Sequence record: MW825358.1
DNA: 64,000 nucleotides
Reading direction: 5' to 3' (one strand)
The notes beneath the pieces were generated by a model that saw nothing but the letters and a program-made list of their open reading frames with translations, had not been told where the DNA came from and made no database searches. Positions 1 to 64,000 of the stretch are shown piece after piece. The position numbers and the translations under genes are program-made. How positions within the stretch are numbered: position 1 is the stretch's first letter; each line of letters opens with the position of its first letter.

Positions 1-126
1 GCAGAAGAGCAACAAGAAACGCTTTCATGGAACGAAACTCCGGCAGTAAGGTTATCTATACGATACGACGTAAATGATTACAGGCATTTGTGAATGATGT
101 GTCTATTACCGTTTACGTGAGTCGTC

Positions 127-873
127 ATGAGCAGTCACCAGCCCTCTGGGCATTTCATTGTTATCGAGGGCCCGGACGGCTCAGGCAAGACCACGCAGCT
201 CAAGCTTCTAAAGGACTGGCTGGAAAACGCCGGTCATGAGGTCGTGGTAGCCCGCGAGCCAGGCGGGACCAAGTGGGGGATGGAAATCCGCCGGATCTTC
301 CTGGAAGGTCAAGGTGAGCTAGACCCCATGGCCGAGGTCATGTTGCTGTTGGCTGCCAAGGCACAGGTATTACGCGAGGTGATCTATCCGGCCTACAACA
401 CCGGCAAGATCGTGCTCATGGATCGCTACAGCGACTCCCTGCTGGCCTACCAGGGCGGTGGTCGCCAGTTGGGACTGCGTGTCCTCCAGGACGTCCTAAG
501 GGCCGCTGAGTTGAACTTCCCTCCGACCTTGTCAATCTACATTGACACGACCCTGGAGACCTGTATGCAGCGCATCTCAATGCGCCCAGGCGCGGAGAAC
601 AACTCCATCGATGCATTAGGCACGGCCTATCATCAGCGAGTGCATCGGGTGTATCACCAACTGGCAGAAGATGCCCGACTGTGTGGTCGTCCCTACGCGG
701 TGGTCGATGGAGGTTCTTCGGCAGAGGATGTTCATCTTGATGTCCTATCGCATCTACCTAATGCATTGCACAAGCACTCTCCAGTGCGGGCTATGCAAGG
801 GCGTGGAAGCTTTGGAGGCGTCTTTCAGGTTATCGAAGAAAGTCCTGTGTGTGAGGTAGCGCTGCGTGACTGA
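127..873 (+). CDS. tmk: Thymidylate kinase
   Basis: IEGPDGSGKTT P-loop, REPGGT and DRY motifs. Confidence 0.95.
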   Translation: MSSHQPSGHFIVIEGPDGSGKTTQLKLLKDWLENAGHEVVVAREPGGTKWGMEIRRIFLEGQGELDPMAEVMLLLAAKAQVLREVIYPAYNTGKIVLMDRYSDSLLAYQGGGRQLGLRVLQDVLRAAELNFPPTLSIYIDTTLETCMQRISMRPGAENNSIDALGTAYHQRVHRVYHQLAEDARLCGRPYAVVDGGSSAEDVHLDVLSHLPNALHKHSPVRAMQGRGSFGGVFQVIEESPVCEVALRD

Positions 874-1387
874 ACTGACCAACAAACAATTGCTGACCGA
901 GCTGGAACAAAAGATGCGCCTGGGCGATAACGACCGGGACTATCTAATCAACCAGCTCATGATCCTGACGGCGGTCTTAAGTCATGTCAAAGACAAGGAC
1001 ACCGGATTAGGCCGTGCTGCGCTGGGTGGGATCCACTACTGCGTGAACCGCCTGCGTATCCTTTGGCGTGAACCCGAAGCGCCTGAGGGCAAGTCGTTAG
1101 AGGAGCTAGAAGAGATCTATGCCAAGATCGAACTGGGTCGCTTTGCGCAAAGTGAGGTCGAGCTGCGCAAGGCCGCGCTTAAGTACAAGGACGGCTATGT
1201 CTTAGTGCGCGCCCACAAGATCGAAGTCCAAGACCGGACCTTCTATCTGTTAAGTAGTGCCAAGGACCAGACCACTTCGGAGGGTAGACGCTTAACCACC
1301 GGCGAGTTGCTGGAGACAAGCGACCCTGGCGTGCCAAACTTTCAACGCGTATTGCAGGAGCTGCAGTCCGCTCACCAAGGATCTTGA
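866..1387 (+). CDS. Hypothetical protein
   Basis: 173-aa ORF overlapping the tmk stop. Confidence 0.7.
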   Translation: MTELTNKQLLTELEQKMRLGDNDRDYLINQLMILTAVLSHVKDKDTGLGRAALGGIHYCVNRLRILWREPEAPEGKSLEELEEIYAKIELGRFAQSEVELRKAALKYKDGYVLVRAHKIEVQDRTFYLLSSAKDQTTSEGRRLTTGELLETSDPGVPNFQRVLQELQSAHQGS

Positions 1388-1390
1388 TGC

Positions 1391-2293
1391 ATGAGCAGTA
1401 ATGTTGTCTGTCTCTACCACGATGATTGCTACGATGGACTCGGTGCGGCCTGGGCCTTGTTCAAACGCTTCCCAGACGCTGAGTTCATCAGTGTCCGCTA
1501 TAAGGAAGCCCCGCCTTCGTCTTTGAAAGGCAAGGTGGTGTATATCGTGGACTTTTGCTACCCCTTTGATGACTTGATGTCTATTCTGTTCCAAGAGCCA
1601 GAAGAGCTGTTCATCTTGGATCATCACAAGGGCATGGACACCACGATCCACCGCTTTAACTTGGCAGTGTGGTTGTTTGGACTGGACCCCACGCGCTTTC
1701 GCGGTCTGTTCGATGCCACCCGTTCAGGTGCGCTGATCACATGGGAGACCTTGCATCCTGACTTGCCGGTTCCGCAGATCATTCGCCATATCAGCGATCG
1801 CGACCTGTGGCGCTTTGAGCTGGACGGGACCAAGGAAGTGATGGCCGGACTGGGAAGCTACCAGATGGACCTTCAGACCTGGGACCGGCTGTTTCGCTGG
1901 ACGCCTGACTATGATCCAGAAGATTCAGGTGACCCGCATTTTGCCGCCATTGACTCGTTTGAGTCAGACGGCTATCCGATCTTGCGTAAGTTGCAGATTG
2001 ATATCGATCGGGTCAAAGCCTTGACCCAGCGGCAGATCACCTTAGGAGACTATACCGTTCCTTTGGTCAATGTCCCGCGCATGATGGCCAGTGAGGCTTT
2101 GGAACAACTGGCTCTGGGTCAGCCCTTTGCGGTGGGGTATTTTGACACGGCAGATTACCGCGAATACAGCCTGCGCTCGACCAAAGGCGTGGGAGCTGAT
2201 GTTATTGAAATCGCCAGGCTTCATGGGGGCGGTGGCCATCCAAATGCTGCTGGGTTCCGCGTTCCGCGCGATCACCCATTAGCACAACTTTAA
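1391..2293 (+). CDS. DHH/DHHA1 family phosphoesterase
   Basis: YHDDCYDG, LDHH and C-terminal GGGGHPNAAGF motifs. Confidence 0.9.
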   Translation: MSSNVVCLYHDDCYDGLGAAWALFKRFPDAEFISVRYKEAPPSSLKGKVVYIVDFCYPFDDLMSILFQEPEELFILDHHKGMDTTIHRFNLAVWLFGLDPTRFRGLFDATRSGALITWETLHPDLPVPQIIRHISDRDLWRFELDGTKEVMAGLGSYQMDLQTWDRLFRWTPDYDPEDSGDPHFAAIDSFESDGYPILRKLQIDIDRVKALTQRQITLGDYTVPLVNVPRMMASEALEQLALGQPFAVGYFDTADYREYSLRSTKGVGADVIEIARLHGGGGHPNAAGFRVPRDHPLAQL

Positions 2294-2312
2294 ATCACTA
2301 GGGGAACAACTC

Positions 2313-2939
2313 GTGTTGACCAATCTACCGCTGCTGTGGGCCAGCGTCAAAGCCTACTACGCACATCTGCTGTTGCCGTTGAGTTTCATCGTCTTTATCG
2401 CCTTGGTTCACGACTTGTTTCCCAGCTCGCCCGGATATCTTTGGGCGCTGATCCAAACGGCCATCGTGTTGGTTGCCTTCCAGTACAAGCACCTGCGTCA
2501 GCAGCGGTTGGAAGATGTCATCATCCAACTTTCAGAACAGATCGAAGTCCAGCTGACACATTTGGACAAACTGAAAAGCGACAAACGTGCGGTACTGATC
2601 AGTAACGATCAGCTCTCTAGCTGTTTGAAGCAGCTGGAAAAAGAAAGCCGAATGACCCAGCAGTACGGGCAGGTCTTGGCATTACTGCAAAAATACCCAG
2701 ACAGTCACGGCTGGCGGCTGGAGACCTTTGGCAATCCCGGTGAGATCCCTAGCCTGTTTGTCTATATCGACACACCGTGCGGACAGCTGGTATTTGACGT
2801 GGGCCTGAACTTCAGGCGTTACACTCCTCAAGAACTGCCGGAGTATGAGAAGCAGCGCTTGAACTTCTTGCCCAGTGAGAATGAGCGCATTCTTGGGGAG
2901 CTTGAAGCATTGGAGACTGCCGATGCCCTCCCCGCCTGA
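2313..2939 (+). CDS. Membrane protein with N-terminal TM segments and a coiled coil
   Basis: Hydrophobic N-terminus, GTG start, upstream of endolysin. Confidence 0.65.
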   Translation: MLTNLPLLWASVKAYYAHLLLPLSFIVFIALVHDLFPSSPGYLWALIQTAIVLVAFQYKHLRQQRLEDVIIQLSEQIEVQLTHLDKLKSDKRAVLISNDQLSSCLKQLEKESRMTQQYGQVLALLQKYPDSHGWRLETFGNPGEIPSLFVYIDTPCGQLVFDVGLNFRRYTPQELPEYEKQRLNFLPSENERILGELEALETADALPA

Positions 2940-3153
2940 AACTGATAAGGCCGACACAGAGACCAAACGGTTCTTGTGTTTGTTGGCCTGGATCTACGCC
3001 AATGCTGGCCTGGCAGTCATTGCGCACTGGCTGGGCTTTATCGTCTTGCGTGGGTTCTTTACGCTGGCCTCGGTAGGGTGCTTTATTGCCTTTGCGTTCA
3101 TGCTTGAGTATTTGGACGGACAAATGTCCAAAGAGCTACCGCCTGAAGAATGA
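2923..3153 (+). CDS. Small two-TM membrane protein, holin candidate
   Basis: GGAGA RBS; two hydrophobic segments with charged termini; directly upstream of endolysin. Confidence 0.5.
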   Translation: MPSPPETDKADTETKRFLCLLAWIYANAGLAVIAHWLGFIVLRGFFTLASVGCFIAFAFMLEYLDGQMSKELPPEE

Positions 3154-3160
3154 GCTAACC

Positions 3161-3187
3161 GCCCCTCCCGAAAGGGAGGGGCTTATG
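3161..3187. terminator. GC-rich hairpin followed by TTATG (member of dispersed family)
   Basis: GCCCCTCCC-GAAA-GGGAGGGGC-TTATG. Confidence 0.7.
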
Positions 3188-3229
3188 GGGCCATCCTATG
3201 TGTGTATTATTTTACGTAGGAGAACCCCC

Positions 3230-4045
3230 ATGTTGCTCAAACTGAACGATCGCGGTGATGCGGTCAAAGATATCCAGGCCAAACTCGGTCTGACAGCAGA
3301 CGGGTTCTTTGGCCCGAAAACTGAGGCAGCCGTCAAAGCCTTCCAGCAGAAGAATGGACTGGGCGCTGATGGTATCGTCGGTCCGGCCACGCTGACCAAG
3401 TTGGGTCTGCAAGAAGAGAAGGTTGTCTCGGCCCGCACGTTGACCAAGGAAGATTACGTCTACGGCGGTGAGTTTTTGAAGTGCCATCCGGGTATGGTCC
3501 ATGCTCTGGCCATGAAGGAAACCAATGGCGCGGCGTTCTTGTCTGATGGTCGTACCAAGATCTTGTTTGAACGTCACCAGTTCTACAAGCGCTTTCCGAT
3601 TGTGCGCAAGCCCGGTCAAACCCAGGCAGGTCTGTTGGCCGAACGCAACACCATTGCTGCTGCCAATCCTGATATCTGTAACGCCACCCGTGGCGGCTAT
3701 AAGGGCGGGGCGGCCGAGTATGACCGACTGGCACGTGCCCAGAAGTTCTCAGACACGGCGGCTTTGGAATCGGCCAGCTGGGGACAGTTCCAGGTCATGG
3801 GGTTTAATGCCGTTCCGATCGGCTACCCCACCGTCCAAGAATTTGCCCGACTGATGCAGCAGGGTGTGGACCAGCACTTGATTGCCCTGTGCCGTTTCAT
3901 CCAGGCCACCCCGAAGGCCCTAAAGGGCATTCGGACGCAAGACTTTGCGATGCTGGCAGGAGCCTATAACGGTCCGGCCTATCATGAGAACAAGTACGAC
4001 ACGGATCTGAAGAAGTACTTTGATCAGGTCAAGGGTCAGTACTAA
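3230..4045 (+). CDS. Modular endolysin: peptidoglycan-binding domain + N-acetylmuramidase (DUF3380-like)
   Basis: DGFFGPKT and DGIVGPAT PG-binding repeats; ILFERH and SWGQFQVMGFN catalytic motifs; AGGAG RBS before ATG 3230. Confidence 0.92.
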   Translation: MLLKLNDRGDAVKDIQAKLGLTADGFFGPKTEAAVKAFQQKNGLGADGIVGPATLTKLGLQEEKVVSARTLTKEDYVYGGEFLKCHPGMVHALAMKETNGAAFLSDGRTKILFERHQFYKRFPIVRKPGQTQAGLLAERNTIAAANPDICNATRGGYKGGAAEYDRLARAQKFSDTAALESASWGQFQVMGFNAVPIGYPTVQEFARLMQQGVDQHLIALCRFIQATPKALKGIRTQDFAMLAGAYNGPAYHENKYDTDLKKYFDQVKGQY

Positions 4046-4047
4046 GC

Positions 4048-4086
4048 GCATAAATGGCCCCTCCCGTTTTGGGAGGGGCTGTATGC
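4048..4086. terminator. GCATA..hairpin..TATGC element
   Basis: GCATA-aatg-GCCCCTCCC-GTTTT-GGGAGGGGC-tg-TATGC after endolysin stop. Confidence 0.7.
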
Positions 4087-4158
4087 TGGCCACGCGTAAT
4101 TTTCGACGTCAGCGAACCATTTATTGTTACCCTCATCTTGCCTTCGGAATTTTGCGCC

Positions 4159-4497
4159 ATGAACACCCTTGCCCCTGCTACGTCAAAACCGGAAGGACCC
4201 GATCCGACGGACCTGATGAGCTACTTGCAAAAAGCATACGCCCAGATGGAAAAGACACCACACCTTCCGGTTTCCAGTGAAGGTACGCTGTTGCGTCTAC
4301 CGGTGGTGGAGGCTGTTTTCATCAAAGCACCTAGCGAGTGGCCCTGGGAGAAACAACTCACCGCCAACGTCGTAGAGCGCAGCTTACTGGCCAAACCTGA
4401 ACTGCGCCATCTGTCTGTTTTGCCCTACGGGTGTATGTGGTACAAGATGGGCTGGCGCACTGTCAGTATGCCGTCTCCTGCCCCTGGGGCGCAATAA
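4159..4497 (+). CDS. Hypothetical protein
   Basis: ORF whose stop overlaps the next start. Confidence 0.6.
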   Translation: MNTLAPATSKPEGPDPTDLMSYLQKAYAQMEKTPHLPVSSEGTLLRLPVVEAVFIKAPSEWPWEKQLTANVVERSLLAKPELRHLSVLPYGCMWYKMGWRTVSMPSPAPGAQ

Positions 4498-5108
4498 TGA
4501 GTACCGGTCGTTGGTGGTCACACCGCGGCCGGCGCTTTATGGCCGGTATTGGTACACGCGAACCTCCTACCGAATTAATCCCGATGATTCAAGACATCGG
4601 AGAATGCCTCTGTGATGATCTGGTGGCCATCACCAGTGGCGATGCACAAGGATGCGATGAACACTTCGTGGCAGGCGCTATGCGCTCTTCTAAGTGGCCT
4701 TCTATCGGGGCACGCGTCTTCCTGCCTTGGAATGGGACCAAGCGTCACGATGACACTCGTCGCTATGAAGACGGGAAGATCTACTTTGATGCTTCTAAGT
4801 TTGAGAACTGGCAAGAAGCCCACGATCTTGCCTTGGCCGCACGCGGGAGTTGGGAAGGACTCGGTCGTGGCGGTATTGCCCTGCAAAGCCGTAACCCCTA
4901 TCAGGTACTTTTAGACGACCTGCGCTCACCCGTAGGTGGGGTGGTGTGCTATGCAAAACCCATTGGCAAGAAGGGTAACGTAAAAGGCGGCACTAACACC
5001 GCGGTGCGTCTTGCCCTGGACAGGAACATCGAAGTCATTAATTTGGCCACCGATGAAGGCATGGAGCGGGCCTTGAAGTACTTACGCAAACACAATAAGC
5101 CTTACTAA
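4497..5108 (+). CDS. SLOG-superfamily (DprA/YspA-like) protein
   Basis: AGIGTRE, SGDAQGCD and GGTNTAV motifs. Confidence 0.75.
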   Translation: MSTGRWWSHRGRRFMAGIGTREPPTELIPMIQDIGECLCDDLVAITSGDAQGCDEHFVAGAMRSSKWPSIGARVFLPWNGTKRHDDTRRYEDGKIYFDASKFENWQEAHDLALAARGSWEGLGRGGIALQSRNPYQVLLDDLRSPVGGVVCYAKPIGKKGNVKGGTNTAVRLALDRNIEVINLATDEGMERALKYLRKHNKPY

Positions 5109-5122
5109 GAAGGAGAGGGGTC

Positions 5123-5455
5123 ATGTCTGAAGTCGTCAACTGGGGACAGCTGGGACTGCGCGATCGCTACATCGATCTGCTGGCACGACAGTTAATTGCC
5201 AGCTGGGTGCTGGCAGTGTTCTTTGGTATTGGGGTGATAGGGTTTGTACTGTGGGTTTTCTATCGACCCACTCCGGCCATCTTCGTGTGTCTTGCTATTT
5301 TCGCCATCGGTGTGGTGACAGGCGGCTGGACCTTATCTGTCATCAACCGACATTTGCGTGCCATCGAGGTCTACCTCAATTTCTACGAACGCCGCCATGC
5401 GGTACGTCACCAAGTGTTCTGCCAGAAATGGTGGCACTGCTTTGGGACCCACTGA
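5123..5455 (+). CDS. Two-TM membrane protein
   Basis: Hydrophobic segments; GGAG RBS. Confidence 0.65.
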   Translation: MSEVVNWGQLGLRDRYIDLLARQLIASWVLAVFFGIGVIGFVLWVFYRPTPAIFVCLAIFAIGVVTGGWTLSVINRHLRAIEVYLNFYERRHAVRHQVFCQKWWHCFGTH

Positions 5456-5471
5456 CCTATCGTGATTGGCC

Positions 5472-5651
5472 ATGATCTTCACTGACGAACAAATGCTCAC
5501 CACCACGTTAGTGGAGCGCTTGGCGCTATACCCCTATCCGCATCATCCGCAGTCGATCAAGCTGATGGCTTGTGTCAATCCACGCGATCCTGTCGTGCTG
5601 ATGTTCCTGAGCGGTGAGCCTGTCTCTACACCCCTACCCCAGGTCGCCTGA
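5472..5651 (+). CDS. Small hypothetical protein
   Basis: 59-codon ORF in gene run. Confidence 0.45.
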
Positions 5652-5716
5652 TACCAATTGGTGCCTGTCTCCGTCCATGTTGCCATGCGCGACTAATTAC
5701 TAAACCACCAACACAC

Positions 5717-6889
5717 ATGAAAGAATACCTCGATTTACTACGCGATGTCCGCACCAACGGAAAGTACAAGCTCGACCGCACGGGCGTGGGCTGCTATTCG
5801 GTCTTCGGTCGTCAGATTCGCTTTGACCTGTCCAAGGGCCTGCCGGCGGTAACCACCAAGAAGCTGTTCTTCCGTGGCATCACTGAAGAGCTGCTGTGGA
5901 TCATCGCAGGCTCCACCAACAACGAAGACCTGGTCACCAAGAACGTCCATATCTGGGACGAATGGGCGCTGAAGGAAGACGAAACTGAGGCAGTGCGGCT
6001 CGATGACCAAGAACGCTTGGAGCTTTACGCCAAGCACTTGGGTTTGTCCACAGCTCGTGTGGCCGGCGAGCATCTCACTGGACTTTATCAGCAAGTGCGC
6101 GATCATTCCAAGTACTACGACATGTCCGCTGCGGAAAAGCATGGGCATGCGGTAATGGATGAGGCAGGGATTCCTCGCGAAAAGTCAGTGGTGGTACGAC
6201 CTAAGGGTGACCTCGGTCCGATCTACGGCAAGCAGTGGCGTGCCTGGGAAGGTAAGTCAGGCAAGGTCTATGACCAGCTGGCTGATGCCATTGCGCTGCT
6301 GAAGAAAGACCCGGCCTCGCGTCGCAACGTGATCTCGGCCTGGAACGTGGACGATCTGGCGCAGATGTCGCTCAACCCCTGCCATTCGTTCTTCCAGTTC
6401 TATGCTGAAGAGTTGACCTACGAAGAACGCCGGATGTTGGTCGTGGATAACTACGAGAAATGGGATATCTTTTTCGGGATTGCCTTCGATGATGACGACC
6501 GTTCTGGTCCAGAATTCAAGGACGAACACATCGAGTGGATGGATGAACATGGTGTTCCCAAGCACCGTCTGTCTTGCCAGCTCTATCAGCGCAGCGCGGA
6601 TATCTTCCTGGGCGTGCCCTTCAACATCACCAGCTATGCCATGCTGACCTACATGGTGGCACAGGTCGTGGGGATGGCGCCAGGTGAGTTCGTGCACACC
6701 TTCGGCGATCTGCACATCTATGCCAACCATCTGAAGCAGGTCGATCTGCAGTTGACCCGCGAACCGCTGCCGCTGCCCACTCTGCTGCTCAATCCTGCAA
6801 TCCAGAACATCGATGACTTCAAGATGGAAGACATCAAGATTGTGGGCTACCAGAGCCACGGAAAGATCGAGGGCGAGGTTGCCGTATAA
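5717..6889 (+). CDS. thyA: Thymidylate synthase with two in-frame insertions
   Basis: [50 protein letters not shown]. Confidence 0.97.
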
Positions 6890-6932
6890 GAGTGCGATTA
6901 CCTTGGGTACTCTCACATAAGGAAAAATTCTC

Positions 6933-7076
6933 ATGCTGTTCTTAGCAGGTATTATCGCCGCGGCATTGTTGATCTGTGGACTTCTCTCGGCACAACTTGA
7001 TTGTGTTCCACCAGGGATTGACACAGACCCACCTGACACAGACAAGATGCCAGTCGGCGGTAAACGCGGCTGGTAA
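6933..7076 (+). CDS. Small membrane protein (47 aa)
   Basis: AAGGA RBS; MLFLAGIIAAALLICGLLS hydrophobic N-terminus. Confidence 0.55.
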   Translation: MLFLAGIIAAALLICGLLSAQLDCVPPGIDTDPPDTDKMPVGGKRGW

Positions 7077-7084
7077 AGGATACC

Positions 7085-7948
7085 ATGGACACCATTGAAA
7101 CAAATGCTCTGTTGATAGCCCATCGTCAAGTACACCATGCGCTTTTGGAAACAGAGTATCATCACGGTACTTCGCCTTCTGGCTACATTCGAGAGTACCT
7201 TGATGTCATCGAAGGCCTTAAGACAAACGATGTCGCAGAGATCCCGCTTCCGTTACCGCGATCCATCCATAGGTCATTGCCCAAACACCTGCTTGAGTTG
7301 TTCATCATGTTCTACCGCCGCGGCCTGAAGGCCGAGGTGGTGTGTGATTACAAACGACCTTCGGATCGTGATGATGAACAACACAGTCTCAACCTTTTTA
7401 TCCGCGTGGAGCGAGACGAGAGTCTCCAACCTACCTACTGGGCCTATGGTCTTGATGATGGCCTGACCGTGCTCAAGAAAATCGACCATGGGAGTGAGCA
7501 CGTGGAGGACTACGAGGCACTGTGGTTGTTGATTGACCGGTTCGGTAACAAGTTGGATGACATCATGGCCACATACGAGCTGGTGAGAGATTTGTCTGAA
7601 GGCGCGTTATTTTGCTCTTACAACGAGGACGACATCCGGCAGATGTGGTTGGACGGTACGTTGAACGAGTATATCAAGAATCTAGATCATTTGGAACTGG
7701 AGCGCTTTAAAAGTCAGCTTGGGTCAAACTTCTGCGAGGACGGCGATTACGAGGCTTTACTCACAAAGCGCATTGCTACAATCAACGGCTGGCCAACCCA
7801 GTGGTCCTATGGTCCTAACGACCTGGATCCACTGACCATCCCGGAGCGATTGAAGGTACTTCCTCTTTTGTTGGAAACCCAAGGCAGCCTGGAGAGAGCT
7901 TTAAACCAGTACTGCGATCTTAAGGCCGAGTTAGAAAAACGGTTGTAG
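7085..7948 (+). CDS. Hypothetical protein
   Basis: 287-aa ORF with AAGGA RBS. Confidence 0.75.
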   Translation: MDTIETNALLIAHRQVHHALLETEYHHGTSPSGYIREYLDVIEGLKTNDVAEIPLPLPRSIHRSLPKHLLELFIMFYRRGLKAEVVCDYKRPSDRDDEQHSLNLFIRVERDESLQPTYWAYGLDDGLTVLKKIDHGSEHVEDYEALWLLIDRFGNKLDDIMATYELVRDLSEGALFCSYNEDDIRQMWLDGTLNEYIKNLDHLELERFKSQLGSNFCEDGDYEALLTKRIATINGWPTQWSYGPNDLDPLTIPERLKVLPLLLETQGSLERALNQYCDLKAELEKRL

Positions 7949-8008
7949 AGGATTTAAGGAGACGCCGTCACTCCCCCTTGGCGGTATTTGCAATCACAGG
8001 AATCCACA

Positions 8009-8593
8009 ATGGAAACCACAGAACGCATGCTGCACCCAAGCTATAGTGCCAAACGGACCTACCAACAAATCGTCGATGAGTCGGTGAAGGTGGTGGACTA
8101 TGTTGCCATGTTTGAGATGATGCTCAAGCATCGTGAGATGCATCAGCGTTGGTTAGAGAATCACAGTGACGCTCAAACCAATATCACTCAACTACTGGAC
8201 TTCAATTTTTACCAGATCACCGGTCCTCGGCAAACGGGTAAGACCTTGGCCATCCAGGCTATGGCTACCGAACCGACGGACCTGGTCTTTGTGTTGGATG
8301 AATACCGCAGGGCGAACTTCAGACACCGCACGCCGAATCCTGAGAGCCCTGCGCTGGTGGTAGGGACTCATCTGGGTTTGAAAAACGAGATGCGGAGTAA
8401 CTTTGAAAGAATCTCCGCCTTACGCCTTGAAGGCAAGCTACACACCCACTGTATCCCTGAAGGATTCATCCCCAAGCGCATCTTCGTAGATGATGCCACG
8501 CTGACCTTTGAATCCTACTACGATCCTCGCACGATCTTCCGCTGGGCCCGTGCACGCTTTCAGCACGACCCGATCATCATTGCCGTAGGTTAG
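8009..8593 (+). CDS. P-loop-containing protein
   Basis: GPRQTGKT Walker A; IFVDD Walker-B-like. Confidence 0.7.
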   Translation: METTERMLHPSYSAKRTYQQIVDESVKVVDYVAMFEMMLKHREMHQRWLENHSDAQTNITQLLDFNFYQITGPRQTGKTLAIQAMATEPTDLVFVLDEYRRANFRHRTPNPESPALVVGTHLGLKNEMRSNFERISALRLEGKLHTHCIPEGFIPKRIFVDDATLTFESYYDPRTIFRWARARFQHDPIIIAVG

Positions 8594-8595
8594 AT

Positions 8596-8919
8596 ATGCA
8601 CTATCAACGCCTGAAAGACTTTCTCTACAACCTGCGCTTTTACGAAGCCACCCATGCACTGTTGGTCACGGTCTACCTCCTCGCAGCCGTAGGGGTCATT
8701 GCCCAAATACTCTATTTGATCAAAACACCACCAACGCCGCTGTGGTTGAACATCATTTGGGGTCTATCGATCTTCGGTCAAATGTTCCTCCTAAGATGCC
8801 TGGGTGAAATGGGAACTCGCTGGCGTATCTATTTAGACGCCTACGCAAATGGCACGATTAAGCCCCAATACGCCCCGCGTGGTAAAGGGGTACCTGTAAA
8901 GGAAAGTATTTCCTGGTAA
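8596..8919 (+). CDS. Two-TM membrane protein
   Basis: Hydrophobic segments; tight coupling to previous gene. Confidence 0.6.
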   Translation: MHYQRLKDFLYNLRFYEATHALLVTVYLLAAVGVIAQILYLIKTPPTPLWLNIIWGLSIFGQMFLLRCLGEMGTRWRIYLDAYANGTIKPQYAPRGKGVPVKESISW

Positions 8920-9002
8920 ATTCCCCGACCTAGTTATTCCTGCTGTCCAGATTCAAACCTGGACAGCAGTTGTTTCAACCCTACCTCCTAAAGGAGAGAC
9001 CC

Positions 9003-10145
9003 GTGTCAACTTCGAAAATAGCAATCCTTACTGCCCAGATCGCAGGCCCGAATCAAAACAACCCTACCCCACACATTCGCTATATTCGGTGGGAGGGTGC
9101 CGATAAAAGATCGACCGCGTTGTTGCGGTATAGCAACAAGTTACCAGATCATTTCCTGATGGGACTCACCGTCAGAGCCAGCATGCGACAACTGCGCGTT
9201 CCCACGCAGGTAGAGCGCTTGCAGGACAATGGTTGGTCGATCAAGGCCCAAAACACGGCCGTACGTATGGACCAAGAACTCCATCTGATCCATCTGGGTG
9301 ATTTTGGCGAATACGCTTGTTACGTTTTACATGCTGCAGATATGCGTCAGACCCCGCACTATCTGTCAGTACGTGAAATGCCGACTTATGGGAAAAGTAT
9401 CGGGGCGGTGGAAGTTGAGCAGGCTACTCCCAAGATCACCGACCAAGGTATCGATACACCTGAAGACTTGGCCTTTGCCACTGAAATGTTCCAGGCATTT
9501 GACACCTGGGTGACCAGTTACCTGCAGCCCTATGTCAAGCAGTATACTGAATCGAAGTTCCAGTCAAGGCCGCCTTTGGCGCCACGCTCGAAAGACCTTT
9601 CGGCTTACTCGCTTGATGTGCGTCAGTTAACCTTCGCCTTGAAGTACTTAAGGCACAGTTTTCCAGACTCAGGTCACCTGGGCTTGTTGGAAGGACTGTT
9701 GAACAACATGCGCGCACAAGACGATCATCACTGTGTCACCTCTCCCATCGAAAGCTATAAGACTAAAGCAGAGTGGATGCGGGCACATCGCACCGTAGTG
9801 CTGCACTTAGGTCGGCAGTCTGGGATATCGTTGTTTGCCCAGATGATGGCCCATTCGAAAACCCTGGTGCTGGCATATGACACCGAGCCCAAGTATATTC
9901 AGTTTTTCAACGGCCCACCTATCGGACCCTACCCCATGGACCCGCGGGTGTATGCAGGACGAGACCAGGCCACGTTCACCTACGACTTTGCCTCGTTTAT
10001 CTTGGAGCTGATCACCAAGCAGTATTCCAGCGTGATTCTCTACAACACCAACAGTTTGACTGAGTTCGAATCGCCCCAACGGGTGATCCAATCGATCTAT
10101 GAGAATTTAAGCGGCGATCTGCCGCGTCTGATCGTATTGAACTAA
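9003..10145 (+). CDS. Hypothetical protein with degenerate C-terminal P-loop
   Basis: AAGGAG RBS before GTG 9003; HLGRQSGIS. Confidence 0.7.
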   Translation: MSTSKIAILTAQIAGPNQNNPTPHIRYIRWEGADKRSTALLRYSNKLPDHFLMGLTVRASMRQLRVPTQVERLQDNGWSIKAQNTAVRMDQELHLIHLGDFGEYACYVLHAADMRQTPHYLSVREMPTYGKSIGAVEVEQATPKITDQGIDTPEDLAFATEMFQAFDTWVTSYLQPYVKQYTESKFQSRPPLAPRSKDLSAYSLDVRQLTFALKYLRHSFPDSGHLGLLEGLLNNMRAQDDHHCVTSPIESYKTKAEWMRAHRTVVLHLGRQSGISLFAQMMAHSKTLVLAYDTEPKYIQFFNGPPIGPYPMDPRVYAGRDQATFTYDFASFILELITKQYSSVILYNTNSLTEFESPQRVIQSIYENLSGDLPRLIVLN

Positions 10146-10265
10146 CCCAATCAACATTTTTACAACCATGTACTATCTGAGTGTACCCGCGTGCACTCAA
10201 AACGTCATACGTCCTGTGGGTGGTACGCCGCCCTCAGGTTCTTTTGTCCTTTCCAAAGAAACCCA

Positions 10266-11072
10266 ATGTCCCAGATCAAAACCCAAATCGACAAGCTCAT
10301 CGCCAATACGAACATTGCGGACCGCTACCGCACGATCCTGGCGCTGTATCCGAAGAACCCGCGCTACAAGGAGCTGCCGTATCACAACGCTGAGCACGTG
10401 CGGGCGGTGCTGAACCTGTTTGAGATCCTGCGCAAGCTTTCGGGCAAGGGCTTTAACAAGCAGCAGCTGAAAAACGTCGAACTGGCCCTGGCCTTCCACG
10501 ACATCAATCACAGCGGCTTTGGTGATGCCCACCAGGACGAAGAGGGTGAGACCAATATCGGTAAAGCCCTTGCTGCCTTCTACGCCTGGCAGGACGATAA
10601 GAAGCTCAGCACTGATGACCGTCACGCCGTGATTGCCTTCATCGAAGCTACGCGCTATCCGCACGACGAGGTGGCCGTGCCTGATGGCAGTCCGGATATC
10701 GATGCGTTGATCGGGCTGGTGCGCGATGCTGACATCCTCTGGGGCATGCTGCCGGGTAATGCAGAGCAGTGCATGATCGGTCTGTGGCTGGAACAGCGCA
10801 ATGCTGGTGCAGAGGTCTCCCAGGATGTCTTTGAGATCCTCAAGCGTCAGCTGCACTTCATCCGCGACTATCAACCCTTCACGGCCGCAGGGCGGACCTT
10901 CAAGAACGCCATGTTTGATCAGGCGACTCTGGCGTGGTCGCAGACAGCACTGGACTATCAGCGTCAGTTGGAACTGGCGGCACAGGTGAAAGACATGCCC
11001 GCAGCCGACATCCAGGCTTTGGCATATGCCTTGGCCAACAAGCACCGACTGGGTCGTTCCAGCTACCCGTAA
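10266..11072 (+). CDS. HD-domain phosphohydrolase with class I cyclic-nucleotide PDE-like signature
   Basis: PYHNAEH ... AFHDINHSG ... VRDAD. Confidence 0.8.
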   Translation: MSQIKTQIDKLIANTNIADRYRTILALYPKNPRYKELPYHNAEHVRAVLNLFEILRKLSGKGFNKQQLKNVELALAFHDINHSGFGDAHQDEEGETNIGKALAAFYAWQDDKKLSTDDRHAVIAFIEATRYPHDEVAVPDGSPDIDALIGLVRDADILWGMLPGNAEQCMIGLWLEQRNAGAEVSQDVFEILKRQLHFIRDYQPFTAAGRTFKNAMFDQATLAWSQTALDYQRQLELAAQVKDMPAADIQALAYALANKHRLGRSSYP

Positions 11073-11076
11073 CCAC

Positions 11077-11113
11077 GGCATAAAGGGAGGGCACGTAGCC
11101 CTCCTGATATGCC
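11077..11113. terminator. GGCATA..hairpin..TATGCC element
   Basis: GGAGGGC-ACGTA-GCCCTCC flanked by GGCATA/TATGCC. Confidence 0.65.
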
Positions 11114-11134
11114 TTTTCCTGGAATTGTTCAAAG

Positions 11135-11347
11135 ATGAAAACACGTGACCTTTCAGCCGGCATGTTCGGGTTCCTACTGATCACCAGTGGGGCTTTGCTC
11201 CTGTCGTGTCTGATCATGATGATCTGGGCGTTGGAGCTACTCTCCCAGGCCACCCCGGCTGCGGCATGGATGGCATTAGGAGTGGCGGCTCTCCAAGGCG
11301 CCATCGGTGTTGGGCTGGGGTACTACTTGGTTCACCGACTGCGCTAG
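11135..11347 (+). CDS. Small two-TM membrane protein
   Basis: 70 aa, two hydrophobic helices. Confidence 0.6.
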   Translation: MKTRDLSAGMFGFLLITSGALLLSCLIMMIWALELLSQATPAAAWMALGVAALQGAIGVGLGYYLVHRLR

Positions 11348-11390
11348 AGTCAATCCGCAGTAGATTTTTACCCACCTGCATTAGGTTGTA

Positions 11391-11525
11391 GGAGAACAGT
11401 CAGAGTAGCAAAACTGGATACAGATCGACGAGGTATGTATCAACCAGAGGATGCGGTGGGACCTTCTTGCCTGGCGGCTTGGGTCCTCACGCATAGAGAC
11501 CTGGTGTTGCTCTGACTGTTGCTCC
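11391..11525 (+). ncRNA. Candidate three-way-junction structured RNA
   Basis: 16-bp closing helix 11395-11410/11505-11520 with G-U pairs and two internal hairpins; no ORF. Confidence 0.5.
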
Positions 11526-11615
11526 CTTTCATTCAAAGTAAGTGCCTTCTTCTACTCTTCTTTTAAGAGGGGGAAATAGAGGAGGCGCACTTAACGTTTC
11601 TCGTTTTTAAGCAGG

Positions 11616-11701
11616 GCCCAAGTGGCGTAATGGCAGCCGCGGCAGACTCAAAATCTGTTGGTAGTGATACCGTGTCGGTTCGAGTCCGACCTTGGGCACC
11701 A
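11616..11701 (+). tRNA. tRNA-Leu(CAA)
   Basis: GCCCAAG/CTTGGGC acceptor, CT-CAA-AA loop, long variable arm, TTCGAGT T-loop, encoded CCA. Confidence 0.95.
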
Positions 11702-11718
11702 TTGCTTGACCGTTTCTT

Positions 11719-11894
11719 GAACGAGTGTCGTGTAGGTCTAGGCCGGACCTACGATTGATCTAACAGAGGCTCACGATAGACCTTTAGCACAGCTTGGTCA
11801 TTTATAGCACCAGATATCGAACCTCGAGTTCACTGTGTGGTCGACAATAACAGCGCCGTGAGGACAGAGAGTGAAATCCTCTCCTCGTTCACCA
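11719..11894 (+). ncRNA. tRNA-ended RNA with about 140-nt internal domain
   Basis: GAACGAG/CTCGTTC acceptor, U8, GAGAG-TGAAATC-CTCTC T-arm, A-CCA end. Confidence 0.6.
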
Positions 11895-11906
11895 TTTAGT
11901 AGCAAA

Positions 11907-11994
11907 CCGCGGGTGGTCAAATTAGGTAAAGGCAGCGGACTTAAAATCCGCCGGTGGAAACACCTTGAGGGTTCAAGTCCCTCTCCGCGGACCA
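11907..11994 (+). tRNA. tRNA-Leu(TAA)
   Basis: CCGCGGG/TCCGCGG acceptor region, CT-TAA-AA loop, variable arm, TTCAAGT T-loop, CCA. Confidence 0.95.
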
Positions 11995-12025
11995 TTCAAA
12001 ATTCCAGCCACCCGTGAGGTGTTCC

Positions 12026-12229
12026 ATGTTCGATTTCGACAGCCAAACGGATCTACCTACGCAACCGGGTTGGTATAACGTACTCATTGAAGGCGTCAGT
12101 AGTTTCATGCCGATCTATTTCCACTTTGATGGAGAGGAATGGCATCCTGATTTCTTCGAAGACGAAATTCGTGCAGGTAGAAAGTTTACGTGGTTTGAAG
12201 GAACGCGCCGTGACACACGTCCGTCCTGA
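12026..12229 (+). CDS. Small hypothetical protein within the tRNA cluster
   Basis: GAGGT RBS; 67 aa. Confidence 0.6.
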   Translation: MFDFDSQTDLPTQPGWYNVLIEGVSSFMPIYFHFDGEEWHPDFFEDEIRAGRKFTWFEGTRRDTRPS

Positions 12230-12509
12230 TTCACCACTATGTTCATCGGAGGGACTGGCGCGACAGGTCATTGAGGTCCCTGAGGACAAGTTCCTCTATA
12301 GCGACGTGATCCTTGAAAAGGTCAAGTCTTTTTTCGAAGCGCAGTCGGAAAGTAAAGCCATGGTGATTGGGGTCGACGTGTGTGGGTTTCTGTCTCGCCG
12401 CGAGGAAGGAAAATTGTTTGCCGCGTTGAGCGCGGAAGGCTTTGGTTGGACCATGGTAACATGGGATCCGAAGTCCAAGTTCACCGGGTTGTTGATTACC
12501 CGAAAGTAA
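12210..12509 (+). CDS. Hypothetical protein
   Basis: GAAGGA RBS before GTG 12210. Confidence 0.55.
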   Translation: MTHVRPDSPLCSSEGLARQVIEVPEDKFLYSDVILEKVKSFFEAQSESKAMVIGVDVCGFLSRREEGKLFAALSAEGFGWTMVTWDPKSKFTGLLITRK

Positions 12510-12550
12510 CACCTCAGTTGTGGACCGTTGCCGAAAGGCGAGAAGTTAAG

Positions 12551-12714
12551 TCAGTTTGTCGAGTGGTGGAATAGGTATACACGTGTTGGATCCCTCAGGG
12601 GTGAAGGTGCAGCCGGGAAGGGTACATCGCTCCCCGGTGCCTGACAGTGGGTGCGGCCTTAGGCCATAAGCGGGTTCGAGTCCCGCCTCAGAGTGCACTG
12701 TCCATACAAACTGA
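12551..12714 (+). ncRNA. tRNA-Leu-like RNA with expanded anticodon domain and altered acceptor
   Basis: Leu-type D-arm GTGGAATAGGTATACAC, GGCC-TTA-GGCC variable arm, GCGGG-TTCGAGT-CCCGC T-arm, outer helix TCAGTTTGT/ACAAACTGA. Confidence 0.55.
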
Positions 12715-12719
12715 TTTAA

Positions 12720-13100
12720 TGAAGTGTCCATGATCTGATGTGGTAATTCCAAGTGTAGCTGAGGGTGCAGGCTTGGATGGTCGAGACTTAAAGAACGCAG
12801 CGCCGCCAGTCTCCGACGTGATAAACCCTTGAGATCCCCCGATGACCACCGATGGTCTTGATGCCGGCTGCGGCCGGACAGAGATTAGTAGCAATCGGTG
12901 TAGGGGGTCTCTAAATTTGAATCCCTGACCAACCGTATGGCGAGGTAGGCCTCGTCACAAACCTGGGAACCTGAAGGTGGATTACCGGGCGTGCCAAACC
13001 TTTGAACTAGTGGTGTACTGTTAGCAAGACATTTGGTCGGGGCTTTGAGTGTTACCCCTACGATGGCACTGATCTTGCGATGTACTCCAAACCTTCACCC
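12720..13100 (+). ncRNA. Candidate large structured RNA
   Basis: About 380 nt with no sense ORF; several hairpins and long-range helices. Confidence 0.4.
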
Positions 13101-13123
13101 GCCGTTTTAGCTCAGTTGGCAGC
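13101..13123 (+). pseudogene. 5' fragment of an interrupted tRNA-Thr gene
   Basis: GCCGTTT-TA-GCTC-AGTTGG; acceptor strand complementary to AAACGGC at 13801-13807. Confidence 0.85.
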
Positions 13124-13144
13124 TTTTGGAATAGGATAGGTGGA

Positions 13145-13684
13145 ATGATCATTGATCTTGAAGAACCTTTCAAGTCAGTCTATTCAAAAGGCTACCTGAG
13201 AGTTGAAAGTGATGGTCGAAAATATGTGAGTCTCTACAATTGTGCAGGCGATCAAAGGTCAATCAGTTACGCGAGATATTTGTACAGCGTTCGCATGGGA
13301 TATGAGATTCCCGGTGACATTGAGATTGACCATAGAGACGGAGATAAGTCTAACGATAGTTTCGACAACCTCCGACCGATGACAATCCAAATGCATCGAG
13401 ATAAGACTTATTTCGAGCGACTGAACAAAGATTGGGTTGATCTCGTTTGTCCTTGCTGTACAGAAACTTTCCGAAGGTCTTCTCGCTATCTTAGAGATAA
13501 GAGAAGTCAGGGTCAGGTCGAGTTTTATTGTAGTCGCAGTTGCTCCACCAAAATGAACACCCCCATGAAAAAACCGCTGGAAGTGATCGAGCAGATTAGA
13601 GAACTAAAGGCTGAAGGAAAATCATCTTACTTTATTGCTAGCGCTTTAGGTGTAGCTAGAAACACGGTGATGAAGCACTGGTAA
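13145..13684 (+). CDS. HNH homing endonuclease with Zn finger and C-terminal HTH
   Basis: EIDHRDGDKSNDSFDNL HNH motif; CPCC/CSRSC; IASALGVARNTV. Confidence 0.9.
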   Translation: MIIDLEEPFKSVYSKGYLRVESDGRKYVSLYNCAGDQRSISYARYLYSVRMGYEIPGDIEIDHRDGDKSNDSFDNLRPMTIQMHRDKTYFERLNKDWVDLVCPCCTETFRRSSRYLRDKRSQGQVEFYCSRSCSTKMNTPMKKPLEVIEQIRELKAEGKSSYFIASALGVARNTVMKHW

Positions 13685-13686
13685 TT

Positions 13687-13769
13687 GCTGGGATGGCTGA
13701 GTGGCCGAAAGCACCAACCTTGTAAGTTGGTATACCACATCGTCAGTTCGAATCTGACTCCCAGCACCA
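13687..13769 (+). tRNA. tRNA-Thr(TGT) with class-II-like body
   Basis: GCTGGGA/TCCCAGC acceptor, CCAAC-CTTGTAA-GTTGG anticodon arm, TTCGAAT T-loop, A-CCA. Confidence 0.88.
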
Positions 13770-13772
13770 TCG

Positions 13773-13811
13773 ATCAGTAGGTCCTCGGTTCGATTCCGAG
13801 AAACGGCACCA
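13773..13811 (+). pseudogene. 3' fragment of an interrupted tRNA-Thr gene
   Basis: ATCAGT-AGGTC-CTCGG-TTCGATT-CCGAG-AAACGGC-A-CCA. Confidence 0.88.
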
Positions 13812-13823
13812 ATTGTTTTAAAC

Positions 13824-13943
13824 GGACCAGCAGCTCGCCCGGCGAGAGCGCAGGTACAGACGCGGAAGTAGTGTGGGTTCGATTCCCATGTCGCTTGGAC
13901 GCAATCCCCTCCCTGAGGTTAGGTTCGAATCCTATCTGGTCCA
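13824..13943 (+). ncRNA. tRNA-like RNA or pseudo-tRNA with a second T-arm nested in the anticodon position
   Basis: GGACCAG/CTGGTCC acceptor, GCTC/GAGC D-stem, terminal TAGG-TTCGAAT-CCTA and internal GTGGG-TTCGATT-CCCAT. Confidence 0.55.
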
Positions 13944-13958
13944 TCAGTGTTGTAAAAC

Positions 13959-14048
13959 GGAGAGTTGGCCGAGAGGATTAAGGCACCGGTCTTGAAAACC
14001 GACGTAGGGGAAACCCTGCCGTGAGTTCGAATCTCACACTCTCCGCCA
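13959..14048 (+). tRNA. tRNA-Ser(TGA)
   Basis: GGAGAGT/ACTCTCC acceptor, CT-TGA-AA loop, long variable arm, G-CCA. Confidence 0.95.
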
Positions 14049-14210
14049 ATTTCGTTGCGGTGACTTGATGTAGTGGGCAAACACCCGAGTGTACAAGCGC
14101 TAGAGCGGTCAGAACTCTAGCGCTTGTACTCATGGTGAGTATAAGGAGACTTAACTAACATTACTTGTTAGTCTCTCAAATCTACCTCAACACTATCGAG
14201 GAGTTTTACA

Positions 14211-15173
14211 ATGAATAACATCAACGATCAGCTGGTCGAATACCTCAGTCACCCTCTGAACATCGGTGTTGCCCGCGCACCCTTTTCGGACATGGTCTGT
14301 ACGGTACCTGGATCAGAACTTGACAAGCTATGGGATCATCCCACCGGTTACCCTGTCGGATTGCTCGAACTGAGCTATAACGAACTGACTGCGATCTTCT
14401 TTACGGGACAAGTCTTCGGCAACAATAATCGTTCTCTGTGTCATGTCTCTCAGGGCGAGAACGGTCGCGTGGAGGACCATGTCTCATGTGACGTTCGAAG
14501 CGACAAGCGTGAAGGGATGAAAGTGTCCTTTCGAGTAACGCGCCGGCTTGAACAAGGTTGGTGTAATTACGGGCTCAGTGCAAGACAGTTGGTTGTCGAG
14601 GAGGCTAACCGCACGAGCTTGAAAAACCGGATGACTTTCCGCCCCTTTATGGATAAAGAAGGCAAACCGCAGTGGCAGTTGATGCGTCGTGAGATTCTTC
14701 AGATCGAATCTTATCCACCGGCGGAAGATACCGTTCCGGCCTATCTCAACTATCTCTACAAGAATCTCGAGCGCACCATCGGGGATGCCTTGAAGGTGAA
14801 TGAGGATGGGTACTTGGTCGAGACCGGTGTTGATGGTGAGATCCAGTGCTGGTGGGAAGACGTAGTGGCCGAGATGATCGAGACGGGTCTGCAACACCAC
14901 CCGTTGGGCGTGTACAACTACATTCCTACTGATCCGAGCTTGATTGACTGGTTCTTCGAGGTTAAGGCTCAAGCCGCCAATGGTGCGTTTGATCACACCA
15001 CCAGCAGCATTGAAACGGTGTCCAAGCGCATTGCCGATGTCGGTACACGGTTTGCTGAACTGACTGAACCTTTCGTTCAGAAAGCGGCACGCGAAAATCG
15101 AGCACTAGCACGTGAGATCAAGCAGCAGGACGAGCATGGTTCTCCGTTGGACGAAGAAGATCTGGTAGACTAA
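14211..15173 (+). CDS. Hypothetical protein
   Basis: 320-aa ORF with GAGGAG RBS. Confidence 0.8.
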   Translation: MNNINDQLVEYLSHPLNIGVARAPFSDMVCTVPGSELDKLWDHPTGYPVGLLELSYNELTAIFFTGQVFGNNNRSLCHVSQGENGRVEDHVSCDVRSDKREGMKVSFRVTRRLEQGWCNYGLSARQLVVEEANRTSLKNRMTFRPFMDKEGKPQWQLMRREILQIESYPPAEDTVPAYLNYLYKNLERTIGDALKVNEDGYLVETGVDGEIQCWWEDVVAEMIETGLQHHPLGVYNYIPTDPSLIDWFFEVKAQAANGAFDHTTSSIETVSKRIADVGTRFAELTEPFVQKAARENRALAREIKQQDEHGSPLDEEDLVD

Positions 15174-15184
15174 GTTGTAAAGAC

Positions 15185-15216
15185 TACAGCCCCGCCTTTG
15201 TGGGCGGGGCTGTATG
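15185..15216. terminator. GC-rich hairpin + TATG
   Basis: TACAGCCCCGCC-TTTGTG-GGCGGGGCTGTA-TG. Confidence 0.7.
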
Positions 15217-15362
15217 TTGCTGTCCAATCTCGACACCATCCCCAGTGAACGCCAGTGCTAGGCTAGACTTAAAACACCAGTAAGCCGCCCTAAGTGTTGA
15301 ACTGTAGTTTCTTTTTACCTAACGTGCTGACTGTGTGTAGGAGGCAGTCGGCTTCACCTACA

Positions 15363-15406
15363 GTTGGAGATAGACTCCAGCTTCACTTACCACGATAGGA
15401 ACTATC
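15363..15406 (+). promoter_or_regulatory. Twin-hairpin translational leader (ATAGA loop + GGAA loop)
   Basis: TGGAG-ATAGA-CTCCA then GATAG-GAA-CTATC abutting ATG. Confidence 0.55.
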
Positions 15407-16498
15407 ATGGACACGCAACACGATTACCTTGTTTTCATTGGTCGCTTTGAACCCTTCCACAACGGACACATGGCAGTGGCGCGTCGGGCTTTGCAGCTCG
15501 GCAAGAAACTGATCGTTTTGATTGGCTCGGCCCACAAGCCGCGCTCCATCAAGAACCCTTGGATCGCTGAGGAACGGTCAGTGATGATCCGCACCGCTCT
15601 GGCTGAGCACCAAGATCGCTTGATCATCGGTCAGCTGCGCGATCACCTGTACAACGAAGACCAGTGGATCGCTGATGTGCAACGGGCCGTGCGTGAGGCT
15701 GTGGTCGACTTTGACGGCCGCATGAGCTTTGACAAACAGTCCATTCGCATGATCGGTCAGAACAAGGATGAGTCAAGCTACTACCTGCAGATGTTTCCGC
15801 AGTGGCCTGCCATTGACGTCAGTCACACGGCAGTGCAATCGGCCACCGATCTGCGCAACTACTTGTTCGATGCTGGACGGGTGGAAACGCACGGGGGTAT
15901 GAACATGATCCGCGCCAACGTACCGCGGCCTGTGTTTGAAATGATCGATGCCTTCCGCCACAGCTCGCCAGACTTTAATCAGCTCGTGCGTGAGCACAAG
16001 TTCATCAAGGACTATAAGTCAGGCTGGGACACCGCGCCGTACGCGCCGACCTTTACCACCACCGATGCGGTTGTGACCTACTCTGGTCATGTCTTGTTGG
16101 TGCGACGTAGGGCCGAGCCGGGGAAAGGACTGTGGGCACTTCCGGGTGGGTTTGTAAACCCCAAAGAAAGTATCTACGATTCGTGTATCCGCGAGTTGCG
16201 TGAGGAGACCCGACTGCGGATTCCCGCATCGATCCTCAAGGGTTCTCTCAAGGCCAAAGAAGTCTTCGATCATCCTGACCGCAGTCTGCGTGGACGCACC
16301 ATCACCCACGCGTTCCACTTCCACTTTGCCGCAGGTGAACTCCCGCCGGTCAAGGGAGGGGACGATGCTGATAAGGCCCGCTGGGTCCCGATCAGTGAAG
16401 TGCTGGAAATGGGGCCGCGTCTGTATGAGGATCATCTCGACATCATCGAGTTCTTCCTGGGCCAAACCGCCAGTCAGCGGCAGTCGTTGATCGACTAA
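15407..16498 (+). CDS. nadM: Bifunctional NMN adenylyltransferase / ADP-ribose pyrophosphatase (NadM-NUDIX)
   Basis: GRFEPFHNGH nucleotidyltransferase motif; GGFVNPKESIYDSCIRELREET Nudix box. Confidence 0.95.
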   Translation: MDTQHDYLVFIGRFEPFHNGHMAVARRALQLGKKLIVLIGSAHKPRSIKNPWIAEERSVMIRTALAEHQDRLIIGQLRDHLYNEDQWIADVQRAVREAVVDFDGRMSFDKQSIRMIGQNKDESSYYLQMFPQWPAIDVSHTAVQSATDLRNYLFDAGRVETHGGMNMIRANVPRPVFEMIDAFRHSSPDFNQLVREHKFIKDYKSGWDTAPYAPTFTTTDAVVTYSGHVLLVRRRAEPGKGLWALPGGFVNPKESIYDSCIRELREETRLRIPASILKGSLKAKEVFDHPDRSLRGRTITHAFHFHFAAGELPPVKGGDDADKARWVPISEVLEMGPRLYEDHLDIIEFFLGQTASQRQSLID

Positions 16499-16509
16499 CT
16501 GACCACACC

Positions 16510-16558
16510 CCGGCGGATAGACCGCCGGTTCTCAACCCGACTTGAAGGAACTTCAGTC
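16510..16558 (+). promoter_or_regulatory. Twin-hairpin translational leader (second copy)
   Basis: CCGGCGG-ATAGA-CCGCCGG then TGAAG-GAA-CTTCA upstream of ATG. Confidence 0.55.
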
Positions 16559-17959
16559 ATGCTGTACAACAATCTGATTCTCAACACCGATAGTTACAAA
16601 GCCAGTCACTGGACCCAGTATCCGGCCAACACCGAAACGACGTTCTTCTACGCCGAATCGCGTGGTGGGGTACATGACCAGACCGTGTTCTTCGGCCTGC
16701 AGACGATCTTGATGGATTATCTGAGCCGACCGATCACCCATGCTGATGTGGATGAAGCCCGTGACCTGTTTGCAGGTCATGGTGAACCGTTCAATGAAGC
16801 AGGCTGGCGGTACATCGTTGATACCCATGGTGGCTTTCTGCCTGTGCGCATCCGCGCTGTGGCTGAAGGGACGGTCGTGCCGACGCATAACGCGCTCTAC
16901 ACGGTCGAGTCCACCGATCCGGCTTGCTACTGGGTCCCTTCGTACCTGGAAACCTTGCTCATGCGCACCTGGTACACCACCACGGTGGCTACTGTGAGCT
17001 GGGCGTGCAAACAAGTGATCTCCAAGCACCTGTACAAGACCTGCGATGCCCCCGAAGAACAGCTGCCGTTTAAGCTGCACGACTTCGGCGCCCGTGGTGT
17101 GTCCAGCACAGAGTCCTCGGCCTTAGGTGGTCTGGCTCATCTGGTCAACTTCCAAGGCACTGACACCGTGCTGGCCTTGGTGGCTGCCCGTCGCTATTAC
17201 CACTGTGAGATGGCAGGCTATTCGGTTCCGGCCGCAGAGCACGCCACGATCACCCCGTGGGGTCGCGCCGGTGAGGTTGAGGCCTACCGGAACATGCTGA
17301 AGCAATTTGGCCGTGAAGGTGGGATCGTCTCGGTGGTGTCAGACAGCTATGATATCTTCAACGCCGTCTCTAAGATCTGGGGCAATGCCCTGCGTCAAGA
17401 GGTGATCGACTCAGGGGCCACCTTGGTCATTCGTCCGGATTCGGGCGAGCCGGTGGAGATCGTGCTGGAATGTCTGGAGCGGATCGATGCGGCTTTTGGC
17501 CACACCATCAACGCCAAGGGCTTTAAGGTCTTGAACCAAGTCCGTGTCCTGCAAGGTGATGGGATTGATCCGGCCATGCTGGAAAAGATCCTGGAGGCTT
17601 CCACGGCACAAGGCTACTCAGCTGAGAACCTGGTGTTTGGGATGGGCGGCGGGTTGCTGCAAAAGGTCAACCGTGATACGCAAAAGTTCGCACTCAAGTG
17701 TTCGGCGGCGTTGGTGAACGGACAGTGGATCGATGTCTACAAGGACCCGATCACCGACAGTGGGAAGCGCTCCAAGCGCGGACGCCTGTCGCTGTTCCGT
17801 CATCGCGAATACGGCACTTATCGGACCTTGCGTTTGGACGAGCCGACCCCGGCTGGCTTTGACGATGTCATGGTCACGGTGTGGGAGAACGGTAAGCAAT
17901 TGGTGCATCAGACGTTGGCCGATATCCGGCTGCGTGCCGATGCGCTGCGTAGGAAGTAA
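16559..17959 (+). CDS. nadV: Nicotinamide phosphoribosyltransferase (NAMPT)
   Basis: TDSYKASH, LHDFGARG, PAAEH, SVVSDSYD, IRPDSG, QGDG, FGMGGGLLQ. Confidence 0.95.
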   Translation: MLYNNLILNTDSYKASHWTQYPANTETTFFYAESRGGVHDQTVFFGLQTILMDYLSRPITHADVDEARDLFAGHGEPFNEAGWRYIVDTHGGFLPVRIRAVAEGTVVPTHNALYTVESTDPACYWVPSYLETLLMRTWYTTTVATVSWACKQVISKHLYKTCDAPEEQLPFKLHDFGARGVSSTESSALGGLAHLVNFQGTDTVLALVAARRYYHCEMAGYSVPAAEHATITPWGRAGEVEAYRNMLKQFGREGGIVSVVSDSYDIFNAVSKIWGNALRQEVIDSGATLVIRPDSGEPVEIVLECLERIDAAFGHTINAKGFKVLNQVRVLQGDGIDPAMLEKILEASTAQGYSAENLVFGMGGGLLQKVNRDTQKFALKCSAALVNGQWIDVYKDPITDSGKRSKRGRLSLFRHREYGTYRTLRLDEPTPAGFDDVMVTVWENGKQLVHQTLADIRLRADALRRK

Positions 17960-18224
17960 TACCACTTGTGAACCATCCGAATGATCAGCCCCTGATCTGA
18001 TCGGTAGATGTGTTTCGCAACACCCGGAAAACTGTAGGTGGATCACCGGGCCGTGGCAGTAAGAGACCGGCATCAATCCCGGCTCCCAGATATAACGAGT
18101 GGTTGGTTGTTAGACAGGATTCATGGGTAACTGGTTGCCGCCCCCTGCCGATGCCAACGGAACCTTCATCATTTTGTTTATCTTCCATCCGGCCGCAGTT
18201 AGGGCCTCCAAAGAAGTGATCCAC

Positions 18225-18704
18225 ATGAGCATCTTAGCAGGATTGAAGCGTTACGAACTTGCACCCGCCGAATGGCCCAAGGTCCGCCCCAGAATTCCAG
18301 CTGTACAATTGGAAGAAGGTAGTGAGGTACTGTATCTCCCGGGCGCTGCCGTATTTGTCCTAGCTGCATTCGATTCTGCTTTCAGCACAGGGAAAATTGT
18401 CGAGCAATTGAGACTTTACTGGCCTATCCCCGTGGATGTGAAGGTCAAAGAAGATGAACTACTGCGGTTCTTTGAGAACCAAGTGGAGCTGTTCAATGCG
18501 CAATTGACTCATTTGCCAGAACTGAGGGTCTGTGGTTTCGACCAGACTCGTCGTCAGTCAGACCCAGACGGCGGCTACCGCTATGTCACCAGGCGTTACT
18601 CGTGCCCACTCACGCCCTTTGAAAAGGTGTTCCGAAATGACCATGAGGGCCTCGGCGGTCCTTACGGCATGTTCATGAAACCAGTAAAACCAAATTCAAA
18701 CTGA
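18225..18704 (+). CDS. Hypothetical protein
   Basis: 159-codon ORF. Confidence 0.65.
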   Translation: MSILAGLKRYELAPAEWPKVRPRIPAVQLEEGSEVLYLPGAAVFVLAAFDSAFSTGKIVEQLRLYWPIPVDVKVKEDELLRFFENQVELFNAQLTHLPELRVCGFDQTRRQSDPDGGYRYVTRRYSCPLTPFEKVFRNDHEGLGGPYGMFMKPVKPNSN

Positions 18705-18705
18705 T

Positions 18706-18965
18706 GGTACGTCGGTAATATCCGCCGCTTGCGGCAGTGAGCATGCCGACGTATTGCAGTCCCCACACCGCCCGTTACGATGGTTCCGCAATTTACCACT
18801 CAGCGGGAGTAGTCGGTTTACAACGCTTATTGCACTTAGAGGTCAAGGTAGGGTCAGGAGGAGTCCTGATGTCCCCCAAGACTTGGGTCAATACGCTGGA
18901 CCTAACGTGAGCGGTTGGTGGGTGTTTATTAAGGCAAGGACGTATCATGTACGTCCTTTCTTTCC
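18706..18965 (+). ncRNA. Candidate structured RNA ending in an intrinsic terminator
   Basis: TACGTCGG/CCGACGTA, CCCACACCGC/GCGGTTGGTGGG, AAGGACGTA/TACGTCCTT + pyrimidine tail. Confidence 0.45.
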
Positions 18966-18978
18966 TTGTGAGAATCTA

Positions 18979-19278
18979 ATGGCACTTCCCCGTCGCTTTA
19001 AGCCACAGCGACTTGACCGGCTAGAAGAGGTTGTTCTGCCCGGCTGTAGTTACGCTGAACAGATCGTGCAGGCAACCGTGGCGTTGTTTAACGATGACCC
19101 GAGCGCTACCAAGCAACTGGTGGCCATTGACCTGATGGCCCTGACCAAGCTGGGCACTGACCGGACTGAGGAGAACAAACTCCACAGTCTGTTCAAAGAC
19201 GCCGGCTACAGTTTCCAGATTGTCCGCTTCGGTGGTAAGACCGGACAAGACATCGGCGTGCTGGTGACCAAGGATTAA
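18979..19278 (+). CDS. Hypothetical protein
   Basis: 99-codon ORF. Confidence 0.65.
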   Translation: MALPRRFKPQRLDRLEEVVLPGCSYAEQIVQATVALFNDDPSATKQLVAIDLMALTKLGTDRTEENKLHSLFKDAGYSFQIVRFGGKTGQDIGVLVTKD

Positions 19279-19283
19279 GTCCC

Positions 19284-19520
19284 ATGGACAGCGGCGATAA
19301 GGCACGCTTGCTCAGCGCGCTGGATAAGGTCACCGATGTCACCTTGCCGGTGACGGATAAACTCAAAATTCAACTGGACCCACCGATTGTGGATCCAACG
19401 CTCAAACCTGCAGCACTGGCAGCGACTTTCAAGCTCAATGCCCAGCTGTCCAAAACCCTAAGTGCCGGACTCTCACGTAACGGTGAGAACTGGCAACTAA
19501 AGGTCACAAAGAAGTTCTAA
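19284..19520 (+). CDS. Hypothetical protein
   Basis: 78 aa, AAGGA upstream. Confidence 0.6.
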   Translation: MDSGDKARLLSALDKVTDVTLPVTDKLKIQLDPPIVDPTLKPAALAATFKLNAQLSKTLSAGLSRNGENWQLKVTKKF

Positions 19521-19850
19521 GTGTTCCCCGCAAGGGGATCTGCACCGGAGTTAGTTCCTCCGAGGTCAATCGCAGGGCGAGCCCTTTTCGACTTTACACG
19601 CCACTCGTACAGTCCCAGATGGGGCGGAGTTGCGTGACTTGGTGCCTACGCATTGAGGTGTTGACTTGATCTGGCTTGGGTACCGACTAAAAGAACGCTA
19701 ACACTTCGGGCTTATTGTCCGGGTGGGAAGAGACAAGCAGGCGTGCACACCTGCCGAGGTTCTTACCTCTGATCTTCTTGGATTGGTCTCCTTAGCCTGT
19801 AGCATGCATGCGTTTCGACCAAACGCGAGCGTGCTATGGGGTAAGTGATC
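19521..19850 (+). ncRNA. Candidate structured RNA
   Basis: About 330 nt, no ORF on either strand in the track, dense hairpins including a GCAA tetraloop. Confidence 0.45.
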
Positions 19851-19853
19851 TAT

Positions 19854-19880
19854 AGGGATGTCGTCAAGTGGTCTAAGGAT
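19854..19880 (+). pseudogene. 5' fragment of an interrupted tRNA-Gln gene
   Basis: AGGGATG-TC-GTC-AAGTGGTCTAAG-GAT; acceptor strand complementary to CATCCCT at 20421-20427. Confidence 0.85.
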
Positions 19881-19885
19881 GCTAG

Positions 19886-20308
19886 ATGGGTGATATAAGT
19901 CCTCAGTTAAGCCAATACCGTCGAAGAATAGAGACTTTCAAAGAAGTCCTTGGCGGAAAGTGTTGTCGATGTGGCGGAACTGTCAATCTAGAGTTCGACC
20001 ATCGCGACCCCAATGAGAAGTATTTTACACTCACCATGGGTGTGGCCCGAAGTTATCCAGCTGAAGTACTTTTGAGTGAACTAGAAAAATGTCAGTTGCT
20101 ATGTGAGGACTGCCATCTTCAAAAAACTTTAGATGAGAGCGGCAGAGCCGAGCATGGTAGCGCTGGGATGTATCGACATCACGGTTGTCGATGTAACGTT
20201 TGTTGTGAGGCCAATAGAGAGTACTTGAGAAACTACTACGCTCAAAAAACGGCCGATAACCCAAACTACCGGCGTGAACAACGACAACGTCTGAGATTAA
20301 AACAATAG
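19886..20308 (+). CDS. HNH endonuclease
   Basis: CCRCG...LEFDHRDP...CQLLCEDCH; C-terminal HGCRCNVC. Confidence 0.9.
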   Translation: MGDISPQLSQYRRRIETFKEVLGGKCCRCGGTVNLEFDHRDPNEKYFTLTMGVARSYPAEVLLSELEKCQLLCEDCHLQKTLDESGRAEHGSAGMYRHHGCRCNVCCEANREYLRNYYAQKTADNPNYRREQRQRLRLKQ

Positions 20309-20315
20309 TTTTTAC

Positions 20316-20387
20316 AGGGGATTGGCCAAGCGGTAAGGCATCGCCCTTTGACGGCGACATGCGTTGGTTCGAATCCAACATCCCCTA
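20316..20387 (+). tRNA. tRNA-Gln(TTG), CCA not encoded
   Basis: AGGGGAT/ATCCCCT acceptor, GCC-AAGCGGTAA-GGC D-arm, TCGCC-CTTTGAC-GGCGA, GTTGG-TTCGAAT-CCAAC. Confidence 0.9.
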
Positions 20388-20394
20388 TTCCTTG

Positions 20395-20431
20395 AGGGCA
20401 TTCGCAGGTTCAAATCCTGCCATCCCTGCCA
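20395..20431 (+). pseudogene. 3' fragment of an interrupted tRNA-Gln gene
   Basis: GAGGG-CATTC-GCAGG-TTCAAAT-CCTGC-CATCCCT-G-CCA. Confidence 0.85.
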
Positions 20432-20719
20432 CTGTAATAAAAGAAGATGAGTGCACCAGTGAAGGGGTGGCACTACTAGCGAGTTGATGGCTATAAACCG
20501 TATCGCAACCTGCAACGTCCGACCAGCGTATCTTCTTTTTTTTTGTATCTCCCAGGTCTAAGACGGGAGAAGAGTGAACAAAGGAGTGTGGGAGGTAAGG
20601 CTCTGGAAGAGCCGGCGCGTGTTTGAGGTCACCGTGCCCACGGGATCTTAAGCATTGCGAAGTGTGAGCCCGGGACCAGACAATTGTGTCTGGCCCAAAC
20701 TTACGGAGTGAATTGAAGT

Positions 20720-21016
20720 ATGAAGACCACCACGATCTCTGATCTGAACCGCCCCGCTGACCTGGCCGCCCTCGGGATCACTCCCGATAACGCGAACTCA
20801 CTCCAGCTCGTCAGTGTTCAGCTCAAGGATGGACGGAACGTCGACGTCAATCGCAACTTCGCATCTGTCGGTAACAACGACAAACAGATGGTTGCCAACT
20901 ACAACCACAACGGCCAGGACTTCCGCTTCGTTGCGGATACCACCAGCCGCCAGGTCTCGTTGGAGAACTATCAGGAAAGCGATATCACCGGTTACACCCT
21001 TGGTATCACCGCATAA
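20720..21016 (+). CDS. Hypothetical protein
   Basis: 98 aa, GGAG upstream, followed by hairpin. Confidence 0.75.
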   Translation: MKTTTISDLNRPADLAALGITPDNANSLQLVSVQLKDGRNVDVNRNFASVGNNDKQMVANYNHNGQDFRFVADTTSRQVSLENYQESDITGYTLGITA

Positions 21017-21082
21017 CCCCTTGATCCACCCCTGACCGGTCGGCCATGCTTCGGCGTGGCCGACTTAAGGCCCTTGAGACTC

Positions 21083-21322
21083 ATGAGCGCACCAACTGGT
21101 AAAGAAAGCTACAACCCGCACTTTTGGCACGATGGCCTTGCAGGCCCTGCCAATATCGTCACCTACAACGGTGAGGACATCCGCGGGGTGAGTTACGTTG
21201 CAGATGATCGCGCCCGGCGCTTGATCATTGAAAAGCACAATAAGATCGTCCGTGAGTTGATGGCAGAGTGCGAGCGCATGGCGCGCCAGCCTCAGTTGGA
21301 AATTTTTACACCCGCACCCTAG
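21083..21322 (+). CDS. Hypothetical protein
   Basis: 79-codon ORF. Confidence 0.6.
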   Translation: MSAPTGKESYNPHFWHDGLAGPANIVTYNGEDIRGVSYVADDRARRLIIEKHNKIVRELMAECERMARQPQLEIFTPAP

Positions 21323-21366
21323 GTTGTGTAGATCCGCCTCCGTCCACTTCCTACGTGCCAAACACC

Positions 21367-21552
21367 ATGTCTAATCACAAGAAATACTACGATGGTCTTG
21401 ATAAGCTCACCGGCCAGGGAATGACGCCGCGGGTGGCCAACGACGTACTGTTTCTGCGCACCCAAAGCCATCACACTCCTGAGTTGGAACAAAAGTTCAT
21501 TCAGGAATCGGCCAAGGGTGAGGTTCCGGATATCACCAAGTTTGGCAAGTAA
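21367..21552 (+). CDS. Hypothetical protein
   Basis: 61-codon ORF. Confidence 0.55.
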   Translation: MSNHKKYYDGLDKLTGQGMTPRVANDVLFLRTQSHHTPELEQKFIQESAKGEVPDITKFGK

Positions 21553-21633
21553 CTGCTTCACCAAAATTCATTAGTCTGGTTGCACGGGTTTCGGCTCGTG
21601 CAACTATGACGCTTATGTATACAGAGGAACTAG

Positions 21634-22146
21634 ATGAGCAGTCCCAAGGTATTGACCTACCATCAACCGCTGGACCTGGCCACCTTAGGCCTGATTGTCC
21701 AACAGGTGGTAGCAGAAGGTTCGGTGTTCATTGAGAGTGATTACCTGACAATCAAAGACACCCGGATCTTACGCTTGATGCTGCAAGGTTCGGGCTATGA
21801 CACGTATATGGCCGTCGCCGTGGCCGCGCTGGAGCCTTGTGTGTATCTGGCAGCCCGCCGTGTCATTACCCAGAGCCAGTTAGAGTCAGACCAGACCTTG
21901 GATGCGGCCCAAGAACAAAGCATCGCCAATTTCTATGATCGCATTTACTTAGAGTCCGTCCTGCCCACCGGCGGTAGCGTCGCTGTAGAGGGGCACCTTC
22001 TTTCTGCAGCATTGCGCAATCACACCAAGATTGGACAGGCCTGGCGCGAGGCCATCAGTGCATCGATCATTAGTGCCGGTGGAGACTTAGAGGTCGCTCA
22101 GACGGCCGCAGCTCGTTTGGTCCGGAATTTCGCCAGCCCGAGATAA
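21634..22146 (+). CDS. Hypothetical protein
   Basis: 170 aa, GAGGA RBS. Confidence 0.75.
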   Translation: MSSPKVLTYHQPLDLATLGLIVQQVVAEGSVFIESDYLTIKDTRILRLMLQGSGYDTYMAVAVAALEPCVYLAARRVITQSQLESDQTLDAAQEQSIANFYDRIYLESVLPTGGSVAVEGHLLSAALRNHTKIGQAWREAISASIISAGGDLEVAQTAAARLVRNFASPR

Positions 22147-22153
22147 TCCTGTC

Positions 22154-22984
22154 ATGATTACGTCCTTTCGCACCAATGTCATGCAAGTGTGGCATGAGGA
22201 CTCTCCTGGAATGCGTGTGTTTGTACGCCGCAATTGGCTTATGCGCCTGTTGCGTAACAAACACTTTGCCGGTGTAGGAGAACGTCACTTGAAGCCTGAG
22301 GATATGGGGGACGTAGAGATACTGGCGCTTCAACTGGCGCTAGTCTTTCATGGCCTGTATGAGCAATACGCCCCACGCTTTGGGTATAACACTCAAAAAG
22401 AAACACGTGTCTTTGATCCACGTTCCCCTAATGGCCTTCTGATGAAGAAGGTTGCTTTGGAGATATTGACAGGAGGGTTTAAATTGTCCGACGAAGAGAC
22501 AGCTGGTGAATCAGCATCGACCATTGTGTCGCGTCTTAACCTCATGCCCATCTTGATCTATCAAACTGCCGATCTTTCCCAGCCAGTGACGGACGAACCG
22601 CCACAAGCCACGTTATCGATGCAGGTTGTCGAGTGTGCAGAGGATGCCTCGTTTATCTTGACAATGAACGATGGCCAGCAGGTGTGTATCCAGATCGAGC
22701 CTAACAATTACTCTTTCTCTCCTTCAGAGATGAGTCGTATTGGCCGTGAGTTGTCGGACTACCTCAATGCACAGCTGTTCGTCCTGAAGATGCCCTTGCG
22801 GGTGTTTTGGGCCGAATACAGCTGGACGGAGGAAACCGAGCATCTGGGTACACTCCTTCAAAAGTCCAAGATGTCCATCCCCCGCTCGGTGTGGGAAAAC
22901 ACCCTGGCCCACCCGGCCTATGCGGTGAGTGCCTCGGTGATGCGTCCTGAGAAGAAATCAGGCGAACTGCACCTGGGTGAGTGA
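22154..22984 (+). CDS. Hypothetical protein
   Basis: 276-aa ORF. Confidence 0.75.
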   Translation: MITSFRTNVMQVWHEDSPGMRVFVRRNWLMRLLRNKHFAGVGERHLKPEDMGDVEILALQLALVFHGLYEQYAPRFGYNTQKETRVFDPRSPNGLLMKKVALEILTGGFKLSDEETAGESASTIVSRLNLMPILIYQTADLSQPVTDEPPQATLSMQVVECAEDASFILTMNDGQQVCIQIEPNNYSFSPSEMSRIGRELSDYLNAQLFVLKMPLRVFWAEYSWTEETEHLGTLLQKSKMSIPRSVWENTLAHPAYAVSASVMRPEKKSGELHLGE

Positions 22985-23034
22985 AATAAGCTAACTCTAT
23001 GGGACTATCCCCCAATCCCATGAGGAGGCTAAGT

Positions 23035-23259
23035 ATGTTTGATCTGTTTCGCTTTTTGCTGGAGCTGGCAGGCTGCGTGGCGATTTTGTTCTCGCTCTTT
23101 GTCCTGTACCACATCGTGCGTCCTCAGGACCCGCCGGCTGACACCAGCAATCGAATCAACAAGATCCGACTGTTGTGGTTCTGTTTGACCCGGGAGGCGC
23201 TCTTTACCAAGACCTTCCCTTGGCTCAAGCACGACGAGCTGGATAACGTGTCTAAGTAA
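23035..23259 (+). CDS. Small membrane protein
   Basis: GAGGAGG RBS; N-terminal TM. Confidence 0.7.
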   Translation: MFDLFRFLLELAGCVAILFSLFVLYHIVRPQDPPADTSNRINKIRLLWFCLTREALFTKTFPWLKHDELDNVSK

Positions 23260-23333
23260 ATAGCAGTACACACCCCTCCCTGCCCGCAAAGGTAGGGAGG
23301 GGTTTATACATCCTTTTCTTGTCTGGAGACTTT

Positions 23334-23825
23334 ATGCGCATTGCAGTTGAACGTCAATTTGTGGTGGATTGCGAATACAACAACCCGACCCATCAATTGA
23401 TCTCAATGGCGATTGCTCCGCTGTGGCCCACCGATGGGTATTTCTTTCATCCACAAGAAAGCCCAGACAAGGAGTTCTACGAGGTCATCGGTCCGTTCCC
23501 CAGTGAGATCGATCCATGGGTGGTTGAGAACGTCATTCCACATCTGAAGAAAGAGCCGATCTCCTACTCGTTGTTTCAGAAAAAGCTCGGCGAGTTCCTC
23601 TTGAAGCATCGCGTGCAAGAGTTGCACTATGATTGGTGTGATGATATTGCCTATTTCAACCGGGCCCTCATTACCGGCCCTGGCGAGCGCCTGAGCATGC
23701 CGTGTGAGTTCCTCAGCCATACCCACCACCCTGACATCGAAGTGGCCTCTAAGGTGGCCCACAACGCCTTACACGATGCCAGGGCCATTGCCGCCGCCAT
23801 TAGGCAACGTTTGGTTCTCAAGTAA
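23334..23825 (+). CDS. DEDDh 3'-5' exonuclease family protein
   Basis: VVDCEY ... DIAYF ... HNALHDARA. Confidence 0.85.
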   Translation: MRIAVERQFVVDCEYNNPTHQLISMAIAPLWPTDGYFFHPQESPDKEFYEVIGPFPSEIDPWVVENVIPHLKKEPISYSLFQKKLGEFLLKHRVQELHYDWCDDIAYFNRALITGPGERLSMPCEFLSHTHHPDIEVASKVAHNALHDARAIAAAIRQRLVLK

Positions 23826-23839
23826 CGCGATTTGATCGA

Positions 23840-23854
23840 TATACTATCCAAGTG
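23840..23854 (+). promoter_or_regulatory. Putative phage-RNAP promoter box
   Basis: TATACTAT-CCA-AGTG. Confidence 0.55.
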
Positions 23855-23888
23855 ACGATCAACCCCGCCTGTCTGCTAGGGAACCTAT

Positions 23889-24095
23889 ATGTCTGACTCG
23901 CTGCGTGCTGGATTTGAGTTTTTCAATTTCATTGTAATACTTGTAATGGCACTGACCTGCGCAGTGCAGTCCTTCAGTCGCATGATGGCTGTGTTGGAAC
24001 TGAAAAGCTGCGAGATCCCTGTCCTGACCATGCGGTTAGTGTATCAAACAGCACTGACTTACCGGAACGCTTCTTTCTTCATGCGGGTACGGTGA
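23889..24095 (+). CDS. Membrane protein; frame stays open past TGA to 24281
   Basis: Hydrophobic ORF with a hydrophobic 61-codon in-frame continuation. Confidence 0.55.
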   Translation: MSDSLRAGFEFFNFIVILVMALTCAVQSFSRMMAVLELKSCEIPVLTMRLVYQTALTYRNASFFMRVR

Positions 24096-24347
24096 TGGGT
24101 TGTGTTGTTACGCAAGACCTGGCCGCATCTATTCTTATTTGCGGCCTTGTGTCTAACCCTTCCCCTTCGCTGGTATGAGTGGCTCTATGGCGGGGTGCTA
24201 GTACATGCCCTGTGGACCCACCTACAACTCCACCGCACCACCTTAGCGTTGGTGCCTGACCCTACAAGGATTGCCCTGTGATCTTTACCATCGAACACCA
24301 CACTTCGGTTCTTGGACGATATTTACGTCCATCACCGGAGTCCCACG

Positions 24348-24680
24348 ATGTCCCGCACCACCCGTCGCAACAACCCGTATCTCCTCGATCGCTACATCGG
24401 CACCAGGGCTGAGTTCTGCAACGATTCCTGGCAGATCTACAAGGCCGAAAAGAAAGGCCTGACGCTGGAGAAAGCGTATCAGCAGCGCCTGCACTGGTTT
24501 TCCCGTGACCACCGCTCTGGCCGCTTTGGCGTGCCGGCCTGGTACCGCAGGCTCCACGGTGCCCATCTGATTCGCCGCCACGAGGCGGCTAAGCTGCACA
24601 AGCACTTGCGTGAAGATAGTTGGGAGGTCCACCAGCCGGACAGTCGCTTCCGCGATTCGATGTATTACTGGTGGTACTAG
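24348..24680 (+). CDS. Small basic hypothetical protein
   Basis: GGAG RBS; Arg/His/Trp-rich. Confidence 0.7.
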   Translation: MSRTTRRNNPYLLDRYIGTRAEFCNDSWQIYKAEKKGLTLEKAYQQRLHWFSRDHRSGRFGVPAWYRRLHGAHLIRRHEAAKLHKHLREDSWEVHQPDSRFRDSMYYWWY

Positions 24681-24741
24681 AGTCCATATGCCCCGGACCT
24701 AAAGTCCGGGGCTTTATATCAATCTTTTGGAGCACTGCACC

Positions 24742-24924
24742 ATGTACGACTTGTATGATGAATCAACGGAAGGCAACTACGGCTCTTTTGCGGTGCGCCA
24801 GAAGACCAACCGCAATCAGTGGGACTGTTACGATAGCAGTGATTACAAGTATGTCGGCGTTGTCGACGATTTCGGGGTGGTGACGATGCTGCCCGGCACC
24901 TTGGTCAACATGCGCGAATACTAA
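24742..24924 (+). CDS. Small hypothetical protein
   Basis: GGAG RBS; 60 aa. Confidence 0.6.
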   Translation: MYDLYDESTEGNYGSFAVRQKTNRNQWDCYDSSDYKYVGVVDDFGVVTMLPGTLVNMREY

Positions 24925-24936
24925 GGAGCCACCACC

Positions 24937-25080
24937 ATGATCCGTTCTGATCTGTATTTGGGAATCCCCGATGCGCTCGTGGCCGCCAAAGCCAAAGAGT
25001 ACCCGCCGCAAGAACTTCAACCCAGCCCGCCGCTGATTCGTATGTACGGGGATCGTCACGGTCCGCGCGAAAACAGCTAA
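24937..25080 (+). CDS. Small hypothetical protein (47 aa)
   Basis: AAGGAG RBS; MIRSDLYLGIPDALV... Confidence 0.55.
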   Translation: MIRSDLYLGIPDALVAAKAKEYPPQELQPSPPLIRMYGDRHGPRENS

Positions 25081-25175
25081 CGCCTCGGAGCCACCATGAC
25101 AACCTCCTGCCTCGGTTCGATCATACGCAGCCCCTGCACGCAAGGTGCAGGGGGCGTGGATCAAAGGAACCGCAG

Positions 25176-25430
25176 ATGTCTTCTCGTGCCCAACGCCGTC
25201 ACCACTATCAGCGCATGATCGTCAAACGCACCAAGCAAGATGCCCGCTTTGGGGTTGGTGCGCTCAACGAAGTGCAATGGCGTTTTAAACATGCTCGTGT
25301 GTGCGCACGCACGGGTGCCTTGTGCTCATGCAGTATGTGTGGAAACCCGCGCCGTCACTATGGCAACTCTCAGTCGGTCCTGACCCGTCAGGAGTTGCAT
25401 TCGAATCTGACCTGGCGCGAGGACGCGTAA
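25176..25430 (+). CDS. Small basic protein with CSCSMCGNPR motif
   Basis: AAGGA RBS; possible Zn-binding Cys cluster. Confidence 0.7.
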   Translation: MSSRAQRRHHYQRMIVKRTKQDARFGVGALNEVQWRFKHARVCARTGALCSCSMCGNPRRHYGNSQSVLTRQELHSNLTWREDA

Positions 25431-25483
25431 ACACTCACCCCTCCTGCCTGATGGTGGGAGGGGTTTATGCCCTAGAGGACATC

Positions 25484-25999
25484 ATGAGTTACATCAACGC
25501 TTACTATCCCGATCCGTCTCAGCAACGACCGCGGATGATCAAAGAAGAGCTGGACTTTCTGGCCGAGCACCGGGCCATGGAACAAGCCGGCACGCTGACT
25601 CCCGACCAACAGTTGTATTTCCAACAGCTCATGGCCAAATACGCCGAGCTGGACCCTGAGGAGTTCGCTCGGTTTGAGAACTATCTGGGTAGCACCCCGG
25701 TGGCCCTGAAAGATACACCCTGGGGCGGGATGTCCCAGATGGAACGTATTCGCTGGATGGCCCAGCAATACGGTGGGATCGATGGTGAAGACCATCAAAA
25801 GTGGTTGGTCAACCAGATCCTGCGCTTGACCTACAACGCCACCATCACTGCCTGTGTGCACCGCTGGCGCACAGGAGAGGAAGAGTACCATTACACCATC
25901 GGCACCTCTCCTGAATACGATGCTTATATCTACTCCTTGTTTGAAAATGAGGAGATCGATGCGCAGCAACTAGCTGACCTCGAAGGCATTGCCCCTTAA
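25484..25999 (+). CDS. Hypothetical protein
   Basis: GAGGA RBS. Confidence 0.7.
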   Translation: MSYINAYYPDPSQQRPRMIKEELDFLAEHRAMEQAGTLTPDQQLYFQQLMAKYAELDPEEFARFENYLGSTPVALKDTPWGGMSQMERIRWMAQQYGGIDGEDHQKWLVNQILRLTYNATITACVHRWRTGEEEYHYTIGTSPEYDAYIYSLFENEEIDAQQLADLEGIAP

Positions 26000-26024
26000 C
26001 CTCTTTTCCATAGCGAGACTTTCC

Positions 26025-26621
26025 ATGCGTTATAACGTCGGCGATACTTCTCTGTTCATCTTCCTGGATTTCACCCCTGCCCACTGGCGCTTTGGTAATC
26101 TCTACATTCCCTGGCAGGATACGCTCAATGAAATGATCATCCTGGAAGCTGCCTGTATCGAGCACCATCGCGTTGCCGGGGAATGGGACGATGAGATCCA
26201 GTATGACGGGTTTATCTTCCAAGACACGCAAGGTCAGCGTTGGCACAATCAGTATCCGCGCGCCGCCTATGGGCAGCTGGATGACAGTAACGATCATCGT
26301 ATTCACCGCGCGATCGGTGAAGAAGAATGCGCTCAAGTGAAAGACGATCGTGCAGCATCGGCGGTCATGCTGCGAAACTACGAAGATGTCCGCGAGTTTT
26401 TGCGCCGGATCATTCGTACCGAAAATCCCGACTATGCAAAAGAACTGGAGCAATCTCATCTTCAGGCGCTGCAAGATCACTACGCCCAAGTGGTCAAGGC
26501 CATTGAAGAAAAGGGCTACAGCGTCAAGCGCAAAACACATATTTTCCGTTACACCAATGGTCGCCCTGATGAGGAAGCACCGCCGTACTTTGATCGGGTG
26601 GTGATCACCAAAAACAGCTAA
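26025..26621 (+). CDS. Hypothetical protein
   Basis: 198-codon ORF. Confidence 0.7.
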   Translation: MRYNVGDTSLFIFLDFTPAHWRFGNLYIPWQDTLNEMIILEAACIEHHRVAGEWDDEIQYDGFIFQDTQGQRWHNQYPRAAYGQLDDSNDHRIHRAIGEEECAQVKDDRAASAVMLRNYEDVREFLRRIIRTENPDYAKELEQSHLQALQDHYAQVVKAIEEKGYSVKRKTHIFRYTNGRPDEEAPPYFDRVVITKNS

Positions 26622-26716
26622 TTTCACCTGCTATACACCAATTAGTAAATCTTCACATTTCGTACTAACATAGTGTCGGAGGAACTTATTACTCCGATCC
26701 CCTAAAGGAGTCTATC

Positions 26717-27349
26717 ATGGACATCAATGAAGCATTGAAACTCGGCGCACAGCGCGCAGCTAAGCCCGGCGCCTCCGCCAACAACGAGCTGATCAAGGAC
26801 GTCCAGGCCTTGCCGACTGTTTCCAAAAAGACAGCAGCAGCTCCCGCCAAGGTCAAGGTCATCGACGATACCCCGCCCTGGCGCACCACTCCGGTGACAA
26901 CCAAGCCGGTGCCGCCGGCTGTCCAGCAGGTGATGACCCAGCAGCCTGAAGACAAGGATACCCGCCTGGCCCTGCGCGATACTGAAACCGGTGAGTTCGT
27001 CTCCACCGAAGAGGCGATCAAGCATCCGGAGACGGTGGCCACCGACTATATCTCCACCAATGCCAAGCCGGCTGTCAAGAAAGCTGCTCCGGCCAAGAAG
27101 GCGGTGAAGAAGGTTGCCAAGTTGCCGGCCAAGGCGCAGAAGGCTGTGGTCAAGGCCAGTGCTGCCAAGCCTGAGAAGGTGGTTCAGAAAGTGGTCAAGG
27201 CGGCGACCCCGAAATCGGCCAAAGGTGATGAGAAGAAGATCACCGTGCGCATCCCCAAAGATGCCGTGGTCACACTCAAGCCCGCCACCAAGGCTGTAAA
27301 GAAAGCCCCTGCCAAAGTCGCCAAGAAGACGGCTAAGGCAAAGAAGTAA
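26717..27349 (+). CDS. Histone-H1-like Lys/Ala/Pro-rich protein
   Basis: AAGGAG RBS; repeated KKAAPAKK/AVKK segments in the C-terminal half. Confidence 0.8.
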   Translation: MDINEALKLGAQRAAKPGASANNELIKDVQALPTVSKKTAAAPAKVKVIDDTPPWRTTPVTTKPVPPAVQQVMTQQPEDKDTRLALRDTETGEFVSTEEAIKHPETVATDYISTNAKPAVKKAAPAKKAVKKVAKLPAKAQKAVVKASAAKPEKVVQKVVKAATPKSAKGDEKKITVRIPKDAVVTLKPATKAVKKAPAKVAKKTAKAKK

Positions 27350-27388
27350 GTAGACCTGTAAAAGGTTGAAAGAACCAACTTTCAAACC

Positions 27389-27403
27389 TATACTACCGTG
27401 GTG
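27389..27403 (+). promoter_or_regulatory. Putative phage-RNAP promoter box
   Basis: AAACC-TATACTAC-CGT-GGTG with A-rich upstream. Confidence 0.6.
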
Positions 27404-27446
27404 AAGAGGAGTCCTTCTTCATTAACTACTACATGGAGTTACTTCA

Positions 27447-27689
27447 ATGTCAGTTCGTTTCAGTGGTCGTGGCGCCTTCTTGAAAACCCTCATCGCCAAC
27501 GGTGAGGTGACCAAGCCTGTGAAGGTCAAAGTCAAGAAGCCTGCAAGGATGACGCGTCACTACAATGCTCTGGAAGAGCCCGAACCGAACTACACGGTGG
27601 AGGACTCCATGGGTCTGCTTGCCGATTCGGAAGAATCGGAAGGCTACGGCTCATTGCGCGCAAGCGATGAGTTTAAATTCGAAGATTAA
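27447..27689 (+). CDS. Hypothetical protein
   Basis: GGAG RBS; 80 aa. Confidence 0.7.
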   Translation: MSVRFSGRGAFLKTLIANGEVTKPVKVKVKKPARMTRHYNALEEPEPNYTVEDSMGLLADSEESEGYGSLRASDEFKFED

Positions 27690-27719
27690 TCCCCATTGCT
27701 TGTTTGGAGACTCAACGTC

Positions 27720-27890
27720 ATGATGACGGAAATCCGCTCTGAAGGTTTACTCAAAGGCAATGTCGATATCACCGATGAAGCCCAAGCCCAGCTGTCTGCG
27801 GTCTTGGCTGAAAAGGAGATGTTGGCATTGTTTCCTGAGTTCTTCGCGTTCCAGTCAACTGCTGTAGTTGTACCTTCCCTTTCTTCTTAA
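27720..27890 (+). CDS. Small hypothetical protein
   Basis: GGAGA RBS. Confidence 0.5.
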   Translation: MMTEIRSEGLLKGNVDITDEAQAQLSAVLAEKEMLALFPEFFAFQSTAVVVPSLSS

Positions 27891-27905
27891 AATCGAGGTG
27901 TTACC

Positions 27906-28262
27906 ATGGCTTACCTTTTCTATCTGCTGCTCATCTTCCTTGCCAGCTTCTTCATCGCCGCCTCCCTGGTGGGTCGCAGCAAGGTGCTCAAGAGCGAGTT
28001 CAATCACCGCACCGTGAACATCGCGCTGCGCTACACCCAGTCCCTGCGTACGGGCGGTTTCTGGAAGTTCATGTACTGGGCCGCCCCGGTGGGCGTGTTC
28101 CTGTTCTCGAGCCTCTGGGGCGGCCTGGCCCTGATCCTGGCGGCCTTTGCAGGCCTGTCCTTCAACAAGGCCTGGTTGCGTTGCACCCCGCAGGTACAGA
28201 GCGCTCCGGCACCGCAAGGTGATGTGGCCATCGAACGCCTGCTGGAAGAACAGCGCCTGTAA
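27906..28262 (+). CDS. Three-TM membrane protein
   Basis: GAGGT RBS; hydrophobic segments. Confidence 0.75.
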   Translation: MAYLFYLLLIFLASFFIAASLVGRSKVLKSEFNHRTVNIALRYTQSLRTGGFWKFMYWAAPVGVFLFSSLWGGLALILAAFAGLSFNKAWLRCTPQVQSAPAPQGDVAIERLLEEQRL

Positions 28263-28279
28263 AGCTGACCTGAACAGAG

Positions 28280-28313
28280 AAAGAACGGGGACCTTCGGGT
28301 CCCTTTTCTTTTT
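28280..28313 (+). terminator. Intrinsic terminator
   Basis: GGGACC-TTCG-GGTCCC followed by TTTTCTTTTT. Confidence 0.85.
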
Positions 28314-28350
28314 GTGCCGTCAATTCCCTTTTCTACCAAGGAGACCTCCC

Positions 28351-29022
28351 ATGAGCAACCGCCCTGCTACCCAACACCAACAGATCGTCATTTTCTGTCA
28401 ATTGGTCGAACAGCTATCGGACCTGAAGGCCAAGTACCATCATCAATCCCTGCAGCCCTTTCCTTTTATCGAACAAGGAACTCAGGAAAGTACCCTGGAA
28501 CCGGGCTTCTATGACTATTACGTCAATGGTCATGAGGACTTCGGTCGTGGCCGTATTCTGGTGCTCCACCGTCCCAGCGGATTTGCTGCTCCGACGGAAA
28601 ATGAAGAACCTCAATATCTTCAGGTCCTGATCAGCGGTCCGTTTGCAGGTGGTCGTGCGCTTCCGGAAACGTTGGTCAGCTCCAGCACCAACCTGGTTAA
28701 CAGCCGGCTGTCTTTGGGCACTCACCCTCAGACCTGGTCGAGCCTGGGTGATCTCAAGCCATGGATCGAGTCCTTGGAAACCATGTTGCTCGATCTTCAA
28801 GTGCGACTGGGGCAACTGCGTAAGGAGCAGGCTGCGTCCAACAGCCTGAGCATGCTCCTGCGTGAGGTCGCCGACAAGCTCGATGCTCGTACCGAGATCA
28901 CGCGTGAAGAAGCCGAGCTGGTGACTGGGTTTGTGACCAGTTTCCTCAGTCAGTCCGGTGAGGAGCGTCGTCGCGCCTGCATGCAGCTGGCAAAGACGGC
29001 TTTGCAACGCGCTGATCAGTAA
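28351..29022 (+). CDS. Hypothetical protein
   Basis: AAGGAG RBS before ATG 28351. Confidence 0.75.
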   Translation: MSNRPATQHQQIVIFCQLVEQLSDLKAKYHHQSLQPFPFIEQGTQESTLEPGFYDYYVNGHEDFGRGRILVLHRPSGFAAPTENEEPQYLQVLISGPFAGGRALPETLVSSSTNLVNSRLSLGTHPQTWSSLGDLKPWIESLETMLLDLQVRLGQLRKEQAASNSLSMLLREVADKLDARTEITREEAELVTGFVTSFLSQSGEERRRACMQLAKTALQRADQ

Positions 29023-29135
29023 GTAACACGCCTCCCTTCCCAAACGGGAAGGGAGGCTTATGCCCGTCTTTTCTTTTTGTCCTTACAGGCGGCATAAATA
29101 CCCCTCCCAAAGCGGAGGGGTAATCGGGAGGTGTG

Positions 29136-29648
29136 TTAGTTCGGTTCGTAGATCAATCCATTGAGTTGATTGTTGGCAATGGCCATAGTGAGATCCATCT
29201 TGGTCTTAAACAACTTGACATCTGCTGCATCGATAAAAATAAGCGAGTCAGCCTTGGCGGTGATTGTCAGAGTGTGCTCTTCATCGACCACGTTGGCCCA
29301 AGTGGGAAACTCGGAGATGGTGTAGTCATCACTGGTCAGATTAATCCCGTAGAGTGAATTAATCGCTGAGATGACATCGTCTACGTTGGTTAACAGATCT
29401 GTCTTTTCTACCGCCGCTGTTTTAGTGGCAAAGACCTCGGCCATACTCAGTCGGTCATAGTAAATCTTAGGGCTGCCAGTAAAACGGCCACTGACTGTAG
29501 GTGTCAGGACTACTGAGGTATTAGCCGGTTCGGTTTCTACGGCCACAGAACCAAAATCTACTTCGGTGGCCAGTAGGTTCAATCCAGGATTGGCAACGTT
29601 GATCAGATCGATAATGATCTGCTTAGGTGCTTTGGTGAAATCAGACAT
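29136..29648 (-). CDS. Putative virion structural protein (shared N-terminal module family)
   Basis: MSDFTKAPKQIIIDLIN...YYDRLSM...INSLYGINL, same pattern as neighbouring fibre N-termini. Confidence 0.7.
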   Translation of the reverse strand: MSDFTKAPKQIIIDLINVANPGLNLLATEVDFGSVAVETEPANTSVVLTPTVSGRFTGSPKIYYDRLSMAEVFATKTAAVEKTDLLTNVDDVISAINSLYGINLTSDDYTISEFPTWANVVDEEHTLTITAKADSLIFIDAADVKLFKTKMDLTMAIANNQLNGLIYEPN

Positions 29649-29734
29649 GTTTGTGTCCTTTAAACAGGTGGGGTGCAACATAGCATTAGAGCTATTCTAT
29701 GCCTCCCTCTTCTAGTGTTTGTAAGGAGTAAGTC

Positions 29735-30190
29735 ATGTCAAGCGATTTGACGCTTACCCCCAAGGCCGGGTTATTGGCCTTGATCAATCAGAACACCTCC
29801 GTTCCGGTAACTGAGAATGATCTGTTGAATCTGTTTCCCCCTGAGGTTATCACCGATGCGTTAGCAGGTGAGCCCAATACACGCATTACTGCACGGACGA
29901 CGTTGACCTTCAGTCATGCCGGACGTGCGACGTTTGAGTACCACCGCATTGATTTGGCCAACTTGACACCCTATGCGATGTCCGTAGAGATCAGCGCTGC
30001 GGCCACACTGGATCAGTATTTGGCAGCGCTTGCTGAGCGCTATGGTCTTTATCTGAGCACCAGTGACCTGGAACCTGCTGTGCCTTTTGACATCAGTACA
30101 GGTCAAACTGAATACGACTTGACTTTCAATGCCAAGCCGGGTTCACTGATGTATGTCGGGTCAGGACAGTTCAAGGCCAAGATCGTTTAA
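29735..30190 (+). CDS. Putative virion structural protein (shared N-terminal module family)
   Basis: LLALINQN...EYHRIDL...LAERYGL. Confidence 0.7.
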   Translation: MSSDLTLTPKAGLLALINQNTSVPVTENDLLNLFPPEVITDALAGEPNTRITARTTLTFSHAGRATFEYHRIDLANLTPYAMSVEISAAATLDQYLAALAERYGLYLSTSDLEPAVPFDISTGQTEYDLTFNAKPGSLMYVGSGQFKAKIV

Positions 30191-30220
30191 AATCCAAGTC
30201 TGTCTTAAAAGGTTACCAGT

Positions 30221-32710
30221 ATGCACTTGAACAAACCCAGTGATGAGCTGGTACTTGAGCTGATCAATCAAGCGAACGATCGTTCCTTTACGTTTGATCA
30301 AATCGACATTGCCAGTCCCACACCCGTAGATCATAACGGCAGAAACACCCAAGCCACCGTGACTGCCCTAGGTGGTGGTTACACCGGAACTCAGTTGATC
30401 TTCTATAATCGACTGGATCTTGCATTAGCGCTGCCAAACAACAGTCAAGATGGACTGGAGCTGGTCATCCCCAACGACGGATTTGTCGATAGTACCGAGG
30501 TGTGTGATCGACTGAACTTGATGTTCCAATATCAGTTAAGTCCGGAAGATGTCGTGGTAGAGGCCGTGGACGTGAGTGTCCTGCCGGCGACCTACACCCT
30601 CAAAGCTGCAACACCGTCATTGGCCTGGATTGGACAGAAGACGCTGACCATCGACACCGGCCGTCCTTTGTGGGTTGACACCTTTAGCTCCTTAGAGTTA
30701 GCTGGCTTCTTGCCAGCCGATGTTTCCTCACTGACCGAACCGGTCACGCTGTATAACCAAAACTCGGTCTTGGCCACCGCGCAAAACCGCTTGCCCTTTG
30801 ATGCCGGATATCCTTCTCCGAATGTGTCAATGACCAGCAATAGCGAACTGCAGATGGAGTTGAGTGCTCGCCGCGGTGACGGTTCGGTCTCAGTGGTCCC
30901 TGACGCCAACAGCACCTACACACTCAATGTCGGAAACGAATCGACCTGGTCTTTGCTGGTTTCAGGAAAGTTGCCGGCCGGACAAGTGGTGGGCGATCGG
31001 TATGTGATGAGTTTGAATATCACCTGCCCGGACAATGCCCAGGCGGTGTTCCAAATCGAACGGGTCAACGGCGTCTATACCCTGATCAATGATGATCTTG
31101 CAGTGCGCGTGCCGTTCAGCTATAACGCCGCAGATGGCAGTGCATTTCAGATGCTACTTGAGATCACCTATCTGCTCGATGCCATGGGTGAGCTGTCGCT
31201 GGCCAACACCAATGCCAACAACGCTCCCATCGGTACTTACTTGATTGAACTGCAGGCCCGCCGTAAGAACAGCGTAACCCCACGCCTGCTGGCCACGATG
31301 ACGGTCAATGCCATCAATACGGCCGCAGCAGCCGATACGTCGCTGATCACAGAGTACCAAAACGCGCAGGAACTGACCTTTAGCTGGGCCAACCTGACAG
31401 GCTGGACCAACACCCATCTGACGGTCAGTAACAACCGGGTGTTAGGAAATGCCTCCGGCAGTGGCACCTCGTGCTATGCGGCTTATCCTTTCACTGTACA
31501 AGCCAATGAATCGGCAGTACTACACGGTGAGGTGATGGCAGGTACCGGACAGACTTCAGCGCTGTATTTCGGATTCTCCTTTGGCGAAGACCCGATCAAC
31601 ACAATCTCCACCAAGACAGGTCTGGCAGGTGTGGGTGGTGCGAACAATACCCCGTATGCTTACATTGGTACAGAGTTTACAGAAGGTGCAGGTGTTAATG
31701 CGCTGGACGGTGCCGCTCAGGCTGCAGGTGCCTACCGCATCACGGTGGCAGTGGACCCTGAAAACATTTCCTTTGTAGTGCGCAGTGCAGACGGTACCAA
31801 GGAATGGTCCAAGTCGATTCCCCGCTCGGCTGCTCCTAATGGCGGTGTGGTCACCAGCATCCGCATCTGGAATGGCTCTACTTCTGCCAGCACGGCTCGC
31901 TACTTGAGTGTCTTGGGTGTGCGCAAGTCCTTCACGCCCTTTAGGACCAAGACCAACGCGGCTGGTACTATCGAAGGTTCCACCGAGCGAGTGATTCATC
32001 GGACCGTGACCGATGGCTGGCGCATTCAGTTCCCCAAGACGATGAATGGTAACCAAGCCACCCCGGTGGTGATGTTCTTCCATCAGGCCCAAACTGGTGA
32101 TCGTACCGATGTGATGACCGAAGCGCGTTGGACAGCATTGCGTCAGTCTTTGAGCAATAAGGGATATATCCTGCTCACAGCCGATGACCAAGGGGATCGT
32201 TGGGGTAATCGTGCCTCCATTCGTAACCATGCTAACTTACTGCGCTGGCTACGTCAGCGGGTGAACATCGGTAAAGTCTTTGTCATGGGCTATTCGATGG
32301 GCGGTCTGACCGCGTTGAATGCGATTGCCAATCGTGCCTTAGGCCCGGTGGCCGCAGCAGCCTTGCTCTCACCGGTATGCGATTTGGTGGCCATGCGCGA
32401 TCCGACCTTTACGGCCACGATCGATGCGATGTGGGGCAGTAACAGTGCTGCATCCTTAACGCAGTTGTCAAAGGGGTTCAACCCTGTTTTGACCTCACCT
32501 GTTAAGTTTGCTCGCATTCCTTACATCTTCAATGTCTCCACCGGCACCACCGATACGATCACACCTACCGCAGTTCATGCGGCAGTGTTTGAAGCCTTGG
32601 TGCGACCCTATGCTAAGTCCACTGCCTTTAATGTGGCAGGGACAGGGCATGGTCCAAGTGAAGCGTGGAATGCCACCTGGATCACTGGGTTGTTTGACGC
32701 TAACCTGTAA
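30221..32710 (+). CDS. Putative tail fibre with C-terminal alpha/beta-hydrolase domain
   Basis: Shared N-module (ELVLELINQAN...YNRLDL); GYSMGG nucleophile elbow; C-terminal TDT...GH. Confidence 0.75.
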   Translation: MHLNKPSDELVLELINQANDRSFTFDQIDIASPTPVDHNGRNTQATVTALGGGYTGTQLIFYNRLDLALALPNNSQDGLELVIPNDGFVDSTEVCDRLNLMFQYQLSPEDVVVEAVDVSVLPATYTLKAATPSLAWIGQKTLTIDTGRPLWVDTFSSLELAGFLPADVSSLTEPVTLYNQNSVLATAQNRLPFDAGYPSPNVSMTSNSELQMELSARRGDGSVSVVPDANSTYTLNVGNESTWSLLVSGKLPAGQVVGDRYVMSLNITCPDNAQAVFQIERVNGVYTLINDDLAVRVPFSYNAADGSAFQMLLEITYLLDAMGELSLANTNANNAPIGTYLIELQARRKNSVTPRLLATMTVNAINTAAAADTSLITEYQNAQELTFSWANLTGWTNTHLTVSNNRVLGNASGSGTSCYAAYPFTVQANESAVLHGEVMAGTGQTSALYFGFSFGEDPINTISTKTGLAGVGGANNTPYAYIGTEFTEGAGVNALDGAAQAAGAYRITVAVDPENISFVVRSADGTKEWSKSIPRSAAPNGGVVTSIRIWNGSTSASTARYLSVLGVRKSFTPFRTKTNAAGTIEGSTERVIHRTVTDGWRIQFPKTMNGNQATPVVMFFHQAQTGDRTDVMTEARWTALRQSLSNKGYILLTADDQGDRWGNRASIRNHANLLRWLRQRVNIGKVFVMGYSMGGLTALNAIANRALGPVAAAALLSPVCDLVAMRDPTFTATIDAMWGSNSAASLTQLSKGFNPVLTSPVKFARIPYIFNVSTGTTDTITPTAVHAAVFEALVRPYAKSTAFNVAGTGHGPSEAWNATWITGLFDANL

Positions 32711-32713
32711 CCG

Positions 32714-32751
32714 GCATAACCCCCTCCCCGTTTGGGGAGGGGGCTTTATGC
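32714..32751. terminator. Bidirectional GCATA..hairpin..TATGC element between convergent genes
   Basis: CCCCCTCCCC-GTTT-GGGGAGGGGG. Confidence 0.75.
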
Positions 32752-32754
32752 TGC

Positions 32755-35700
32755 TTAGTTCTTCAGATACGCTTCGCGGTTGAAATACGAGTAGTACTCG
32801 GTGAACAAGCCCTTCTTGTACTTACCGTAAACGCCCTGACCATCGCCGTTGGGCACCAGTACCGGCATGCAGACCTTGTTGTCATTGACAGAGGAGATCT
32901 GATCCAGCGTCCGGGTCTTAGTCCACACACCGGTGCCATTGGTATTGGGTGCATCCCACTGTTCCAGCGTGGAGAGCGAGCCGTCATAGGCATTGGAGTT
33001 GGACACGATCATCCGAGGATTGGTCGTTCCCACCAACACCTTACGCGCACGCCCCATCACCCGGATCGAACCGGCCGGCGGGTAGATATTGCAGACCTTG
33101 GTGGTGGTCCAGCTGGCGGCCAGATGAGGCTGGGTCGTGTTGGTCAGGTACGAGTAGTACAACTCACCAAAGTTACCGGTGCTGTTGTAGATACCAAACC
33201 AATGCGAGGTCTTATCCGCACCCCAGAAGGCAATACGGTCTTGTCCCTGAGTCTGGTAAGTCGCCGGAGACTGGATCTGCGCCCACTGCGACTCATAGTC
33301 GGTGTAGGTGTCAGGATTGTTACTGAAGTTATTCAGCTCCACTCCATTGGAAGTCAGCACGCCCGTTTCCACATTCAGATCAGCCACCCGAATTGCATTG
33401 GTGCTTGAGTCTGAATTCTTAAAGCAGTAGAAACGCACGGTCTTCCCATCGTCCAACACGACCGGACTGAGGTAGAACTGATCCGGGCAACCCACCAAAC
33501 GCCATGACACATATCCACCAGCGGCGAACTGTCCATCATCGGCCGCAGAGGACACCAACAGTTCCCACAACCACGGCAACCCGCCACCGTTGATATTGCG
33601 TGTCAGGATACAGGTCTTACCACCAGCAGTGAACGCATTAGCGTAGGCCGTAGTACCACGTGCATTGACAGAACCAATGACCAACGAGTTCGGATCGGTG
33701 CTGGTACCACGGGCAATCTTGACACTGGCCGAAGTACTATGGCCGGCGTAGGTTGCAAACAACTTACCCGACGGAGTCAGACACATCGCCACCGGGGCGT
33801 GGTCATCCATACCGCCAGCGACACCCAGGCTGACATATTGCTCAACCTCGCCAGTGGCCTTGTTCAGCTGTGCCACGTTATTGCGACCAGTGTGCGAGAC
33901 ACTACCCGAAACGACCTTATTGCCAATGACCAACATCATTGGTTCGTTCTGGTAGGTCCAGCTGGCATCGGGGATGTCCATCTGGAGTTCGCTACCAAAG
34001 AACGCGGCATGCTGCCCTGTAATCTTAGCCTGCAGACCATTGTCCAAATTGGCGCGAGTCAACAAGAACTCATGAACCACTGCGCCATGGGTCACATTCA
34101 AAGTTGCACTGGAAGGAACTGTTTCACTTGAGACACCGCCAGCGGTATAGTAGGTATCACGCGCGTGCTGTGGCGTGGTTGCACCATCCTGCCAAATCCG
34201 CAGATAACCATTGGTATAATCAAGCAAACCAATGATTTTCATCGAGGGCTTGAACAACAACTGTCCATTACTGGTTGAGTTGGTGTTGGATTCTGGGTTT
34301 GGTGGACTACCGTCCAGCTTACGGCCTTGCAAACCCCAACCAAGAGGCGTCTTGGTGCGGAACAGATAACGTGCCTGGGATGTGGAGGAGCCCGCAGCGA
34401 CCTTAACTGTAAAGACTTCGCCAGACTGTTGCTTAGGCGCGTTAGAGATGATCAATGCCGCCGCAATGCCCGAAACACCGCTGAGTTTACCCAATGCAGA
34501 AGTAGTGGCGCTTTGGTTGATACCACGCGACAGACCACCCCAACGACCTTGGCTCTTGACCACTCGCATGTTCGGACTACCGCCCACGACCTCACCGTTG
34601 TTGAACTGGTCATAGACCTTGGTGACATCACCAATGCCGCCGTTCAAGAACGACTCAATTTCCGTATCAGGCGTGTAGACCTGCAACACTGCCGCATCGG
34701 CCAGTCGGGTGATTTCAAACAGCGGACCGGTGTAGGTACCCGTCAGTCGATGGAACGCCCAACCGGTAGCCATCGAAGACTCAACACCGTTGTAGGGATA
34801 CACCACCGGCGGAACGTCATTGTCCGTGATCGTAGCCGTGGCCGAAATCGTGCCGCCGAGCTTATAGCCGGTACCTGCCAACAGCGTAGCGATGACCGTC
34901 TCGCTAGATTCCACTTCGGTATCATCGATCGTGGCAATCGTCAGATTGACAGTTGTACCACCCACGCCGATGTTCAAGGAGTTGGGGGCGTTGTAATCAC
35001 TACCACGGGTAGCCGTACCGGAGTACTGTGCACCGATGGTCAGTGCCGCCTTGGTCGCCTTGTTCAGACTGACCGTCAAGACCAAGCTGGAGCCTTCCAC
35101 ACCGGATGGGCTACCGCTGATGGTGACTTCAGGCAGAATGTAATCGGTGAACGTACCGGTGGCTGAAGCCGTACCGACAGTATAGCCAGAGCCACTGCCG
35201 ATCGTAGCAATCAGGCTATGGTTACCGTCCTCCACCAGATCCAACTTACCCGGCACCGTCAGGGCCACACTGGTTTGACCAGCAGCAATGGTAACGCTGG
35301 CCGGGGCATTGGCGTAGTGGGTGTTGTTGACAGCCGTGCCGCTATAGGTGGCCGGAACCACCACGTTGTACGGCACCGGACGGTTCAAGCTAACCGTGAA
35401 GGTCAGGCTCCCACCTTCTTCCACAGAAGGCGTCCCACTGATGCTCGCCACCGGCGGTGCATCGCCCAGGATTGTTCCTGTGGCAGAGGCATTCACGCCC
35501 AAGGTGTAATCGCCCGCGCCGGTGACGATGGTAATCTCAATCGTCTCATCGCCTTCAAAGACATCATCGGTCAAAGTCTGGATCACCAACGAGGCGCTCG
35601 AGGCACCTGCAGCGATCAACACACTCGAAGGAGCGGTGTAGTCAAGATTGCGCGTAGCGCTACCGGAATAGGACAGCTCCACCTGCGTATCGATCACAGC

Positions 35701-36555
35701 GGCCTTGTTCAACATGATCGTAAAGGCCAGGCTCTCACCTTCCACCGCAGTGGGGGCGCCTGTGATATTGACCACCGGCGGGACATGATCAATGATCACG
35801 CCTTCCAACACCGGCGCGCCACCGACCACGTAATCGCCGGCGGCAATGGCCACCGTCACGGTCTTGTTGCTACCTGAGGCTTGAACAAAGTGCGTGGCCA
35901 CCCGGAAGTCTACCGTGGTCTGACCGGCCAGCAGCGTCACGCTATCAGGTGCGGTATAGTCCGTCCCACGTACAGCTGTACCGCCATAAGTCAGCCCCAT
36001 GACCAGATCTGAATCACTGACCTTGTTGGAGGTGATGGTAAAGGCCATCTCCTGACCTTCTTCGGTATTGCTGCCACCGGCCAGCGCGACCACCAACGGC
36101 GGTTCGGGCAGTTCAGCTTCCGGGTCCAGAATAACCACTTCAGCCGAGCCGATATAGGCTAAACTGGTGGCCTTAGTCGCCAGGGTAATGGTCACCGGAT
36201 AATTGGCAGGATCCACTTCAATGGAGGAGACCTCGATGTCATCCTCAGAGATTCCAAAGCCGTAACGGGTATTGATCAGCTCGACCAGGTCCAGCGTGGA
36301 ACCAATGGTTTCAGGATCGTTAAAGCTCAGACCCACGCTCTGAAAGATACGCGTGAGGTCCAAGCGGGTGTAATGGGCCAGTTCCTTTTTCCCATCCGGG
36401 TATTGGATACTGACTGTGGTGTTATAGGCGGTACCTGCAATGGGTGCAGGGGTTCCGAAGATCAAATCGGTTTCAGTGTAATCGGTTTGCTTAAGGTCAT
36501 TGACCAATTGCACTAAAAGCGATTTGCTTCCTTGACTGAAGTCGGTATTTGACAC
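32755..36555 (-). CDS. Large putative tail fibre with Calx-beta-like repeats and a BNR/propeller-like C-terminus
   Basis: MSNTDFSQGSKSLL N-module; four repeats of EG..L.FTV.L...Y.GTA..G.DY; DDH/GH motif region. Confidence 0.75.
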   Translation of the reverse strand: MSNTDFSQGSKSLLVQLVNDLKQTDYTETDLIFGTPAPIAGTAYNTTVSIQYPDGKKELAHYTRLDLTRIFQSVGLSFNDPETIGSTLDLVELINTRYGFGISEDDIEVSSIEVDPANYPVTITLATKATSLAYIGSAEVVILDPEAELPEPPLVVALAGGSNTEEGQEMAFTITSNKVSDSDLVMGLTYGGTAVRGTDYTAPDSVTLLAGQTTVDFRVATHFVQASGSNKTVTVAIAAGDYVVGGAPVLEGVIIDHVPPVVNITGAPTAVEGESLAFTIMLNKAAVIDTQVELSYSGSATRNLDYTAPSSVLIAAGASSASLVIQTLTDDVFEGDETIEITIVTGAGDYTLGVNASATGTILGDAPPVASISGTPSVEEGGSLTFTVSLNRPVPYNVVVPATYSGTAVNNTHYANAPASVTIAAGQTSVALTVPGKLDLVEDGNHSLIATIGSGSGYTVGTASATGTFTDYILPEVTISGSPSGVEGSSLVLTVSLNKATKAALTIGAQYSGTATRGSDYNAPNSLNIGVGGTTVNLTIATIDDTEVESSETVIATLLAGTGYKLGGTISATATITDNDVPPVVYPYNGVESSMATGWAFHRLTGTYTGPLFEITRLADAAVLQVYTPDTEIESFLNGGIGDVTKVYDQFNNGEVVGGSPNMRVVKSQGRWGGLSRGINQSATTSALGKLSGVSGIAAALIISNAPKQQSGEVFTVKVAAGSSTSQARYLFRTKTPLGWGLQGRKLDGSPPNPESNTNSTSNGQLLFKPSMKIIGLLDYTNGYLRIWQDGATTPQHARDTYYTAGGVSSETVPSSATLNVTHGAVVHEFLLTRANLDNGLQAKITGQHAAFFGSELQMDIPDASWTYQNEPMMLVIGNKVVSGSVSHTGRNNVAQLNKATGEVEQYVSLGVAGGMDDHAPVAMCLTPSGKLFATYAGHSTSASVKIARGTSTDPNSLVIGSVNARGTTAYANAFTAGGKTCILTRNINGGGLPWLWELLVSSAADDGQFAAGGYVSWRLVGCPDQFYLSPVVLDDGKTVRFYCFKNSDSSTNAIRVADLNVETGVLTSNGVELNNFSNNPDTYTDYESQWAQIQSPATYQTQGQDRIAFWGADKTSHWFGIYNSTGNFGELYYSYLTNTTQPHLAASWTTTKVCNIYPPAGSIRVMGRARKVLVGTTNPRMIVSNSNAYDGSLSTLEQWDAPNTNGTGVWTKTRTLDQISSVNDNKVCMPVLVPNGDGQGVYGKYKKGLFTEYYSYFNREAYLKN

Positions 36556-36645
36556 GGCAGGGGTTTCCTTCTTATTACAGGGAAAGGCATACGATAGGGC
36601 AGCATAAACCCCACTCCTGTGAGGGAGTGGGGGCTATGGTCCTTC

Positions 36646-38745
36646 TTAACCAATTCGTTCCAGAACCAAAATACTCAGATAAGCGTAAATGGTACTGTCG
36701 CTGCCGGAGGAGGTCAGCGCAAATTCCAACTCGCCAGATGAGTTGGGGGTCCAATCGGTTTGTTCAAAGCGCCACTGATTCGTCCCGGCGGTCTTGGCAC
36801 TGGCCGCATCGTAGCTACCGCCCGTACCAGAGCCCTTGGTGACTGCCACGTTGGTGATACGGTTGGTGGCCGACATATTCGTGTCAGCGCGCAACGACGC
36901 CAGCACTACGCGATAAGCACCTCCCGGAGCCAATCCTGAGAATTGCATCCTCACCGGCACGCTACCACGGATATAGGCAAATCCGCTCAAGTCATTTGCG
37001 TAGATGTCCGGCTCGTAGTGACGATCTGTCCCGCCATCCGCACTACCACCAAAGTAAGAACCTCGGGTATCACGGTTGGTCAGGGTCAACACCACACCGG
37101 TGGGTTCACCTGCGGTGGTCAGTGCGTTACTCAACAGGACCGAACCAATCGGGCGGTCTGAACCGCTTGAGTTGGTGGCGACCTTGTTCACACCCGGAGT
37201 GCTGGCCTTGCTAGAAAGACCGAATGACGCACGGATCTTATCGCCTACATCAAAGCTATCGACCGGAGGTGAGGTGTCACCGGCATCGGTGTAGGTACCT
37301 GTGGCACTAAAAGTTGCGCCACGCACGTAACCATCGCCAGTAGTGTTAACGCTCACGATCAGAGTCTTATCGCCATCTGCGGCACCATCGGCCAGACCTT
37401 GAACCGAGAACGTCGTACTGGTTTGATTGGCCGGGATAGTGACCTCAGAGGGTCCTGCGACATAGTCTGTTCCCACCGTCGCAGTACCGCTGTACTGCAA
37501 GGTGACACGGCACGGCCAAGGCACTGCTGCGTCCAAAGTTACCGTGTACTGCAAGGCACCGTTCTCAGCCACAGGTGTGTTGACCACAGCGATCGTAGCG
37601 GCCGGCCTTGGGATATATGGGTTCTTGGCAATCCGTGCAGGCGCCACACCGGTTCGGCCGGGAATGGCAACGGTATCTGCAATGTGCCTCCAGTAACCGG
37701 TCACACCTGCAGGGAGGTTGTGGATGTTATCGGGCTGAAGCCAGATGACATTGTTATTGTAGGTCAAGGGGTAAGACTCAGACCAAGGCTTGTTTGTCCC
37801 TGCGAACAAGTACTTACCACGGGCTGCATTGATGACATCGATGATGTGTTCGTTGTAGGGCAACGAGCCTGCGGCCTCATTGGCGTAGGTCGTATTGTCA
37901 TAGTCACGGAAGGTGGCATCTGACAACATCACATCGTAGCCTTCAGCTTCCAGCTGATCCCAAATGTAATTCAAGTCTGCCTTAACGGAAGCCACATACG
38001 TGGATTCTTGCGCACTGGTGTAGGGACGACGATCGGTTACATCGTTACCGATGATCGAGCCAATCCAAACCTTGGTGCTCTTGTTAGAGGGGAACCCTGC
38101 GGCCTTGATCGCTGCAATTTTGGTGGCGATATTAGCGCGCAAGTTAGACGTGCGTGCACCGCCATCTGCCAATTCCAACAAACCAGGTCGGAACCCGGTG
38201 GCCGCCTCAACGCGATCCAAGAAGGCAGTCTTATTGGCAGCCGGAGATAACGCATAATCTTCCAGACTTGCGCCGAGGATTACCAGGTTCTCCAAAGGAA
38301 CAAAGTCTGATAATGCCGTCAGCGTCAATGCCGACTGTCCGATATAAGCCAGGCTGCTTGAAAGTGCAGTCATGGTGACTTGCGCTGGATGCTGTATGTT
38401 GCCAAAATCGAGCTGACTCAAACTCACATCTTCAACACCCAGGCTAAAACCAAAGCGTTGGTTGATCAGATCTAACACATCCTGAGTCTCTACGAGATTT
38501 TCAGGATCAACAAAAGACATGTCTAGCGTTTCAAACAAGCGTTCCAAGTCTAGTCGAGTGTAGTACGCCTGCTCTGCATAATGATCGGGGTACTGGACAC
38601 GCACAACTGTGTTGTACGAATCACCCACTACAGGCGCAGGTTGACCAAAGAGCAAGTCTTGTTCGGTATAGGTGGTTTGTTTGAGATTGTTGATGAGCTG
38701 GACTAGAAGTGATTTACTTCCCTGACTGAAGTCAACATCTGACAT
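36646..38745 (-). CDS. Putative tail fibre with SGNH/GDSL-like esterase and one Calx-beta-like repeat
   Basis: MSDVDFSQGSKSLL N-module; ILGASL, GND, DNIHN. Confidence 0.75.
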   Translation of the reverse strand: MSDVDFSQGSKSLLVQLINNLKQTTYTEQDLLFGQPAPVVGDSYNTVVRVQYPDHYAEQAYYTRLDLERLFETLDMSFVDPENLVETQDVLDLINQRFGFSLGVEDVSLSQLDFGNIQHPAQVTMTALSSSLAYIGQSALTLTALSDFVPLENLVILGASLEDYALSPAANKTAFLDRVEAATGFRPGLLELADGGARTSNLRANIATKIAAIKAAGFPSNKSTKVWIGSIIGNDVTDRRPYTSAQESTYVASVKADLNYIWDQLEAEGYDVMLSDATFRDYDNTTYANEAAGSLPYNEHIIDVINAARGKYLFAGTNKPWSESYPLTYNNNVIWLQPDNIHNLPAGVTGYWRHIADTVAIPGRTGVAPARIAKNPYIPRPAATIAVVNTPVAENGALQYTVTLDAAVPWPCRVTLQYSGTATVGTDYVAGPSEVTIPANQTSTTFSVQGLADGAADGDKTLIVSVNTTGDGYVRGATFSATGTYTDAGDTSPPVDSFDVGDKIRASFGLSSKASTPGVNKVATNSSGSDRPIGSVLLSNALTTAGEPTGVVLTLTNRDTRGSYFGGSADGGTDRHYEPDIYANDLSGFAYIRGSVPVRMQFSGLAPGGAYRVVLASLRADTNMSATNRITNVAVTKGSGTGGSYDAASAKTAGTNQWRFEQTDWTPNSSGELEFALTSSGSDSTIYAYLSILVLERIG

Positions 38746-38816
38746 AGTGGATTTTCCTGGGGAAAGGTGTGTGATAAGACCCGGGCTTTCAACAAAGCCC
38801 GGGTCTGTGCTGCTAA

Positions 38817-40586
38817 TTAAGACAATCTTTCCAATGCCACAAATGCCAGATAAGCAAAGCCAGCCCCACCTGTGGGAGCAACCTTAATCTGGATTATGTT
38901 GTCCACCGGCTGAATGGTCTGATCATAGTACCAGTTGTTGGTTCCTTCCGTCTTGGCACTGGCCGCGTCAAACATGCCGCTTGGACCCACACCCTTAGTG
39001 ATGGACACATCCGCACGGCGATTGGTCGCGGTCATACTCGTGTCGCTGCGCAAACCGCCCAAGACGACCCGATAGTTACCGGCAGGCAGGTTTTCAAAGG
39101 CCACCTCGATATAACCGGCGTTTTGAACATACCAGCTAATGAAAGCATCGTCGCCTTGCACATACGGCAGGAACTCACGCCGCACACCTGTGTAGCTGCC
39201 TGACTGCGGAGCTTTGATCATACGTGCCAAGGCATAGGTGAGTTCGCCATCGGTGTTGAACACGTCTTGCTTGATCAAGGTTCCGCTTGGGATACCGCCC
39301 GGTGTGACCGCATTGGCGTTGGCCAACAAGTTGCTGCCCGGTGAGGGGACCTTGTCCTGGAAACCCAAACTAAACCGCAGCATCTTTCCAACGTTCAAGC
39401 CGTTGGGATTGATAACAGGCACCAGGTCTCTTGCCGTAGGTGCCACGCCGGTGACCCAAGGGGTCAGCAAACGATCCACCAAGCGCTGGCGCCACTCGAC
39501 ACGTCCAGGGTCGGCAATGGGGTGAATGTTGTCCACACCAAACCAACGCTCGTAGTTCAAGCGCGTCCACGTATAGTAGTCCGCCCACGGCGTACCGTCG
39601 CTGTACAAGAACTTCCCACCAGCCCGCTCGGAGATAATCGGCTTGATCACCGCCTCGTTCCACGGCAATGAACCGTTTTGCGGATAGGCCACAGTGGTGT
39701 TGTCATAGTCGCGGAAAGAAGTCGTCACCAACTGCCATTCCCAGCCACGGGCCTGGATCTTATCGATCAAGGTATTGAGCTGTGCCTTAAACGTAGCAAC
39801 CTTACTTGCGTGGGTGGTGGCGTTATAAGGACGGTTGTCAGTAACATCATTGCCCAGCGGGTGCAACAAGACCTTGGTGGAGGCATCATTGAGGACCGAG
39901 GCGGGAAGCGTGGCGATCTTAGCATCAAAATCATTGTAGATATTGATCAGGTTCGCACCTGAGTCAGCCAGCTCGTAAACCTCAATGGTTTGTCCGGTTT
40001 GATCTAAGACCCGCTGCTTCACCGCCGCGATTCCATCGCTTTGGAACATGGCATCTTCAATGCTGGCGCCTAAGATGACCAAGTTCTTCATTGGGGTAAA
40101 GGTGGGGACTTCAGGCTCGGGTTCCGGGTCCGGATCAGGGACAATCACCACGGGCGCGGTAAGGGTCAGGGTGGATTGTCCAATATATGCCAGACTGGTC
40201 GGCAGGGCCACCAGTGGAATCAAGGCGGGGTATTGCAGATTACCCAGATCCGTCTCAGGGGTCTCTACGTCTTCGATCCCCAGGCCGTAACCGAAACGCT
40301 GGTTAATCAAGTCCAACAGGTCCTGTGTCTGCCCGAGTGTCTCAGGGTCTGTAAAGGACATATCGGCAGTTTCAAACAGCCGCTCTAAATCCAGTCGTGT
40401 GTAGTGCGCCTGTTCTTCATTCAGATCAGGGTATTGAATGCGCACGGTGGTATTGAACGAGTCACCTGTTGCCGGAACAGGGGTACCGAAAGTCAGATCC
40501 TGTTCACTGTAGGTGGTCTCCTTAAGGAGGTTGACCAGTTGGGTGAGCAAAGACTTACTTCCTTGAGAATAATCAACCTCTGACAT
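38817..40586 (-). CDS. Putative tail fibre with SGNH/GDSL-like esterase
   Basis: MSEVDYSQGSKSLL N-module; ILGASI, GND, DNIHP. Confidence 0.75.
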   Translation of the reverse strand: MSEVDYSQGSKSLLTQLVNLLKETTYSEQDLTFGTPVPATGDSFNTTVRIQYPDLNEEQAHYTRLDLERLFETADMSFTDPETLGQTQDLLDLINQRFGYGLGIEDVETPETDLGNLQYPALIPLVALPTSLAYIGQSTLTLTAPVVIVPDPDPEPEPEVPTFTPMKNLVILGASIEDAMFQSDGIAAVKQRVLDQTGQTIEVYELADSGANLINIYNDFDAKIATLPASVLNDASTKVLLHPLGNDVTDNRPYNATTHASKVATFKAQLNTLIDKIQARGWEWQLVTTSFRDYDNTTVAYPQNGSLPWNEAVIKPIISERAGGKFLYSDGTPWADYYTWTRLNYERWFGVDNIHPIADPGRVEWRQRLVDRLLTPWVTGVAPTARDLVPVINPNGLNVGKMLRFSLGFQDKVPSPGSNLLANANAVTPGGIPSGTLIKQDVFNTDGELTYALARMIKAPQSGSYTGVRREFLPYVQGDDAFISWYVQNAGYIEVAFENLPAGNYRVVLGGLRSDTSMTATNRRADVSITKGVGPSGMFDAASAKTEGTNNWYYDQTIQPVDNIIQIKVAPTGGAGFAYLAFVALERLS

Positions 40587-40614
40587 ACTTTCCTCAAGTT
40601 AAAAGAGAATCATA

Positions 40615-40651
40615 GCATAAGCCCGCCCCTAAACAGGGGCGGGTCTTATAC
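40615..40651. terminator. GCATA..hairpin..TATAC element
   Basis: CCCGCCCCT-AAAC-AGGGGCGGG. Confidence 0.7.
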
Positions 40652-40656
40652 GGTCG

Positions 40657-42729
40657 TTAGGTAAAACAGCTCAGTTCCAGCTCCTCATCTAAGAACTCAT
40701 TTAACGCCGATTCAAAGCTGATTACGTTATCGCGATCATCATCGTGCTGAGATTCCATCGAGGCCACATAGCTGTCCATCAACTTCGCAGCTTCTGTATC
40801 ATAGTCAGAGCCCATGATCGCCGCCACCTGTTGTTTGGACCATTCCAAGATGTCATTGGAACGGGTGGAGATATTAGGCTCATCTCCTGTGTCTAGCAAG
40901 ATGAACACAAACTTCACTGGAGTGTCTTGACCCAGACGATCCACACGGGCCTTGGCCTGTGTCAGCTCGTGGGTACGGAAAGGCGAGTTCAGAAAAATCT
41001 CTTGATCGGCCATGACCAGTGGGACTGCGGTGGACAGTGAAGGGTAGGTGGCTACCAACGGATTGACCGAGGCATCATCTTCAAAGGCCCCCACGTTGGA
41101 CACCAGGTGTTTGTTGGTTTCCCCGTAGACCAACATCGGGGTATGCCCACCCTTACGTAGCTGTGCATCCAACTGCTTGACCACCTCCACATAGGAGGTA
41201 AAGATCACCGTCTTTTTCTCAGCCTCTTCCATGATCTTGTCAAAGGGGATATGCGGGAGCATGTCCACATGCACTTGACTGCGGGCCTTACCCAGCACCG
41301 AGCCCAGCGCCTCACCCATGACTTTCAAGTTCACGTACTTGATCACTGACTTGGCGCCCTTGAAGGCTTTACGGTCAGCCAGAGACAAGGTAGGCATGAT
41401 CACCTTTTCCTCGTACTGGTTACAGAACTTCATCTGATCGCCAGTAAAGCGCGGATCAGGGGTGCGCTTGACCACAGCGACTTGACGACGGTACTCGCCA
41501 AAGGAAGCCTTGTCCTTGCTGTCTTTAAGGGTGGCCTCAAAGTGGGACAGACAGCCTTCGTAGATGTCCTCGTAGGTCTTGTAGTTTTTCTTGTAATAGG
41601 CTGTACGTTCTGAGATAAAAGCCGTCATGCGCTGACGCACTGCATCCAGGGTATAGTCACCTCCGTTGGGGATCTTCACCCGGATCGTGCGCTCGGTAGG
41701 CTTGTTATCGACCACCGCAGTCTTTTCGACCTTAAAGGTGATAAAGCCCATGCGGTTTTTCAAGATGTCTAAGGCACGCTGTGCATTGATACCAAAGATC
41801 TGACGGAAGCGGGCTTCGGCCTTGGCATCAAACAATGGGTCAATCGTCTTGAGCAGCGGAATGCACTCCCCACCTAGGGCTTTGATCGGTGTACCTGAGG
41901 CCCAGATCACATTTTCAGACTTAGTGATCTCACACAGCTCAATAAACAGCTGGGTGCGTTGAGACTTAATCTCATTGAAGTTGTGGGACTCATCTAAGAT
42001 CACCGTGACCTTACCGTTGAGCTTGCGCGCCTCCACCAACAATCTGGCCATACCTTCATAATGGGTCAGCAAGAACCGCTCGCCCTTGTACGGCTTGTCC
42101 TCACCTGCAATCCAGATCGACTGCGGCTCTCGATACTCACGCTTAGAGTTACCAGCAATAGCTTCATGCCACACGCGATAGACCGCGTTGTTAGGACTGA
42201 CGATCACTACAAAGTCAGAGTGGACCATCTCGGCCAACATCAGATCCATCAACGTCTTACCGCTACCGGCTGCCGCAGAGAGCAGATAACCCTTCAACCC
42301 CAAGGCTGTGCGGCCATACTCGTAGAGATTAAAGAAGTCCAACTGATGGGGTAAGGGGGTCTTGAAGAACAGCTTGAGCCGGCTGCGGTCCAAAACCTTA
42401 GGATGTTCTACGTCGGGCTTGAGATTGGCCAACCAGGTGTTGTCCTCCAGCTGCTTGATCGCCGATTGAATGGCAGACTTGCTGGTCCAGTTCCGGCGGT
42501 TCTTCAGCAACTGCTGGAGCATGTAATGGACTTCCAGTGCAAAGAACAACTGGAACTCGATTAGGCGCCGACCAAACTGGGCGAACATGTTGGCCACAAT
42601 CTTGGAGGTGCCCCAATGGTTTTGGATATCCCGAGACAGGGAATCGGTGGCCACACCGCCAATTTGAATCAGGTCATTCTTTTGCTCCACGTGAATGATT
42701 CCGAGGAGTCGTTTAAACAGTTGTCCCAT
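40657..42729 (-). CDS. Superfamily 2 (SNF2/DEAD-like) helicase
   Basis: SAAAGSGKT, ILDESH, ASGTP, QAKARVDRLGQ. Confidence 0.9.
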   Translation of the reverse strand: MGQLFKRLLGIIHVEQKNDLIQIGGVATDSLSRDIQNHWGTSKIVANMFAQFGRRLIEFQLFFALEVHYMLQQLLKNRRNWTSKSAIQSAIKQLEDNTWLANLKPDVEHPKVLDRSRLKLFFKTPLPHQLDFFNLYEYGRTALGLKGYLLSAAAGSGKTLMDLMLAEMVHSDFVVIVSPNNAVYRVWHEAIAGNSKREYREPQSIWIAGEDKPYKGERFLLTHYEGMARLLVEARKLNGKVTVILDESHNFNEIKSQRTQLFIELCEITKSENVIWASGTPIKALGGECIPLLKTIDPLFDAKAEARFRQIFGINAQRALDILKNRMGFITFKVEKTAVVDNKPTERTIRVKIPNGGDYTLDAVRQRMTAFISERTAYYKKNYKTYEDIYEGCLSHFEATLKDSKDKASFGEYRRQVAVVKRTPDPRFTGDQMKFCNQYEEKVIMPTLSLADRKAFKGAKSVIKYVNLKVMGEALGSVLGKARSQVHVDMLPHIPFDKIMEEAEKKTVIFTSYVEVVKQLDAQLRKGGHTPMLVYGETNKHLVSNVGAFEDDASVNPLVATYPSLSTAVPLVMADQEIFLNSPFRTHELTQAKARVDRLGQDTPVKFVFILLDTGDEPNISTRSNDILEWSKQQVAAIMGSDYDTEAAKLMDSYVASMESQHDDDRDNVISFESALNEFLDEELELSCFT

Positions 42730-42834
42730 GGCCGTAAATCCACAAAGTCGATGTTAAGAAGTATACATAAGATCGGCATAAACCCCCGCCGCTTTGGCGG
42801 GGGCTGTGTGGTCCATTGAAAGAAAAGTCAACGC

Positions 42835-42849
42835 TATATTACTCTATTG
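42835..42849 (+). promoter_or_regulatory. Putative phage early promoter
   Basis: TATATTAC (identical to the phiKZ early consensus)-TCT-ATTG with AAAGAAAAG upstream. Confidence 0.65.
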
Positions 42850-42885
42850 AGCTGTCACTCAACAAACTAACATTGGAGTTAACTA

Positions 42886-43500
42886 ATGTCCACCCAGGCT
42901 AGCCTGCAATCCCCGCCTTCAAAGTCCCTTGCCCAGTGGCAGGACCTGTTTAGCAAAATAGATCTACTGAGCCATTATCGCTTGCGCAAACAACACATCG
43001 CGCAAGTGGGGTTTCCGATCGTGACCTTAGAAGTGCTGCGGGCCTTGACGGTGTTCTTGCGTGGACGCAAGGTTCTGGACGTCGGTGCCGGTACAGGGTA
43101 TCTGGCGCGACTACTGAGTGATCGACATATCAACATCCGTGCTGTGGATAACTTCACTGGGGTCTACGAGGGTGCTAACTGGGAGCAGCATCTGTACTTT
43201 GATGTGGAGAAGGTCAACGCACTGACCCTGCCCGAACTGTCTGACCCGCAGACGGTCATCATCATGTCCTGGCCGCCCTACGAGGACCCCTTCGCCTACC
43301 AGGTCGCACAAGCAATGAGCGCAGGGCAGTTCCTGATCTATCAGGGTGTCTGGCGTGGTTGTACGGGCGATGAAGATTTCCATACCCTGCTGGAAACGCA
43401 GTTCCATCGGTTGGAGTCCCCTGCGCTTCAGGAAGGCCATATCAACTTCCAAGGGATTTTCGATACCTGGACGATCTTCTGCAAGAAACCCTCACCTTAA
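42886..43500 (+). CDS. Class I SAM-dependent methyltransferase
   Basis: VLDVGAGTGY motif I; IIMSWPPY. Confidence 0.8.
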   Translation: MSTQASLQSPPSKSLAQWQDLFSKIDLLSHYRLRKQHIAQVGFPIVTLEVLRALTVFLRGRKVLDVGAGTGYLARLLSDRHINIRAVDNFTGVYEGANWEQHLYFDVEKVNALTLPELSDPQTVIIMSWPPYEDPFAYQVAQAMSAGQFLIYQGVWRGCTGDEDFHTLLETQFHRLESPALQEGHINFQGIFDTWTIFCKKPSP

Positions 43501-43523
43501 CCCATCAGCCACAAAGGACCTGT

Positions 43524-43943
43524 ATGTCGTCTCTACCCTATCCGGTCAATACCCTCCAGCAGGACCTGGCCTTGTTGTGCAAGAACCACTATCCCAATGA
43601 GCATCTCAGTCGCGTCGATGCTGCACGGGTGGTGATCGCCTTCCACGTTCTGCACGATGTGTCTCGCTTCAGTGTGGAAGCTGCCGCCCATTGGATGGTC
43701 AAGGAATTCATCGTCGATGGAATCGTCCTGACCAAACGCAGTGAGCTGGCGCGTTTCCTGATGGAATTCGGACGTTACGCCAAGGAAGACGCCTCCTACC
43801 ACGTCACGTTGGTGGAGGAGATCTGGTCGCGGGTTGCATTGACCCGTGCCTATGACGGAGAGCGTTACTTGCTCCCCTTCGAGTGGGTCGCGCCTGATCC
43901 GAACATCGTCACTGCTCTGGAGACTTACCGTGGCGCATCTTGA
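43524..43943 (+). CDS. Hypothetical protein
   Basis: AAGGA RBS; 139 aa. Confidence 0.7.
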   Translation: MSSLPYPVNTLQQDLALLCKNHYPNEHLSRVDAARVVIAFHVLHDVSRFSVEAAAHWMVKEFIVDGIVLTKRSELARFLMEFGRYAKEDASYHVTLVEEIWSRVALTRAYDGERYLLPFEWVAPDPNIVTALETYRGAS

Positions 43944-44175
43944 AGCTGAACGTGCAAGACTGAATCGGCGCATCCGGATCCTGCCCAAAGACGTGGCAAG
44001 GGCCTTGCGCAACTACCGCAACCACGTCACCAAGGCAGGTAAGACGCCTGACATTGCCATGACCTTCGTCCCCCGCGGTAACGCGGGGTTCTTTGAACCT
44101 GCCGATGTGGTCCAGCGCTGCCACGCCTTTTTGGACCAGCACAACATCGCACCCTGCCAGGAGGCAGATACTTAA
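43930..44175 (+). CDS. Hypothetical protein
   Basis: GGAG RBS before GTG. Confidence 0.55.
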   Translation: MAHLEAERARLNRRIRILPKDVARALRNYRNHVTKAGKTPDIAMTFVPRGNAGFFEPADVVQRCHAFLDQHNIAPCQEADT

Positions 44176-44233
44176 GTTCCTCTAACCTGTCGATGTAATA
44201 AAGGTCAACCTTTATCTTTTCTAAGGACACTAC

Positions 44234-45667
44234 ATGAAAGTCGGTATCTTGGGCCTGCGCCCCCGCCAGATCGCAGAGCTGCAAAAGCAAAAGCTCAACG
44301 GCAACGTTTCGTTTTACAACGAGAAGACTCCTGGGGTCATCTCTGTGTTGGCCTTTGTGCGGGATATGGACATGCTGTTTGTCCAATCCCATGGACTGCC
44401 CAAGCGCGTTTATGACGCCATCCCCCACGGTGAGAATCGTTACTTCAATACCTCCGGCAGTGTCAGTTCGCTGTTGCGGGAAATGGAGCGGGTCTATGCC
44501 AAACACGAGATGGAGCTTTATACCCAACCTGTCGAGCCTGTCCCAACCAAGTCGGACAAGAAAGGCACCGCACCCGCACCCGCAGCAAAACCGAGGAAGT
44601 ACGAACCCGGTTACGTACCGGCCCCACGGGTGGTGCCGGCGACCATAGGGGACCTGCTCATCAACGCCCTTCAGGCACGCGGGGGTCAGCTTTCAGAGAT
44701 CATCCCGGAAGGCAAGACCAGTGAATACACCCGACCTGAACAGGAGTTGGTGATCCACACGGTCGATCCTTCCGGTACCACGGAAAGTTACGTGGAGACA
44801 CTGAAGAAGGCACAGATCGGACAGCCGGTGCGCTTTGAACGCCCACCGATTGACTTTTCTGAGTGGACCGATGAGATCCGGGCCTTGATCTATCACCTGC
44901 TGATGCGTCACGACGTGGATCTGGAGGCACACTTCTACACCAACTACGTGGATCTGCAACTGATGCGGGAGCAACAGCTTTCCTCGGTGACGATGTACAA
45001 AGTCAAGGCAGCGCCGGAGGCGGTGATTCCCAGCGATTCGATCCCGCCGCTGCGGGCCTCAGATATCCCTCGGGGACACGTGCCACGTTACCGCTATCCG
45101 GGTAACGATCTGACGATCCACCAGCCCAACGCAAATGGTGCGCACGGGTATGGAGTCATCGAGCAGGCATCATCTGGGATGGTGGTGCGTCTGGCACATC
45201 CGGCAGGTGTATCACTGGCTGTGTGGCGTGTGCGTCTGGCTGCCATGCGCTCCTACCTCAAAAAGCGCAGTGGGATTGTGGTCGAAACCTATTACTACGA
45301 TGGGTTTGCTGATCTGATGGTGCACTCATGGAAGAGCCTTCGCGCTCTGCCTGTTGCTGCACCGCTCACTTCTCCGGCTCCGGTGGAGACGACACCAGTA
45401 CCTGTTGTGGTAGAACGAGTGCCGGTGGAAAAGACGTCAGTCCAATCTGCACCGATCGAGGAAACTGTGGATGACCATCCTCAGGGCGATACGTCCTTGG
45501 ATATGGATCGCACGCTACCTTCAGATCCTTTTGCTGATGCAGATGAGGAGGATCGGAAGTTCTGGTCAAGTGTGTATGTGGCAGTAGTGGCCGGTTCTAA
45601 AGATGCTGATGAAGCAGCGCTGCAAGCTGACCGCGCTTTGGCGCAGTTCCGGACTCGCTTTGGTTGA
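44234..45667 (+). CDS. Hypothetical protein with an internal domain duplication
   Basis: 477 aa; AAGGA RBS; two related 80-90 aa units. Confidence 0.8.
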   Translation: MKVGILGLRPRQIAELQKQKLNGNVSFYNEKTPGVISVLAFVRDMDMLFVQSHGLPKRVYDAIPHGENRYFNTSGSVSSLLREMERVYAKHEMELYTQPVEPVPTKSDKKGTAPAPAAKPRKYEPGYVPAPRVVPATIGDLLINALQARGGQLSEIIPEGKTSEYTRPEQELVIHTVDPSGTTESYVETLKKAQIGQPVRFERPPIDFSEWTDEIRALIYHLLMRHDVDLEAHFYTNYVDLQLMREQQLSSVTMYKVKAAPEAVIPSDSIPPLRASDIPRGHVPRYRYPGNDLTIHQPNANGAHGYGVIEQASSGMVVRLAHPAGVSLAVWRVRLAAMRSYLKKRSGIVVETYYYDGFADLMVHSWKSLRALPVAAPLTSPAPVETTPVPVVVERVPVEKTSVQSAPIEETVDDHPQGDTSLDMDRTLPSDPFADADEEDRKFWSSVYVAVVAGSKDADEAALQADRALAQFRTRFG

Positions 45668-45753
45668 CCGACATAGCCCCTCCCCGTTTCCGGGGAGGGG
45701 CGTCTATGCTGGTTGTTCTTTTTCAAAGGGTCGATTCAAAAGAAACTCAGACC

Positions 45754-45768
45754 TATAGTACCATAGTG
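45754..45768 (+). promoter_or_regulatory. Putative phage-RNAP promoter box
   Basis: AGACC-TATAGTAC-CAT-AGTG with AAAAGAAA upstream. Confidence 0.6.
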
Positions 45769-45820
45769 AACACTGACACAAATCAATTATCTTTCCCACC
45801 CTCTGATAGACTAAACGGTC

Positions 45821-46180
45821 ATGATCAAAGTCCTTTCCAAATCTCACTCTGTCAAGATGACACAAAACCACAAGGAAGCGCTGGAGGTCATGACCTATGT
45901 CGATGACAGCGACGCTATCCCACGTACGTTGAACCGTCTGCGTAACAAGGAACTTTACTACGCCGATGGTCGGGCGTACGAGAAGCTCCTTGGGATGCCA
46001 GTCTACCTGCGCAAGGTCAAACCTTTCAATCGCGTGTTTGTCCAAGCTCCTAACGGAACTTGGGTGGACGTAACGGAAGCGACCTACCAGGAACTGCATA
46101 ACGTAGCAGTTGGAGAACTAGGCGTTCCTGTGATCGGCGAAAGTTGGTGGGGACGTGTGGTTCGTGCTTTACATTTCTAA
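45821..46180 (+). CDS. Hypothetical protein
   Basis: 119-aa ORF. Confidence 0.65.
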   Translation: MIKVLSKSHSVKMTQNHKEALEVMTYVDDSDAIPRTLNRLRNKELYYADGRAYEKLLGMPVYLRKVKPFNRVFVQAPNGTWVDVTEATYQELHNVAVGELGVPVIGESWWGRVVRALHF

Positions 46181-46195
46181 ACAAAGGAGCTTTAA

Positions 46196-46600
46196 ATGAA
46201 CCGCATCACTATCGACAAGATCCTTAGCGAGATCGATAAGGGTGGAGACTACAGCGCTGTAGATACGGCTGTACTCGAACAGGAACTGCGTAAGCTCATG
46301 AACTTCATGAAAGTACGGGATCGCTATATCGTCCTTAAGTACTTCGGTCCGGCTGATGATCGTCTTACGTTGAAACGGCTTGGCGCTATCTTTGGCTTGT
46401 CCGTTACCAGCATTGCAACGTTTCGAAATCGAAGCTTACGCCGTATGAGCCATCCTGCTCGAAGTGAGGCGCTTTTCAGCCTGGCTGCTCGGGTGGAGAA
46501 AGTCGATGTACCTGAACTTGAATTTACCCGACCAGAAAAACCTATGTTCCTGCTCACTCGGAGGGCCCTTGCTCGTGCCGAAAGACTCAAACAAAACTGA
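46196..46600 (+). CDS. Stand-alone sigma70 region-4-like protein
   Basis: RDRYIVLKYFG...TLKRLGAIFG...RSLRRMSHPARSEAL parallels RpoD region 4; AAGGAG RBS. Confidence 0.8.
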   Translation: MNRITIDKILSEIDKGGDYSAVDTAVLEQELRKLMNFMKVRDRYIVLKYFGPADDRLTLKRLGAIFGLSVTSIATFRNRSLRRMSHPARSEALFSLAARVEKVDVPELEFTRPEKPMFLLTRRALARAERLKQN

Positions 46601-46734
46601 AGACTTCAAGTTCGAATGTGCCTCCACCGGTCATGCCGGTGCGGACTTTCTCCTCGGACTGTTCGGCTGTGTGGCCGAGGCAGTCATCAACACCGGTCTG
46701 GAACGCAACCGCCAGGCCCAACAGGAAACCTCAA

Positions 46735-47058
46735 ATGACGAGTCCTGATACACCCTACCCGATCGTGACCCCGGCTCTGGCCAAGGATCTGCATCGGTTC
46801 AAGCAAGTGATGTCCAGCGAGCAAGACCGCTGGCTCAAGCACCTGAACACCGCCATCGTTCAGCTGGTGATGTTGAACGGCTTTACCGGACTGGTCCAAC
46901 CGCCCCTGGTCGTGCGCAGGCAACTGTCCACAGAGTTCATCGAAGGGCTGGCTGAGTGCCTGCGCCGAGATGGCGGTTGGACGGTCTCCTGGGTCTTAGA
47001 TGACCGCAGTGCCACCAACTTCGAATACCGCTACATCTTCTCCCTCTCAGCACCATAG
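46735..47058 (+). CDS. Hypothetical protein
   Basis: AGGA RBS. Confidence 0.65.
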   Translation: MTSPDTPYPIVTPALAKDLHRFKQVMSSEQDRWLKHLNTAIVQLVMLNGFTGLVQPPLVVRRQLSTEFIEGLAECLRRDGGWTVSWVLDDRSATNFEYRYIFSLSAP

Positions 47059-47097
47059 CCCATCCACCTTCTGCTCACTATTAATAGGAGATCTCCC

Positions 47098-47382
47098 ATG
47101 GCCGCACGTCTGATGACGCAGCTGTCTGTCAATGCCGTTTCCAAGTTCCACGCCACCACCATTGGCGATACGATCGATGTCATGCACATCGAACAGCTCA
47201 ATCGCGTCGAGCAAGATGTGCCGTTCAAGGCGATCTTCAACCACGCCCCGGCCGTGGGGATCATGACCGCTCGCGGTCTGGCCCTGGTCTATGCAGATGT
47301 GCGTCGCGGTAAGGTCTATGGTGACCTGGACGCCAGCTGCTCGTGGGATGCGATGGAACGTATCCAGCAATCGCTCAACTAA
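47098..47382 (+). CDS. Hypothetical protein
   Basis: AGGAGA RBS. Confidence 0.75.
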   Translation: MAARLMTQLSVNAVSKFHATTIGDTIDVMHIEQLNRVEQDVPFKAIFNHAPAVGIMTARGLALVYADVRRGKVYGDLDASCSWDAMERIQQSLN

Positions 47383-47473
47383 GAGCTTAAACCTAGCGCC
47401 TTGGCAACAGGGCGTTACAATGTAAGCTTTTCAAATCCACCACCCAACACCACTTTCCACAAGGAGCGTTACC

Positions 47474-47791
47474 ATGAACCTGTTCACTTCCGCTGACATG
47501 TATTTCGCCGCTTGCTTTGCCTTTGCCACCGTGCTGTGCAGCCTCGGCCTGATGTCCTCCACCAACAAGCTGGCCCGGGCGGTCTATGCCTCCCAGCTGC
47601 GTAGCAACATCATTAACGGCTTTGCCCAGCTGATCACTTTCGTGGTTCTGCTGGCTCTGGCCGCCACTTTCCACATCATGGACTTTGTCTACAGCGCCGC
47701 CGCCCTGGTGGCGATGGCCGTGCTGGTGACCTTCCTGCTGCGCCGCCACAGTCTGCATGCGCAGACCAAGCTGCGCCGTCTGGGTTACTAA
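47474..47791 (+). CDS. Multi-TM membrane protein
   Basis: AAGGAG RBS; three hydrophobic helices. Confidence 0.75.
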   Translation: MNLFTSADMYFAACFAFATVLCSLGLMSSTNKLARAVYASQLRSNIINGFAQLITFVVLLALAATFHIMDFVYSAAALVAMAVLVTFLLRRHSLHAQTKLRRLGY

Positions 47792-47900
47792 GACACACCT
47801 TCAGCCCCTGGCCTCTTCGGAGGCCAGGGGCTTATGGCCGGATCTTTTTCTTTTGAGCTATGGTATAGAAACGGCAGTATCCTCGCAACGGAGTCCTGTA

Positions 47901-48578
47901 ATGCCTACCATTGATCTCACCAAATTACTCAAGCTGCTCTTGAACCCCAAGAGTTGGCTGTACATCCTCGGTCTTGTTGTCGTGTTAGTGGTGGCTTACA
48001 AGGGCTACAACTGGGTTTATGACCGCGGCGCTGCGGCTAAGGAAAAAGAACTAATTGCCCTTGTCAACAGCAAAGAAGCTGAGCGCAAGGAGGCGGTGGA
48101 TAACTATAACCGCTATAAGGGCGAGTACGATGCTTGGGTGGGTAATACCAAGAAAGCCCAAGAGCAGTACCTGAAAGAACAACTGGCCGATCTGGCCGAG
48201 CGTCAGCGCCGGCTGGAAGAGGCTGAGAAAGCTGCCCGCAACAAACCTACCACGATCAAAGAGGTGATCAAATATGTTCCGGCCGAAGTGGATGCTACTT
48301 ATCGCCTTCCTGTTGGTCTTGTGCGGTTGTACGGGGAAACTCTGCAAGGACAACCCGCCCCCGGTTCCAGCGCTGAGCTTTCCGGAGGCAACGCCATCAA
48401 TGTTGGCGCCCCGTCCGGTCTTGCGGTGTCCCAATTCGGATACATCGCAGCTTTCAACAACGCCGAATGTGTCGTGCGTGGAGAAGTGATTGCCGAGTGG
48501 CAGGACTGGTATCGAGTTAACAAAGCTAAGTTTGACAAGATTCAAGCTGAGCAAAAGGCCAACGGTCCTACCCCGTAA
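47901..48578 (+). CDS. Inner-membrane spanin (Rz-like)
   Basis: N-terminal TM, long coiled coil, embedded lipoprotein ORF. Confidence 0.7.
   Translation: MPTIDLTKLLKLLLNPKSWLYILGLVVVLVVAYKGYNWVYDRGAAAKEKELIALVNSKEAERKEAVDNYNRYKGEYDAWVGNTKKAQEQYLKEQLADLAERQRRLEEAEKAARNKPTTIKEVIKYVPAEVDATYRLPVGLVRLYGETLQGQPAPGSSAELSGGNAINVGAPSGLAVSQFGYIAAFNNAECVVRGEVIAEWQDWYRVNKAKFDKIQAEQKANGPTP
48274..48489 (+). CDS. Outer-membrane lipoprotein spanin (Rz1-like), embedded in another frame
   Basis: GAGGTG RBS; signal peptide with LVLCG-C lipobox; Pro-rich mature part. Confidence 0.7.
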   Translation: MFRPKWMLLIAFLLVLCGCTGKLCKDNPPPVPALSFPEATPSMLAPRPVLRCPNSDTSQLSTTPNVSCVEK

Positions 48579-48665
48579 AACGCATATAGCCCCTGCCGTA
48601 AAAAACGGCAGGGGTCTTATGTTGTGAAGTAGTTTCTCTTTACGCAGCACAACTGGGGATTCACC

Positions 48666-49373
48666 GTGGAACGCATCGAAGCCGAAGCCAAGCTCAAACA
48701 CTACCACGCCGACTACGGCGACTGGGTGTATACGACCAATCCGCAAGCGGCCCGTCAGCGTGCTGTGGAGTACCGCAACGATGCCATGGACATTGCCCTG
48801 GATAATCAATCTGAGCGGCGCTTGAAACTGCTGGTCAAGGCCGTGCATTACGATGCGGTGGCTGACTGTCTAGAGACCTTGGGTGAGAACGTCCCGGCCG
48901 CACCAGGGGAGCCCTACCCTGAAAACGTGTGCTCCTTAATTGATTTCAAAGAGCGCAAGGCCAGTGAACCGCTGGATATCGAGTTTGTGGGAGAAGGTGA
49001 ATCCTTCGAGCGCGAAGGGGCTGATCCAGATGAGTATTACGAGGACGATGAGCCGGAGATCTTTACCTTGATGCAGCTACGTCATTGCGCCAAGCCGCGT
49101 TTTGCCATTGGCGACCCGGCCTGGATTGCAGACTACGGTGACGTCGAGGTCAAGCCCGGTGATCCAGAACCGCCCGTGGTTGGCTACGTGCCCGTGACCA
49201 TCGTGGGAATGGAACTGTACCCAGATGAGATCTTGTACATGTTTGGCGAGTATGATCAAGAAGATGGTGAGGTCCTGACCAACTTTGAGACTTTGCCAGA
49301 TGAGGCCTTCTTCGTCGAACCGCCAGATATCAAGCCGGTGCGCCCGCGTCCTCAGCTTTCCATCGTACGTTAA
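48666..49373 (+). CDS. Acidic hypothetical protein ending in an SspB-like ClpX-binding tail
   Basis: GTG start; C-terminus RPRPQLSIVR. Confidence 0.7.
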   Translation: MERIEAEAKLKHYHADYGDWVYTTNPQAARQRAVEYRNDAMDIALDNQSERRLKLLVKAVHYDAVADCLETLGENVPAAPGEPYPENVCSLIDFKERKASEPLDIEFVGEGESFEREGADPDEYYEDDEPEIFTLMQLRHCAKPRFAIGDPAWIADYGDVEVKPGDPEPPVVGYVPVTIVGMELYPDEILYMFGEYDQEDGEVLTNFETLPDEAFFVEPPDIKPVRPRPQLSIVR

Positions 49374-49474
49374 TCTAGAGCCCTCCTCGTCAAAGCGGGG
49401 AGGGCTTTATGCCGTTAAACCGTATTTCAGACCCATACTACTCTGATGAAGCCCGCCTACCTATAAGAGTAATT

Positions 49475-49873
49475 ATGCATCCACCCATCTTGTCAAAGGC
49501 TGAAGTCTTGCGTATCCGCCGGGAAGTGTTTCAGCGAAATGAAGCCATCATGGGCGTGTTATCGCGCCGGGCAGCCAAGATCTTGGGGAATACGGCCGCC
49601 CACTACGAGGACATCATCCGTGATTACGTCAATCTCCATAGTCCTGAGGAGATCACGGCGCGTCGTCGGGTCGCAGCGATGACCCAGCTCATCGAGGTCT
49701 TGGAGGAGCACGAGGATCGTGAAGCTGAGATCTACCAGGTCGTTTTAAAAGGTCAAACCCCACTTGAGCGGGTAAGCCTGGTGCGCAAACACTTCGGTAT
49801 GACCGTGGCACCTGCGAGTTTGCTGGTGCGTTTGATGAATCACCTGGACCCCATTGAGCTGCCTGAGGCATAA
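49475..49873 (+). CDS. Hypothetical protein
   Basis: Open frame; start uncertain. Confidence 0.6.
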   Translation: MHPPILSKAEVLRIRREVFQRNEAIMGVLSRRAAKILGNTAAHYEDIIRDYVNLHSPEEITARRRVAAMTQLIEVLEEHEDREAEIYQVVLKGQTPLERVSLVRKHFGMTVAPASLLVRLMNHLDPIELPEA

Positions 49874-49874
49874 A

Positions 49875-49910
49875 CTAGCTGTGCCCTCCTGCAAAGGAGG
49901 GCACAGCTAG
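49875..49910. terminator. Bidirectional hairpin between convergent genes
   Basis: 16-bp stem CTAGCTGTGCCCTCCT-GCAA-AGGAGGGCACAGCTAG. Confidence 0.8.
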
Positions 49911-49929
49911 GCTGGGCATTTTATTTTGC

Positions 49930-50169
49930 TCAACGGGAAAAGCGCTTGCGCGAGGGCTTGACCATCAAGTCCTCCACCGGATAGTTCTCGATAAAGGTGA
50001 CCATTTCACCTTCGGTCTTAAACGAGGCCAACACGACCCCGGTGCGGGTTTTGACCACCCGATGCGGTAACTGACTGGCGGGGGCGTGCTCGATGGTCAG
50101 ATACTTCTTTTTTATCTTGGCATTTTCCTTGGCAAGGGCAATGACACATGGACGTACAGCGGTGGACAT
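49930..50169 (-). CDS. Small basic hypothetical protein
   Basis: 79 aa, converges on the hairpin. Confidence 0.6.
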   Translation of the reverse strand: MSTAVRPCVIALAKENAKIKKKYLTIEHAPASQLPHRVVKTRTGVVLASFKTEGEMVTFIENYPVEDLMVKPSRKRFSR

Positions 50170-50280
50170 GGACGAAAATCCCTGATAGTAAAGCTAAGTG
50201 CTTGGAAAGGTTAGGAAAGTGGTCGAGACAGTACCCCATCTCACATGATGTACGTATTTTTTAACATAGAGAAGTGATGA

Positions 50281-50870
50281 TGTGGTGAAGGCCGGCGAAC
50301 CGATTCAGCTTACAGTTTCGACTGGAGTCTAGTAGCCCGTGGCACCAAGCGCCAGTTCATTCCTTGAACGGTTCGGTGCACTTTCTTGATATCTCCCACG
50401 CCAGTCCTTTTGAGGGCTCAGGCTGCACGACGCTACGTCGAATCCTAGGCAGACTCAGCGTCTGTCTCTTGAGAAAGTGCACCACTTCTTCGTGTTGAGA
50501 GTTTTCCCTCAGGCCGTTTTCCGGTCCGTCGCTAACTCTTTACAAAGCACTGCCGGACTTACGGTGTACCGGATCTCCAGTGCCTAGTTGGATAGCCACC
50601 CTGTGCGAAAGGGCATGCCTATCTGAAACCGTGTGTTCACCTATCGCAAGGTGGAAAGTTGTACGCGGCTTGTAGAACCTCGTAAGCTAGTCCAACAGGG
50701 CAGCGTTCGGGAAAGGCAGGATGTGGTGGACGCGTAAGCGACCGCAGTTCTGCTCGCCCGTGAAGCGAGTCAAAGTTTAGCAGCGTTACGTGTGCAGCCT
50801 ACAATGGCTTCTCTCGACGGAAGTGCACCTGTCCAGTTGAGGTCATTGTGGGAAGTGCAGGTAGGAAAGG
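50281..50870 (+). ncRNA. Candidate large structured ncRNA
   Basis: About 600 nt with no ORF in the track; many helices, UUCG and GNRA loops, a long-range pairing. Confidence 0.6.
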
Positions 50871-50934
50871 GGTGTGAGAGCCAGGGCTGGGCGGCCCTGG
50901 CTCTTATGCTGTCGATTCGTATAGGTTTGAAACC

Positions 50935-50949
50935 TGTATTATCTCAATG
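50935..50949 (+). promoter_or_regulatory. Putative phage-RNAP promoter box overlapping an ATG
   Basis: AAACC-TGTATTAT-CTC-AATG. Confidence 0.5.
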
Positions 50950-51255
50950 AGCACCACCCTCAGCAAAAGGGCCTTTATGCAGTATTTCGACCAGACCCTG
51001 CCTGTTCCGCGTACCGAAGTTGAAAAGATAAGAATCAATCAGTGGCGCGATGCACAGGCCCAAGGAAGAAAGCTTCACGCCAGCCTTGAGCGCGTTGCCT
51101 TCCATCAACACCTTACCATCCCAGGTCTTCAAACCGGACAGTGGTATCCTTTGTTGTTGACTGAGCTAGATCTGGTTGAACTGATTGTGGAAGGCAAGAC
51201 GTATATCCTGTCCTACCTCTATATCACCCGTTTCTTTAAGGTCGAGGTCCGGTAA
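50947..51255 (+). CDS. Hypothetical protein
   Basis: 102-aa ORF. Confidence 0.6.
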   Translation: MSTTLSKRAFMQYFDQTLPVPRTEVEKIRINQWRDAQAQGRKLHASLERVAFHQHLTIPGLQTGQWYPLLLTELDLVELIVEGKTYILSYLYITRFFKVEVR

Positions 51256-51319
51256 AGTCTTTTTTAACACACCAGGTAAATGGAGTGAGAGCCATGGCGG
51301 CTTGACCCTACCCTGGAGA

Positions 51320-51574
51320 ATGATCGTGTCAGAACAACCGGTTTCAAAACTGGAACTTTACAAAGTCCACATCACCTTAAGCTTACGTGCTCGTTTTAAT
51401 GGCGATAACGTTGAAGAAACGCGTCAACTAGAAACCATGGATGATTTGTGGTATGACATGACATCATCTGAACGTGCAGCTATCGTCCCTTGGATAGGTG
51501 AATACCTGCGCCCGCATATGGAAACTGGTGGTAAGATGCGGTCCTTGCCGCCTGAGTACACCCCCAACTCGTGA
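51320..51574 (+). CDS. Hypothetical protein
   Basis: GGAGA RBS. Confidence 0.6.
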   Translation: MIVSEQPVSKLELYKVHITLSLRARFNGDNVEETRQLETMDDLWYDMTSSERAAIVPWIGEYLRPHMETGGKMRSLPPEYTPNS

Positions 51575-51581
51575 GTATGAA

Positions 51582-52148
51582 ATGATCGTTCTCCCCAAGC
51601 CCGCCAGCTTCACCGAAAGCTACTTCGTACACCTTATCTACGCACTCATTGGTTGGATTGAAAGCAACGGCTTTGATCCGTATCTGACGGTCGATACCAC
51701 CGCACCGGGGCTGAAGCTTCCGGAGCACATGTTCAAAGATCCGATCGCTTCTCTCAATATGGCCGGCCGTGCCATCCGGAACCTGACGATCACGGAAACC
51801 GAAATTGCTTTTAACACACGGTTTAGTGGCAAAGACTTTCGTGTGGTGGTACCTATCCCAGCCACCAAGATCTTGTGGGCCAATGGCTCACCTGAGACAG
51901 TGGGTTGGCCTGTTCCCCATCTCAACACGATTTGCCATTGCAAGCCGGTGATGGACGAACAAGGTGAAGTGAGGCTGGTGGAAGAGGACAAGCTTCCGCC
52001 ACCACCGCCGGACACAGTGGTCCCCACCCAGACGCATGCGTTCAGTGCAGATGCTGTGCAGCCTAGCCAGTCCAGCGCACCTGTAGTGCCCACCGCCTCG
52101 GTCAGCAGTATGGCCGACTTCCGTGCCCGCCGTAAGCCCAGCAGCTAA
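51582..52148 (+). CDS. sspB: SspB (ClpXP adaptor) homologue
   Basis: LIYALIGWIESNGFDPYLTVD..PG...SLNMAGRAIRNL....IAFNTRFSG matches the SspB core; disordered tail. Confidence 0.85.
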   Translation: MIVLPKPASFTESYFVHLIYALIGWIESNGFDPYLTVDTTAPGLKLPEHMFKDPIASLNMAGRAIRNLTITETEIAFNTRFSGKDFRVVVPIPATKILWANGSPETVGWPVPHLNTICHCKPVMDEQGEVRLVEEDKLPPPPPDTVVPTQTHAFSADAVQPSQSSAPVVPTASVSSMADFRARRKPSS

Positions 52149-52151
52149 CCA

Positions 52152-52189
52152 GCATAAAAGCAGGAGCCCCTAGGGGCTCCTGCCTATGC
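52152..52189. terminator. GCATA..hairpin..TATGC element between convergent genes
   Basis: GCAGGAGCCCC-TA-GGGGCTCCTGC. Confidence 0.75.
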
Positions 52190-52195
52190 CGTCTC

Positions 52196-52585
52196 CTACA
52201 AACGTACCATCGTCAGTCCAATGAAGATGAGGTAGGCAAACACGTGGAAAGTGCGCAACAGGCTAATCCACATGAGGTAAATAGGTGGGTCTAGGTCGTA
52301 GAGTTTAATGCGTCGGGCCACACACCCGGCGTTGACATGGACCAGAAAATCCGCTGCTGCAAACGTCATGGCGTAGAGGCAACCTACAAACTTCCCAAAG
52401 ATAAGCCACGTGCCTATCGCACCTATGGCCGCAGCCATCAATACCGCCAAATACCACCGTCGTTCACGGAACATTCGTTGAAACCACCGCGTATGGGCTA
52501 ATCGCTTAACGCCCATGTGCTTCACAGCGCAGCTGATCAGCATCAAGGCAGCTAAAGCCCAAGGTGGCAGCTGCTCAAAGAGCAT
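52196..52585 (-). CDS. Multi-TM membrane protein
   Basis: GGAGAAGG RBS on minus strand; hydrophobic helices. Confidence 0.7.
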   Translation of the reverse strand: MLFEQLPPWALAALMLISCAVKHMGVKRLAHTRWFQRMFRERRWYLAVLMAAAIGAIGTWLIFGKFVGCLYAMTFAAADFLVHVNAGCVARRIKLYDLDPPIYLMWISLLRTFHVFAYLIFIGLTMVRL

Positions 52586-52679
52586 GTCACCTTCTCCTGC
52601 AGCGAGGTCCTTTCCTCATAAGGATGGGTAATTTTTGATATCAACCCCTTATTTCTTGACCTAGAATTCACATCCCACT

Positions 52680-53102
52680 ATGACCAACGAATATACGGAT
52701 CAGCCCCAGTCCCCCAGTCGCGTCTTGGTCGTGGATGATCACACCATGGATTCGAGCGCTTTTACGGAGATCAAACAAAAGGCCGAAGAACAAGGCTTCC
52801 TTGTCGTGGGGGCTTCACAGACGGTAACAGGTAACAGACCTCGCGTGAGTCTCGGTGGAACCTCGAGCTTGATCTTGGCCCTGCTCGATAAATTGTCCAA
52901 GCAGGTCTATGACATCGAGACGATCCAGGACAAGCCTTTCGAGGTCATGGTCGAAACCGCAGAAGAGTTACCTCCGCCGAAGTATCTCAAGCGCGAGCCC
53001 AAGCAAACACCCAAGCACTTCAATCAACACGTTAAGAACAAGATGGGAAGTGCCAAACGGCAGTTCTCCCAGATTCGTCCCCCGCGTCGAGGTGGCAGGT
53101 AA
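52680..53102 (+). CDS. Hypothetical protein with basic C-terminal tail
   Basis: 140 aa. Confidence 0.7.
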   Translation: MTNEYTDQPQSPSRVLVVDDHTMDSSAFTEIKQKAEEQGFLVVGASQTVTGNRPRVSLGGTSSLILALLDKLSKQVYDIETIQDKPFEVMVETAEELPPPKYLKREPKQTPKHFNQHVKNKMGSAKRQFSQIRPPRRGGR

Positions 53103-53329
53103 TGTGTCGTCGCAGTTCCAATGAACATCTCCAAGCTGCTGCCCGTGACTTCCAGATTGTCTGCCTGGTCTTTACGATCGGCATCTTACTTACAGGTCCC
53201 TGGTGGGTAGGCCACTACGAGTGGCGCTATCTCCAGAAAGTCACCTCTATGCCCATGGTGCAAAAGAAGCTCCATGCGCTGTGCCATCAATTGCCACGCT
53301 GCGTGATCCCGAATCTGCAAGGTGCTTAA
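53102..53329 (+). CDS. Small membrane protein
   Basis: TAATG coupling; one TM. Confidence 0.55.
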   Translation: MCRRSSNEHLQAAARDFQIVCLVFTIGILLTGPWWVGHYEWRYLQKVTSMPMVQKKLHALCHQLPRCVIPNLQGA

Positions 53330-53331
53330 AA

Positions 53332-53973
53332 ATGATCCTGATCCAGAATAAAGAATACAACGTGGACGTGCGTCTGTTTGGCAAAGCCCATATCGACAAT
53401 CGTCACCTGAGTACGGATCACACCAGACTCAATACCAATATCGATGTCCCTTATCGCAAGTTTAAAAACGGGATGGGCCTGCCTAAGGTCTTGCATGTAG
53501 AGTCTTTCAAGATCGAAGAAGATCAGGAGCTAACCGGGGCCTATCGCATCGAGTTGGACTACTTCGGCCCGGATTTTCATAGTCGCTCTAAGTTGACCAT
53601 GCTCGACTTGATCGAACAGTATCTCACCTTGGAAGTCCCTCTACCCTTTGCCCAGTGGTTGCAACTGTTGCCTCAGCTCAGCCCCAATGCCACCTTCGAG
53701 GCCCCTGGGTTGTTCATGAATGCCCGCGGCGGGTTACTGCTGGTGTATGTGTGCCGCCGGTTACTGCATGTGACGGTTATTCCCTTGGGGACTTTTCTGC
53801 TGCGTCAAGGTCAGCTGTACACGCTGGAAGAAATCGGCGAACGCATGCTTGCCGATAGTCGTAAACGCCTGCAAGAGGACGAGGAGTTCTTAAGCAAGCT
53901 CAATCCTGACTCCATTCAACTGGGTGAGACGCTAGACCAGTCGCGCCTGTTGTCCTTTGTTCCTCACCGCTAA
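53332..53973 (+). CDS. Hypothetical protein
   Basis: 213-codon ORF. Confidence 0.7.
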   Translation: MILIQNKEYNVDVRLFGKAHIDNRHLSTDHTRLNTNIDVPYRKFKNGMGLPKVLHVESFKIEEDQELTGAYRIELDYFGPDFHSRSKLTMLDLIEQYLTLEVPLPFAQWLQLLPQLSPNATFEAPGLFMNARGGLLLVYVCRRLLHVTVIPLGTFLLRQGQLYTLEEIGERMLADSRKRLQEDEEFLSKLNPDSIQLGETLDQSRLLSFVPHR

Positions 53974-53982
53974 AGAAGACCC

Positions 53983-54747
53983 ATGTCCGATAAACACCAT
54001 TTTCATCTGAACGCTGCTGTCAACTTCCTGGTGGGTAACCTGCCGCTGGACGACACCGACCCCAACTACCTGAAAGTTGCTTTGAAGCAGCTGAACCTGA
54101 TCGCCGATGAATTCGAAGAACTCGAAGAAGGTGTGCGGACGCTGAACATCAAGGAAGTCCGTGACGGGCTGGGCGATGTCGTGGTGACCGTGGACGGACT
54201 GTACTACCGTCTGGGGATTCGCCCGCTCATGCCCTTGCAGGGCAATTTCGATGACGGTGCTGAATTGTCGTATCCGTTGAACAATATCCGCACTGCGTTG
54301 AAGGAACTGCGCGAGCTGTTTGAGCCGGATAACAACATGCCGTACTGCTGGGATATCACGTCCCAGGAGTGGCGTGATGAGGTCACCGACAAGATCCATG
54401 TGATGATGACAGCCTGCTACTTGCTCGCCGCCCGTTGTCAGATCGATCTGCAGCAGGACCAGGAGGCAATCTACGCCTCGAACATGTCCAAGTTCGATAC
54501 GGATAAGGACGTGGCCTACAAGGGCGTGCTCAAGTACCTGGCACTGGGAGTGCGCACCGCGTTGTTCCCCAACTCGATCGAGGACACCACCTATCTGGTG
54601 ATCAAGTCCATCGAAGACCAGGTGGGTTCAGATGGCAAGAAGTACCCGGCCGGCAAGTTCCTCAAGTCGGTGCTGTTCCAGGAGCCGGAGTTTGCCCCGC
54701 TGGCCCCGGATGCTCGCATCATCCAAATCTTTGCGCGTAGCGCATAA
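53983..54747 (+). CDS. MazG-like / all-alpha NTP pyrophosphohydrolase
   Basis: IADEFEELEE, EVRDGLGDVVV, IYASNMSK, GKFLKS. Confidence 0.85.
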   Translation: MSDKHHFHLNAAVNFLVGNLPLDDTDPNYLKVALKQLNLIADEFEELEEGVRTLNIKEVRDGLGDVVVTVDGLYYRLGIRPLMPLQGNFDDGAELSYPLNNIRTALKELRELFEPDNNMPYCWDITSQEWRDEVTDKIHVMMTACYLLAARCQIDLQQDQEAIYASNMSKFDTDKDVAYKGVLKYLALGVRTALFPNSIEDTTYLVIKSIEDQVGSDGKKYPAGKFLKSVLFQEPEFAPLAPDARIIQIFARSA

Positions 54748-54819
54748 CCCCATACCCCTTCCACTTCGGTGGGAGGGGTTTATGCCCGTTAGGAGGGCTT
54801 TTATCTAGGAGACCTTAAA

Positions 54820-54957
54820 ATGATCAAGAATATCTTTGCCACGATCGGTGTGTTGGTGTGTGCCAAGTACGCTTGGGAAATGATGGAAAAGGTCATCGAG
54901 TACAAGGCGCAAGAGCGGGCCGAAGAGCTGGTCCGCGCTGCGCGCCAGACCGCGTAA
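54820..54957 (+). CDS. Small protein (45 aa)
   Basis: AGGAGA RBS; hydrophobic N-terminus. Confidence 0.55.
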   Translation: MIKNIFATIGVLVCAKYAWEMMEKVIEYKAQERAEELVRAARQTA

Positions 54958-55049
54958 GGGGCCTTTGGGGGTGGAAGGGAACTCTGCCCCCAAAGTGTTT
55001 TCTTACTGTGAAAGCTGATCTATTGACCCGTGCTTAAAGGTAGTGCCTT

Positions 55050-55271
55050 ATGTCTCACAACATCCCGACCCTGACGATACCCGCCACCCGGGTCAATGAG
55101 TTCATGGCGCAGTACGATCCCAAGTTGGGCCTGCGACTGGGGCAGGCCTTTTATCAGTTCATGGCCCTTGAGAAAATCACCACCGACAGTGCGTGGTGTG
55201 AAGCGCTCTACCAAGCAGACGGCCAGAGAGCCTTGGCCATGATCCAAACCATCACCGATTACCAGAACTAA
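55050..55271 (+). CDS. Hypothetical protein
   Basis: 73 aa; LRLGQAFY. Confidence 0.65.
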   Translation: MSHNIPTLTIPATRVNEFMAQYDPKLGLRLGQAFYQFMALEKITTDSAWCEALYQADGQRALAMIQTITDYQN

Positions 55272-55274
55272 CCC

Positions 55275-56111
55275 ATGTCCATCCTCTCCGATACCACCCT
55301 CTGCTCGCTGTGCGAGCTGCCCGAGACGTTCTTTGATGAACGCCAGTATCACAAGCTGGTCTCCCAGCGCGCCACGTGGCCGCTGGCCCGACACGCAGTG
55401 GAGAATATCAAGGCGGACATGCGGCAGCAGGCTACCCGCGCCTATACGCAAGAAGAGCGCGACGCTTTCACGCCAATGATCGCGCCGTTCCATCCTCAGC
55501 TGATTCGGCAGCTGGAAGGGTCCTTGGTGCCGTATGGGGACTGCCAGATTTCCAGCGTCGGACCTGATGGTGAGGTCCACAGCGAACAAGCCATGCTCCG
55601 TGTGGGCGCGCGCAAGATCATCTCCAAGGGTCTGACCTCTTACGGCTATGATGTCAGCCTGCAGGAAGATGAGTGCTGGGTGTTTACCAACATCCATTCA
55701 GGTACGATCGATCCTAAGCGCTTTGATCCGGAAAAGTGTCTGACACGCATGACGGTGCATACCGATCACGAAGACGGTGCTAAGTACGTGATCATGCCAC
55801 CTAACAGTTACATGCTGGCGCGCACGGTGGAGTACTTCCACATCCCGCGCGACATCATGGTGATTTGTCTGGGTAAGTCCACCTATGCCCGATGCGGTGC
55901 CATTGTCAACACCACCCCGATTGAGCCTGGCTTTGAGGGCAATGTCGTGATCGAAATCGGTAATGCCACCAACTCGCCGATGCGTATCTACCTGGATGAG
56001 GGGATTGCCCAGTTCCTGTTCTTCCGTGGTGATCAGCCTTGCGGTGTCTCCTACGGGGACCGCGGTGGGAAATATCAAGGTCAGACCGGCGTTCAACTTC
56101 CAAAGGTCTAA
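55275..56111 (+). CDS. dcd: dCTP deaminase with N-terminal insertion
   Basis: [38 protein letters not shown]. Confidence 0.95.
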
Positions 56112-56113
56112 GC

Positions 56114-56608
56114 ATGAATACAGATCCTCATTCCAAAATCGAATATGAGTTGGCACTACGTGCGCCACAGCTCGGTGGTTTTGGGTTTGTCATCCGGTGG
56201 GAGTGGTCGTACACCGAAGATGAGCACCAGATTTACCAGGTCGACGCCAAATGCTATCGGTGTGAGGCGGCGGTTAAGTTTGATGATCAAGGGCTGCCCA
56301 CTGCACCATTCCAGTTTTCCGGAACAGACATCCTGAAGAGCTTACGCCCTGTTCAGTCGAACGAATTGGACCGGATTAATCCGGTCCTTAATATCTCCCT
56401 GAAATGGGACGGGTGCTCCAACAATTGGTTGCCCTCGTACATCCATCTGTGCGAGCCCGACCACCTGATCCATCTAGCTGATCTGATCAAGTACGTCATC
56501 AGAAAGGCCGTGGCCACTATGGAGGACAGTGCCGCTTTTAGTGAAGCCGAACTCACTGAAGGAGATCTTCAATACCTTCCCTCCATCCCTTACGTCCCTC
56601 AGAGCTAG
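56114..56608 (+). CDS. Hypothetical protein
   Basis: Coupled to dcd stop. Confidence 0.7.
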   Translation: MNTDPHSKIEYELALRAPQLGGFGFVIRWEWSYTEDEHQIYQVDAKCYRCEAAVKFDDQGLPTAPFQFSGTDILKSLRPVQSNELDRINPVLNISLKWDGCSNNWLPSYIHLCEPDHLIHLADLIKYVIRKAVATMEDSAAFSEAELTEGDLQYLPSIPYVPQS

Positions 56609-56698
56609 ATCGACATGGGTATTGAGTACGAAGATATTGGTGCGGTACTCGCCGGTGATGTCAAGCAATATCTGCTGCGCAACGCGTGAGGTGATTAC

Positions 56699-57226
56699 AT
56701 GTCGATGAATTTCGGTGTTCGGTTATTTGCACCACTCCTGCCCGATCAGGTTGGGTTGATAACAGCACTGTCCTTGTATAACAGCATGGATGAAACCGCC
56801 GGCCATCCTGTGATCGAAGCACTGGCCAAACTGCGTCCGGTGGCCACGACCTATTTCCAATTCGAGGTGGATAACCAAGGGCGAGAGCTTGCTGAGCCAG
56901 ATGAGTATGAACTGTCGATCTACACAGACACTCAAGGACAGCAGTATTTCAACGGGTACTTTTCTGTCAACGCCAGGCGGTTTTCAACGTTCCCTGTCTT
57001 GATCTCGGCCCTGACGCCTTTCATCCAAGCCACTGCTGAGGAACAAGCAATTGCCTGGACGCAGTATGAGGAGAATCGTGGCTACGGCCCTTACGGTGAC
57101 TTACATCGTGCTGAGGTGTTTTATATCCAGTCTGCGGCCGAGGGTCAACCGACGGTAGTGAAGAAGGATCTGAACATCGACATTCGTTTTGACCTTCAAG
57201 GAGCATCTTTCCGTGCCGATTCGTAA
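56699..57226 (+). CDS. Hypothetical protein
   Basis: GAGGTG RBS. Confidence 0.7.
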   Translation: MSMNFGVRLFAPLLPDQVGLITALSLYNSMDETAGHPVIEALAKLRPVATTYFQFEVDNQGRELAEPDEYELSIYTDTQGQQYFNGYFSVNARRFSTFPVLISALTPFIQATAEEQAIAWTQYEENRGYGPYGDLHRAEVFYIQSAAEGQPTVVKKDLNIDIRFDLQGASFRADS

Positions 57227-57563
57227 ATACAAAGCCTTCTGCTTCATCGATCTTAATGATGGCAGCGGGTGCTTGCGGATGGAGACGCTGTACTTTAAAG
57301 CCGCCAATGGAAGAGAGGCTGAAGAGATTGCAAACTCTGACCCGGCCAAATATGGGGACCGCCCTCATGTGATGTCCGCCAGCTCCCAGGGCACTGCCAG
57401 CAGGGAAATGAAACAGGCGATCGCCATGCAATTGCGCTTTGGCAATGACCCCATCCCTTTTCATCTGATCTATAGCCAGAAAGGCCGTAAGCGTCGGCGC
57501 AAGCAATACCACGCCCCTAAACCTGCGGCCATGTCTTTGCACCATCACGAGTTGGAAGTGTGA
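57213..57563 (+). CDS. Hypothetical protein
   Basis: AAGGAG RBS before GTG. Confidence 0.65.
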   Translation: MPIRKYKAFCFIDLNDGSGCLRMETLYFKAANGREAEEIANSDPAKYGDRPHVMSASSQGTASREMKQAIAMQLRFGNDPIPFHLIYSQKGRKRRRKQYHAPKPAAMSLHHHELEV

Positions 57564-57799
57564 TGTTTACCAAATACCGACCCAATGGTTCAGAGCAAAA
57601 CGTGTATGTGTTCCAAGGTCCTGCTACGGAAGGTGGGATTATGGAAAATGCGCTCAAGCACGCCAAGGCCAAAGGCTACAAGTTCCAGTACAAGCGCGTG
57701 GCCATTCCGCTCAAGGCGGTCTTTGAGATCACCGTGGAGCCAGAGGAACTGAAGCGACTGCAAGAGTACGTGGTCGACTACATGAACCCCACTTCCTAA
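57563..57799 (+). CDS. Hypothetical protein
   Basis: TGATG coupling. Confidence 0.65.
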   Translation: MFTKYRPNGSEQNVYVFQGPATEGGIMENALKHAKAKGYKFQYKRVAIPLKAVFEITVEPEELKRLQEYVVDYMNPTS

Positions 57800-57901
57800 G
57801 CAAAGTACTTGGGAGCACCTTTCTCCCTTGCTTTGTTAGCTGTTCCCCTCCTGCTGGTGCAGGAGGGGTGTATGCTCCCCTCCCCACTAAGGAATAACGT
57901 C

Positions 57902-58180
57902 ATGGCCTGGCAAGATACCGACGAACCCTCTCGTGAGCAAACGCAAGATGATCTCGTGGCCGAAAACGGGATCTTGCGCAGGCTATTGGCCGCCCGGGTC
58001 GGACAGAGCTTTCTCTACACCGATGATGGTGAACTCCAAGACAACAGCACTCTGCCCACGATCGACTTCATCCGTGATCGGGCAGAGGACATTGAAATCA
58101 AGTTAAACGAACGCGGACGTCTGCGCTTGCAGATGCTGCTGGCTTCTGAGGAAGCCGAACAAGCCAACCTGCGAGGGTAA
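57902..58180 (+). CDS. Hypothetical protein
   Basis: AAGGA RBS. Confidence 0.7.
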   Translation: MAWQDTDEPSREQTQDDLVAENGILRRLLAARVGQSFLYTDDGELQDNSTLPTIDFIRDRAEDIEIKLNERGRLRLQMLLASEEAEQANLRG

Positions 58181-58181
58181 G

Positions 58182-58559
58182 ATGTCAGCTGTATTTGAAA
58201 TTTCCTGTAGCTTTTTAAACATGTGGTCCAACGAAACCCACGGTCTGCATGTGGGACACTACGTCTTCCGGCATAAGGGAAAGAAGCGCAAAGGTAGGCC
58301 CAATTATCCGCCCTTCCGTTCGCCCCTGCGCCGCTCAGCCCGCTACTGCAACAAGCCTAACCGCGGCCAGCGCAAACGCGACAAGCCACACAGTCGCCTG
58401 ATCGAGCGCACTTTCACCAAGGCGCTCAAGGCGCACAATAAGGCACGGCGTCAGGATAAGCTGATTGAGCAGTCCAGCAACGTCTTCCGGCTTCCCGGTT
58501 CGATGTTCCCCACCACCACCCGTGCAGTTCGCAGTGGCGCCTGGCGTCCAGAACCTTAA
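58182..58559 (+). CDS. Basic Arg/Lys-rich hypothetical protein
   Basis: 125 aa. Confidence 0.6.
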   Translation: MSAVFEISCSFLNMWSNETHGLHVGHYVFRHKGKKRKGRPNYPPFRSPLRRSARYCNKPNRGQRKRDKPHSRLIERTFTKALKAHNKARRQDKLIEQSSNVFRLPGSMFPTTTRAVRSGAWRPEP

Positions 58560-58572
58560 GGAAACCCAAACG

Positions 58573-59034
58573 ATGGAACTTGCAAAGATCACCGATGCAG
58601 AAGAGTTGTGGGCCGGCCACCATTACGTGGATTGCTACATGCTGGTCTACAACGCCTTTAAGGACCACATCGATTTAGGTGGGGCTGAGTACATGGCTCA
58701 CCTGCTATATGTCTCTGAACGGCAACCCACCGCTGTGGGGCGTGTTCTGGGACTGCTGCACGATCTGATCGAAGACACGGCTATCACCCCAAATTGGCTG
58801 CGTCAGTGGGGCATGCCGGAAGCCATTGTTCAGCGCCTTGAACTGCTGAGTCGCCGGCCTGAGCAGGATTACGATGATTATATCGTGCAGTTGCTCACAG
58901 ACCGGTACACCAAGGCCGTCAAGAAGGTAGACCTGGAACACAACATGCAGGTCCATCGTCTGAGCAAGCTCACTCCTGGTATTTTCAAACGCCTGGAAAA
59001 ATACCATCGCGTCTACGCCTACTTCAAGGACTAG
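58573..59034 (+). CDS. HD-domain hydrolase of the RelA/SpoT-hydrolase (Mesh1-like) type
   Basis: YMAHL..V, LLHDLIEDT, VKKVDLEHN. Confidence 0.8.
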   Translation: MELAKITDAEELWAGHHYVDCYMLVYNAFKDHIDLGGAEYMAHLLYVSERQPTAVGRVLGLLHDLIEDTAITPNWLRQWGMPEAIVQRLELLSRRPEQDYDDYIVQLLTDRYTKAVKKVDLEHNMQVHRLSKLTPGIFKRLEKYHRVYAYFKD

Positions 59035-59035
59035 A

Positions 59036-59389
59036 ATGAACACGCCCCCATGTCCGAAGTCTCCGCTGTATTACCTGCTCGACCTGGTCGGGGAGGAATG
59101 TAACGAGGTTGCCGAGGCAGCCTTAAAGATCGGTAAGGTGCTCTCCAAAGCCAGTCGCTTTGGTCTGCTCGATCAGCGGCCTGGCAGCGGGGTCACTAAC
59201 CTTGAGGCTTTGCAAGGAGAGGTCAGTGATCTGATCGGCTCTTTGCGTTTGCTCAATGCACAACTTCTCAAAGCAGGTCTTGCACCTATCGTCTTGGATG
59301 ACGAAAGCGCCATCGAAAAGAAAATGGAAAAGGTGCGCCGCTTTGCCCATCGCTCAATGACCAATGAGCGCTTGACCGAACTATTCTAA
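59036..59389 (+). CDS. MazG-like pyrophosphohydrolase
   Basis: GEECNEV...LQGEVSDL. Confidence 0.75.
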   Translation: MNTPPCPKSPLYYLLDLVGEECNEVAEAALKIGKVLSKASRFGLLDQRPGSGVTNLEALQGEVSDLIGSLRLLNAQLLKAGLAPIVLDDESAIEKKMEKVRRFAHRSMTNERLTELF

Positions 59390-59403
59390 TAAGAAGGACT
59401 TGT

Positions 59404-59952
59404 ATGATTGACACCCCCCGTCTACTCAGCCTGGAAGAACGGATCTTGCTGGGACTAAAGTTCCACGCAATCCCGACCCTGCGCGATGAGTTGCTCGAGA
59501 CGCTTCAGAAAACCCTCAAAGACCCGGATAAGGTCCGCCGGATGAATGCACTGCTCAACCAGCATTTCGTTCCGGCCCTGTCTACCGAACTGGTCGATGA
59601 GCAAGTGCAGTATCTGGCTGAAGACCTCGAGCAATCCCAGATCCCCAAGGTTGTGGGTGGGAACGAGGTGCCAGTCAATTGGACCGAAGAAATCGATGTC
59701 ATGGCCCTGTGTGATCCTGCACTGAGCTTTGTCCCTCGGGTCGTGCGGCAGTTCATCCTTCCAGCCTCGGTTCGTGACGAGCGCATCCCTTTGCGTTTGT
59801 TTGTGACCGTGGAGGGGATACGCTACCGCGTCATTGGAATCACCGTCACCGGCACGTTCCAACTAAGCACCTCGCTGGAGCGCGGTGAGATTTACGATGC
59901 GACTCTCACCTTTGATCCCCACCAGTTCAAGGACTGGTCACAGAGCCCTTAA
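59404..59952 (+). CDS. Hypothetical protein
   Basis: AAGGA RBS. Confidence 0.7.
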   Translation: MIDTPRLLSLEERILLGLKFHAIPTLRDELLETLQKTLKDPDKVRRMNALLNQHFVPALSTELVDEQVQYLAEDLEQSQIPKVVGGNEVPVNWTEEIDVMALCDPALSFVPRVVRQFILPASVRDERIPLRLFVTVEGIRYRVIGITVTGTFQLSTSLERGEIYDATLTFDPHQFKDWSQSP

Positions 59953-59953
59953 A

Positions 59954-60235
59954 ATGTCTGAACCCATTTTGGTGTTTTTCAAGATCGCCGTGTTGATCAG
60001 CGTGTGGGCCATGTGCGCCCGCATGCTGTATCTCAACGAAATACGGTTAGACGTACAAGACCGCATTTGCATGAATCCCGAAACCCTTGCGGTCCTGTGT
60101 CTGATCTGGCCGCTATGGATGATCACACTGGTCTTGATGCTGATCGGGACCTTACTCGGCGGAGTCCTGTTTTGGTTCCAGCACGCCCTGCGCAAGACCC
60201 ACCGCCGCACCCACCGGATAATGAAACTCCCATGA
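59954..60235 (+). CDS. Membrane protein
   Basis: Hydrophobic segments; LIWPLW. Confidence 0.65.
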   Translation: MSEPILVFFKIAVLISVWAMCARMLYLNEIRLDVQDRICMNPETLAVLCLIWPLWMITLVLMLIGTLLGGVLFWFQHALRKTHRRTHRIMKLP

Positions 60236-60858
60236 GCACCCCTGAAAACGAAAACCTGATGTCCGGTGAAGAAAGCGCCCAGGTCCTGGGCGGGCTGACG
60301 CAAACCCTGGAGGCCACCACACCACAGGTCCAGCTCCCGTGGGACAAGCGTAGCTTGCACATCGATGAGTTTCTCGATGCGACCTATGAGATCGCCTCGC
60401 GCCCTGAACTGGAGTACCCTCACTTCTTGTTCTCTTTTTGGCGTCAGCCGGCAGCGGTGAAGATCCTGCATGAACCGTTCATGTCCCAGTTCAAGCTCTT
60501 TGTCGATTACGACGGCAAGACCTGGCGTGTGGTGGGTGCAAGCCGGTTGGGGGATGTCTGGTTGACGCAGGACTTTGAATCCACCCACTACCAAAGGCGC
60601 GTGGGTCTGGTGGTTTCGACCTTTGCCAATTGGCGTGCGCAGGCCGATCGTCCTTTGACCTGGGTGGAACGGTGCGCGCTGGCCACCAAGTACTACGACC
60701 TGAACTTTTTCACCTCTGAAGATCAGGTCGCCCCGAAGGCCAATCGCACTACCTCACCGATGGCCAAAGCCGGAGTGCCTGTCACCTATCTTGAATGCAC
60801 GATGGAGCACCGCGCCCATCTGGCATTTATGGAAAAGCTCCGCCGAGAACGCCAGTGA
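60232..60858 (+). CDS. Hypothetical protein
   Basis: ATGA overlap with previous stop. Confidence 0.7.
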   Translation: MSTPENENLMSGEESAQVLGGLTQTLEATTPQVQLPWDKRSLHIDEFLDATYEIASRPELEYPHFLFSFWRQPAAVKILHEPFMSQFKLFVDYDGKTWRVVGASRLGDVWLTQDFESTHYQRRVGLVVSTFANWRAQADRPLTWVERCALATKYYDLNFFTSEDQVAPKANRTTSPMAKAGVPVTYLECTMEHRAHLAFMEKLRRERQ

Positions 60859-61523
60859 TGGACACGTCTTTTAGTTTGGCCGAGTTTGACCGTCTGTGCT
60901 GGCTGGCAGCGGTAGGCAACGGGATCTTTACCGAAGACCCAGAGGATAAGAAGAAAGACAATCCCTCCTCTTTGCTGTATATGGCCTTTATCGATGTCAC
61001 GATCGAAGACTACACCGTGGGGGTGGGGATTCAGCACGCCCCCGACAGGGCAGTTCTGACCAGTCGGATGGGTCAGGTGTTAGCCCATGCGGCCATTCAA
61101 GCCCAACGCTCGGTGGCGGCGGTAGATAAGGCGTTTGAGCTGCTGGAAGAACGCGGGCAGGTACCTGAGCGCATCACCGGGGGCGATCATCGTGGACTGA
61201 CTCTGACCATGGCCAAGGACTTGCTGTATTTGCTGGAGAAAGAACTGGTGTCGTTCTGGCCCACGGTTCAGACTTTGGAGGATGGATCTGTTCTGCGCGA
61301 TTGGGTAGTTACGGTGATTTGTAATGACACCTTCTATCACGCTTCTTCAGATTCGACCCACTTGCCTTTTGATCAGATTGCTGTGGTACGTGATTTGGTC
61401 GAGCGCTTTGGCGTAGGTGGTGCCAATGCCTGGTCGGCGCAGCAGCGCAATCAAGAGGTCTTGTGGTTCTGGAATGATGATCAATACCAGGCCGCTAAGA
61501 CCTATCTTTCAACGCAACACTAA
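60858..61523 (+). CDS. Hypothetical protein
   Basis: TGATG coupling. Confidence 0.7.
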   Translation: MDTSFSLAEFDRLCWLAAVGNGIFTEDPEDKKKDNPSSLLYMAFIDVTIEDYTVGVGIQHAPDRAVLTSRMGQVLAHAAIQAQRSVAAVDKAFELLEERGQVPERITGGDHRGLTLTMAKDLLYLLEKELVSFWPTVQTLEDGSVLRDWVVTVICNDTFYHASSDSTHLPFDQIAVVRDLVERFGVGGANAWSAQQRNQEVLWFWNDDQYQAAKTYLSTQH

Positions 61524-61684
61524 TGCAAGGACTCTCAGGCAACGCCATACACCCCTCCTCGCTTCGGCGGGGAGGGGATATGTCCATTTTTATTTTCGAG
61601 CCTTATAACGTGCCACGCACCACGCGTTGGCAGTGTGTACCTTCCCTAGTGTTCTTCGCCCAAAGACTATCTAAAGGAGTACCA

Positions 61685-62026
61685 ATGTATCGTTCCAATC
61701 TCAACGCTGACAACACCACTGCCCAGATCCTCAAGGACAAACAACTCCTTGGGGTGATCGCACAAAACGAAGGCGAATCTGTCAGTGAGACAGCCGCTAT
61801 TCTGACCCAGCACTTGAATAACCCTTTGGAGGACCATCGCGGTTACCAGGTCAGCCAGGTTGGGTTTGGTTTTGTCAGCCTGGAGAATGATGATGACTTC
61901 ATCGAAGGCGAAGAGCCTGCGGTGATTCAAACGGCATTGGGCCAAACTTTGGCCACCGTAGATTGCTTTGCCTCTGGCGTGGCGATCACCAACGAGTTGA
62001 ACCGCAAACTCTCCCGGCATCACTAA
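61685..62026 (+). CDS. Hypothetical protein
   Basis: AAGGAG RBS. Confidence 0.7.
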   Translation: MYRSNLNADNTTAQILKDKQLLGVIAQNEGESVSETAAILTQHLNNPLEDHRGYQVSQVGFGFVSLENDDDFIEGEEPAVIQTALGQTLATVDCFASGVAITNELNRKLSRHH

Positions 62027-62120
62027 CCCCTCCCCTGCTAGCCCCCTGCCTTCGCGCAGGGGGTTTATAGTGCTTTTTTTACCCCATCGGCTTATTTAGT
62101 GTCCAAAGGAAATATAAACC

Positions 62121-62135
62121 TACACTATCTAAGTG
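62121..62135 (+). promoter_or_regulatory. Putative phage-RNAP promoter box
   Basis: AAACC-TACACTAT-CTA-AGTG with AAAGGAAA upstream. Confidence 0.6.
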
Positions 62136-62159
62136 TAGTCCATTAACACTGAGACATTT

Positions 62160-64000
62160 ATGGCCGCCACTCACGAACAGTACTTGGCTCTGCGCACGCA
62201 AGTGCAGCAAGCCCAGGTCGATTATCACACCCATGATGCACCCACGATCTCTGATGCCGACTACGATGCCTTACTGGCCTCGCTGCGGCAATTAGAGGCG
62301 GATCATCCAGAATGGGTGGAAGGTCAGTCTGTGACCGAACAGGTCGGTGCGCATATCAAGCGCGGTTTGTATCCGGTCACCCACCGCACTCCAATGCTTT
62401 CGCTGGACAACGTCTTTGACCTGCCCGAGCTGGCAGAGAAGTACTTGCGACTGTGGAAGACGCCGGACTTTCATACCTCTTTTAAGTACGACGGGCTGGC
62501 ATGTGAGCTGACCTATGTCAATCGCGTGCTGTTCGAAGCTGCTACCCGCGGTGATCGCTATACTGGCGAGAGCATCTTGCATAACGTGCAAGGCTTTGAC
62601 ACGATTCCTAAGGGTCTGCCGCGCGGCGCGCCCGATGACCTGCGCGTGCGGGGCGAACTGGTCATGTTCAATGATGAGTTCGAGCGCTACAACCAGGCCT
62701 TGATCGCCGCTGGGGAAACACCCAAGGTCAATCCACGCAACGCCGCCTCAGGGATTGCCAGACGCCTGCGCAGTGACAAACACATCGGGGCGCAGTTGGT
62801 GTTCTTTCCCTACGATGTCCTGTTCCCAGATGGCGAAGGTCCCAAGACCTACGGGGAGAAACTCGAGCTAATCAGCACGTGGGGTTTTCAGTTCCCTTGG
62901 CTGCCGGAGCAATCCAAACCCTCCTACCCGCTGAACCATTACCTCAACGATCGTCAAGCCGAACGGGCCACCTTGCCCTTTGGGATCGACGGGCTGGTCT
63001 TGCGTATCAACGACCTGGCCCACTGCGAGCGTTTGGGCTATACCTCGCGCGCCCCGCGCTTTGCAGTGGCCTACAAGTTCCCGCCTGAGGAAAAGACCAC
63101 GGTGGTGCGCAAGATCCGTCTGCAGATCGGACGCACTGGCAACGCCACGCCTGTAGCAGAGGTCGATCCGGTGGTCGTAGGTGGTGTCACGGTGACCAAT
63201 GCGACCTTGCACAACGAAGATCACATCAAGCGTTTGGATCTGGCCATTGGCGATACGGTCATGATTCGCCGCGCCGGTGACGTAGTGCCAGAGATCTCGG
63301 CGGTGGTCAAGCGCCCGATTGATCGGCAAGAGTGGTTCTTCCCGCAGTTTTGCGAATGCGGTGGTGAGCTGGTGCGTCCTGCCGGCCAGGCCAATCACGT
63401 GTGCATCGGGGAAGGGTGTATCTTCCAGACCCAGCGGGCCTTAGAGCATTTCGTATCCCGCAACGCCATGGACATTGAAGGACTGGGTGAGGAGCTGTTG
63501 GCCAAACTGATCTTGGTGGGCAAGGTGCGGTGGTTTCCAGATATCTACAAGCTCGATGAGAAAGACATCTTGGAAGTCACCAGTGACACCTCGACCCGCT
63601 ATGCCGAGGTGATCATCCAGGCCATTAACAAGAGCCGTAACACGACCGTGCAGCGCTTCTTAAATGCATTGGGTATTCCCATGTCCGGAGAAGGAACCTC
63701 CAAGCGTTTGTATGAGTGGTTCGGCTCTATCGAACTGATCCGCAAGGCCTCAGTTCGGATGTTGATGGCCGTCCCGGATATTGGTCCGACGGTAGCCCGC
63801 AGTATCCATGACTATCTGCACGGCACGCGCAATACCCAGTGGTTGGATGAGTTCTTGGTGCGAGACCAGGCGTTGGTCTTTACCGATGCCATGGGTCCGT
63901 GCGCGGACTTTGCCAAGTACATTGATCTGGAGCAGTTGCTGGATCTGTCAGGGATCAAGGGGATCAATGGAAAGAAGCGCCCCCAGGTCGTGCAGTGGTT
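62160..64000 (+). CDS. ligA: NAD-dependent DNA ligase (runs off the window end)
   Basis: ISDADYD, MLSLDN, KYDG, VRGE, NPRNAASG, DGLV, AVAYKF, IGRTG, ATLHN, RAGDVVP. Confidence 0.97.
   Translation, partial: MAATHEQYLALRTQVQQAQVDYHTHDAPTISDADYDALLASLRQLEADHPEWVEGQSVTEQVGAHIKRGLYPVTHRTPMLSLDNVFDLPELAEKYLRLWKTPDFHTSFKYDGLACELTYVNRVLFEAATRGDRYTGESILHNVQGFDTIPKGLPRGAPDDLRVRGELVMFNDEFERYNQALIAAGETPKVNPRNAASGIARRLRSDKHIGAQLVFFPYDVLFPDGEGPKTYGEKLELISTWGFQFPWLPEQSKPSYPLNHYLNDRQAERATLPFGIDGLVLRINDLAHCERLGYTSRAPRFAVAYKFPPEEKTTVVRKIRLQIGRTGNATPVAEVDPVVVGGVTVTNATLHNEDHIKRLDLAIGDTVMIRRAGDVVPEISAVVKRPIDRQEWFFPQFCECGGELVRPAGQANHVCIGEGCIFQTQRALEHFVSRNAMDIEGLGEELLAKLILVGKVRWFPDIYKLDEKDILEVTSDTSTRYAEVIIQAINKSRNTTVQRFLNALGIPMSGEGTSKRLYEWFGSIELIRKASVRMLMAVPDIGPTVARSIHDYLHGTRNTQWLDEFLVRDQALVFTDAMGPCADFAKYIDLEQLLDLSGIKGINGKKRPQVVQW

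Follow-up and report, generated by a model that had tools for sequence, protein, structure and literature searches.

Here we report that a resident tRNA gene of the Xanthomonas jumbo phage vB_XciM_LucasX, probably a tRNA-Gln gene, is broken once, and that an HNH endonuclease gene and a complete tRNA-Gln(UUG) lie between its two pieces. The window analysed is a stretch of 64,000 nt from this phage (accession number MW825358.1). We consider it likely that a foreign nuclease gene and the tRNA-Gln(UUG) gene linked to it moved as a block into a same-isotype tRNA gene already present in the phage, which lost its anticodon segment. The reading as a cassette had been proposed in the initial annotation and is backed by the foreign composition of the insert, the linkage of the nuclease family to tRNA genes, the recurrence of split footprints, and the isotypes of the nearest neighbours.

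So far, adjacency has been the main basis for inferring how homing endonucleases reshape phage tRNA sets. In LucasX, both ends of the destroyed target can still be read on either side of the nuclease-plus-tRNA block and would represent a direct footprint of en-bloc insertion; this and similar footprints point to the anticodon arm as the region that is hit. They hint at a selfish strategy, "break the gene, bring a spare", that is unlike that of introns and inteins.

Anatomy of the locus

The cassette occupies positions 19854-20431 (plus strand) in the order 5' tRNA piece, HNH open reading frame (ORF), complete tRNA-Gln(UUG) (the cargo tRNA), and 3' tRNA piece; these outer bounds and all parts described in the initial annotation are present in the sequence. 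The upstream piece consists of a 7-nt acceptor strand followed by a D arm with T8, G10, A14, G18G19, and A21. In the downstream piece, a variable loop of 5 nt leads into a T arm with a canonical loop and a perfect stem of 5 bp; the matching acceptor strand follows, and then G73 and an encoded CCA. The acceptor had been described as perfect, and indeed all seven of its seven pairs are Watson-Crick pairs. The downstream piece has a single acceptor partner in the 3 kb scanned upstream; the chance expectation of a partner with at most one G-U pair is 0.55 per 3 kb, a value that does not yet require a D arm or a position in front of the ORF. Neither the ORF nor the two pieces are annotated in the GenBank record of LucasX, and our analysis flags one unannotated gene and two unannotated pseudogenes in this published genome.

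The anticodon loop and one strand of the anticodon stem are missing from both pieces, in agreement with the earlier statement that the anticodon segment is gone and the exact anticodon unreadable. No anticodon stem can form from the bases adjoining the two pieces, and the only Gln anticodon arm in the entire interval (19854-20431) is that of the cargo. The pieces are too short for the Rfam tRNA model, which does not report them even at E = 10 and recovers the cargo alone; they were therefore assessed by hand and by script. An imperfect hairpin that spans the 3' end of the cargo, the spacer, and the first bases of the downstream piece can be read as an arm with the anticodon UCC and a pyrimidine at position 37. 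It was rejected as a surviving anticodon arm because such a structure has a chance expectation of 2.2% and conflicts with A1:U72 and G73; it is possibly a junction microhomology.

The remnant D arm contains the motif AAGGA (19875-19879, plus strand), whose placement before the HNH start at 19886 had been pointed out before. It is spaced 6 nt from the ATG and is the likely Shine-Dalgarno sequence of the ORF. A parallel exists in a metagenomic contig (L027), where the AGGA of a remnant D arm precedes an HNH start.

The cargo tRNA-Gln(UUG) (20316-20387, plus strand) forms a complete cloverleaf with A73 and without an encoded CCA, as initially annotated, and was called by ARAGORN and by Rfam (67.3 bits). 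It is the only tRNA-Gln of LucasX, which has five tRNAs in the whole phage. All other LucasX tRNAs and pieces within the window encode CCA. Position 73 is A in the cargo and G in the resident piece; A73 occurs in 10 of 24 phage tRNA-Gln genes. The codon CAA accounts for 37% of the Gln codons in the ORFs of the window.

Isotype of the split gene

The loss of the anticodon precludes proof of the Gln isotype, but judged by its remaining sequence the split gene is best, and probably correctly, classified as Gln. The body features are those of a tRNA-Gln: a weak 1:72 pair, G73, a 5-nt variable loop, and a D arm of the Glu/Gln type. The reference tRNAs nearest to the pieces are the tRNA-Gln(UUG) of RTH11 and L096, the sole related phages, in a nearest-neighbour classification that scores the two pieces apart and has a leave-one-out accuracy of only 53%. 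Among 310 phage tRNAs, the combination of A1:U72 and G73 is found in 11 tRNAs for Gln, nine for Asn, five for Trp, one for Ser, and none for Glu. The variable loop is identical to that of a tRNA-Gln of phage BUCTxx99 and differs by one base from that of RTH11.

Ranking by the D arm alone places Glu-type tRNAs closest and Gln next. The initial assignment of the pieces to a Gln-type tRNA is supported as probable by the nearest tRNAs and by A1:U72 and G73. BLAST searches are not decisive as evidence of isotype for either piece: the downstream piece matches tRNA 3' ends from many isotypes, and the upstream piece gave essentially no informative match.

The nuclease

The ORF between the pieces (19886-20308, plus strand) is intact and encodes a putative free-standing homing endonuclease of 140 amino acids. 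Residues 10-123 match the family phrog_4234 ("HNH endonuclease"; E = 9.5e-29). The match to the Pfam HNH profile (E = 0.013) falls short of Pfam's curated cut-off; among 47 aligned relatives, 24 match PF01844, with a best E value of 1.5e-6. All 11 invariant and nine near-invariant columns of this 47-member alignment are retained in the LucasX ORF, including the invariant residues C26, C29, D38, H39, C73, and H77 and the near-invariant C69. The conserved columns comprise two CxxC-type pairs of cysteines, D38-H39, and H77 (HNH motif and zinc-binding cysteines). All profile matches of the ORF are to HNH families and a GIY-YIG domain is absent; NCBIfam yielded no match for this nuclease or for that of the second cassette described below. 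The ORF lies outside any intron and stands alone between tRNA sequences (no intron family in Rfam). Sequence and profile searches of the PDB returned no solved relative, and an AlphaFold model built from two sequences was too poor (pLDDT 42.7) to support a beta-beta-alpha-metal fold or to serve as a query for structure searches.

A word-indexed protein search with the single ORF produced one match; the loci of the family were instead located with an alignment. At 50% identity, P0001 is the closest protein and terminates within a tRNA-Val gene, and the proteins of Crossroads, Myrna, PegLeg, Alice, and other phages are 35-42% identical to the LucasX ORF. Since no relative exceeds 50% identity and the nearest neighbour adjoins a tRNA-Asn gene, phylogeny gives no tie of the LucasX nuclease to Gln.

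Linkage of the nuclease family to tRNA genes

The phrog_4234 nucleases live in the tRNA arrays of phages and are tightly linked to tRNA genes. In IMG/VR, tRNAs are present within 1.2 kb in 53 of 80 loci of the family, and in 39 of the 80 a tRNA on the same strand starts at most 60 nt from the nuclease stop codon. In 31 of these 39 adjacent loci, the ORF ends inside the tRNA, 11 times at tRNA positions 8-10. Among 26 family loci on genome contigs, 22 have tRNAs nearby and nine are adjacent to one; the linkage is found also in the cultured phages Crossroads, Myrna, Marzo, and BUCTxx99. The subclades of the nuclease track the tRNA isotype: in 13 of 40 cases, a nuclease and its nearest neighbour share the isotype of the downstream tRNA, with 3.3 expected (p = 5e-5).

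Split-tRNA footprints surround the family nuclease at four loci (LucasX and the metagenomic contigs L027, L073, and L076), with 0.04 expected. In L073 and L076, a tRNA-Pro(UGG) is enclosed by Pro-like pieces, and the cargo precedes the nuclease. In L027, the nuclease lies in a split Gln-like gene and a cargo tRNA is absent; a "rescue" is therefore not obligatory. Such footprints occur in only four of the 81 family loci, and orphan D-arm-like motifs just upstream of the nuclease are not above background (12 of 81 loci, about 10 expected), which makes remnants the exception.

A second cassette in LucasX

LucasX contains a second broken tRNA gene, which is Thr-like (13101-13811, plus strand). It has a 7/7 acceptor partner, and its four nearest reference tRNAs are all Thr. 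The gene encloses an ORF (LUCX_148; 13145-13684; GC content 42.6%) assigned to Pfam HNH_3 and phrog_14913, and a cargo tRNA-Thr(UGU) (13687-13769). Each of the two cargo tRNAs is the sole gene of LucasX for its isotype. The nucleases of the two cassettes belong to different HNH subtypes, as the initial annotation had it; phrog_4234 stands against HNH_3/phrog_14913, and the similarity found by blastp is limited to an 8-residue motif. Target and cargo are of the same isotype in three cases (Gln, Thr, and Pro) that involve two unrelated nucleases; the joint chance of these matches is about 2e-4, a rough value derived from the isotype frequencies in the reference set.

The initial annotation had also taken the identical order of parts in the two cassettes as a sign of a repeated strategy. 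The order is the same in the Thr cassette of LucasX, but the cargo lies 5' of the nuclease in L073 and L076 and is lacking in L027.

Composition and surroundings

The insert is compositionally foreign. The G + C content of the nuclease ORF is 45.4% (window, 53.7%), which places it below the 1st percentile of windows of the same size, and its GC3 is 0.39, with values of 0.56-0.75 in the neighbouring ORFs. The missing CCA of the cargo, which sets it apart from the other LucasX tRNAs and pieces in the window, also speaks for a foreign origin.

A conserved hairpin element (19778-19852, plus strand) ends 1 nt 5' of the split gene. It shares 81% identity over about 75 nt with RTH11, is also present in L096 and L100, and heads the tRNA-array region in these related phages. 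Two of its 20 predicted pairs show compensatory changes. A search keyed on the hairpin recovered only RTH11-like phages (L096 and L100) in addition to chance matches (L097 and L098). In the syntenic stretch, RTH11 has 14 tRNAs; LucasX keeps five. Further tRNA debris in LucasX, without a nuclease in its vicinity, consists of orphan T arms near 12670 and 13873 and of a degenerate tRNA at 13824-13935.

Among 50,697 phage records there is no homologue of either flanking ORF (LUCX_152 and LUCX_158), the exact cores of both pieces are absent from IMG/VR, and neither a LucasX-like genome with an uninterrupted site nor a close relative was found in INPHARED, IMG/VR, or the metagenome set. An insertion, as distinct from another rearrangement, is therefore inferred from a single genome. 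The initial annotation had called for empty alleles in relatives. The collections searched hold none for LucasX, but for the family such a pair exists in cluster L mycobacteriophages, where the nuclease is located between tRNA-Trp and the next tRNAs in Crossroads and Zaria and is absent in Faith1.

Interpretation

We propose that nucleases of this family would each be directed at the tRNA genes of one isotype and would cut them in, or close to, the anticodon arm, the isotype-specific part of the gene; repair of the break would then copy the nuclease gene along with the neighbouring tRNA of the same isotype. The copied tRNA would differ in the sequence of its anticodon stem and would presumably remain uncut. 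For site-specific cutting and biased inheritance, the support comes from the insertion footprint in the tRNA gene. The invaded genome would thereby keep a tRNA of the isotype, with the cargo replacing the lost gene, and having lost the target site it would be immune. The two ends of the resident gene would persist as still-pristine remnants, and its D arm would happen to provide the ribosome-binding site of the nuclease. In this proposal, the anatomy of the locus, the foreign composition, the linkage of the family to tRNA genes, the recurring split footprints, and the concordance of isotypes are observed, and cleavage and its specificity, mobility with the direction and mechanism of transfer, and the activity of the cargo tRNA are what we infer from them.

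It is rather unlikely, though to be taken seriously, that the block did enter a tRNA gene but as an untargeted passenger of a recombination-prone array whose tRNA genes have short homologies in common, with a cargo that hitch-hiked and does not compensate for the lost gene, and an isotype shared through similarity-guided recombination or by chance. The tRNA region of LucasX does contain tRNA debris away from any nuclease, and with five tRNAs as compared to 14 in RTH11 the array is decaying; the nuclease in the split Gln-like gene of L027 travels without a cargo, and the imperfect hairpin at the 3' junction of the LucasX cargo (chance expectation, 2.2%) could be a microhomology junction. What speaks for targeting is the concordance of isotypes in three independent cases with two unrelated nucleases, the way in which isotype follows nuclease subclade throughout the family (p = 5e-5), and the fact that both cargo tRNAs are the sole genes of their isotype in LucasX. 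Moreover, crossing-over between similar tRNAs would yield chimeric tRNAs rather than a gene split by a whole foreign tRNA. That the pieces descend from separate decayed tRNAs, or were brought together by a faulty assembly, and only look complementary is scarcely credible even in a region where tRNA debris is common, given the fully Watson-Crick acceptor with its unique partner and the canonical D arm that follows, the recurrence of the architecture at a second LucasX site and on three unrelated metagenomic contigs (four footprints, 0.04 expected), and the 237x coverage at which the LucasX genome was sequenced.

Two other explanations would give the remnants a function. It is improbable that they are kept for a role at the RNA level, in which the paired acceptor strands and the T arm would be recognised by tRNA-processing enzymes that free the nuclease mRNA and the cargo from the transcript of the array as a discrete, protected unit. 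The acceptor pairing and the T arm do appear in the minimum-energy and centroid folds of the locus, the remnants of L027, L073, and L076 could pair in the same way, and those of LucasX are pristine (7/7 acceptor, perfect T arm, and encoded CCA); however, a recent insertion, which the composition supports, explains their state equally well, the stability of the whole-locus fold is not significant against shuffled sequences (z = -1.7), and only four of 81 loci have such remnants. We give very little credence to the idea that the interrupted gene still works by intron-like removal of the insert or by joining of the halves at the RNA level. The break is in the anticodon region, the site of bacterial tRNA introns, but Rfam searches at gathering and relaxed thresholds detected no group I intron or other ribozyme family, only a few non-coding bases separate the pieces, the ORF, and the cargo, the flanks of the pieces form no anticodon stem, and a Gln anticodon loop exists in the cargo alone.

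The insertion of a foreign nuclease-tRNA block into a resident gene remains our preferred reading, and we tentatively extend it to a wider one, which we regard as possible but somewhat doubtful: tRNA arrays may be rewritten continually by isotype-specific HNH nucleases that act as natural "home-and-rescue" drives, each destroying a resident tRNA gene and installing a linked allele that is not cut. If true, such a process, driven by two unrelated nucleases, would have left its fresh footprints in the two cassettes of LucasX. The linked alleles would often be unusual (long variable arms, altered D and T loops, and no CCA), and nuclease-driven turnover would explain patchwork tRNA sets and the spread of variant tRNAs that could escape tRNA-cutting defences. 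Phage tRNAs counter host defences that cut tRNAs, and a mechanism that swaps tRNA alleles therefore bears on the arms races between phages and their hosts.

Comparison with known systems

A close parallel is SegB of phages T4 and T6, a free-standing GIY-YIG homing endonuclease encoded in a tRNA cluster. SegB cuts within tRNA genes when the phage does not have a copy of its own, and it is passed on along with nearby tRNA genes; its co-localisation with tRNAs has statistical support across phages, and it recognises a conserved T-loop motif with no preference for isotype (PMC2330249; PMC13096335). The LucasX nuclease gene is likewise embedded in a phage tRNA gene cluster. SegB, however, belongs to an unrelated nuclease family and is indifferent to isotype, whereas the phrog_4234 HNH family tracks it; unlike SegB, the phrog_4234 ORF typically ends inside the next tRNA. 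SegB is also not reported between the pieces of a split tRNA gene (PMC2330249; PMC13096335).

HNH genes are described as the most widespread coding genes in tRNA arrays and have been implicated in the diversity of tRNA repertoires (PMC5966550; PMC6409571). Those in mycobacteriophage and mycobacterial tRNA arrays (clusters M, L, and C) belong to the same protein family as the LucasX ORF. As far as these papers show, adjacency alone was described, and neither split footprints nor same-isotype cargo nor stop codons inside tRNAs (PMC5966550; PMC6409571). LucasX, a jumbo phage of Xanthomonas, differs from this group in host and phage lineage.

The LucasX nuclease gene lies between two pieces of one gene and in this respect resembles a free-standing nuclease gene of phage Aeh1, which splits the ribonucleotide reductase gene of its host genome into "genes in pieces" that both yield functional subunits. 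In LucasX, the broken gene is dead, and the nuclease is accompanied by a second, complete gene. Bacterial tRNA genes can carry group I introns with homing endonucleases, which share the interruption of the anticodon region and likewise avoid the cost of gene destruction, but LucasX has no ribozyme, splicing is not possible, and a spare gene is brought instead. A group I intron in the tRNA gene was rejected on the basis of the missing Rfam intron match and of flanks that form no anticodon stem, and split or permuted tRNA genes of the archaeal type were rejected on the basis of the anticodon loop and stem strand absent from both halves. Integrase-borne islands also insert into tRNA genes and preserve tRNA function; they duplicate a 3' segment of the tRNA, whereas the LucasX block carries a whole independent tRNA. 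An island of the integrase/att type was rejected, as the neighbouring ORFs have no Pfam match, an integrase domain is absent, and the insert has no direct repeats at its flanks.

Engineered "cleave-and-rescue" or "home-and-rescue" gene drives direct a nuclease against a needed gene and link it to an uncut version of that gene, but they are synthetic and eukaryotic, and the likeness of the LucasX cassette to them would be conceptual only. While the association of nucleases with tRNA arrays was already known, the split-tRNA footprint with a same-isotype cargo appears to be new relative to SegB and the array HNH genes.

The window is 100% identical to the genome of Xanthomonas phage vB_XciM_LucasX (MW825358.1; window position = record position - 124000), a jumbo phage that infects X. 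citri and has a genome of 305.6 kb. Five tRNA genes (two Leu, Thr, Ser, Gln) are given in its published description, which does not mention the nuclease-tRNA cassettes reported here. The GenBank record has no annotated gene between LUCX_154 and tRNA-Gln, leaving an HNH ORF at 19886-20308 unannotated, and the split tRNA pieces of the Gln and Thr cassettes are likewise without annotation.

Sequence reading of 19600-20700 placed an interrupted tRNA gene, including its insert, at 19854-20431, with the anatomy that the initial annotation had proposed. The upstream piece comprises a 7-nt acceptor strand and a D arm carrying the universal T8, G10, A14, G18G19 and A21. It is followed by the HNH ORF (140 aa, ATG start) and a complete cargo tRNA-Gln(UUG) at 20316-20387 (ARAGORN; Rfam 67.3 bits), which has A73 and no encoded CCA. 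In the downstream piece, a variable loop of 5 nt is followed by a perfect T arm whose loop is canonical, then by the acceptor strand that complements the upstream one, G73 and an encoded CCA. As had been claimed, the two pieces form a perfect acceptor (7/7 Watson-Crick pairs). In the 3 kb scanned upstream, the upstream piece is the only acceptor partner of the downstream piece; it precedes a D arm and stands directly 5' of the ORF, and the chance expectation for a bare acceptor partner with at most one G-U pair is 0.55 per 3 kb. The only Gln anticodon arm in the interval is that of the cargo, so the outer gene was broken once by insertion and its anticodon segment was lost, in agreement with the earlier reading. 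AAGGA in the remnant D arm does lie 6 nt 5' of the nuclease ATG, a placement compatible with its proposed role as a Shine-Dalgarno sequence.

Because the split gene lacks an anticodon, its two pieces were scored separately, and never joined, against 356 phage tRNAs drawn from the retrieved loci. The two top-scoring references were the tRNA-Gln(UUG) of phage RTH11 and that of L096, an RTH11-like contig, by a classification that was correct in 53% of leave-one-out trials; RTH11 and RTH11-like phages are the only LucasX relatives found in the collections searched. Among 310 phage tRNAs, the combination of a weak 1:72 pair with G73 counts 11 cases for Gln, nine for Asn, five for Trp, one for Ser and none for Glu, and the variable loop is identical to the one in the tRNA-Gln of phage BUCTxx99 and is one base off that of RTH11. 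The initial assignment to Gln is favoured by these features but not by the D arm, which when scored alone is closest to Glu, with Gln next. On sequence comparison, the split gene is probably a tRNA-Gln. For the pieces of the Thr cassette (13101-13811), the four best references are all Thr.

The nuclease matches phrog_4234 ('HNH endonuclease') with E = 9.5e-29 and Pfam HNH weakly (E = 0.013, under the cut-off), while PF01844 is matched by 24 of its 47 aligned relatives. It retains all invariant and near-invariant columns of this alignment, among them the Cys pairs, D38-H39 and H77, and has a C-terminal Cys-rich motif common to tRNA-linked members. Sequence searches against the PDB gave no match, and a structure model from two sequences was too poor for use (pLDDT 42.7). 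The nuclease of the Thr cassette (LUCX_148, 13145-13684) belongs to HNH_3/phrog_14913 and is unrelated by blastp, which bears out the earlier claim of unrelated nucleases. Both cassette ORFs fall under the 1st percentile of windows of equal size for G + C content (Gln cassette 45.4%, Thr cassette 42.6%, window 53.7%), and the GC3 of the Gln-cassette ORF is 0.39 vs 0.56-0.75 in neighbouring ORFs. One degenerate remnant aside, the cargo tRNA-Gln is the only LucasX tRNA or tRNA piece in the window without an encoded CCA. Composition and the missing CCA point to a foreign origin of the insert. The undecayed remnants fit a recent insertion.

Four Xanthomonas jumbo phages that have otherwise diverged share, at the head of their tRNA regions, a conserved hairpin of about 75 nt in which two pairs are compensatory (window 19778-19852; RTH11, L002:6001-6078; RTH11-like contigs L096:11579-11655 and L100:176-250). 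In LucasX it stops 1 nt 5' of the split gene, and in the other three an ORF and a long tRNA array, with an intact tRNA-Gln(UUG), lie downstream of it. The hairpin may be a promoter or processing element. A LucasX-like genome with an uninterrupted site was not found in the collections searched, also when a degenerate 27-nt key spanning three phages' versions of the hairpin was used. Just 3' of the split gene, an inverted repeat at 20436-20548 (13 nt, 92% complementary, 81 nt between arms, the second arm entering a T-run) may act as a terminator at the end of the tRNA unit.

Relatives of the LucasX nuclease were detected in 306 phage records (tblastn). In phages Crossroads, Myrna, Marzo and BUCTxx99 the nuclease gene lies within a tRNA array, directly 5' of or overlapping a tRNA. 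An alignment-driven search of IMG/VR yielded 80 nuclease loci, of which 53 have tRNAs within 1.2 kb and 39 a same-strand tRNA starting within 60 nt of the nuclease stop; 31 of these 39 nuclease ORFs terminate within the tRNA, with the stop at tRNA positions 8-10 in 11 loci and 13-15 in six. Of the best 26 loci on contigs of bacterial and metagenome-assembled genomes, 22 lie near tRNAs and nine have an adjacent tRNA, and the closest known protein (P0001, 50% identical) terminates within tRNA-Val. The HNH_3 family occupies tRNA clusters in three of four loci examined. In cluster L mycobacteriophages the nuclease gene has filled and empty states, and the neighbouring tRNAs differ.

Several side observations concern these tRNAs. 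In loci L010-L089 and L099 the nuclease ORF commonly ends within the next tRNA gene, with its stop codon drawn from tRNA positions 8-10, mostly as the triplet T8-A9-G10, and in several the start codon lies 1-4 nt past the preceding tRNA. The best IMG/VR match to the LucasX nuclease (L010:1129-1560), directly 3' of a tRNA-Gln(UUG), contains one in-frame stop and may be a decaying copy. The LucasX cargo tRNA-Thr(UGU) (13687-13769) is unusual for its isotype (80-83 nt, variable region of about 11-13 nt, class-II-like D arm), and nuclease-linked tRNA-Lys(UUU) at L033:1566-1649 and L040:1549-1630 have long variable regions of 12-14 nt, which suggests that tRNAs linked to nucleases often have an atypical structure. 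At 13824-13935 is a degenerate tRNA-like gene (7/7 acceptor pair, D arm, T arm with one mismatch) in which a second orphan T arm is nested near 13873; no nuclease gene is nearby, and it looks like older debris from the same kind of event. The non-coding stretch 12561-12703, conserved in RTH11 (L002:1846-1990; 91% identical over 68 nt), ends in an orphan tRNA-like T arm (near 12670) and an acceptor-like strand, is covered by no Rfam family or ARAGORN call, and may be an undescribed structured RNA.

Split tRNAs were sought as an orphan T-arm and acceptor piece just 3' of a nuclease with a matching acceptor and D-arm piece just 5' of it. Such footprints occur in 4 of 81 loci (LucasX, L027, L073, L076) vs 0.04 predicted from mismatched locus pairs, and the anticodon-arm region is the interrupted part in every case. 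In L073 and L076 a tRNA-Pro(UGG) (L073:1128-1198 and L076:1116-1186; Rfam 41.5 and 37.5 bits; missed by ARAGORN), unusual in its D loop without GG and T loop without TTC, separates the nuclease from the upstream piece. The split pieces around them, with C1:G72 and A73, are likewise classified as Pro, so a split gene with same-isotype cargo recurs. The repetition pointed out initially extends to this combination but not to a fixed order of parts, nor is cargo obligatory, since L027, whose pieces classify as Gln, has a nuclease without cargo tRNA.

The arrangement is best explained by a nuclease and its downstream tRNA having moved together into a resident gene for a tRNA of matching isotype; the analysis shows its anatomy, composition, linkage and recurrence, and the isotype concordance. 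A chance origin is extremely improbable. Splicing or joining of the tRNA halves is contradicted by the sequence and just as hard to credit. In favour of an RNA-level role of the remnants, the two acceptor strands pair with each other when the present locus is folded, but the stability of this fold does not significantly exceed that of shuffled sequences, and such a role is very doubtful. A passenger model, in which arrays are recombination-prone and targeting is absent, is unlikely. The isotypes of nuclease-linked tRNAs are diverse; the downstream isotype equals that of the nearest-relative nuclease in 13 of 40 cases vs 3.3 expected (p = 5e-5), and, from isotype frequencies in the reference set, the joint probability of concordance in all three cases (Gln, Thr, Pro) is roughly 2e-4.

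Under joint movement, a free-standing homing-endonuclease gene and its downstream tRNA would enter the same-isotype gene, the destroyed target would confer immunity to further cutting, and the phage would still hold a tRNA of that isotype through the cargo; we infer the cutting specificity of the nuclease, the repair route and the function of the cargo tRNA. LucasX keeps five tRNA genes, against 14 in the syntenic region of RTH11 (window 11616-14048 vs L002). Nuclease-linked cargo makes up two of the five LucasX tRNA genes, and these are its sole Gln and sole Thr genes; CAA accounts for 37% of Gln codons in the window ORFs. Earlier papers (PMC5966550, PMC6409571) already describe HNH genes as the most frequent coding genes of tRNA arrays. 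The experimental precedent is SegB of T4/T6, a nuclease that cleaves tRNA genes and takes neighbouring ones with it (PMC2330249, PMC13096335). The LucasX system resembles it as a nuclease probably inherited with tRNA genes; cutting of tRNA genes is experimental for SegB and would be the predicted activity of the LucasX HNH protein.

Follow-up and report, generated by a model that had tools for sequence, protein, structure and literature searches.

According to earlier descriptions, nucleus-forming, PhiKZ-like jumbo phages (group 1) lack sigma factors altogether, and the sigma-like subunit of these phages, gp68, is recognisable by structure only. PhiKZ, the type phage of the group, transcribes its genome independently of the host RNA polymerase. 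In its non-virion RNA polymerase (nvRNAP), gp68 (521 residues) places a C-terminal domain at the position of sigma region 4, where it touches upstream DNA without a conserved sequence. The middle promoters of PhiKZ carry an element near -24, for which the recognition factor is not yet known, and its late promoters have TATG at the start site as their defining motif. Jumbo phages of group 1 are thought to pair assorted helix-turn-helix (HTH) transcription factors with their own polymerases. For jumbo phages of group 2, minimal single-HTH sigmas, RpoD-like sigmas, and gp33 have been described.

On the bacterial enzyme, helices H1, H2, and H5 of sigma-70 region 4 (hereafter sigma-4) face the flap of the beta subunit, as set out in a T4 review. 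The contact between sigma-4 and the flap is comparatively weak, and region 4 of sigma-70 is itself tethered to the enzyme. Several phage regulators act at this interface, among them P7 of Xp10, AsiA of T4, and gp39 of P23-45, while gp33 of T4 binds the flap as sigma does. Reportedly, gp33 replaces sigma-4 on the beta flap without reading the promoter, and its C-terminal tail is functional.

The gene described here lies in a window of 64,000 nucleotides that exactly matches a part of the genome of Xanthomonas phage vB_XciM_LucasX (MW825358.1, 305,651 bp), where window positions equal record positions minus 124,000. The host of LucasX is X. citri. Among its gene products are a PhuZ-like tubulin and RNA polymerase subunits of split beta/beta-prime-like type, the beta-like ones being LUCX_4, 7, 60, 78, 79, 91, and 287 in GenBank numbering, and the phage has been placed in the chimalliviruses, which are the nucleus-forming PhiKZ-like phages of jumbo group 1. 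The gene is named LUCX_186 in GenBank (QVD49256.1), where its product is a "hypothetical protein". It belongs to a co-directional block, LUCX_181-192, and its ATG follows the stop codon of LUCX_185 by 15 nt. With a GC3 of 0.50, compared with 0.64 +/- 0.07 in 35 neighbouring genes (z=-2.0), its composition is mildly suggestive of a foreign origin of lower GC. The features of the gene and its surroundings are collected in Table 1.

Table 1. Features of LUCX_186 and its surroundings, with positions counted in the window and residues counted in the LUCX_186 protein.
Feature	Position	Strand	Basis or remarks
G-rich hairpin in the LUCX_184/LUCX_185 gap, then CTATG (45704-45708) and a T-run	45679..45708	+	Read from sequence
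Shine-Dalgarno sequence AAAGGAG, 6 nt 5' of the LUCX_186 ATG	46183..46189	+	Read from sequence
LUCX_186 coding sequence, stand-alone sigma-70 region-4 protein	46196..46600	+	134 aa plus stop; ORF list, GenBank, homology searches
N-terminal extension, residues 1-23	46196..46264	+	Acidic, net charge -2, predicted helix 2-14; AlphaFold models, alignments
Sigma-4 domain, residues 24-97	46265..46486	+	H1 21-36, H2 40-50, H3 59-66, H4 70-84, H5 87-97; phmmer, Foldseek, predicted secondary structure
Turn and recognition half of helix 4, residues 69-80	46400..46435	+	-35-reading residues exchanged, in most cases for small uncharged ones
Conserved end of helix 4, HPxRS-type turn, start of helix 5, residues 81-93 (within RSLRRMSHPARSEAL)	46436..46474	+	Column counts
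C-terminal extension, residues 98-134	46487..46597	+	Low-confidence linker, then confidently predicted basic amphipathic helix 118-133; AlphaFold
LUCX_187, orphan	46735..47058	+	107 aa; second gene of the LucasX-specific slot; no Pfam, PHROG, or PDB match

The hairpin upstream of LUCX_185 is possibly a terminator and/or the start of a LUCX_185-186 transcription unit. It fits the pattern GGGG-N(0-4)-TATG, which is enriched in the window (29 found, 7.3 expected). A temporal class for LUCX_186 based on the hairpin and TATG was considered and dropped, as the motif is inconsistent upstream of known LucasX late genes. Gene numbers in S1 Table of the LucasX paper differ from those in GenBank. The VOG02166 entry listed there for "LUCX_186" belongs to a different gene, the RNA polymerase genes are numbered differently in the two sources, and LUCX_177-179 of GenBank are DUF7941 proteins, not NadM/NAMPT.

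Residues ~20-97 of LUCX_186 are homologous to region 4 of primary sigma factors, with a similarity well beyond chance. In a phmmer search against PDB chains, the best match was region 4 of sigma A (3n97_A, E=4.9e-6), and sigma factors were the best-scoring 54 of the 59 chains listed, the weakest five (E=0.7-0.94) being unrelated. NCBIfam RpoD models match down to 8.6e-6, and PHROG 351 ("RNA polymerase sigma factor") matches at 1.6e-6. An exhaustive HMMER search against 1.84 billion (1.84e9) representative proteins returned eight non-self matches, with E-values of 4.5e-5 to 1e-3, and seven of these contain the Pfam domain Sigma70_r4. Two of the seven are sigma factors, one complete and one cut at the N-terminus, and in the rest the domain either stands by itself or is combined with further domains. 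For the eighth, P0008, the one match is to DUF7485, below threshold. LUCX_186 aligns solely to the last 75-80 residues of sigma factors, and its identity to any sigma-4 is 25-33%. The Pfam model itself (PF04545, Sigma70_r4) scores 13.4 bits (E=0.057), below its gathering threshold of 24.1 bits; on this score, LUCX_186 is a divergent relative of Sigma70_r4 outside the curated Pfam boundary. A Pfam scan at E<=10 lists only TelA, at chance level, and Sigma70_r4, with no match to GerE or a related HTH family of the kind seen in stand-alone LuxR/GerE-type regulators, and no PADLOC model of anti-phage defence matched at E<=1. A match to NCBIfam MzaA, a defence-associated sigma (E=0.0025), is confined to the shared sigma-4 part.

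Both the PDB search and the search of the representative proteins thus bear out the likeness to sigma-70 region 4 that had been put forward in a preliminary description of this DNA. Its further remark, that the peptide RSLRRMSHPARSEAL closely tracks E. coli RpoD, stands only in part: the peptide is present, at residues 79-93, but E. coli RpoD itself is matched only weakly (14.7 bits, E=0.3 in the PDB search). In that search, the good matches are SigA proteins from Thermus/Thermotoga, actinobacteria, and Firmicutes, and the lowest scores among the sigma matches belong to RpoD chains of proteobacteria (13-15 bits, E=0.2-0.9). The description had also pointed out that a protein without region 2 is no sigma factor on its own, and here the searches agree. 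Three sigma queries, namely a complete primary sigma, a partial one, and the phage-cluster sigma P0005 discussed below, were compared by phmmer with a six-frame set covering the whole LucasX genome, which comprises 3979 ORFs of 40 codons or more. No region 2 or 3 was found in LUCX_186 or in any other of these ORFs; the sole ORF matched was LUCX_186, via region 4 of the queries, and the set contained no paralog of it. A split sigma with its region 2 on another polypeptide is not supported at the sensitivity of phmmer, by which a gp68-like subunit would be undetectable.

Two AlphaFold2 runs on LUCX_186, using 24 and 125 aligned sequences, reached mean pLDDT values of 59.5 and 65.0 and predicted the same helices, at the residues given in Table 1. 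The pLDDT is ~83 across the HTH and ~80 across the last helix (the last 15 residues). When the model was compared with the PDB by Foldseek, the best 50 matches were all to sigma region 4, and chains consisting of sigma-4 only aligned with a TM of 0.72-0.78 and an rmsd of 2.6-3.0 Å over 61-67 columns. Because the models were built on sigma-4 alignments, this agreement in fold represents consistency rather than independent proof, and it is the sequence statistics that form the independent evidence. As in region 4 of primary sigma-70 factors (SigA; PDB 3n97, 1ku7, 6ono, 7kuf), five helices (H1-H5) are laid out with the HTH at H3-H4, and the loop glycine and the L-R...H-P-x-R-S...L signature past the recognition helix are present. 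Unlike those domains, however, LUCX_186 stands alone, without regions 1.2, 2, and 3; its loop before H3 is one residue shorter, its HTH is much more basic, and the protein continues beyond the domain with an additional helix at the N-terminus and 37 residues at the C-terminus.

In sigma factors, region 4 is preceded by a linker, and the later part of the N-terminal extension aligns with it, alignments beginning at query residue 6 to 20. For the C-terminal extension, a PDB sequence search at E<=10 gave no relative. Artificial chimeras of sigma-4 and the flap tip rank high among the Foldseek matches, and the C-terminal helix was considered as a mimic of the beta-flap tip helix. This idea is unsupported, as the tail has no sequence match. 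The longer alignments of the chimeras reflect the N-terminal linker, because full-length sigmas align over an equal length.

LUCX_186 was aligned with 120 sequences bearing sigma-4, mostly fragments of primary sigmas, and a column was taken as near-invariant when at least 90% of this family had one residue. Across the turn and recognition half of helix 4 (residues 69-80), LUCX_186 keeps 1 of 12 such columns, the survivor being a buried isoleucine. Retention is 3/13 in H1-H2, with lysine and tyrosine at two of the columns, 3/4 in the loop, and 3/6 in H3. From the end of H4 through the turn to H5 (residues 81-97) it is 7/14, all seven within residues 81-93. Residues 69-80 differ in retention both from all other columns together (16/37; Fisher p=0.037) and from residues 81-97 alone (Fisher p=0.036). 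By these counts, the recognition helix has indeed been replaced, in a non-random way that goes beyond uniform divergence, and the earlier claim that this helix had been replaced by SVTSIATFR (residues 69-77), with loss of the -35 residues, holds. Loss of the -35 residues alone does not amount to loss of DNA binding, however, because the family consists mostly of primary sigmas and the helix differs in sigmas that read other promoters, as it does in P0005. The hydrophobic core positions of LUCX_186 are kept or conservatively replaced.

The HTH of LUCX_186 (residues 59-84) has a net charge of +6, against a mean of +1.9 and a maximum of +4 among the 120 canonical sigma-4 domains, and the pI is 11.2 for the sigma-4 domain and 10.25 for the whole protein. 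Four near-invariant acidic columns of the family (60, 61, 71, and 77) are basic or neutral in LUCX_186 (K60, R61, T71, and R77), and the near-invariant arginine columns 70, 72, and 74, which lie in the first turns of the recognition helix, hold V, S, and A. With acidic columns turned basic or neutral and arginine columns lost, the surface of the HTH has therefore been redistributed rather than erased, its flanks being recharged and its centre made small and uncharged. The positive charge of the DNA-facing unit lies at these flanks, in K60, R61, R77, and R79. An HTH charged in this way fits backbone-driven or retargeted nucleic-acid binding, and its bland centre could be a patch for protein contact.

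A word-indexed search of 5.8 billion proteins, a tblastn search of 50,697 phage records, and a search of IMG/VR for orthologues of LUCX_186 each found only LUCX_186 itself, and by these searches it is a singleton, restricted to LucasX. The related phage RTH11 has ordered counterparts of LUCX_183, 184, 185, and 188-198. Its slot matching LUCX_186 and 187 is taken by one unrelated gene of 137 aa, and RTH11 contains no counterpart of LUCX_186. LUCX_187 likewise has no RTH11 counterpart, and tblastn with it finds LucasX itself only. The corresponding neighbourhood of Xoo-sp14, with counterparts of LUCX_190 and 191, contains no sigma-4-like ORF. A possible remnant of the RTH11 slot gene in another frame 3' of LUCX_186 (46602-46748) was rejected, as BLASTP gave no alignment.

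Among the sigma queries compared, P0005 is the closest to LUCX_186 in pairwise BLASTP (E=9e-13, 33% over 89 residues), and the two have a one-residue loop deletion in common. P0005 is a complete sigma-70-family factor of 286 aa, with regions 2-4 and a divergent recognition helix. Its gene is found on a metagenome contig (L003; 27 kb, 33% GC) within a phage multisubunit RNA polymerase gene cluster, two genes past a beta-prime-like gene and adjoining a gene for a 1407-aa homolog of the large LucasX RNA polymerase subunit. P0005 differs from LUCX_186 in having regions 2 and 3, and the contig is otherwise unrelated to LucasX. Descent of LUCX_186 from a phage sigma is plausible but no firmer than that, because P0005 scores no better than cellular sigmas against LUCX_186 in the library-wide search of 1.84e9 representatives. 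No characterised jumbo phage with a P0005-like sigma was found, most matches being to short, unannotated records. Most likely, the ancestor of LUCX_186 would have been the C-terminal end of a complete sigma factor, either phage-borne or from a bacterium other than the host, and the fragment may have been taken up or kept in the LucasX lineage only.

Several of the systems introduced above resemble LUCX_186 in one respect and differ from it in others. PhiKZ gp68 and AR9 gp226 belong to the same phage group as LucasX and have a C-terminal domain that corresponds structurally to sigma region 4. They are, however, much larger, two-domain, permanent subunits without detectable sigma sequence homology, whereas LUCX_186 has 134 residues and a single domain, can be recognised as sigma-70-like, and has no counterpart in RTH11 or Xoo-sp14. 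The late-transcription co-activator gp33 of T4 is a small phage protein with the same logic of a domain followed by a tail; searches of Pfam, PHROGs, and the PDB at E<=10 gave no homology between gp33 and LUCX_186. In T4, the host polymerase is used along with gp55, a region-2-like protein, whereas LucasX encodes its own polymerases and no such partner was found in its genome by phmmer. The minimal single-HTH sigmas of group 2 jumbo phages and the Sigma70_r4 proteins of uncultured phages are alike in being small and in having a sigma-4-type HTH only. Matches of this kind to the LUCX_186 model in BFVD (A0A6J5S254, 136 aa; A0A6J5LJJ3, 95 aa; A0A8S5LPG9, 82 aa) are weak, with E=0.05-0.9. Unlike LUCX_186, these small HTH proteins come from phages that are uncultured or have no RNA polymerase of their own, and the exhaustive search returned none of them as a sequence relative. 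P7, AsiA, and gp39 would have their interface in common with LUCX_186 if it docks on the flap, and P7 is likewise a Xanthomonas phage protein. The three have unrelated folds that bind sigma-4 or the flap, however; none is a sigma-4 homolog, and Pfam, PHROG, and PDB searches showed no sequence similarity between them and LUCX_186.

We tentatively propose that LUCX_186 is a DNA-binding accessory protein derived from sigma-4 and retargeted. It would be a lineage-specific accessory made up of one sigma-70 region-4 domain and short N- and C-terminal helices, in which the sigma-4 fold, including the HTH, has been kept, while other residues have replaced those that read the -35 hexamer, with positive charge shifted to the flanks. 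Through this HTH, the protein would bind nucleic acid, either with little specificity or with one that differs from that for the -35 element of the host. During infection, it would then be a DNA-associated factor or a small regulator. Its helices H1, H2, and H5 may still touch an RNA polymerase flap. DNA binding, its target, and any regulatory effect are what we infer from the sequence. We favour DNA binding because homology to sigma-4 and agreement in fold go together with an intact HTH fold, and because the HTH charge of +6 and the pI of 10.25 make for an unusually basic DNA-facing unit. In addition, the recognition helix is known to change with specificity, as in P0005, and phage proteins consisting of a Sigma70_r4 HTH only do exist, single-HTH proteins being common in phages. 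The proposal is weakened by the make-up of the first two turns of the recognition helix, which consist of S, V, T, S, I, A, and T only, so that a protein-binding face is equally possible; base reading in recognition helices is usually done by long polar side chains. It is further weakened because the turn and helix 5, which are dispensable for DNA binding, are retained without explanation, because no selection signal can be measured without an orthologue, because no candidate operator or repeated target motif has been identified, and because the structural model is moderate (mean pLDDT 65).

The retained turn and helix 5 count in favour of the main rival, a possible though rather doubtful one, in which LUCX_186 docks on the flap of the host RNA polymerase as a surrogate of sigma-4, either in the manner of gp33 or in competition with region 4 of sigma-70. 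Bound to the beta-flap tip helix and not reading the -35 element, it would weaken -35-dependent initiation of the host or use its C-terminal helix to serve as an adaptor. The best-kept segment of the protein (7/14 against 1/12) runs from the end of helix 4 across the HPxRS-type turn into helix 5, and H5 is among the sigma-70 helices that face the flap. The predicted architecture, in which a flexible linker joins a helical domain to a terminal helix, recalls gp33, and the sigma-4/flap interface is a frequent target of phages, including the Xanthomonas phage Xp10. However, with a contact this weak and a native domain that is tethered, a free domain should compete poorly, and H1-H2, which also face the flap, retain just 3/13 near-invariant columns. 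No gp55-like partner was found in the LucasX genome (phmmer, 3979 ORFs), docking does not require the extra positive charge of the HTH, and the independence of PhiKZ from the host polymerase speaks against a role on that enzyme. The same independence of the type phage tells against a decoy in host shut-off, LucasX being a chimallivirus. Such a decoy, the main idea of the preliminary description, would titrate the host proteins that bind region 4 of sigma-70, either class II activators or anti-sigmas of the Rsd/AlgQ type, and LUCX_186 has indeed retained the HPxRS-type turn and the basic stretch that follows the recognition helix. A decoy should copy the sigma-4 surface of the host, yet identity to any sigma-4 is low and the proteobacterial RpoD chains resemble LUCX_186 least. 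The adjoining helix surface differs at 11/12 near-invariant columns, and the HTH, with its net charge, has not decayed to a neutral surface. A repurposed DNA-binding regulator, the fallback offered in the preliminary description, fits the charge of the HTH no worse than a decoy does, and we regard the decoy as the least probable of the explanations considered, bordering on the implausible.

That LUCX_186 is a drifting or non-functional remnant of a captured sigma gene, or that its present role is unrelated to transcription, seems unlikely. Its status as a singleton, without an orthologue in 1.84e9 representatives, counts in favour of this explanation, as do its position in a variable slot, a GC3 ~2 SD under that of its neighbours, and a score under the Pfam threshold. 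On the other hand, the reading frame is intact and preceded by a strong ribosome-binding site, conservation follows structural elements instead of decaying uniformly, and the hydrophobic core has been maintained. A place in the phage's own transcription machinery is a further explanation, and a very unlikely one: LUCX_186 would be a trans-acting, sigma-4-like accessory of one of the phage's multisubunit RNA polymerases, docking on the flap-equivalent of a beta-like subunit and contacting upstream promoter DNA. In PhiKZ gp68 and AR9 gp226, just that position is taken by a C-terminal domain resembling sigma-4, which touches upstream DNA without sequence conservation; recognition of the PhiKZ middle promoters lacks an assigned factor; and P0005, the closest relative pairwise, is encoded in a phage multisubunit RNA polymerase cluster. 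However, the absence of LUCX_186 from RTH11, Xoo-sp14, and every other sequenced chimallivirus means that it is not a core transcription component. Moreover, gp68 permanently fills the sigma-4 position in nvRNAP, and LUCX_186 has no sequence likeness to the gp68 or gp226 chains in the PDB. As a free sigma-4 module of such a polymerase, with docking on the flap-equivalent and contact to upstream promoter DNA both in place, LUCX_186 would be more improbable still.

By the analyses presented here, LUCX_186 is a divergent region-4 domain of the sigma-70 type that stands alone, encoded in a phage group not known to carry sigma homologs. Such a gene is odd for a group considered to be sigma-less, though its significance is limited in that it is a singleton in one phage. 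It shows that sigma fragments do enter the lineage of group 1 jumbo phages, and it presents a natural sigma-4 fold freed from -35 recognition. If it docks on the flap, LUCX_186 would be a homologous counterpart to the non-homologous solution found in T4 gp33. If it binds DNA, as we tentatively propose, it would show a sigma domain becoming an ordinary regulator. And if it were a module of the phage polymerase, it would be the first component of chimallivirus transcription that can be assigned to the sigma-70 family by sequence, and would hint at how these phages switch between promoter classes.

The locus tags in S1 and S2 Tables of the paper describing Xanthomonas phage LucasX (PMC9009655) differ from those in GenBank record MW825358.1, by an offset that increases up to roughly 15-20, and annotations cannot be transferred between the two by number. 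The paper's assignment of LUCX_186 to VOG02166 was rejected for this reason, as the entry concerns a gene other than GenBank LUCX_186, the stand-alone sigma-70 region-4 gene. GenBank tags are used here throughout (see the table below).

Coordinates of the features discussed (window positions unless a contig is given)
Feature	Position	Description
LUCX_176-179	30221-40586	four consecutive large proteins (829, 1266, 699, and 589 aa)
LUCX_185	45821-46180	homolog and following gene in RTH11 (region L002:5193-5997)
LUCX_186	46196-46600	compared for GC3
LUCX_190	47901-48578	PHROG matches: signal-peptide protein family, Rz-like spanins
LUCX_196	51582-52148	SspB-like (Pfam SspB, E=4.9e-11)
Five tRNA genes	11616-20387	Leu-CAA, Leu-TAA, Thr-TGT, Ser-TGA, Gln-TTG
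GGGG-N(0-4)-TATG	3178, 25460, 32739, 36603(-), 42777(-), 45697, 47827, 48611, 54775	9 of 29 sites
P0005 and RNAP genes	L003:5748-13121	JGI metagenome contig Ga0502373_0001020

The GC3 of LUCX_186 is 0.50, compared with 0.64 +/- 0.07 in 35 neighbouring genes. The gene directly upstream, LUCX_185, likewise has a low GC3 (0.57). Its homolog in the related phage RTH11 (36% identical across 69 aa, E=4e-9) is followed by the gene that occupies the slot of LUCX_186 and LUCX_187, which itself faintly matches the LUCX_185 family (E=0.086) and is possibly a diverged tandem duplicate.

Throughout the window, GGGG-N(0-4)-TATG is enriched (29 sites, with 7.3 +/- 3.1 expected), as is GGGGYTTATG (6 copies, with 0.17 expected). 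Where individual sites were inspected, the G-run made up the 3' strand of the stem in a hairpin resembling a terminator. Because TATG is the start motif of PhiKZ late promoters, these sites may be coupled terminator/promoter signals, although the motif was not consistently present upstream of known late genes.

LUCX_176-179 all share an N-terminal DUF7941, which is combined with a Calx-beta domain in one of them and with an alpha/beta-hydrolase domain in another. They look like an array of paralogs whose C-terminal modules have been exchanged, and may be host-recognition proteins. LUCX_196 is a ClpXP adaptor homolog by its likeness to SspB, an annotation shared by its RTH11 counterpart, and could possibly redirect host proteolysis. 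LUCX_190 is the most conserved gene of its block (69% identity in RTH11), and its counterpart in the related phage Xoo-sp14 is divided between two ORFs. The five tRNA genes of the window agree with those reported for LucasX.

The closest relative of LUCX_186 by direct pairwise comparison among the sigma queries tested, P0005, is a complete sigma-70-family gene (regions 2-4) on a phage-like contig with a GC content of 33%. It is the second gene after a beta-prime-like gene and stands immediately next to a gene for a 1407-aa homolog of the large RNAP subunit of LucasX (E=2.6e-32). Jumbo phages that encode RNAPs have previously been stated to lack sigma factors, and a true sigma factor within a phage multisubunit-RNAP gene cluster conflicts with that statement.

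Follow-up and report, generated by a model that had tools for sequence, protein, structure and literature searches.

Between LUCX_193 (- strand) and LUCX_194 (+ strand) of Xanthomonas phage vB_XciM_LucasX (genome 305.6 kb) the GenBank record carries no annotation, and the question this interval raises is whether anything is encoded there and, if so, what. The window analyzed here is a stretch of 64,000 nt from record MW825358.1, of which positions 50170-50950 correspond to 174170-174950 of the record at 100% identity. It encodes the phiKZ-type paralogous virion proteins that identify LucasX as a phiKZ-like jumbo phage, together with a virion-type SNF2 helicase common to ~200 phiKZ-like phages; five RNA polymerase subunit genes and a tubulin-like protein are described in the LucasX genome paper (PMC9009655). 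An earlier note on this DNA had proposed that 50281-50870 is free of open reading frames, highly paired, and a candidate large non-coding RNA of the + strand outside the recognized classes. Our analysis, which found no Rfam family for the region and helices maintained by compensatory changes in relatives, agrees with that proposal, and we consider it probable, at roughly 0.7, that the region is the gene for a large, stable, structured non-coding RNA representing a new family in a clade of phiKZ-like jumbo phages, most of them uncultured.

Extent, strand and boundaries of the RNA gene

Over 50281-50870 the longest ORF on either strand is at most 52 aa, as the ORF-free description implied, and the short ORFs in the RNA region are not conserved, one of them, for example, having become GTG-TAA in Xanthomonas phage RTH11. 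The + strand folds at -258.7 kcal/mol with a z score of -3.26 against shuffles, confirming the dense pairing, and the - strand fold is unremarkable (z -1.4 against shuffles). Assignment to the + strand is also backed by promoter orientation, by the terminator, and by the frequency of conserved G-U pairs: the pair at core columns 115-153 is G-U in 13/13 sequences, and the 3' domain contains many conserved G-U pairs that would give A-C mismatches on the opposite strand. A discrete unit does lie at the place first proposed, and its true extent is slightly bigger, from ~50268 to ~50909 on the + strand (~620-640 nt), in one copy per genome. Its elements and immediate surroundings are, in window coordinates:

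49930..50169, - strand: LUCX_193, a 79-aa basic protein with the C-terminal tail ..KPSRKRFSR, divergent from the RNA gene
50250..50267, + strand: promoter-type motif GTACGTATTTTTTAACAT, conserved upstream of the RNA family-wide
50274..50295, + strand: conserved 5' segment GTGATGATGTGGTGAAGGCCGG, family consensus GAU[C/G]AUGUGG
50296..50538, + strand: variable 5' domain D1, from the LucasX MFE fold
50539..50672, + strand: conserved core, from covariance model R2 and covariation
50547-50583, + strand: hairpin a, with loop ACUUACGGUGUA at 50557-50568
50590-50624, + strand: hairpin b, with a GCGA tetraloop at 50605-50608
50631-50664, + strand: hairpin c, with the loop AUCGCA in LucasX and UCGCA family-wide
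50673..50756, + strand: variable linker domain, containing a CGC-GUAA-GCG hairpin
50757..50871, + strand: 3' domain D3, from covariance model R1 and covariation
50761-50780, + strand: small hairpin of D3
50787-50863, + strand: long bent hairpin of D3, strands GUGUGC-AG-CCU.. / ..GGG-AA-GUGCA, apical loop GGAAGUGCAC
from 50860, + strand: purine-rich single strand GGUAGGAAAGGGGUGU
50874..50909, + strand: terminator hairpin followed by TATGC, a generic module whose stem covaries

Both boundaries drawn in the earlier note, a promoter-like AT tract on the 5' side and a hairpin with TATG on the 3' side, proved real. The upstream motif has the family consensus GTA-T-run-(A/T)AC-A, and the exact 15-mer ACGTATTTTTTAACA occurs in 2 copies in the LucasX genome, one at the RNA gene and the other 40 nt upstream of LUCX_308 in the orientation of that gene; a reversed control of the promoter pattern yielded 0 matches. 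We infer that transcription starts a few bases 3' of the motif. The terminator stem is 100% paired, with compensatory changes at 11/14 pairs. Because ~30 similar GC-rich hairpins followed by (T)TATG(C) occupy other intergenic sites of the 64-kb window, the hairpin-TATGC element is the phage's general transcript-boundary module and is not special to this RNA; TATG is said to be the late-promoter motif of phiKZ. The 5' motif and the 3' hairpin thus support a + strand transcription unit from ~50268 to ~50905, from which the RNA would be released as an independent transcript. The only sequencing runs in which the sequence occurs are of DNA, namely the LucasX source and two samples, one of them a freshwater metagenome, with LucasX-like fragments at low depth. 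Transcription is therefore something that we infer.

Homologues and conserved architecture

The search of jumbo phages that the earlier note had suggested was productive: blastn against GenBank phages returned RTH11 alone, as islands of ~84% identity in a syntenic 850-nt unannotated gap. Motif scans added the IMG/VR contig UViG_3300011559_000001 (310.9 kb) and two metagenome contigs; in the IMG/VR scans with four patterns there was one true locus (L003), the remaining matches being chance. Ten further RNA loci were reached via the family of the neighboring protein, and the known homologues are now RTH11, Burkholderia phage FLC9, one IMG/VR contig and about ten metagenomic or Logan contigs. Two covariance models were used, R2 for the core (131 positions) and R1 for the 3' domain (157 positions). 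R2 matches 13 loci with E values of 4e-34 to 5e-5 and, in addition to these, FLC9 (1e-7) and, weakly, L164, and R1 matches every family member (1e-44 to 1e-5). LucasX itself scores 4e-29 with R2 and 2e-35 with R1 and is part of both seeds, for which reason weight is placed on the independent members L161, L157/158, L163 and FLC9; on the non-seed members, R2 gives 8e-22 for L161, 3e-7 to 6e-6 for L158/L157 and 5e-5 for L163. In L157 a 181-aa gene is annotated antisense over the RNA, probably a false call.

In a survey of twelve cultured phiKZ-like genomes with R2, the RNA was present in three, LucasX, RTH11 and FLC9, and there was no R2 match in Noxifer, 201phi2-1, RAY, Eowyn, DT01, FLC1-1B, RP12, Phabio or HPP-Temi. 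R1 was also run on Noxifer, 201phi2-1, RAY and Eowyn, with FLC9 for comparison, and in 201phi2-1 neither model matched. A pattern of the 3' domain searched in 185,579 bacterial and archaeal species genomes had 19 matches, all attributable to chance and 0 of them passing R1. Where the RNA is found, conservation is much lower in its flanks: LUCX_193 and the corresponding RTH11 protein share 42% identity, as against the ~84% of the RNA islands, LUCX_194 has no homologue in RTH11, and the downstream genes vary from locus to locus. In a pair of contigs with 94% overall identity, the ~700 nt of the RNA contain 2 differences versus 10-15 per 100 nt in the neighboring gene, a low divergence to which a mosaic recombination history could contribute.

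Pairing was evaluated on MAFFT E-INS-i alignments and on covariance-model alignments, that of the core to R2 comprising 13 sequences over 50539-50672. RNAalifold, applied to three sequences only, found 40 pairs with compensatory changes. In the core, 87.6% of the cells hold standard pairs, compared with 32-43% when the partners are slid by 1-3 columns, and 25/31 pairs have changed on both sides; in the 3' domain the corresponding values are 93.7%, 37-47% and 28/50. The covariation score is 0.60 for the core (best slid control 0.12) and 0.43 for the 3' domain (best slid control 0.13), with 0/500 shuffles reaching the observed values in either case, values to be read with the qualification that both alignments are model-fitted, which favors structure, and include several close relatives, although the margins are large. 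As judged from these alignments, the covariation of the core and the 3' domain is strong.

The architecture of the RNA is evolutionarily constrained and consists of a variable 5' domain, a three-hairpin core, a variable linker and a conserved 3' domain. The 5' segment has the same letters in LucasX, RTH11 and the IMG/VR contig and related ones in L153, L154, L162 and L164. D1, which follows, ranges in length from 63 nt (L162) to 275 nt (L163), and in LucasX it comprises the CGAACCG/CGGTTCG hairpin at 50296-50375 and a helix of 12-14 bp, 50375-50386 with 50472-50483, that encloses three small hairpins. A long helix of the GCGUGC../..GCACGC type occupies the same place of D1 in RTH11, the IMG/VR contig, L152 and L154. 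Within the core, hairpin a has family-wide a 12-nt loop ACUNACGG.., hairpin b is capped in most members by a GCGA (or GCAA) tetraloop of the GNRA type, and AACCGU and AAGUUGUAC are conserved single strands, as is the strand with the family form AACCGUNCG. The linker is the site of a 57-nt insertion in the alignments of RTH11 and the IMG/VR contig, is changed at 50748-50750 in a LucasX-like metagenomic variant, and sets a spacing between core and 3' domain that varies from 37 to ~190 nt. In D3, the base of the long hairpin (GUGNGC-AG-CCU versus GGG-AA-GURCA) is almost invariant, its 2x2 purine internal loop included; the apical loop has the family form GGAAGNGCNC and the purine-rich tail the family form GGUAGGAAAGGGG. 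The diagnostic features that we propose for the family are, in the core, the loop ACUNACGG, the strand AACCGUNCG, the strand AAGUUGU and the three covarying hairpins and, in the 3' hairpin, GCAGCC facing GGAAGU; LucasX has all of them.

Most of the local helices named in the earlier note fit this architecture. CGAACCG/CGGTTCG, CAGT-TTCG-ACTG, the 12-bp GGTGCACTTTCT/AGAAAGTGCACC, AGGCAGAC/GTCTGTCT, GCACTG..CAGTGC around CCGG/CCGG, CACCT/AGGTG, CGC-GTAA-GCG and CTCGC/GCGAG are all in the sequence. GCACTG/CAGTGC with CCGG/CCGG, which is hairpin a, and CACCT/AGGTG, which is hairpin c, show compensatory changes in relatives, and in RTH11, the IMG/VR contig, L152, L153 and L154, each folded separately by MFE, a helix analogous to the 12-bp one occupies the corresponding position. 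The proposed TTGGA-TAGC/GCTA-TCCAA pairing fails, since it conflicts with the covarying hairpin b (GGAUAG/CUAUCU). The long-range pairings also had to be abandoned: the AGGCTGCAC/GTGCAGCCT pseudoknot (AGGCUGCAC/GUGCAGCCU) consists of perfect 9-mers in LucasX only, and its supposed switch partner GGAAGTGCACC (GGAAGUGCACC) is likewise found in LucasX only. In RTH11, the IMG/VR contig, L152 and L153 there are only chance-level complements of 5-7 nt at non-homologous places, and GTGCAGCCT instead forms the 5' side of a local hairpin that is conserved. The model of a long-range pseudoknot with a switch is therefore rejected as a set of LucasX-specific pairings.

A different, conserved pseudoknot within the core would join loop a (50560-50564) to the strand CCGUG (50629-50633). 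Both ACGG in loop a and its complement CCGU in the strand that follows are invariant; the flanking pair N-N' varies. This pair is A-A in seven sequences, U-G in LucasX and RTH11, U-A in L157 and L158, and G-C in the IMG/VR lineage and, independently, in FLC9; N' differs from A only where it can pair with N, and the G-C state is incompatible with the competing outer helix of hairpin c. The variation of N-N' provides limited but real support for the predicted loop-to-strand pairing. The pseudoknot and the outer helix of hairpin c have three bases in common, so that one of the two may be an alternative state or wrong.

The neighboring protein and the FLC9 arrangement

LUCX_193 is co-conserved with the RNA in the LucasX clade. 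A word-index protein search with LUCX_193 found only the protein itself, and an exhaustive profile search assembled a family of 41 representative clusters, with members of 70-135 aa, a basic tail and the consensus ..KRKLV.I..V..S.LPYRV.KKRTGV.LGSFET......F.....L..L..KPTRR... All contigs with enough flank have a gene-poor gap of 600-800 nt upstream of, and divergent from, the small gene, and the gaps searched contain a covariance-model match opposite the strand of the small gene, except in L194. In this most distant member of the protein family the gap is structured, carries a promoter-like motif and ends in a hairpin-TATGCCGTC; the core motifs are missing from it, for which reason L194 was left unassigned. 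Genes for SspB-like, MazG-like and SNF2 proteins are often near the RNA gaps. The LUCX_193 family has no match in Pfam. An AF2 model of LUCX_193 (pLDDT 85) has the topology alpha-beta-beta-beta-alpha and no significant fold match in Foldseek against PDB, in VIA-wide against PDB or among AFDB clusters; the weak matches (dsRBD-like, HicB-like, DUF2188) were treated as uninformative, and no fold match points to RNA binding. What suggests a link between LUCX_193 and the RNA is solely their strictly conserved divergent adjacency, which would make the small basic protein the best candidate for a partner or regulator of the RNA in the LucasX clade.

FLC9 presents a different arrangement. Its genome contains the core (R2, E 1e-7) as well as the 3' hairpin (R1, E 3e-5), and the RNA ends at a hairpin-TATGCC terminator. 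An array of eight tRNA genes on the same strand, the last being tRNA-Phe, precedes it, and the RNA begins 12 nt past the CCA of that tRNA; directly 3' of this CCA stands GAUCAGGCGGG, the counterpart of the conserved 5' segment. There is no promoter motif of its own, the 5' domain is reduced to one small hairpin, and the LUCX_193-family profile finds nothing in the FLC9 genome. As FLC9 has the RNA without the protein, the small protein is not universally required, and this evidence thus shows that what is conserved is the RNA, with the protein and the 5' domain as accessories. In FLC9 the RNA would be cut from a tRNA-array precursor instead, and maturation from a tRNA precursor is probable in at least one lineage.

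Function and relation to known RNAs

The checks against Rfam suggested by the earlier note, and its statement that hallmarks of RNase P, group I/II introns and tmRNA are absent, led to the same outcome. Rfam 15 at the gathering score returned nothing in the whole window other than five tRNAs elsewhere; at E <= 10 over 50100-51000 there were two noise matches on the terminator hairpin only; and at E <= 0.5 no match fell inside the RNA at nine homologous loci. ARAGORN found no tmRNA or other match over 50100-51000, and tmRNA was set aside on both searches. Against a group I intron is the absence of any Rfam match to the P3-P9 core (E <= 10 in LucasX, E <= 0.5 at the nine loci), a negative that is not absolute because the Rfam group I model misses some phage subgroups, and also the context, which has a promoter motif and terminator of its own, an upstream gene on the opposite strand and an unconserved downstream gene in place of exons. 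A group II intron was rejected on the lack of an Rfam match, of an ORF >52 aa inside and of a reverse transcriptase nearby. RNase P RNA likewise has no Rfam match, and the purine-rich GGUAGGAAAGGGG resembles CR-I only superficially and sits at the 3' end. For ROOL, GOLLD, OLE and raiA there was no covariance-model match at any of the Rfam 15 thresholds used. IscB omega RNA/HEARO, TnpB reRNA, IS110 bridge RNA and retron msr-msd were rejected because no cognate enzyme gene is adjacent, the neighbors being small hypothetical proteins and SspB-like, MazG-like and SNF2 helicase genes; the Rfam HEARO model has no match in LucasX.

We propose that the RNA folds into a compact tertiary structure and may act in trans, with a structural or catalytic role or as the RNA component of a ribonucleoprotein. 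That it is a new ribozyme or RNA machine of the nucleus-forming jumbo-phage lineage, in which the core, pseudoknotted and braced by its tetraloop, would provide an active site or a defined assembly and the small protein would be a lineage-specific cofactor, is a speculative extension of this proposal and, taken by itself, unlikely. A role related to translation or tRNA, in which a stable RNA of tRNA-operon type would be matured by tRNA-processing enzymes and act on tRNA or ribosome function, is unlikely to a like degree. It draws on the position of the FLC9 RNA behind tRNA-Phe, on the tRNA cluster that LucasX also possesses and on the precedent of the species 1 and 2 RNAs of T4. The context of a single genome is, however, thin evidence; in all metagenomic members and in RTH11 and LucasX (30 kb in the latter) the RNA is remote from tRNA genes and is served by a promoter of its own, and features resembling those of tRNA, tmRNA or RNase P are absent from it. 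Slightly more doubtful is a decoy or sponge that would sequester an RNA-binding factor of the host or a defense that senses RNA, through single-stranded, purine-rich, GGA-containing motifs. Sponge RNAs usually hold many repeated short sites, whereas here a pseudoknot and a GNRA loop are part of one elaborate architecture that covaries, and the target is only hypothetical; the unpaired and conserved GGUAGGAAAGGGG, the apical loop GGAAGUGCAC and GGGAAGU would suit a sponge, and nucleus-forming phages are reported to be still exposed to RNA-targeting defenses (10.1101/2022.06.20.496707).

Two further explanations would deny that the region makes a free RNA or that its conservation derives from RNA structure. 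A cis-acting leader or regulatory region for LUCX_194 or for the divergent small gene would account for the location between two genes and for a promoter region shared with the upstream region of the small gene, but a strong generic terminator precedes the next gene, LUCX_194 has no RTH11 homologue and downstream genes vary, the RNA is directed away from the small gene, and FLC9 has neither neighbor; we regard this explanation as highly improbable. A DNA-level element (a replication origin or a packaging or recombination site) or a decayed remnant of an intron or mobile element has next to no likelihood in our estimation. A long non-coding stretch in one copy per genome, in a jumbo phage whose origin is unmapped, could be so interpreted, but the covariation includes strand-specific G-U pairs, helices are kept as the sequence changes, origin-type repeats are absent, and neither a group I/II intron model match nor an exon context speaks for an intron remnant. 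A gene for a structured non-coding RNA is the reading that we prefer.

To our knowledge, large and elaborately folded non-coding RNAs without known function are rare. RNase P, group I/II introns, OLE, GOLLD, ROOL and raiA have each yielded new biochemistry or remain notable open problems. The RNA described here would be the first large structured RNA to be reported from phiKZ-like phages: we found no report of such an RNA in the literature, the papers that mention LucasX do not discuss the region, and non-coding RNA goes unmentioned in a 2025 review of nucleus-forming phages (PMC12908238). The hosts are cultivable (Xanthomonas for LucasX and RTH11, Burkholderia glumae for FLC9), and natural minimal forms exist in FLC9 and L162, where the 5' domain is lost or reduced, FLC9 also being without the protein. 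With its clear boundaries, covariation, testable pseudoknot, candidate protein, cultivable phages and minimal forms, the family is therefore open to genetics, structure probing and cryo-EM.

Among known systems, the T4 species 1 and species 2 RNAs are stable RNAs that lie in a tRNA gene cluster, are cotranscribed with tRNAs and are freed by tRNA-processing enzymes. The FLC9 arrangement resembles theirs; the T4 RNAs are much smaller, and most LucasX-type members, unlike them, are away from tRNA genes and have their own promoter. ONT-cappable-seq of phiKZ and 201phi2-1 reported only small RNAs of <250 nt, mostly derived from 5' UTRs (PMC11512511), which differ from the LucasX RNA in both respects and are like it in being non-coding, in belonging to nucleus-forming jumbo phages and in being delimited by phage promoters and motif-bearing hairpin terminators. 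GOLLD and ROOL are large ornate non-coding RNAs, often borne by phages or prophages, that have been the subject of cryo-EM work (10.1101/2024.12.08.627333). The LucasX RNA is like them a phage-encoded stand-alone gene of ~600 nt with several domains, a pseudoknot and tetraloop and strong covariation, and they too are without an assigned biochemical function. It differs from them in its unrelated motifs and architecture, with no covariance-model match between them, in its distribution, which is in proteobacterial phiKZ-like jumbo phages as opposed to phages of Lactobacillales or the rumen, and in the specific small basic protein that is encoded beside it in most members.

Genes and gene calls around the RNA

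Most members of the family have a conserved SspB-like gene (ClpXP adaptor family, PF04386) at most 1-2 kb from the RNA gene; it occurs in the metagenomic loci L153, L154, L159, L162, L163 and L164 and in the RTH11 locus (L002:5045-5584), and some of these loci also have MazG-like and dCMP-deaminase genes nearby. In two further metagenomic loci a gene has been called over the RNA itself:

L157:1871-2416 and L158:924-1469, 181-aa gene, antisense over the RNA core and 5' domain

This call is likely false, arising from the long ORF-free RNA gene.

The contig of the most distant small-protein homologue (P0041), in which a BubE-domain gene comes after the small gene, contains the following gap:

L194:837-1418, gene-free, 580 nt

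The gap contains TTCATTTTACACA, which resembles a promoter, ends in hairpin-TATGCCGTC and has a folding z of about -3.3; the core motifs of the RNA family are absent from it (837-1418). It may represent a strongly diverged RNA or a different RNA.

For Burkholderia phage FLC9 (LC667451.1), ARAGORN predicts eight tRNA genes on a single strand at 128141-129695, where the sole annotation is a probably spurious 57-aa hypothetical CDS (gp119) that overlaps tRNA-Gln. None of the tRNAs seems to be annotated among the record's features for this interval.

Terminator and promoter-type motifs in LucasX

At about 30 sites in the 64-kb window, (T)TATG(C) comes no more than a few bases after a GC-rich hairpin of 8-16 bp, whose stem is often of the CCCCTCC type. 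These hairpins mark most of the window's intergenic boundaries. Examples are:

3184, 25466, 29059, 47833, 49408, 52185, + strand
49872, 45675, 42780, 32718, - strand

The hairpin-(T)TATG(C) unit serves as a terminator module throughout the genome and may be combined with a late promoter. Copies of the promoter-type 15-mer ACGTATTTTTTAACA lie elsewhere in the phage, the exact one 40 nt upstream of the large tail-fibre-like gene LUCX_308:

LucasX record 282276-282290 (L193:1977-1991), - strand, second exact copy
Window 51255-51269, just past LUCX_194, near copy AAGTCTTTTTTAACA

LucasX-like sequences in other samples

Low-depth 151-nt contigs from sequencing runs X2 and X3 are nearly identical to the LucasX RNA at window positions 50398-50548 and 50703-50853, differing from it by T>C at 50518 and TTC>CCT at 50748-50750. 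Since they derive from a freshwater metagenome and one other sample, LucasX-like phages exist beyond the Brazilian soil source.
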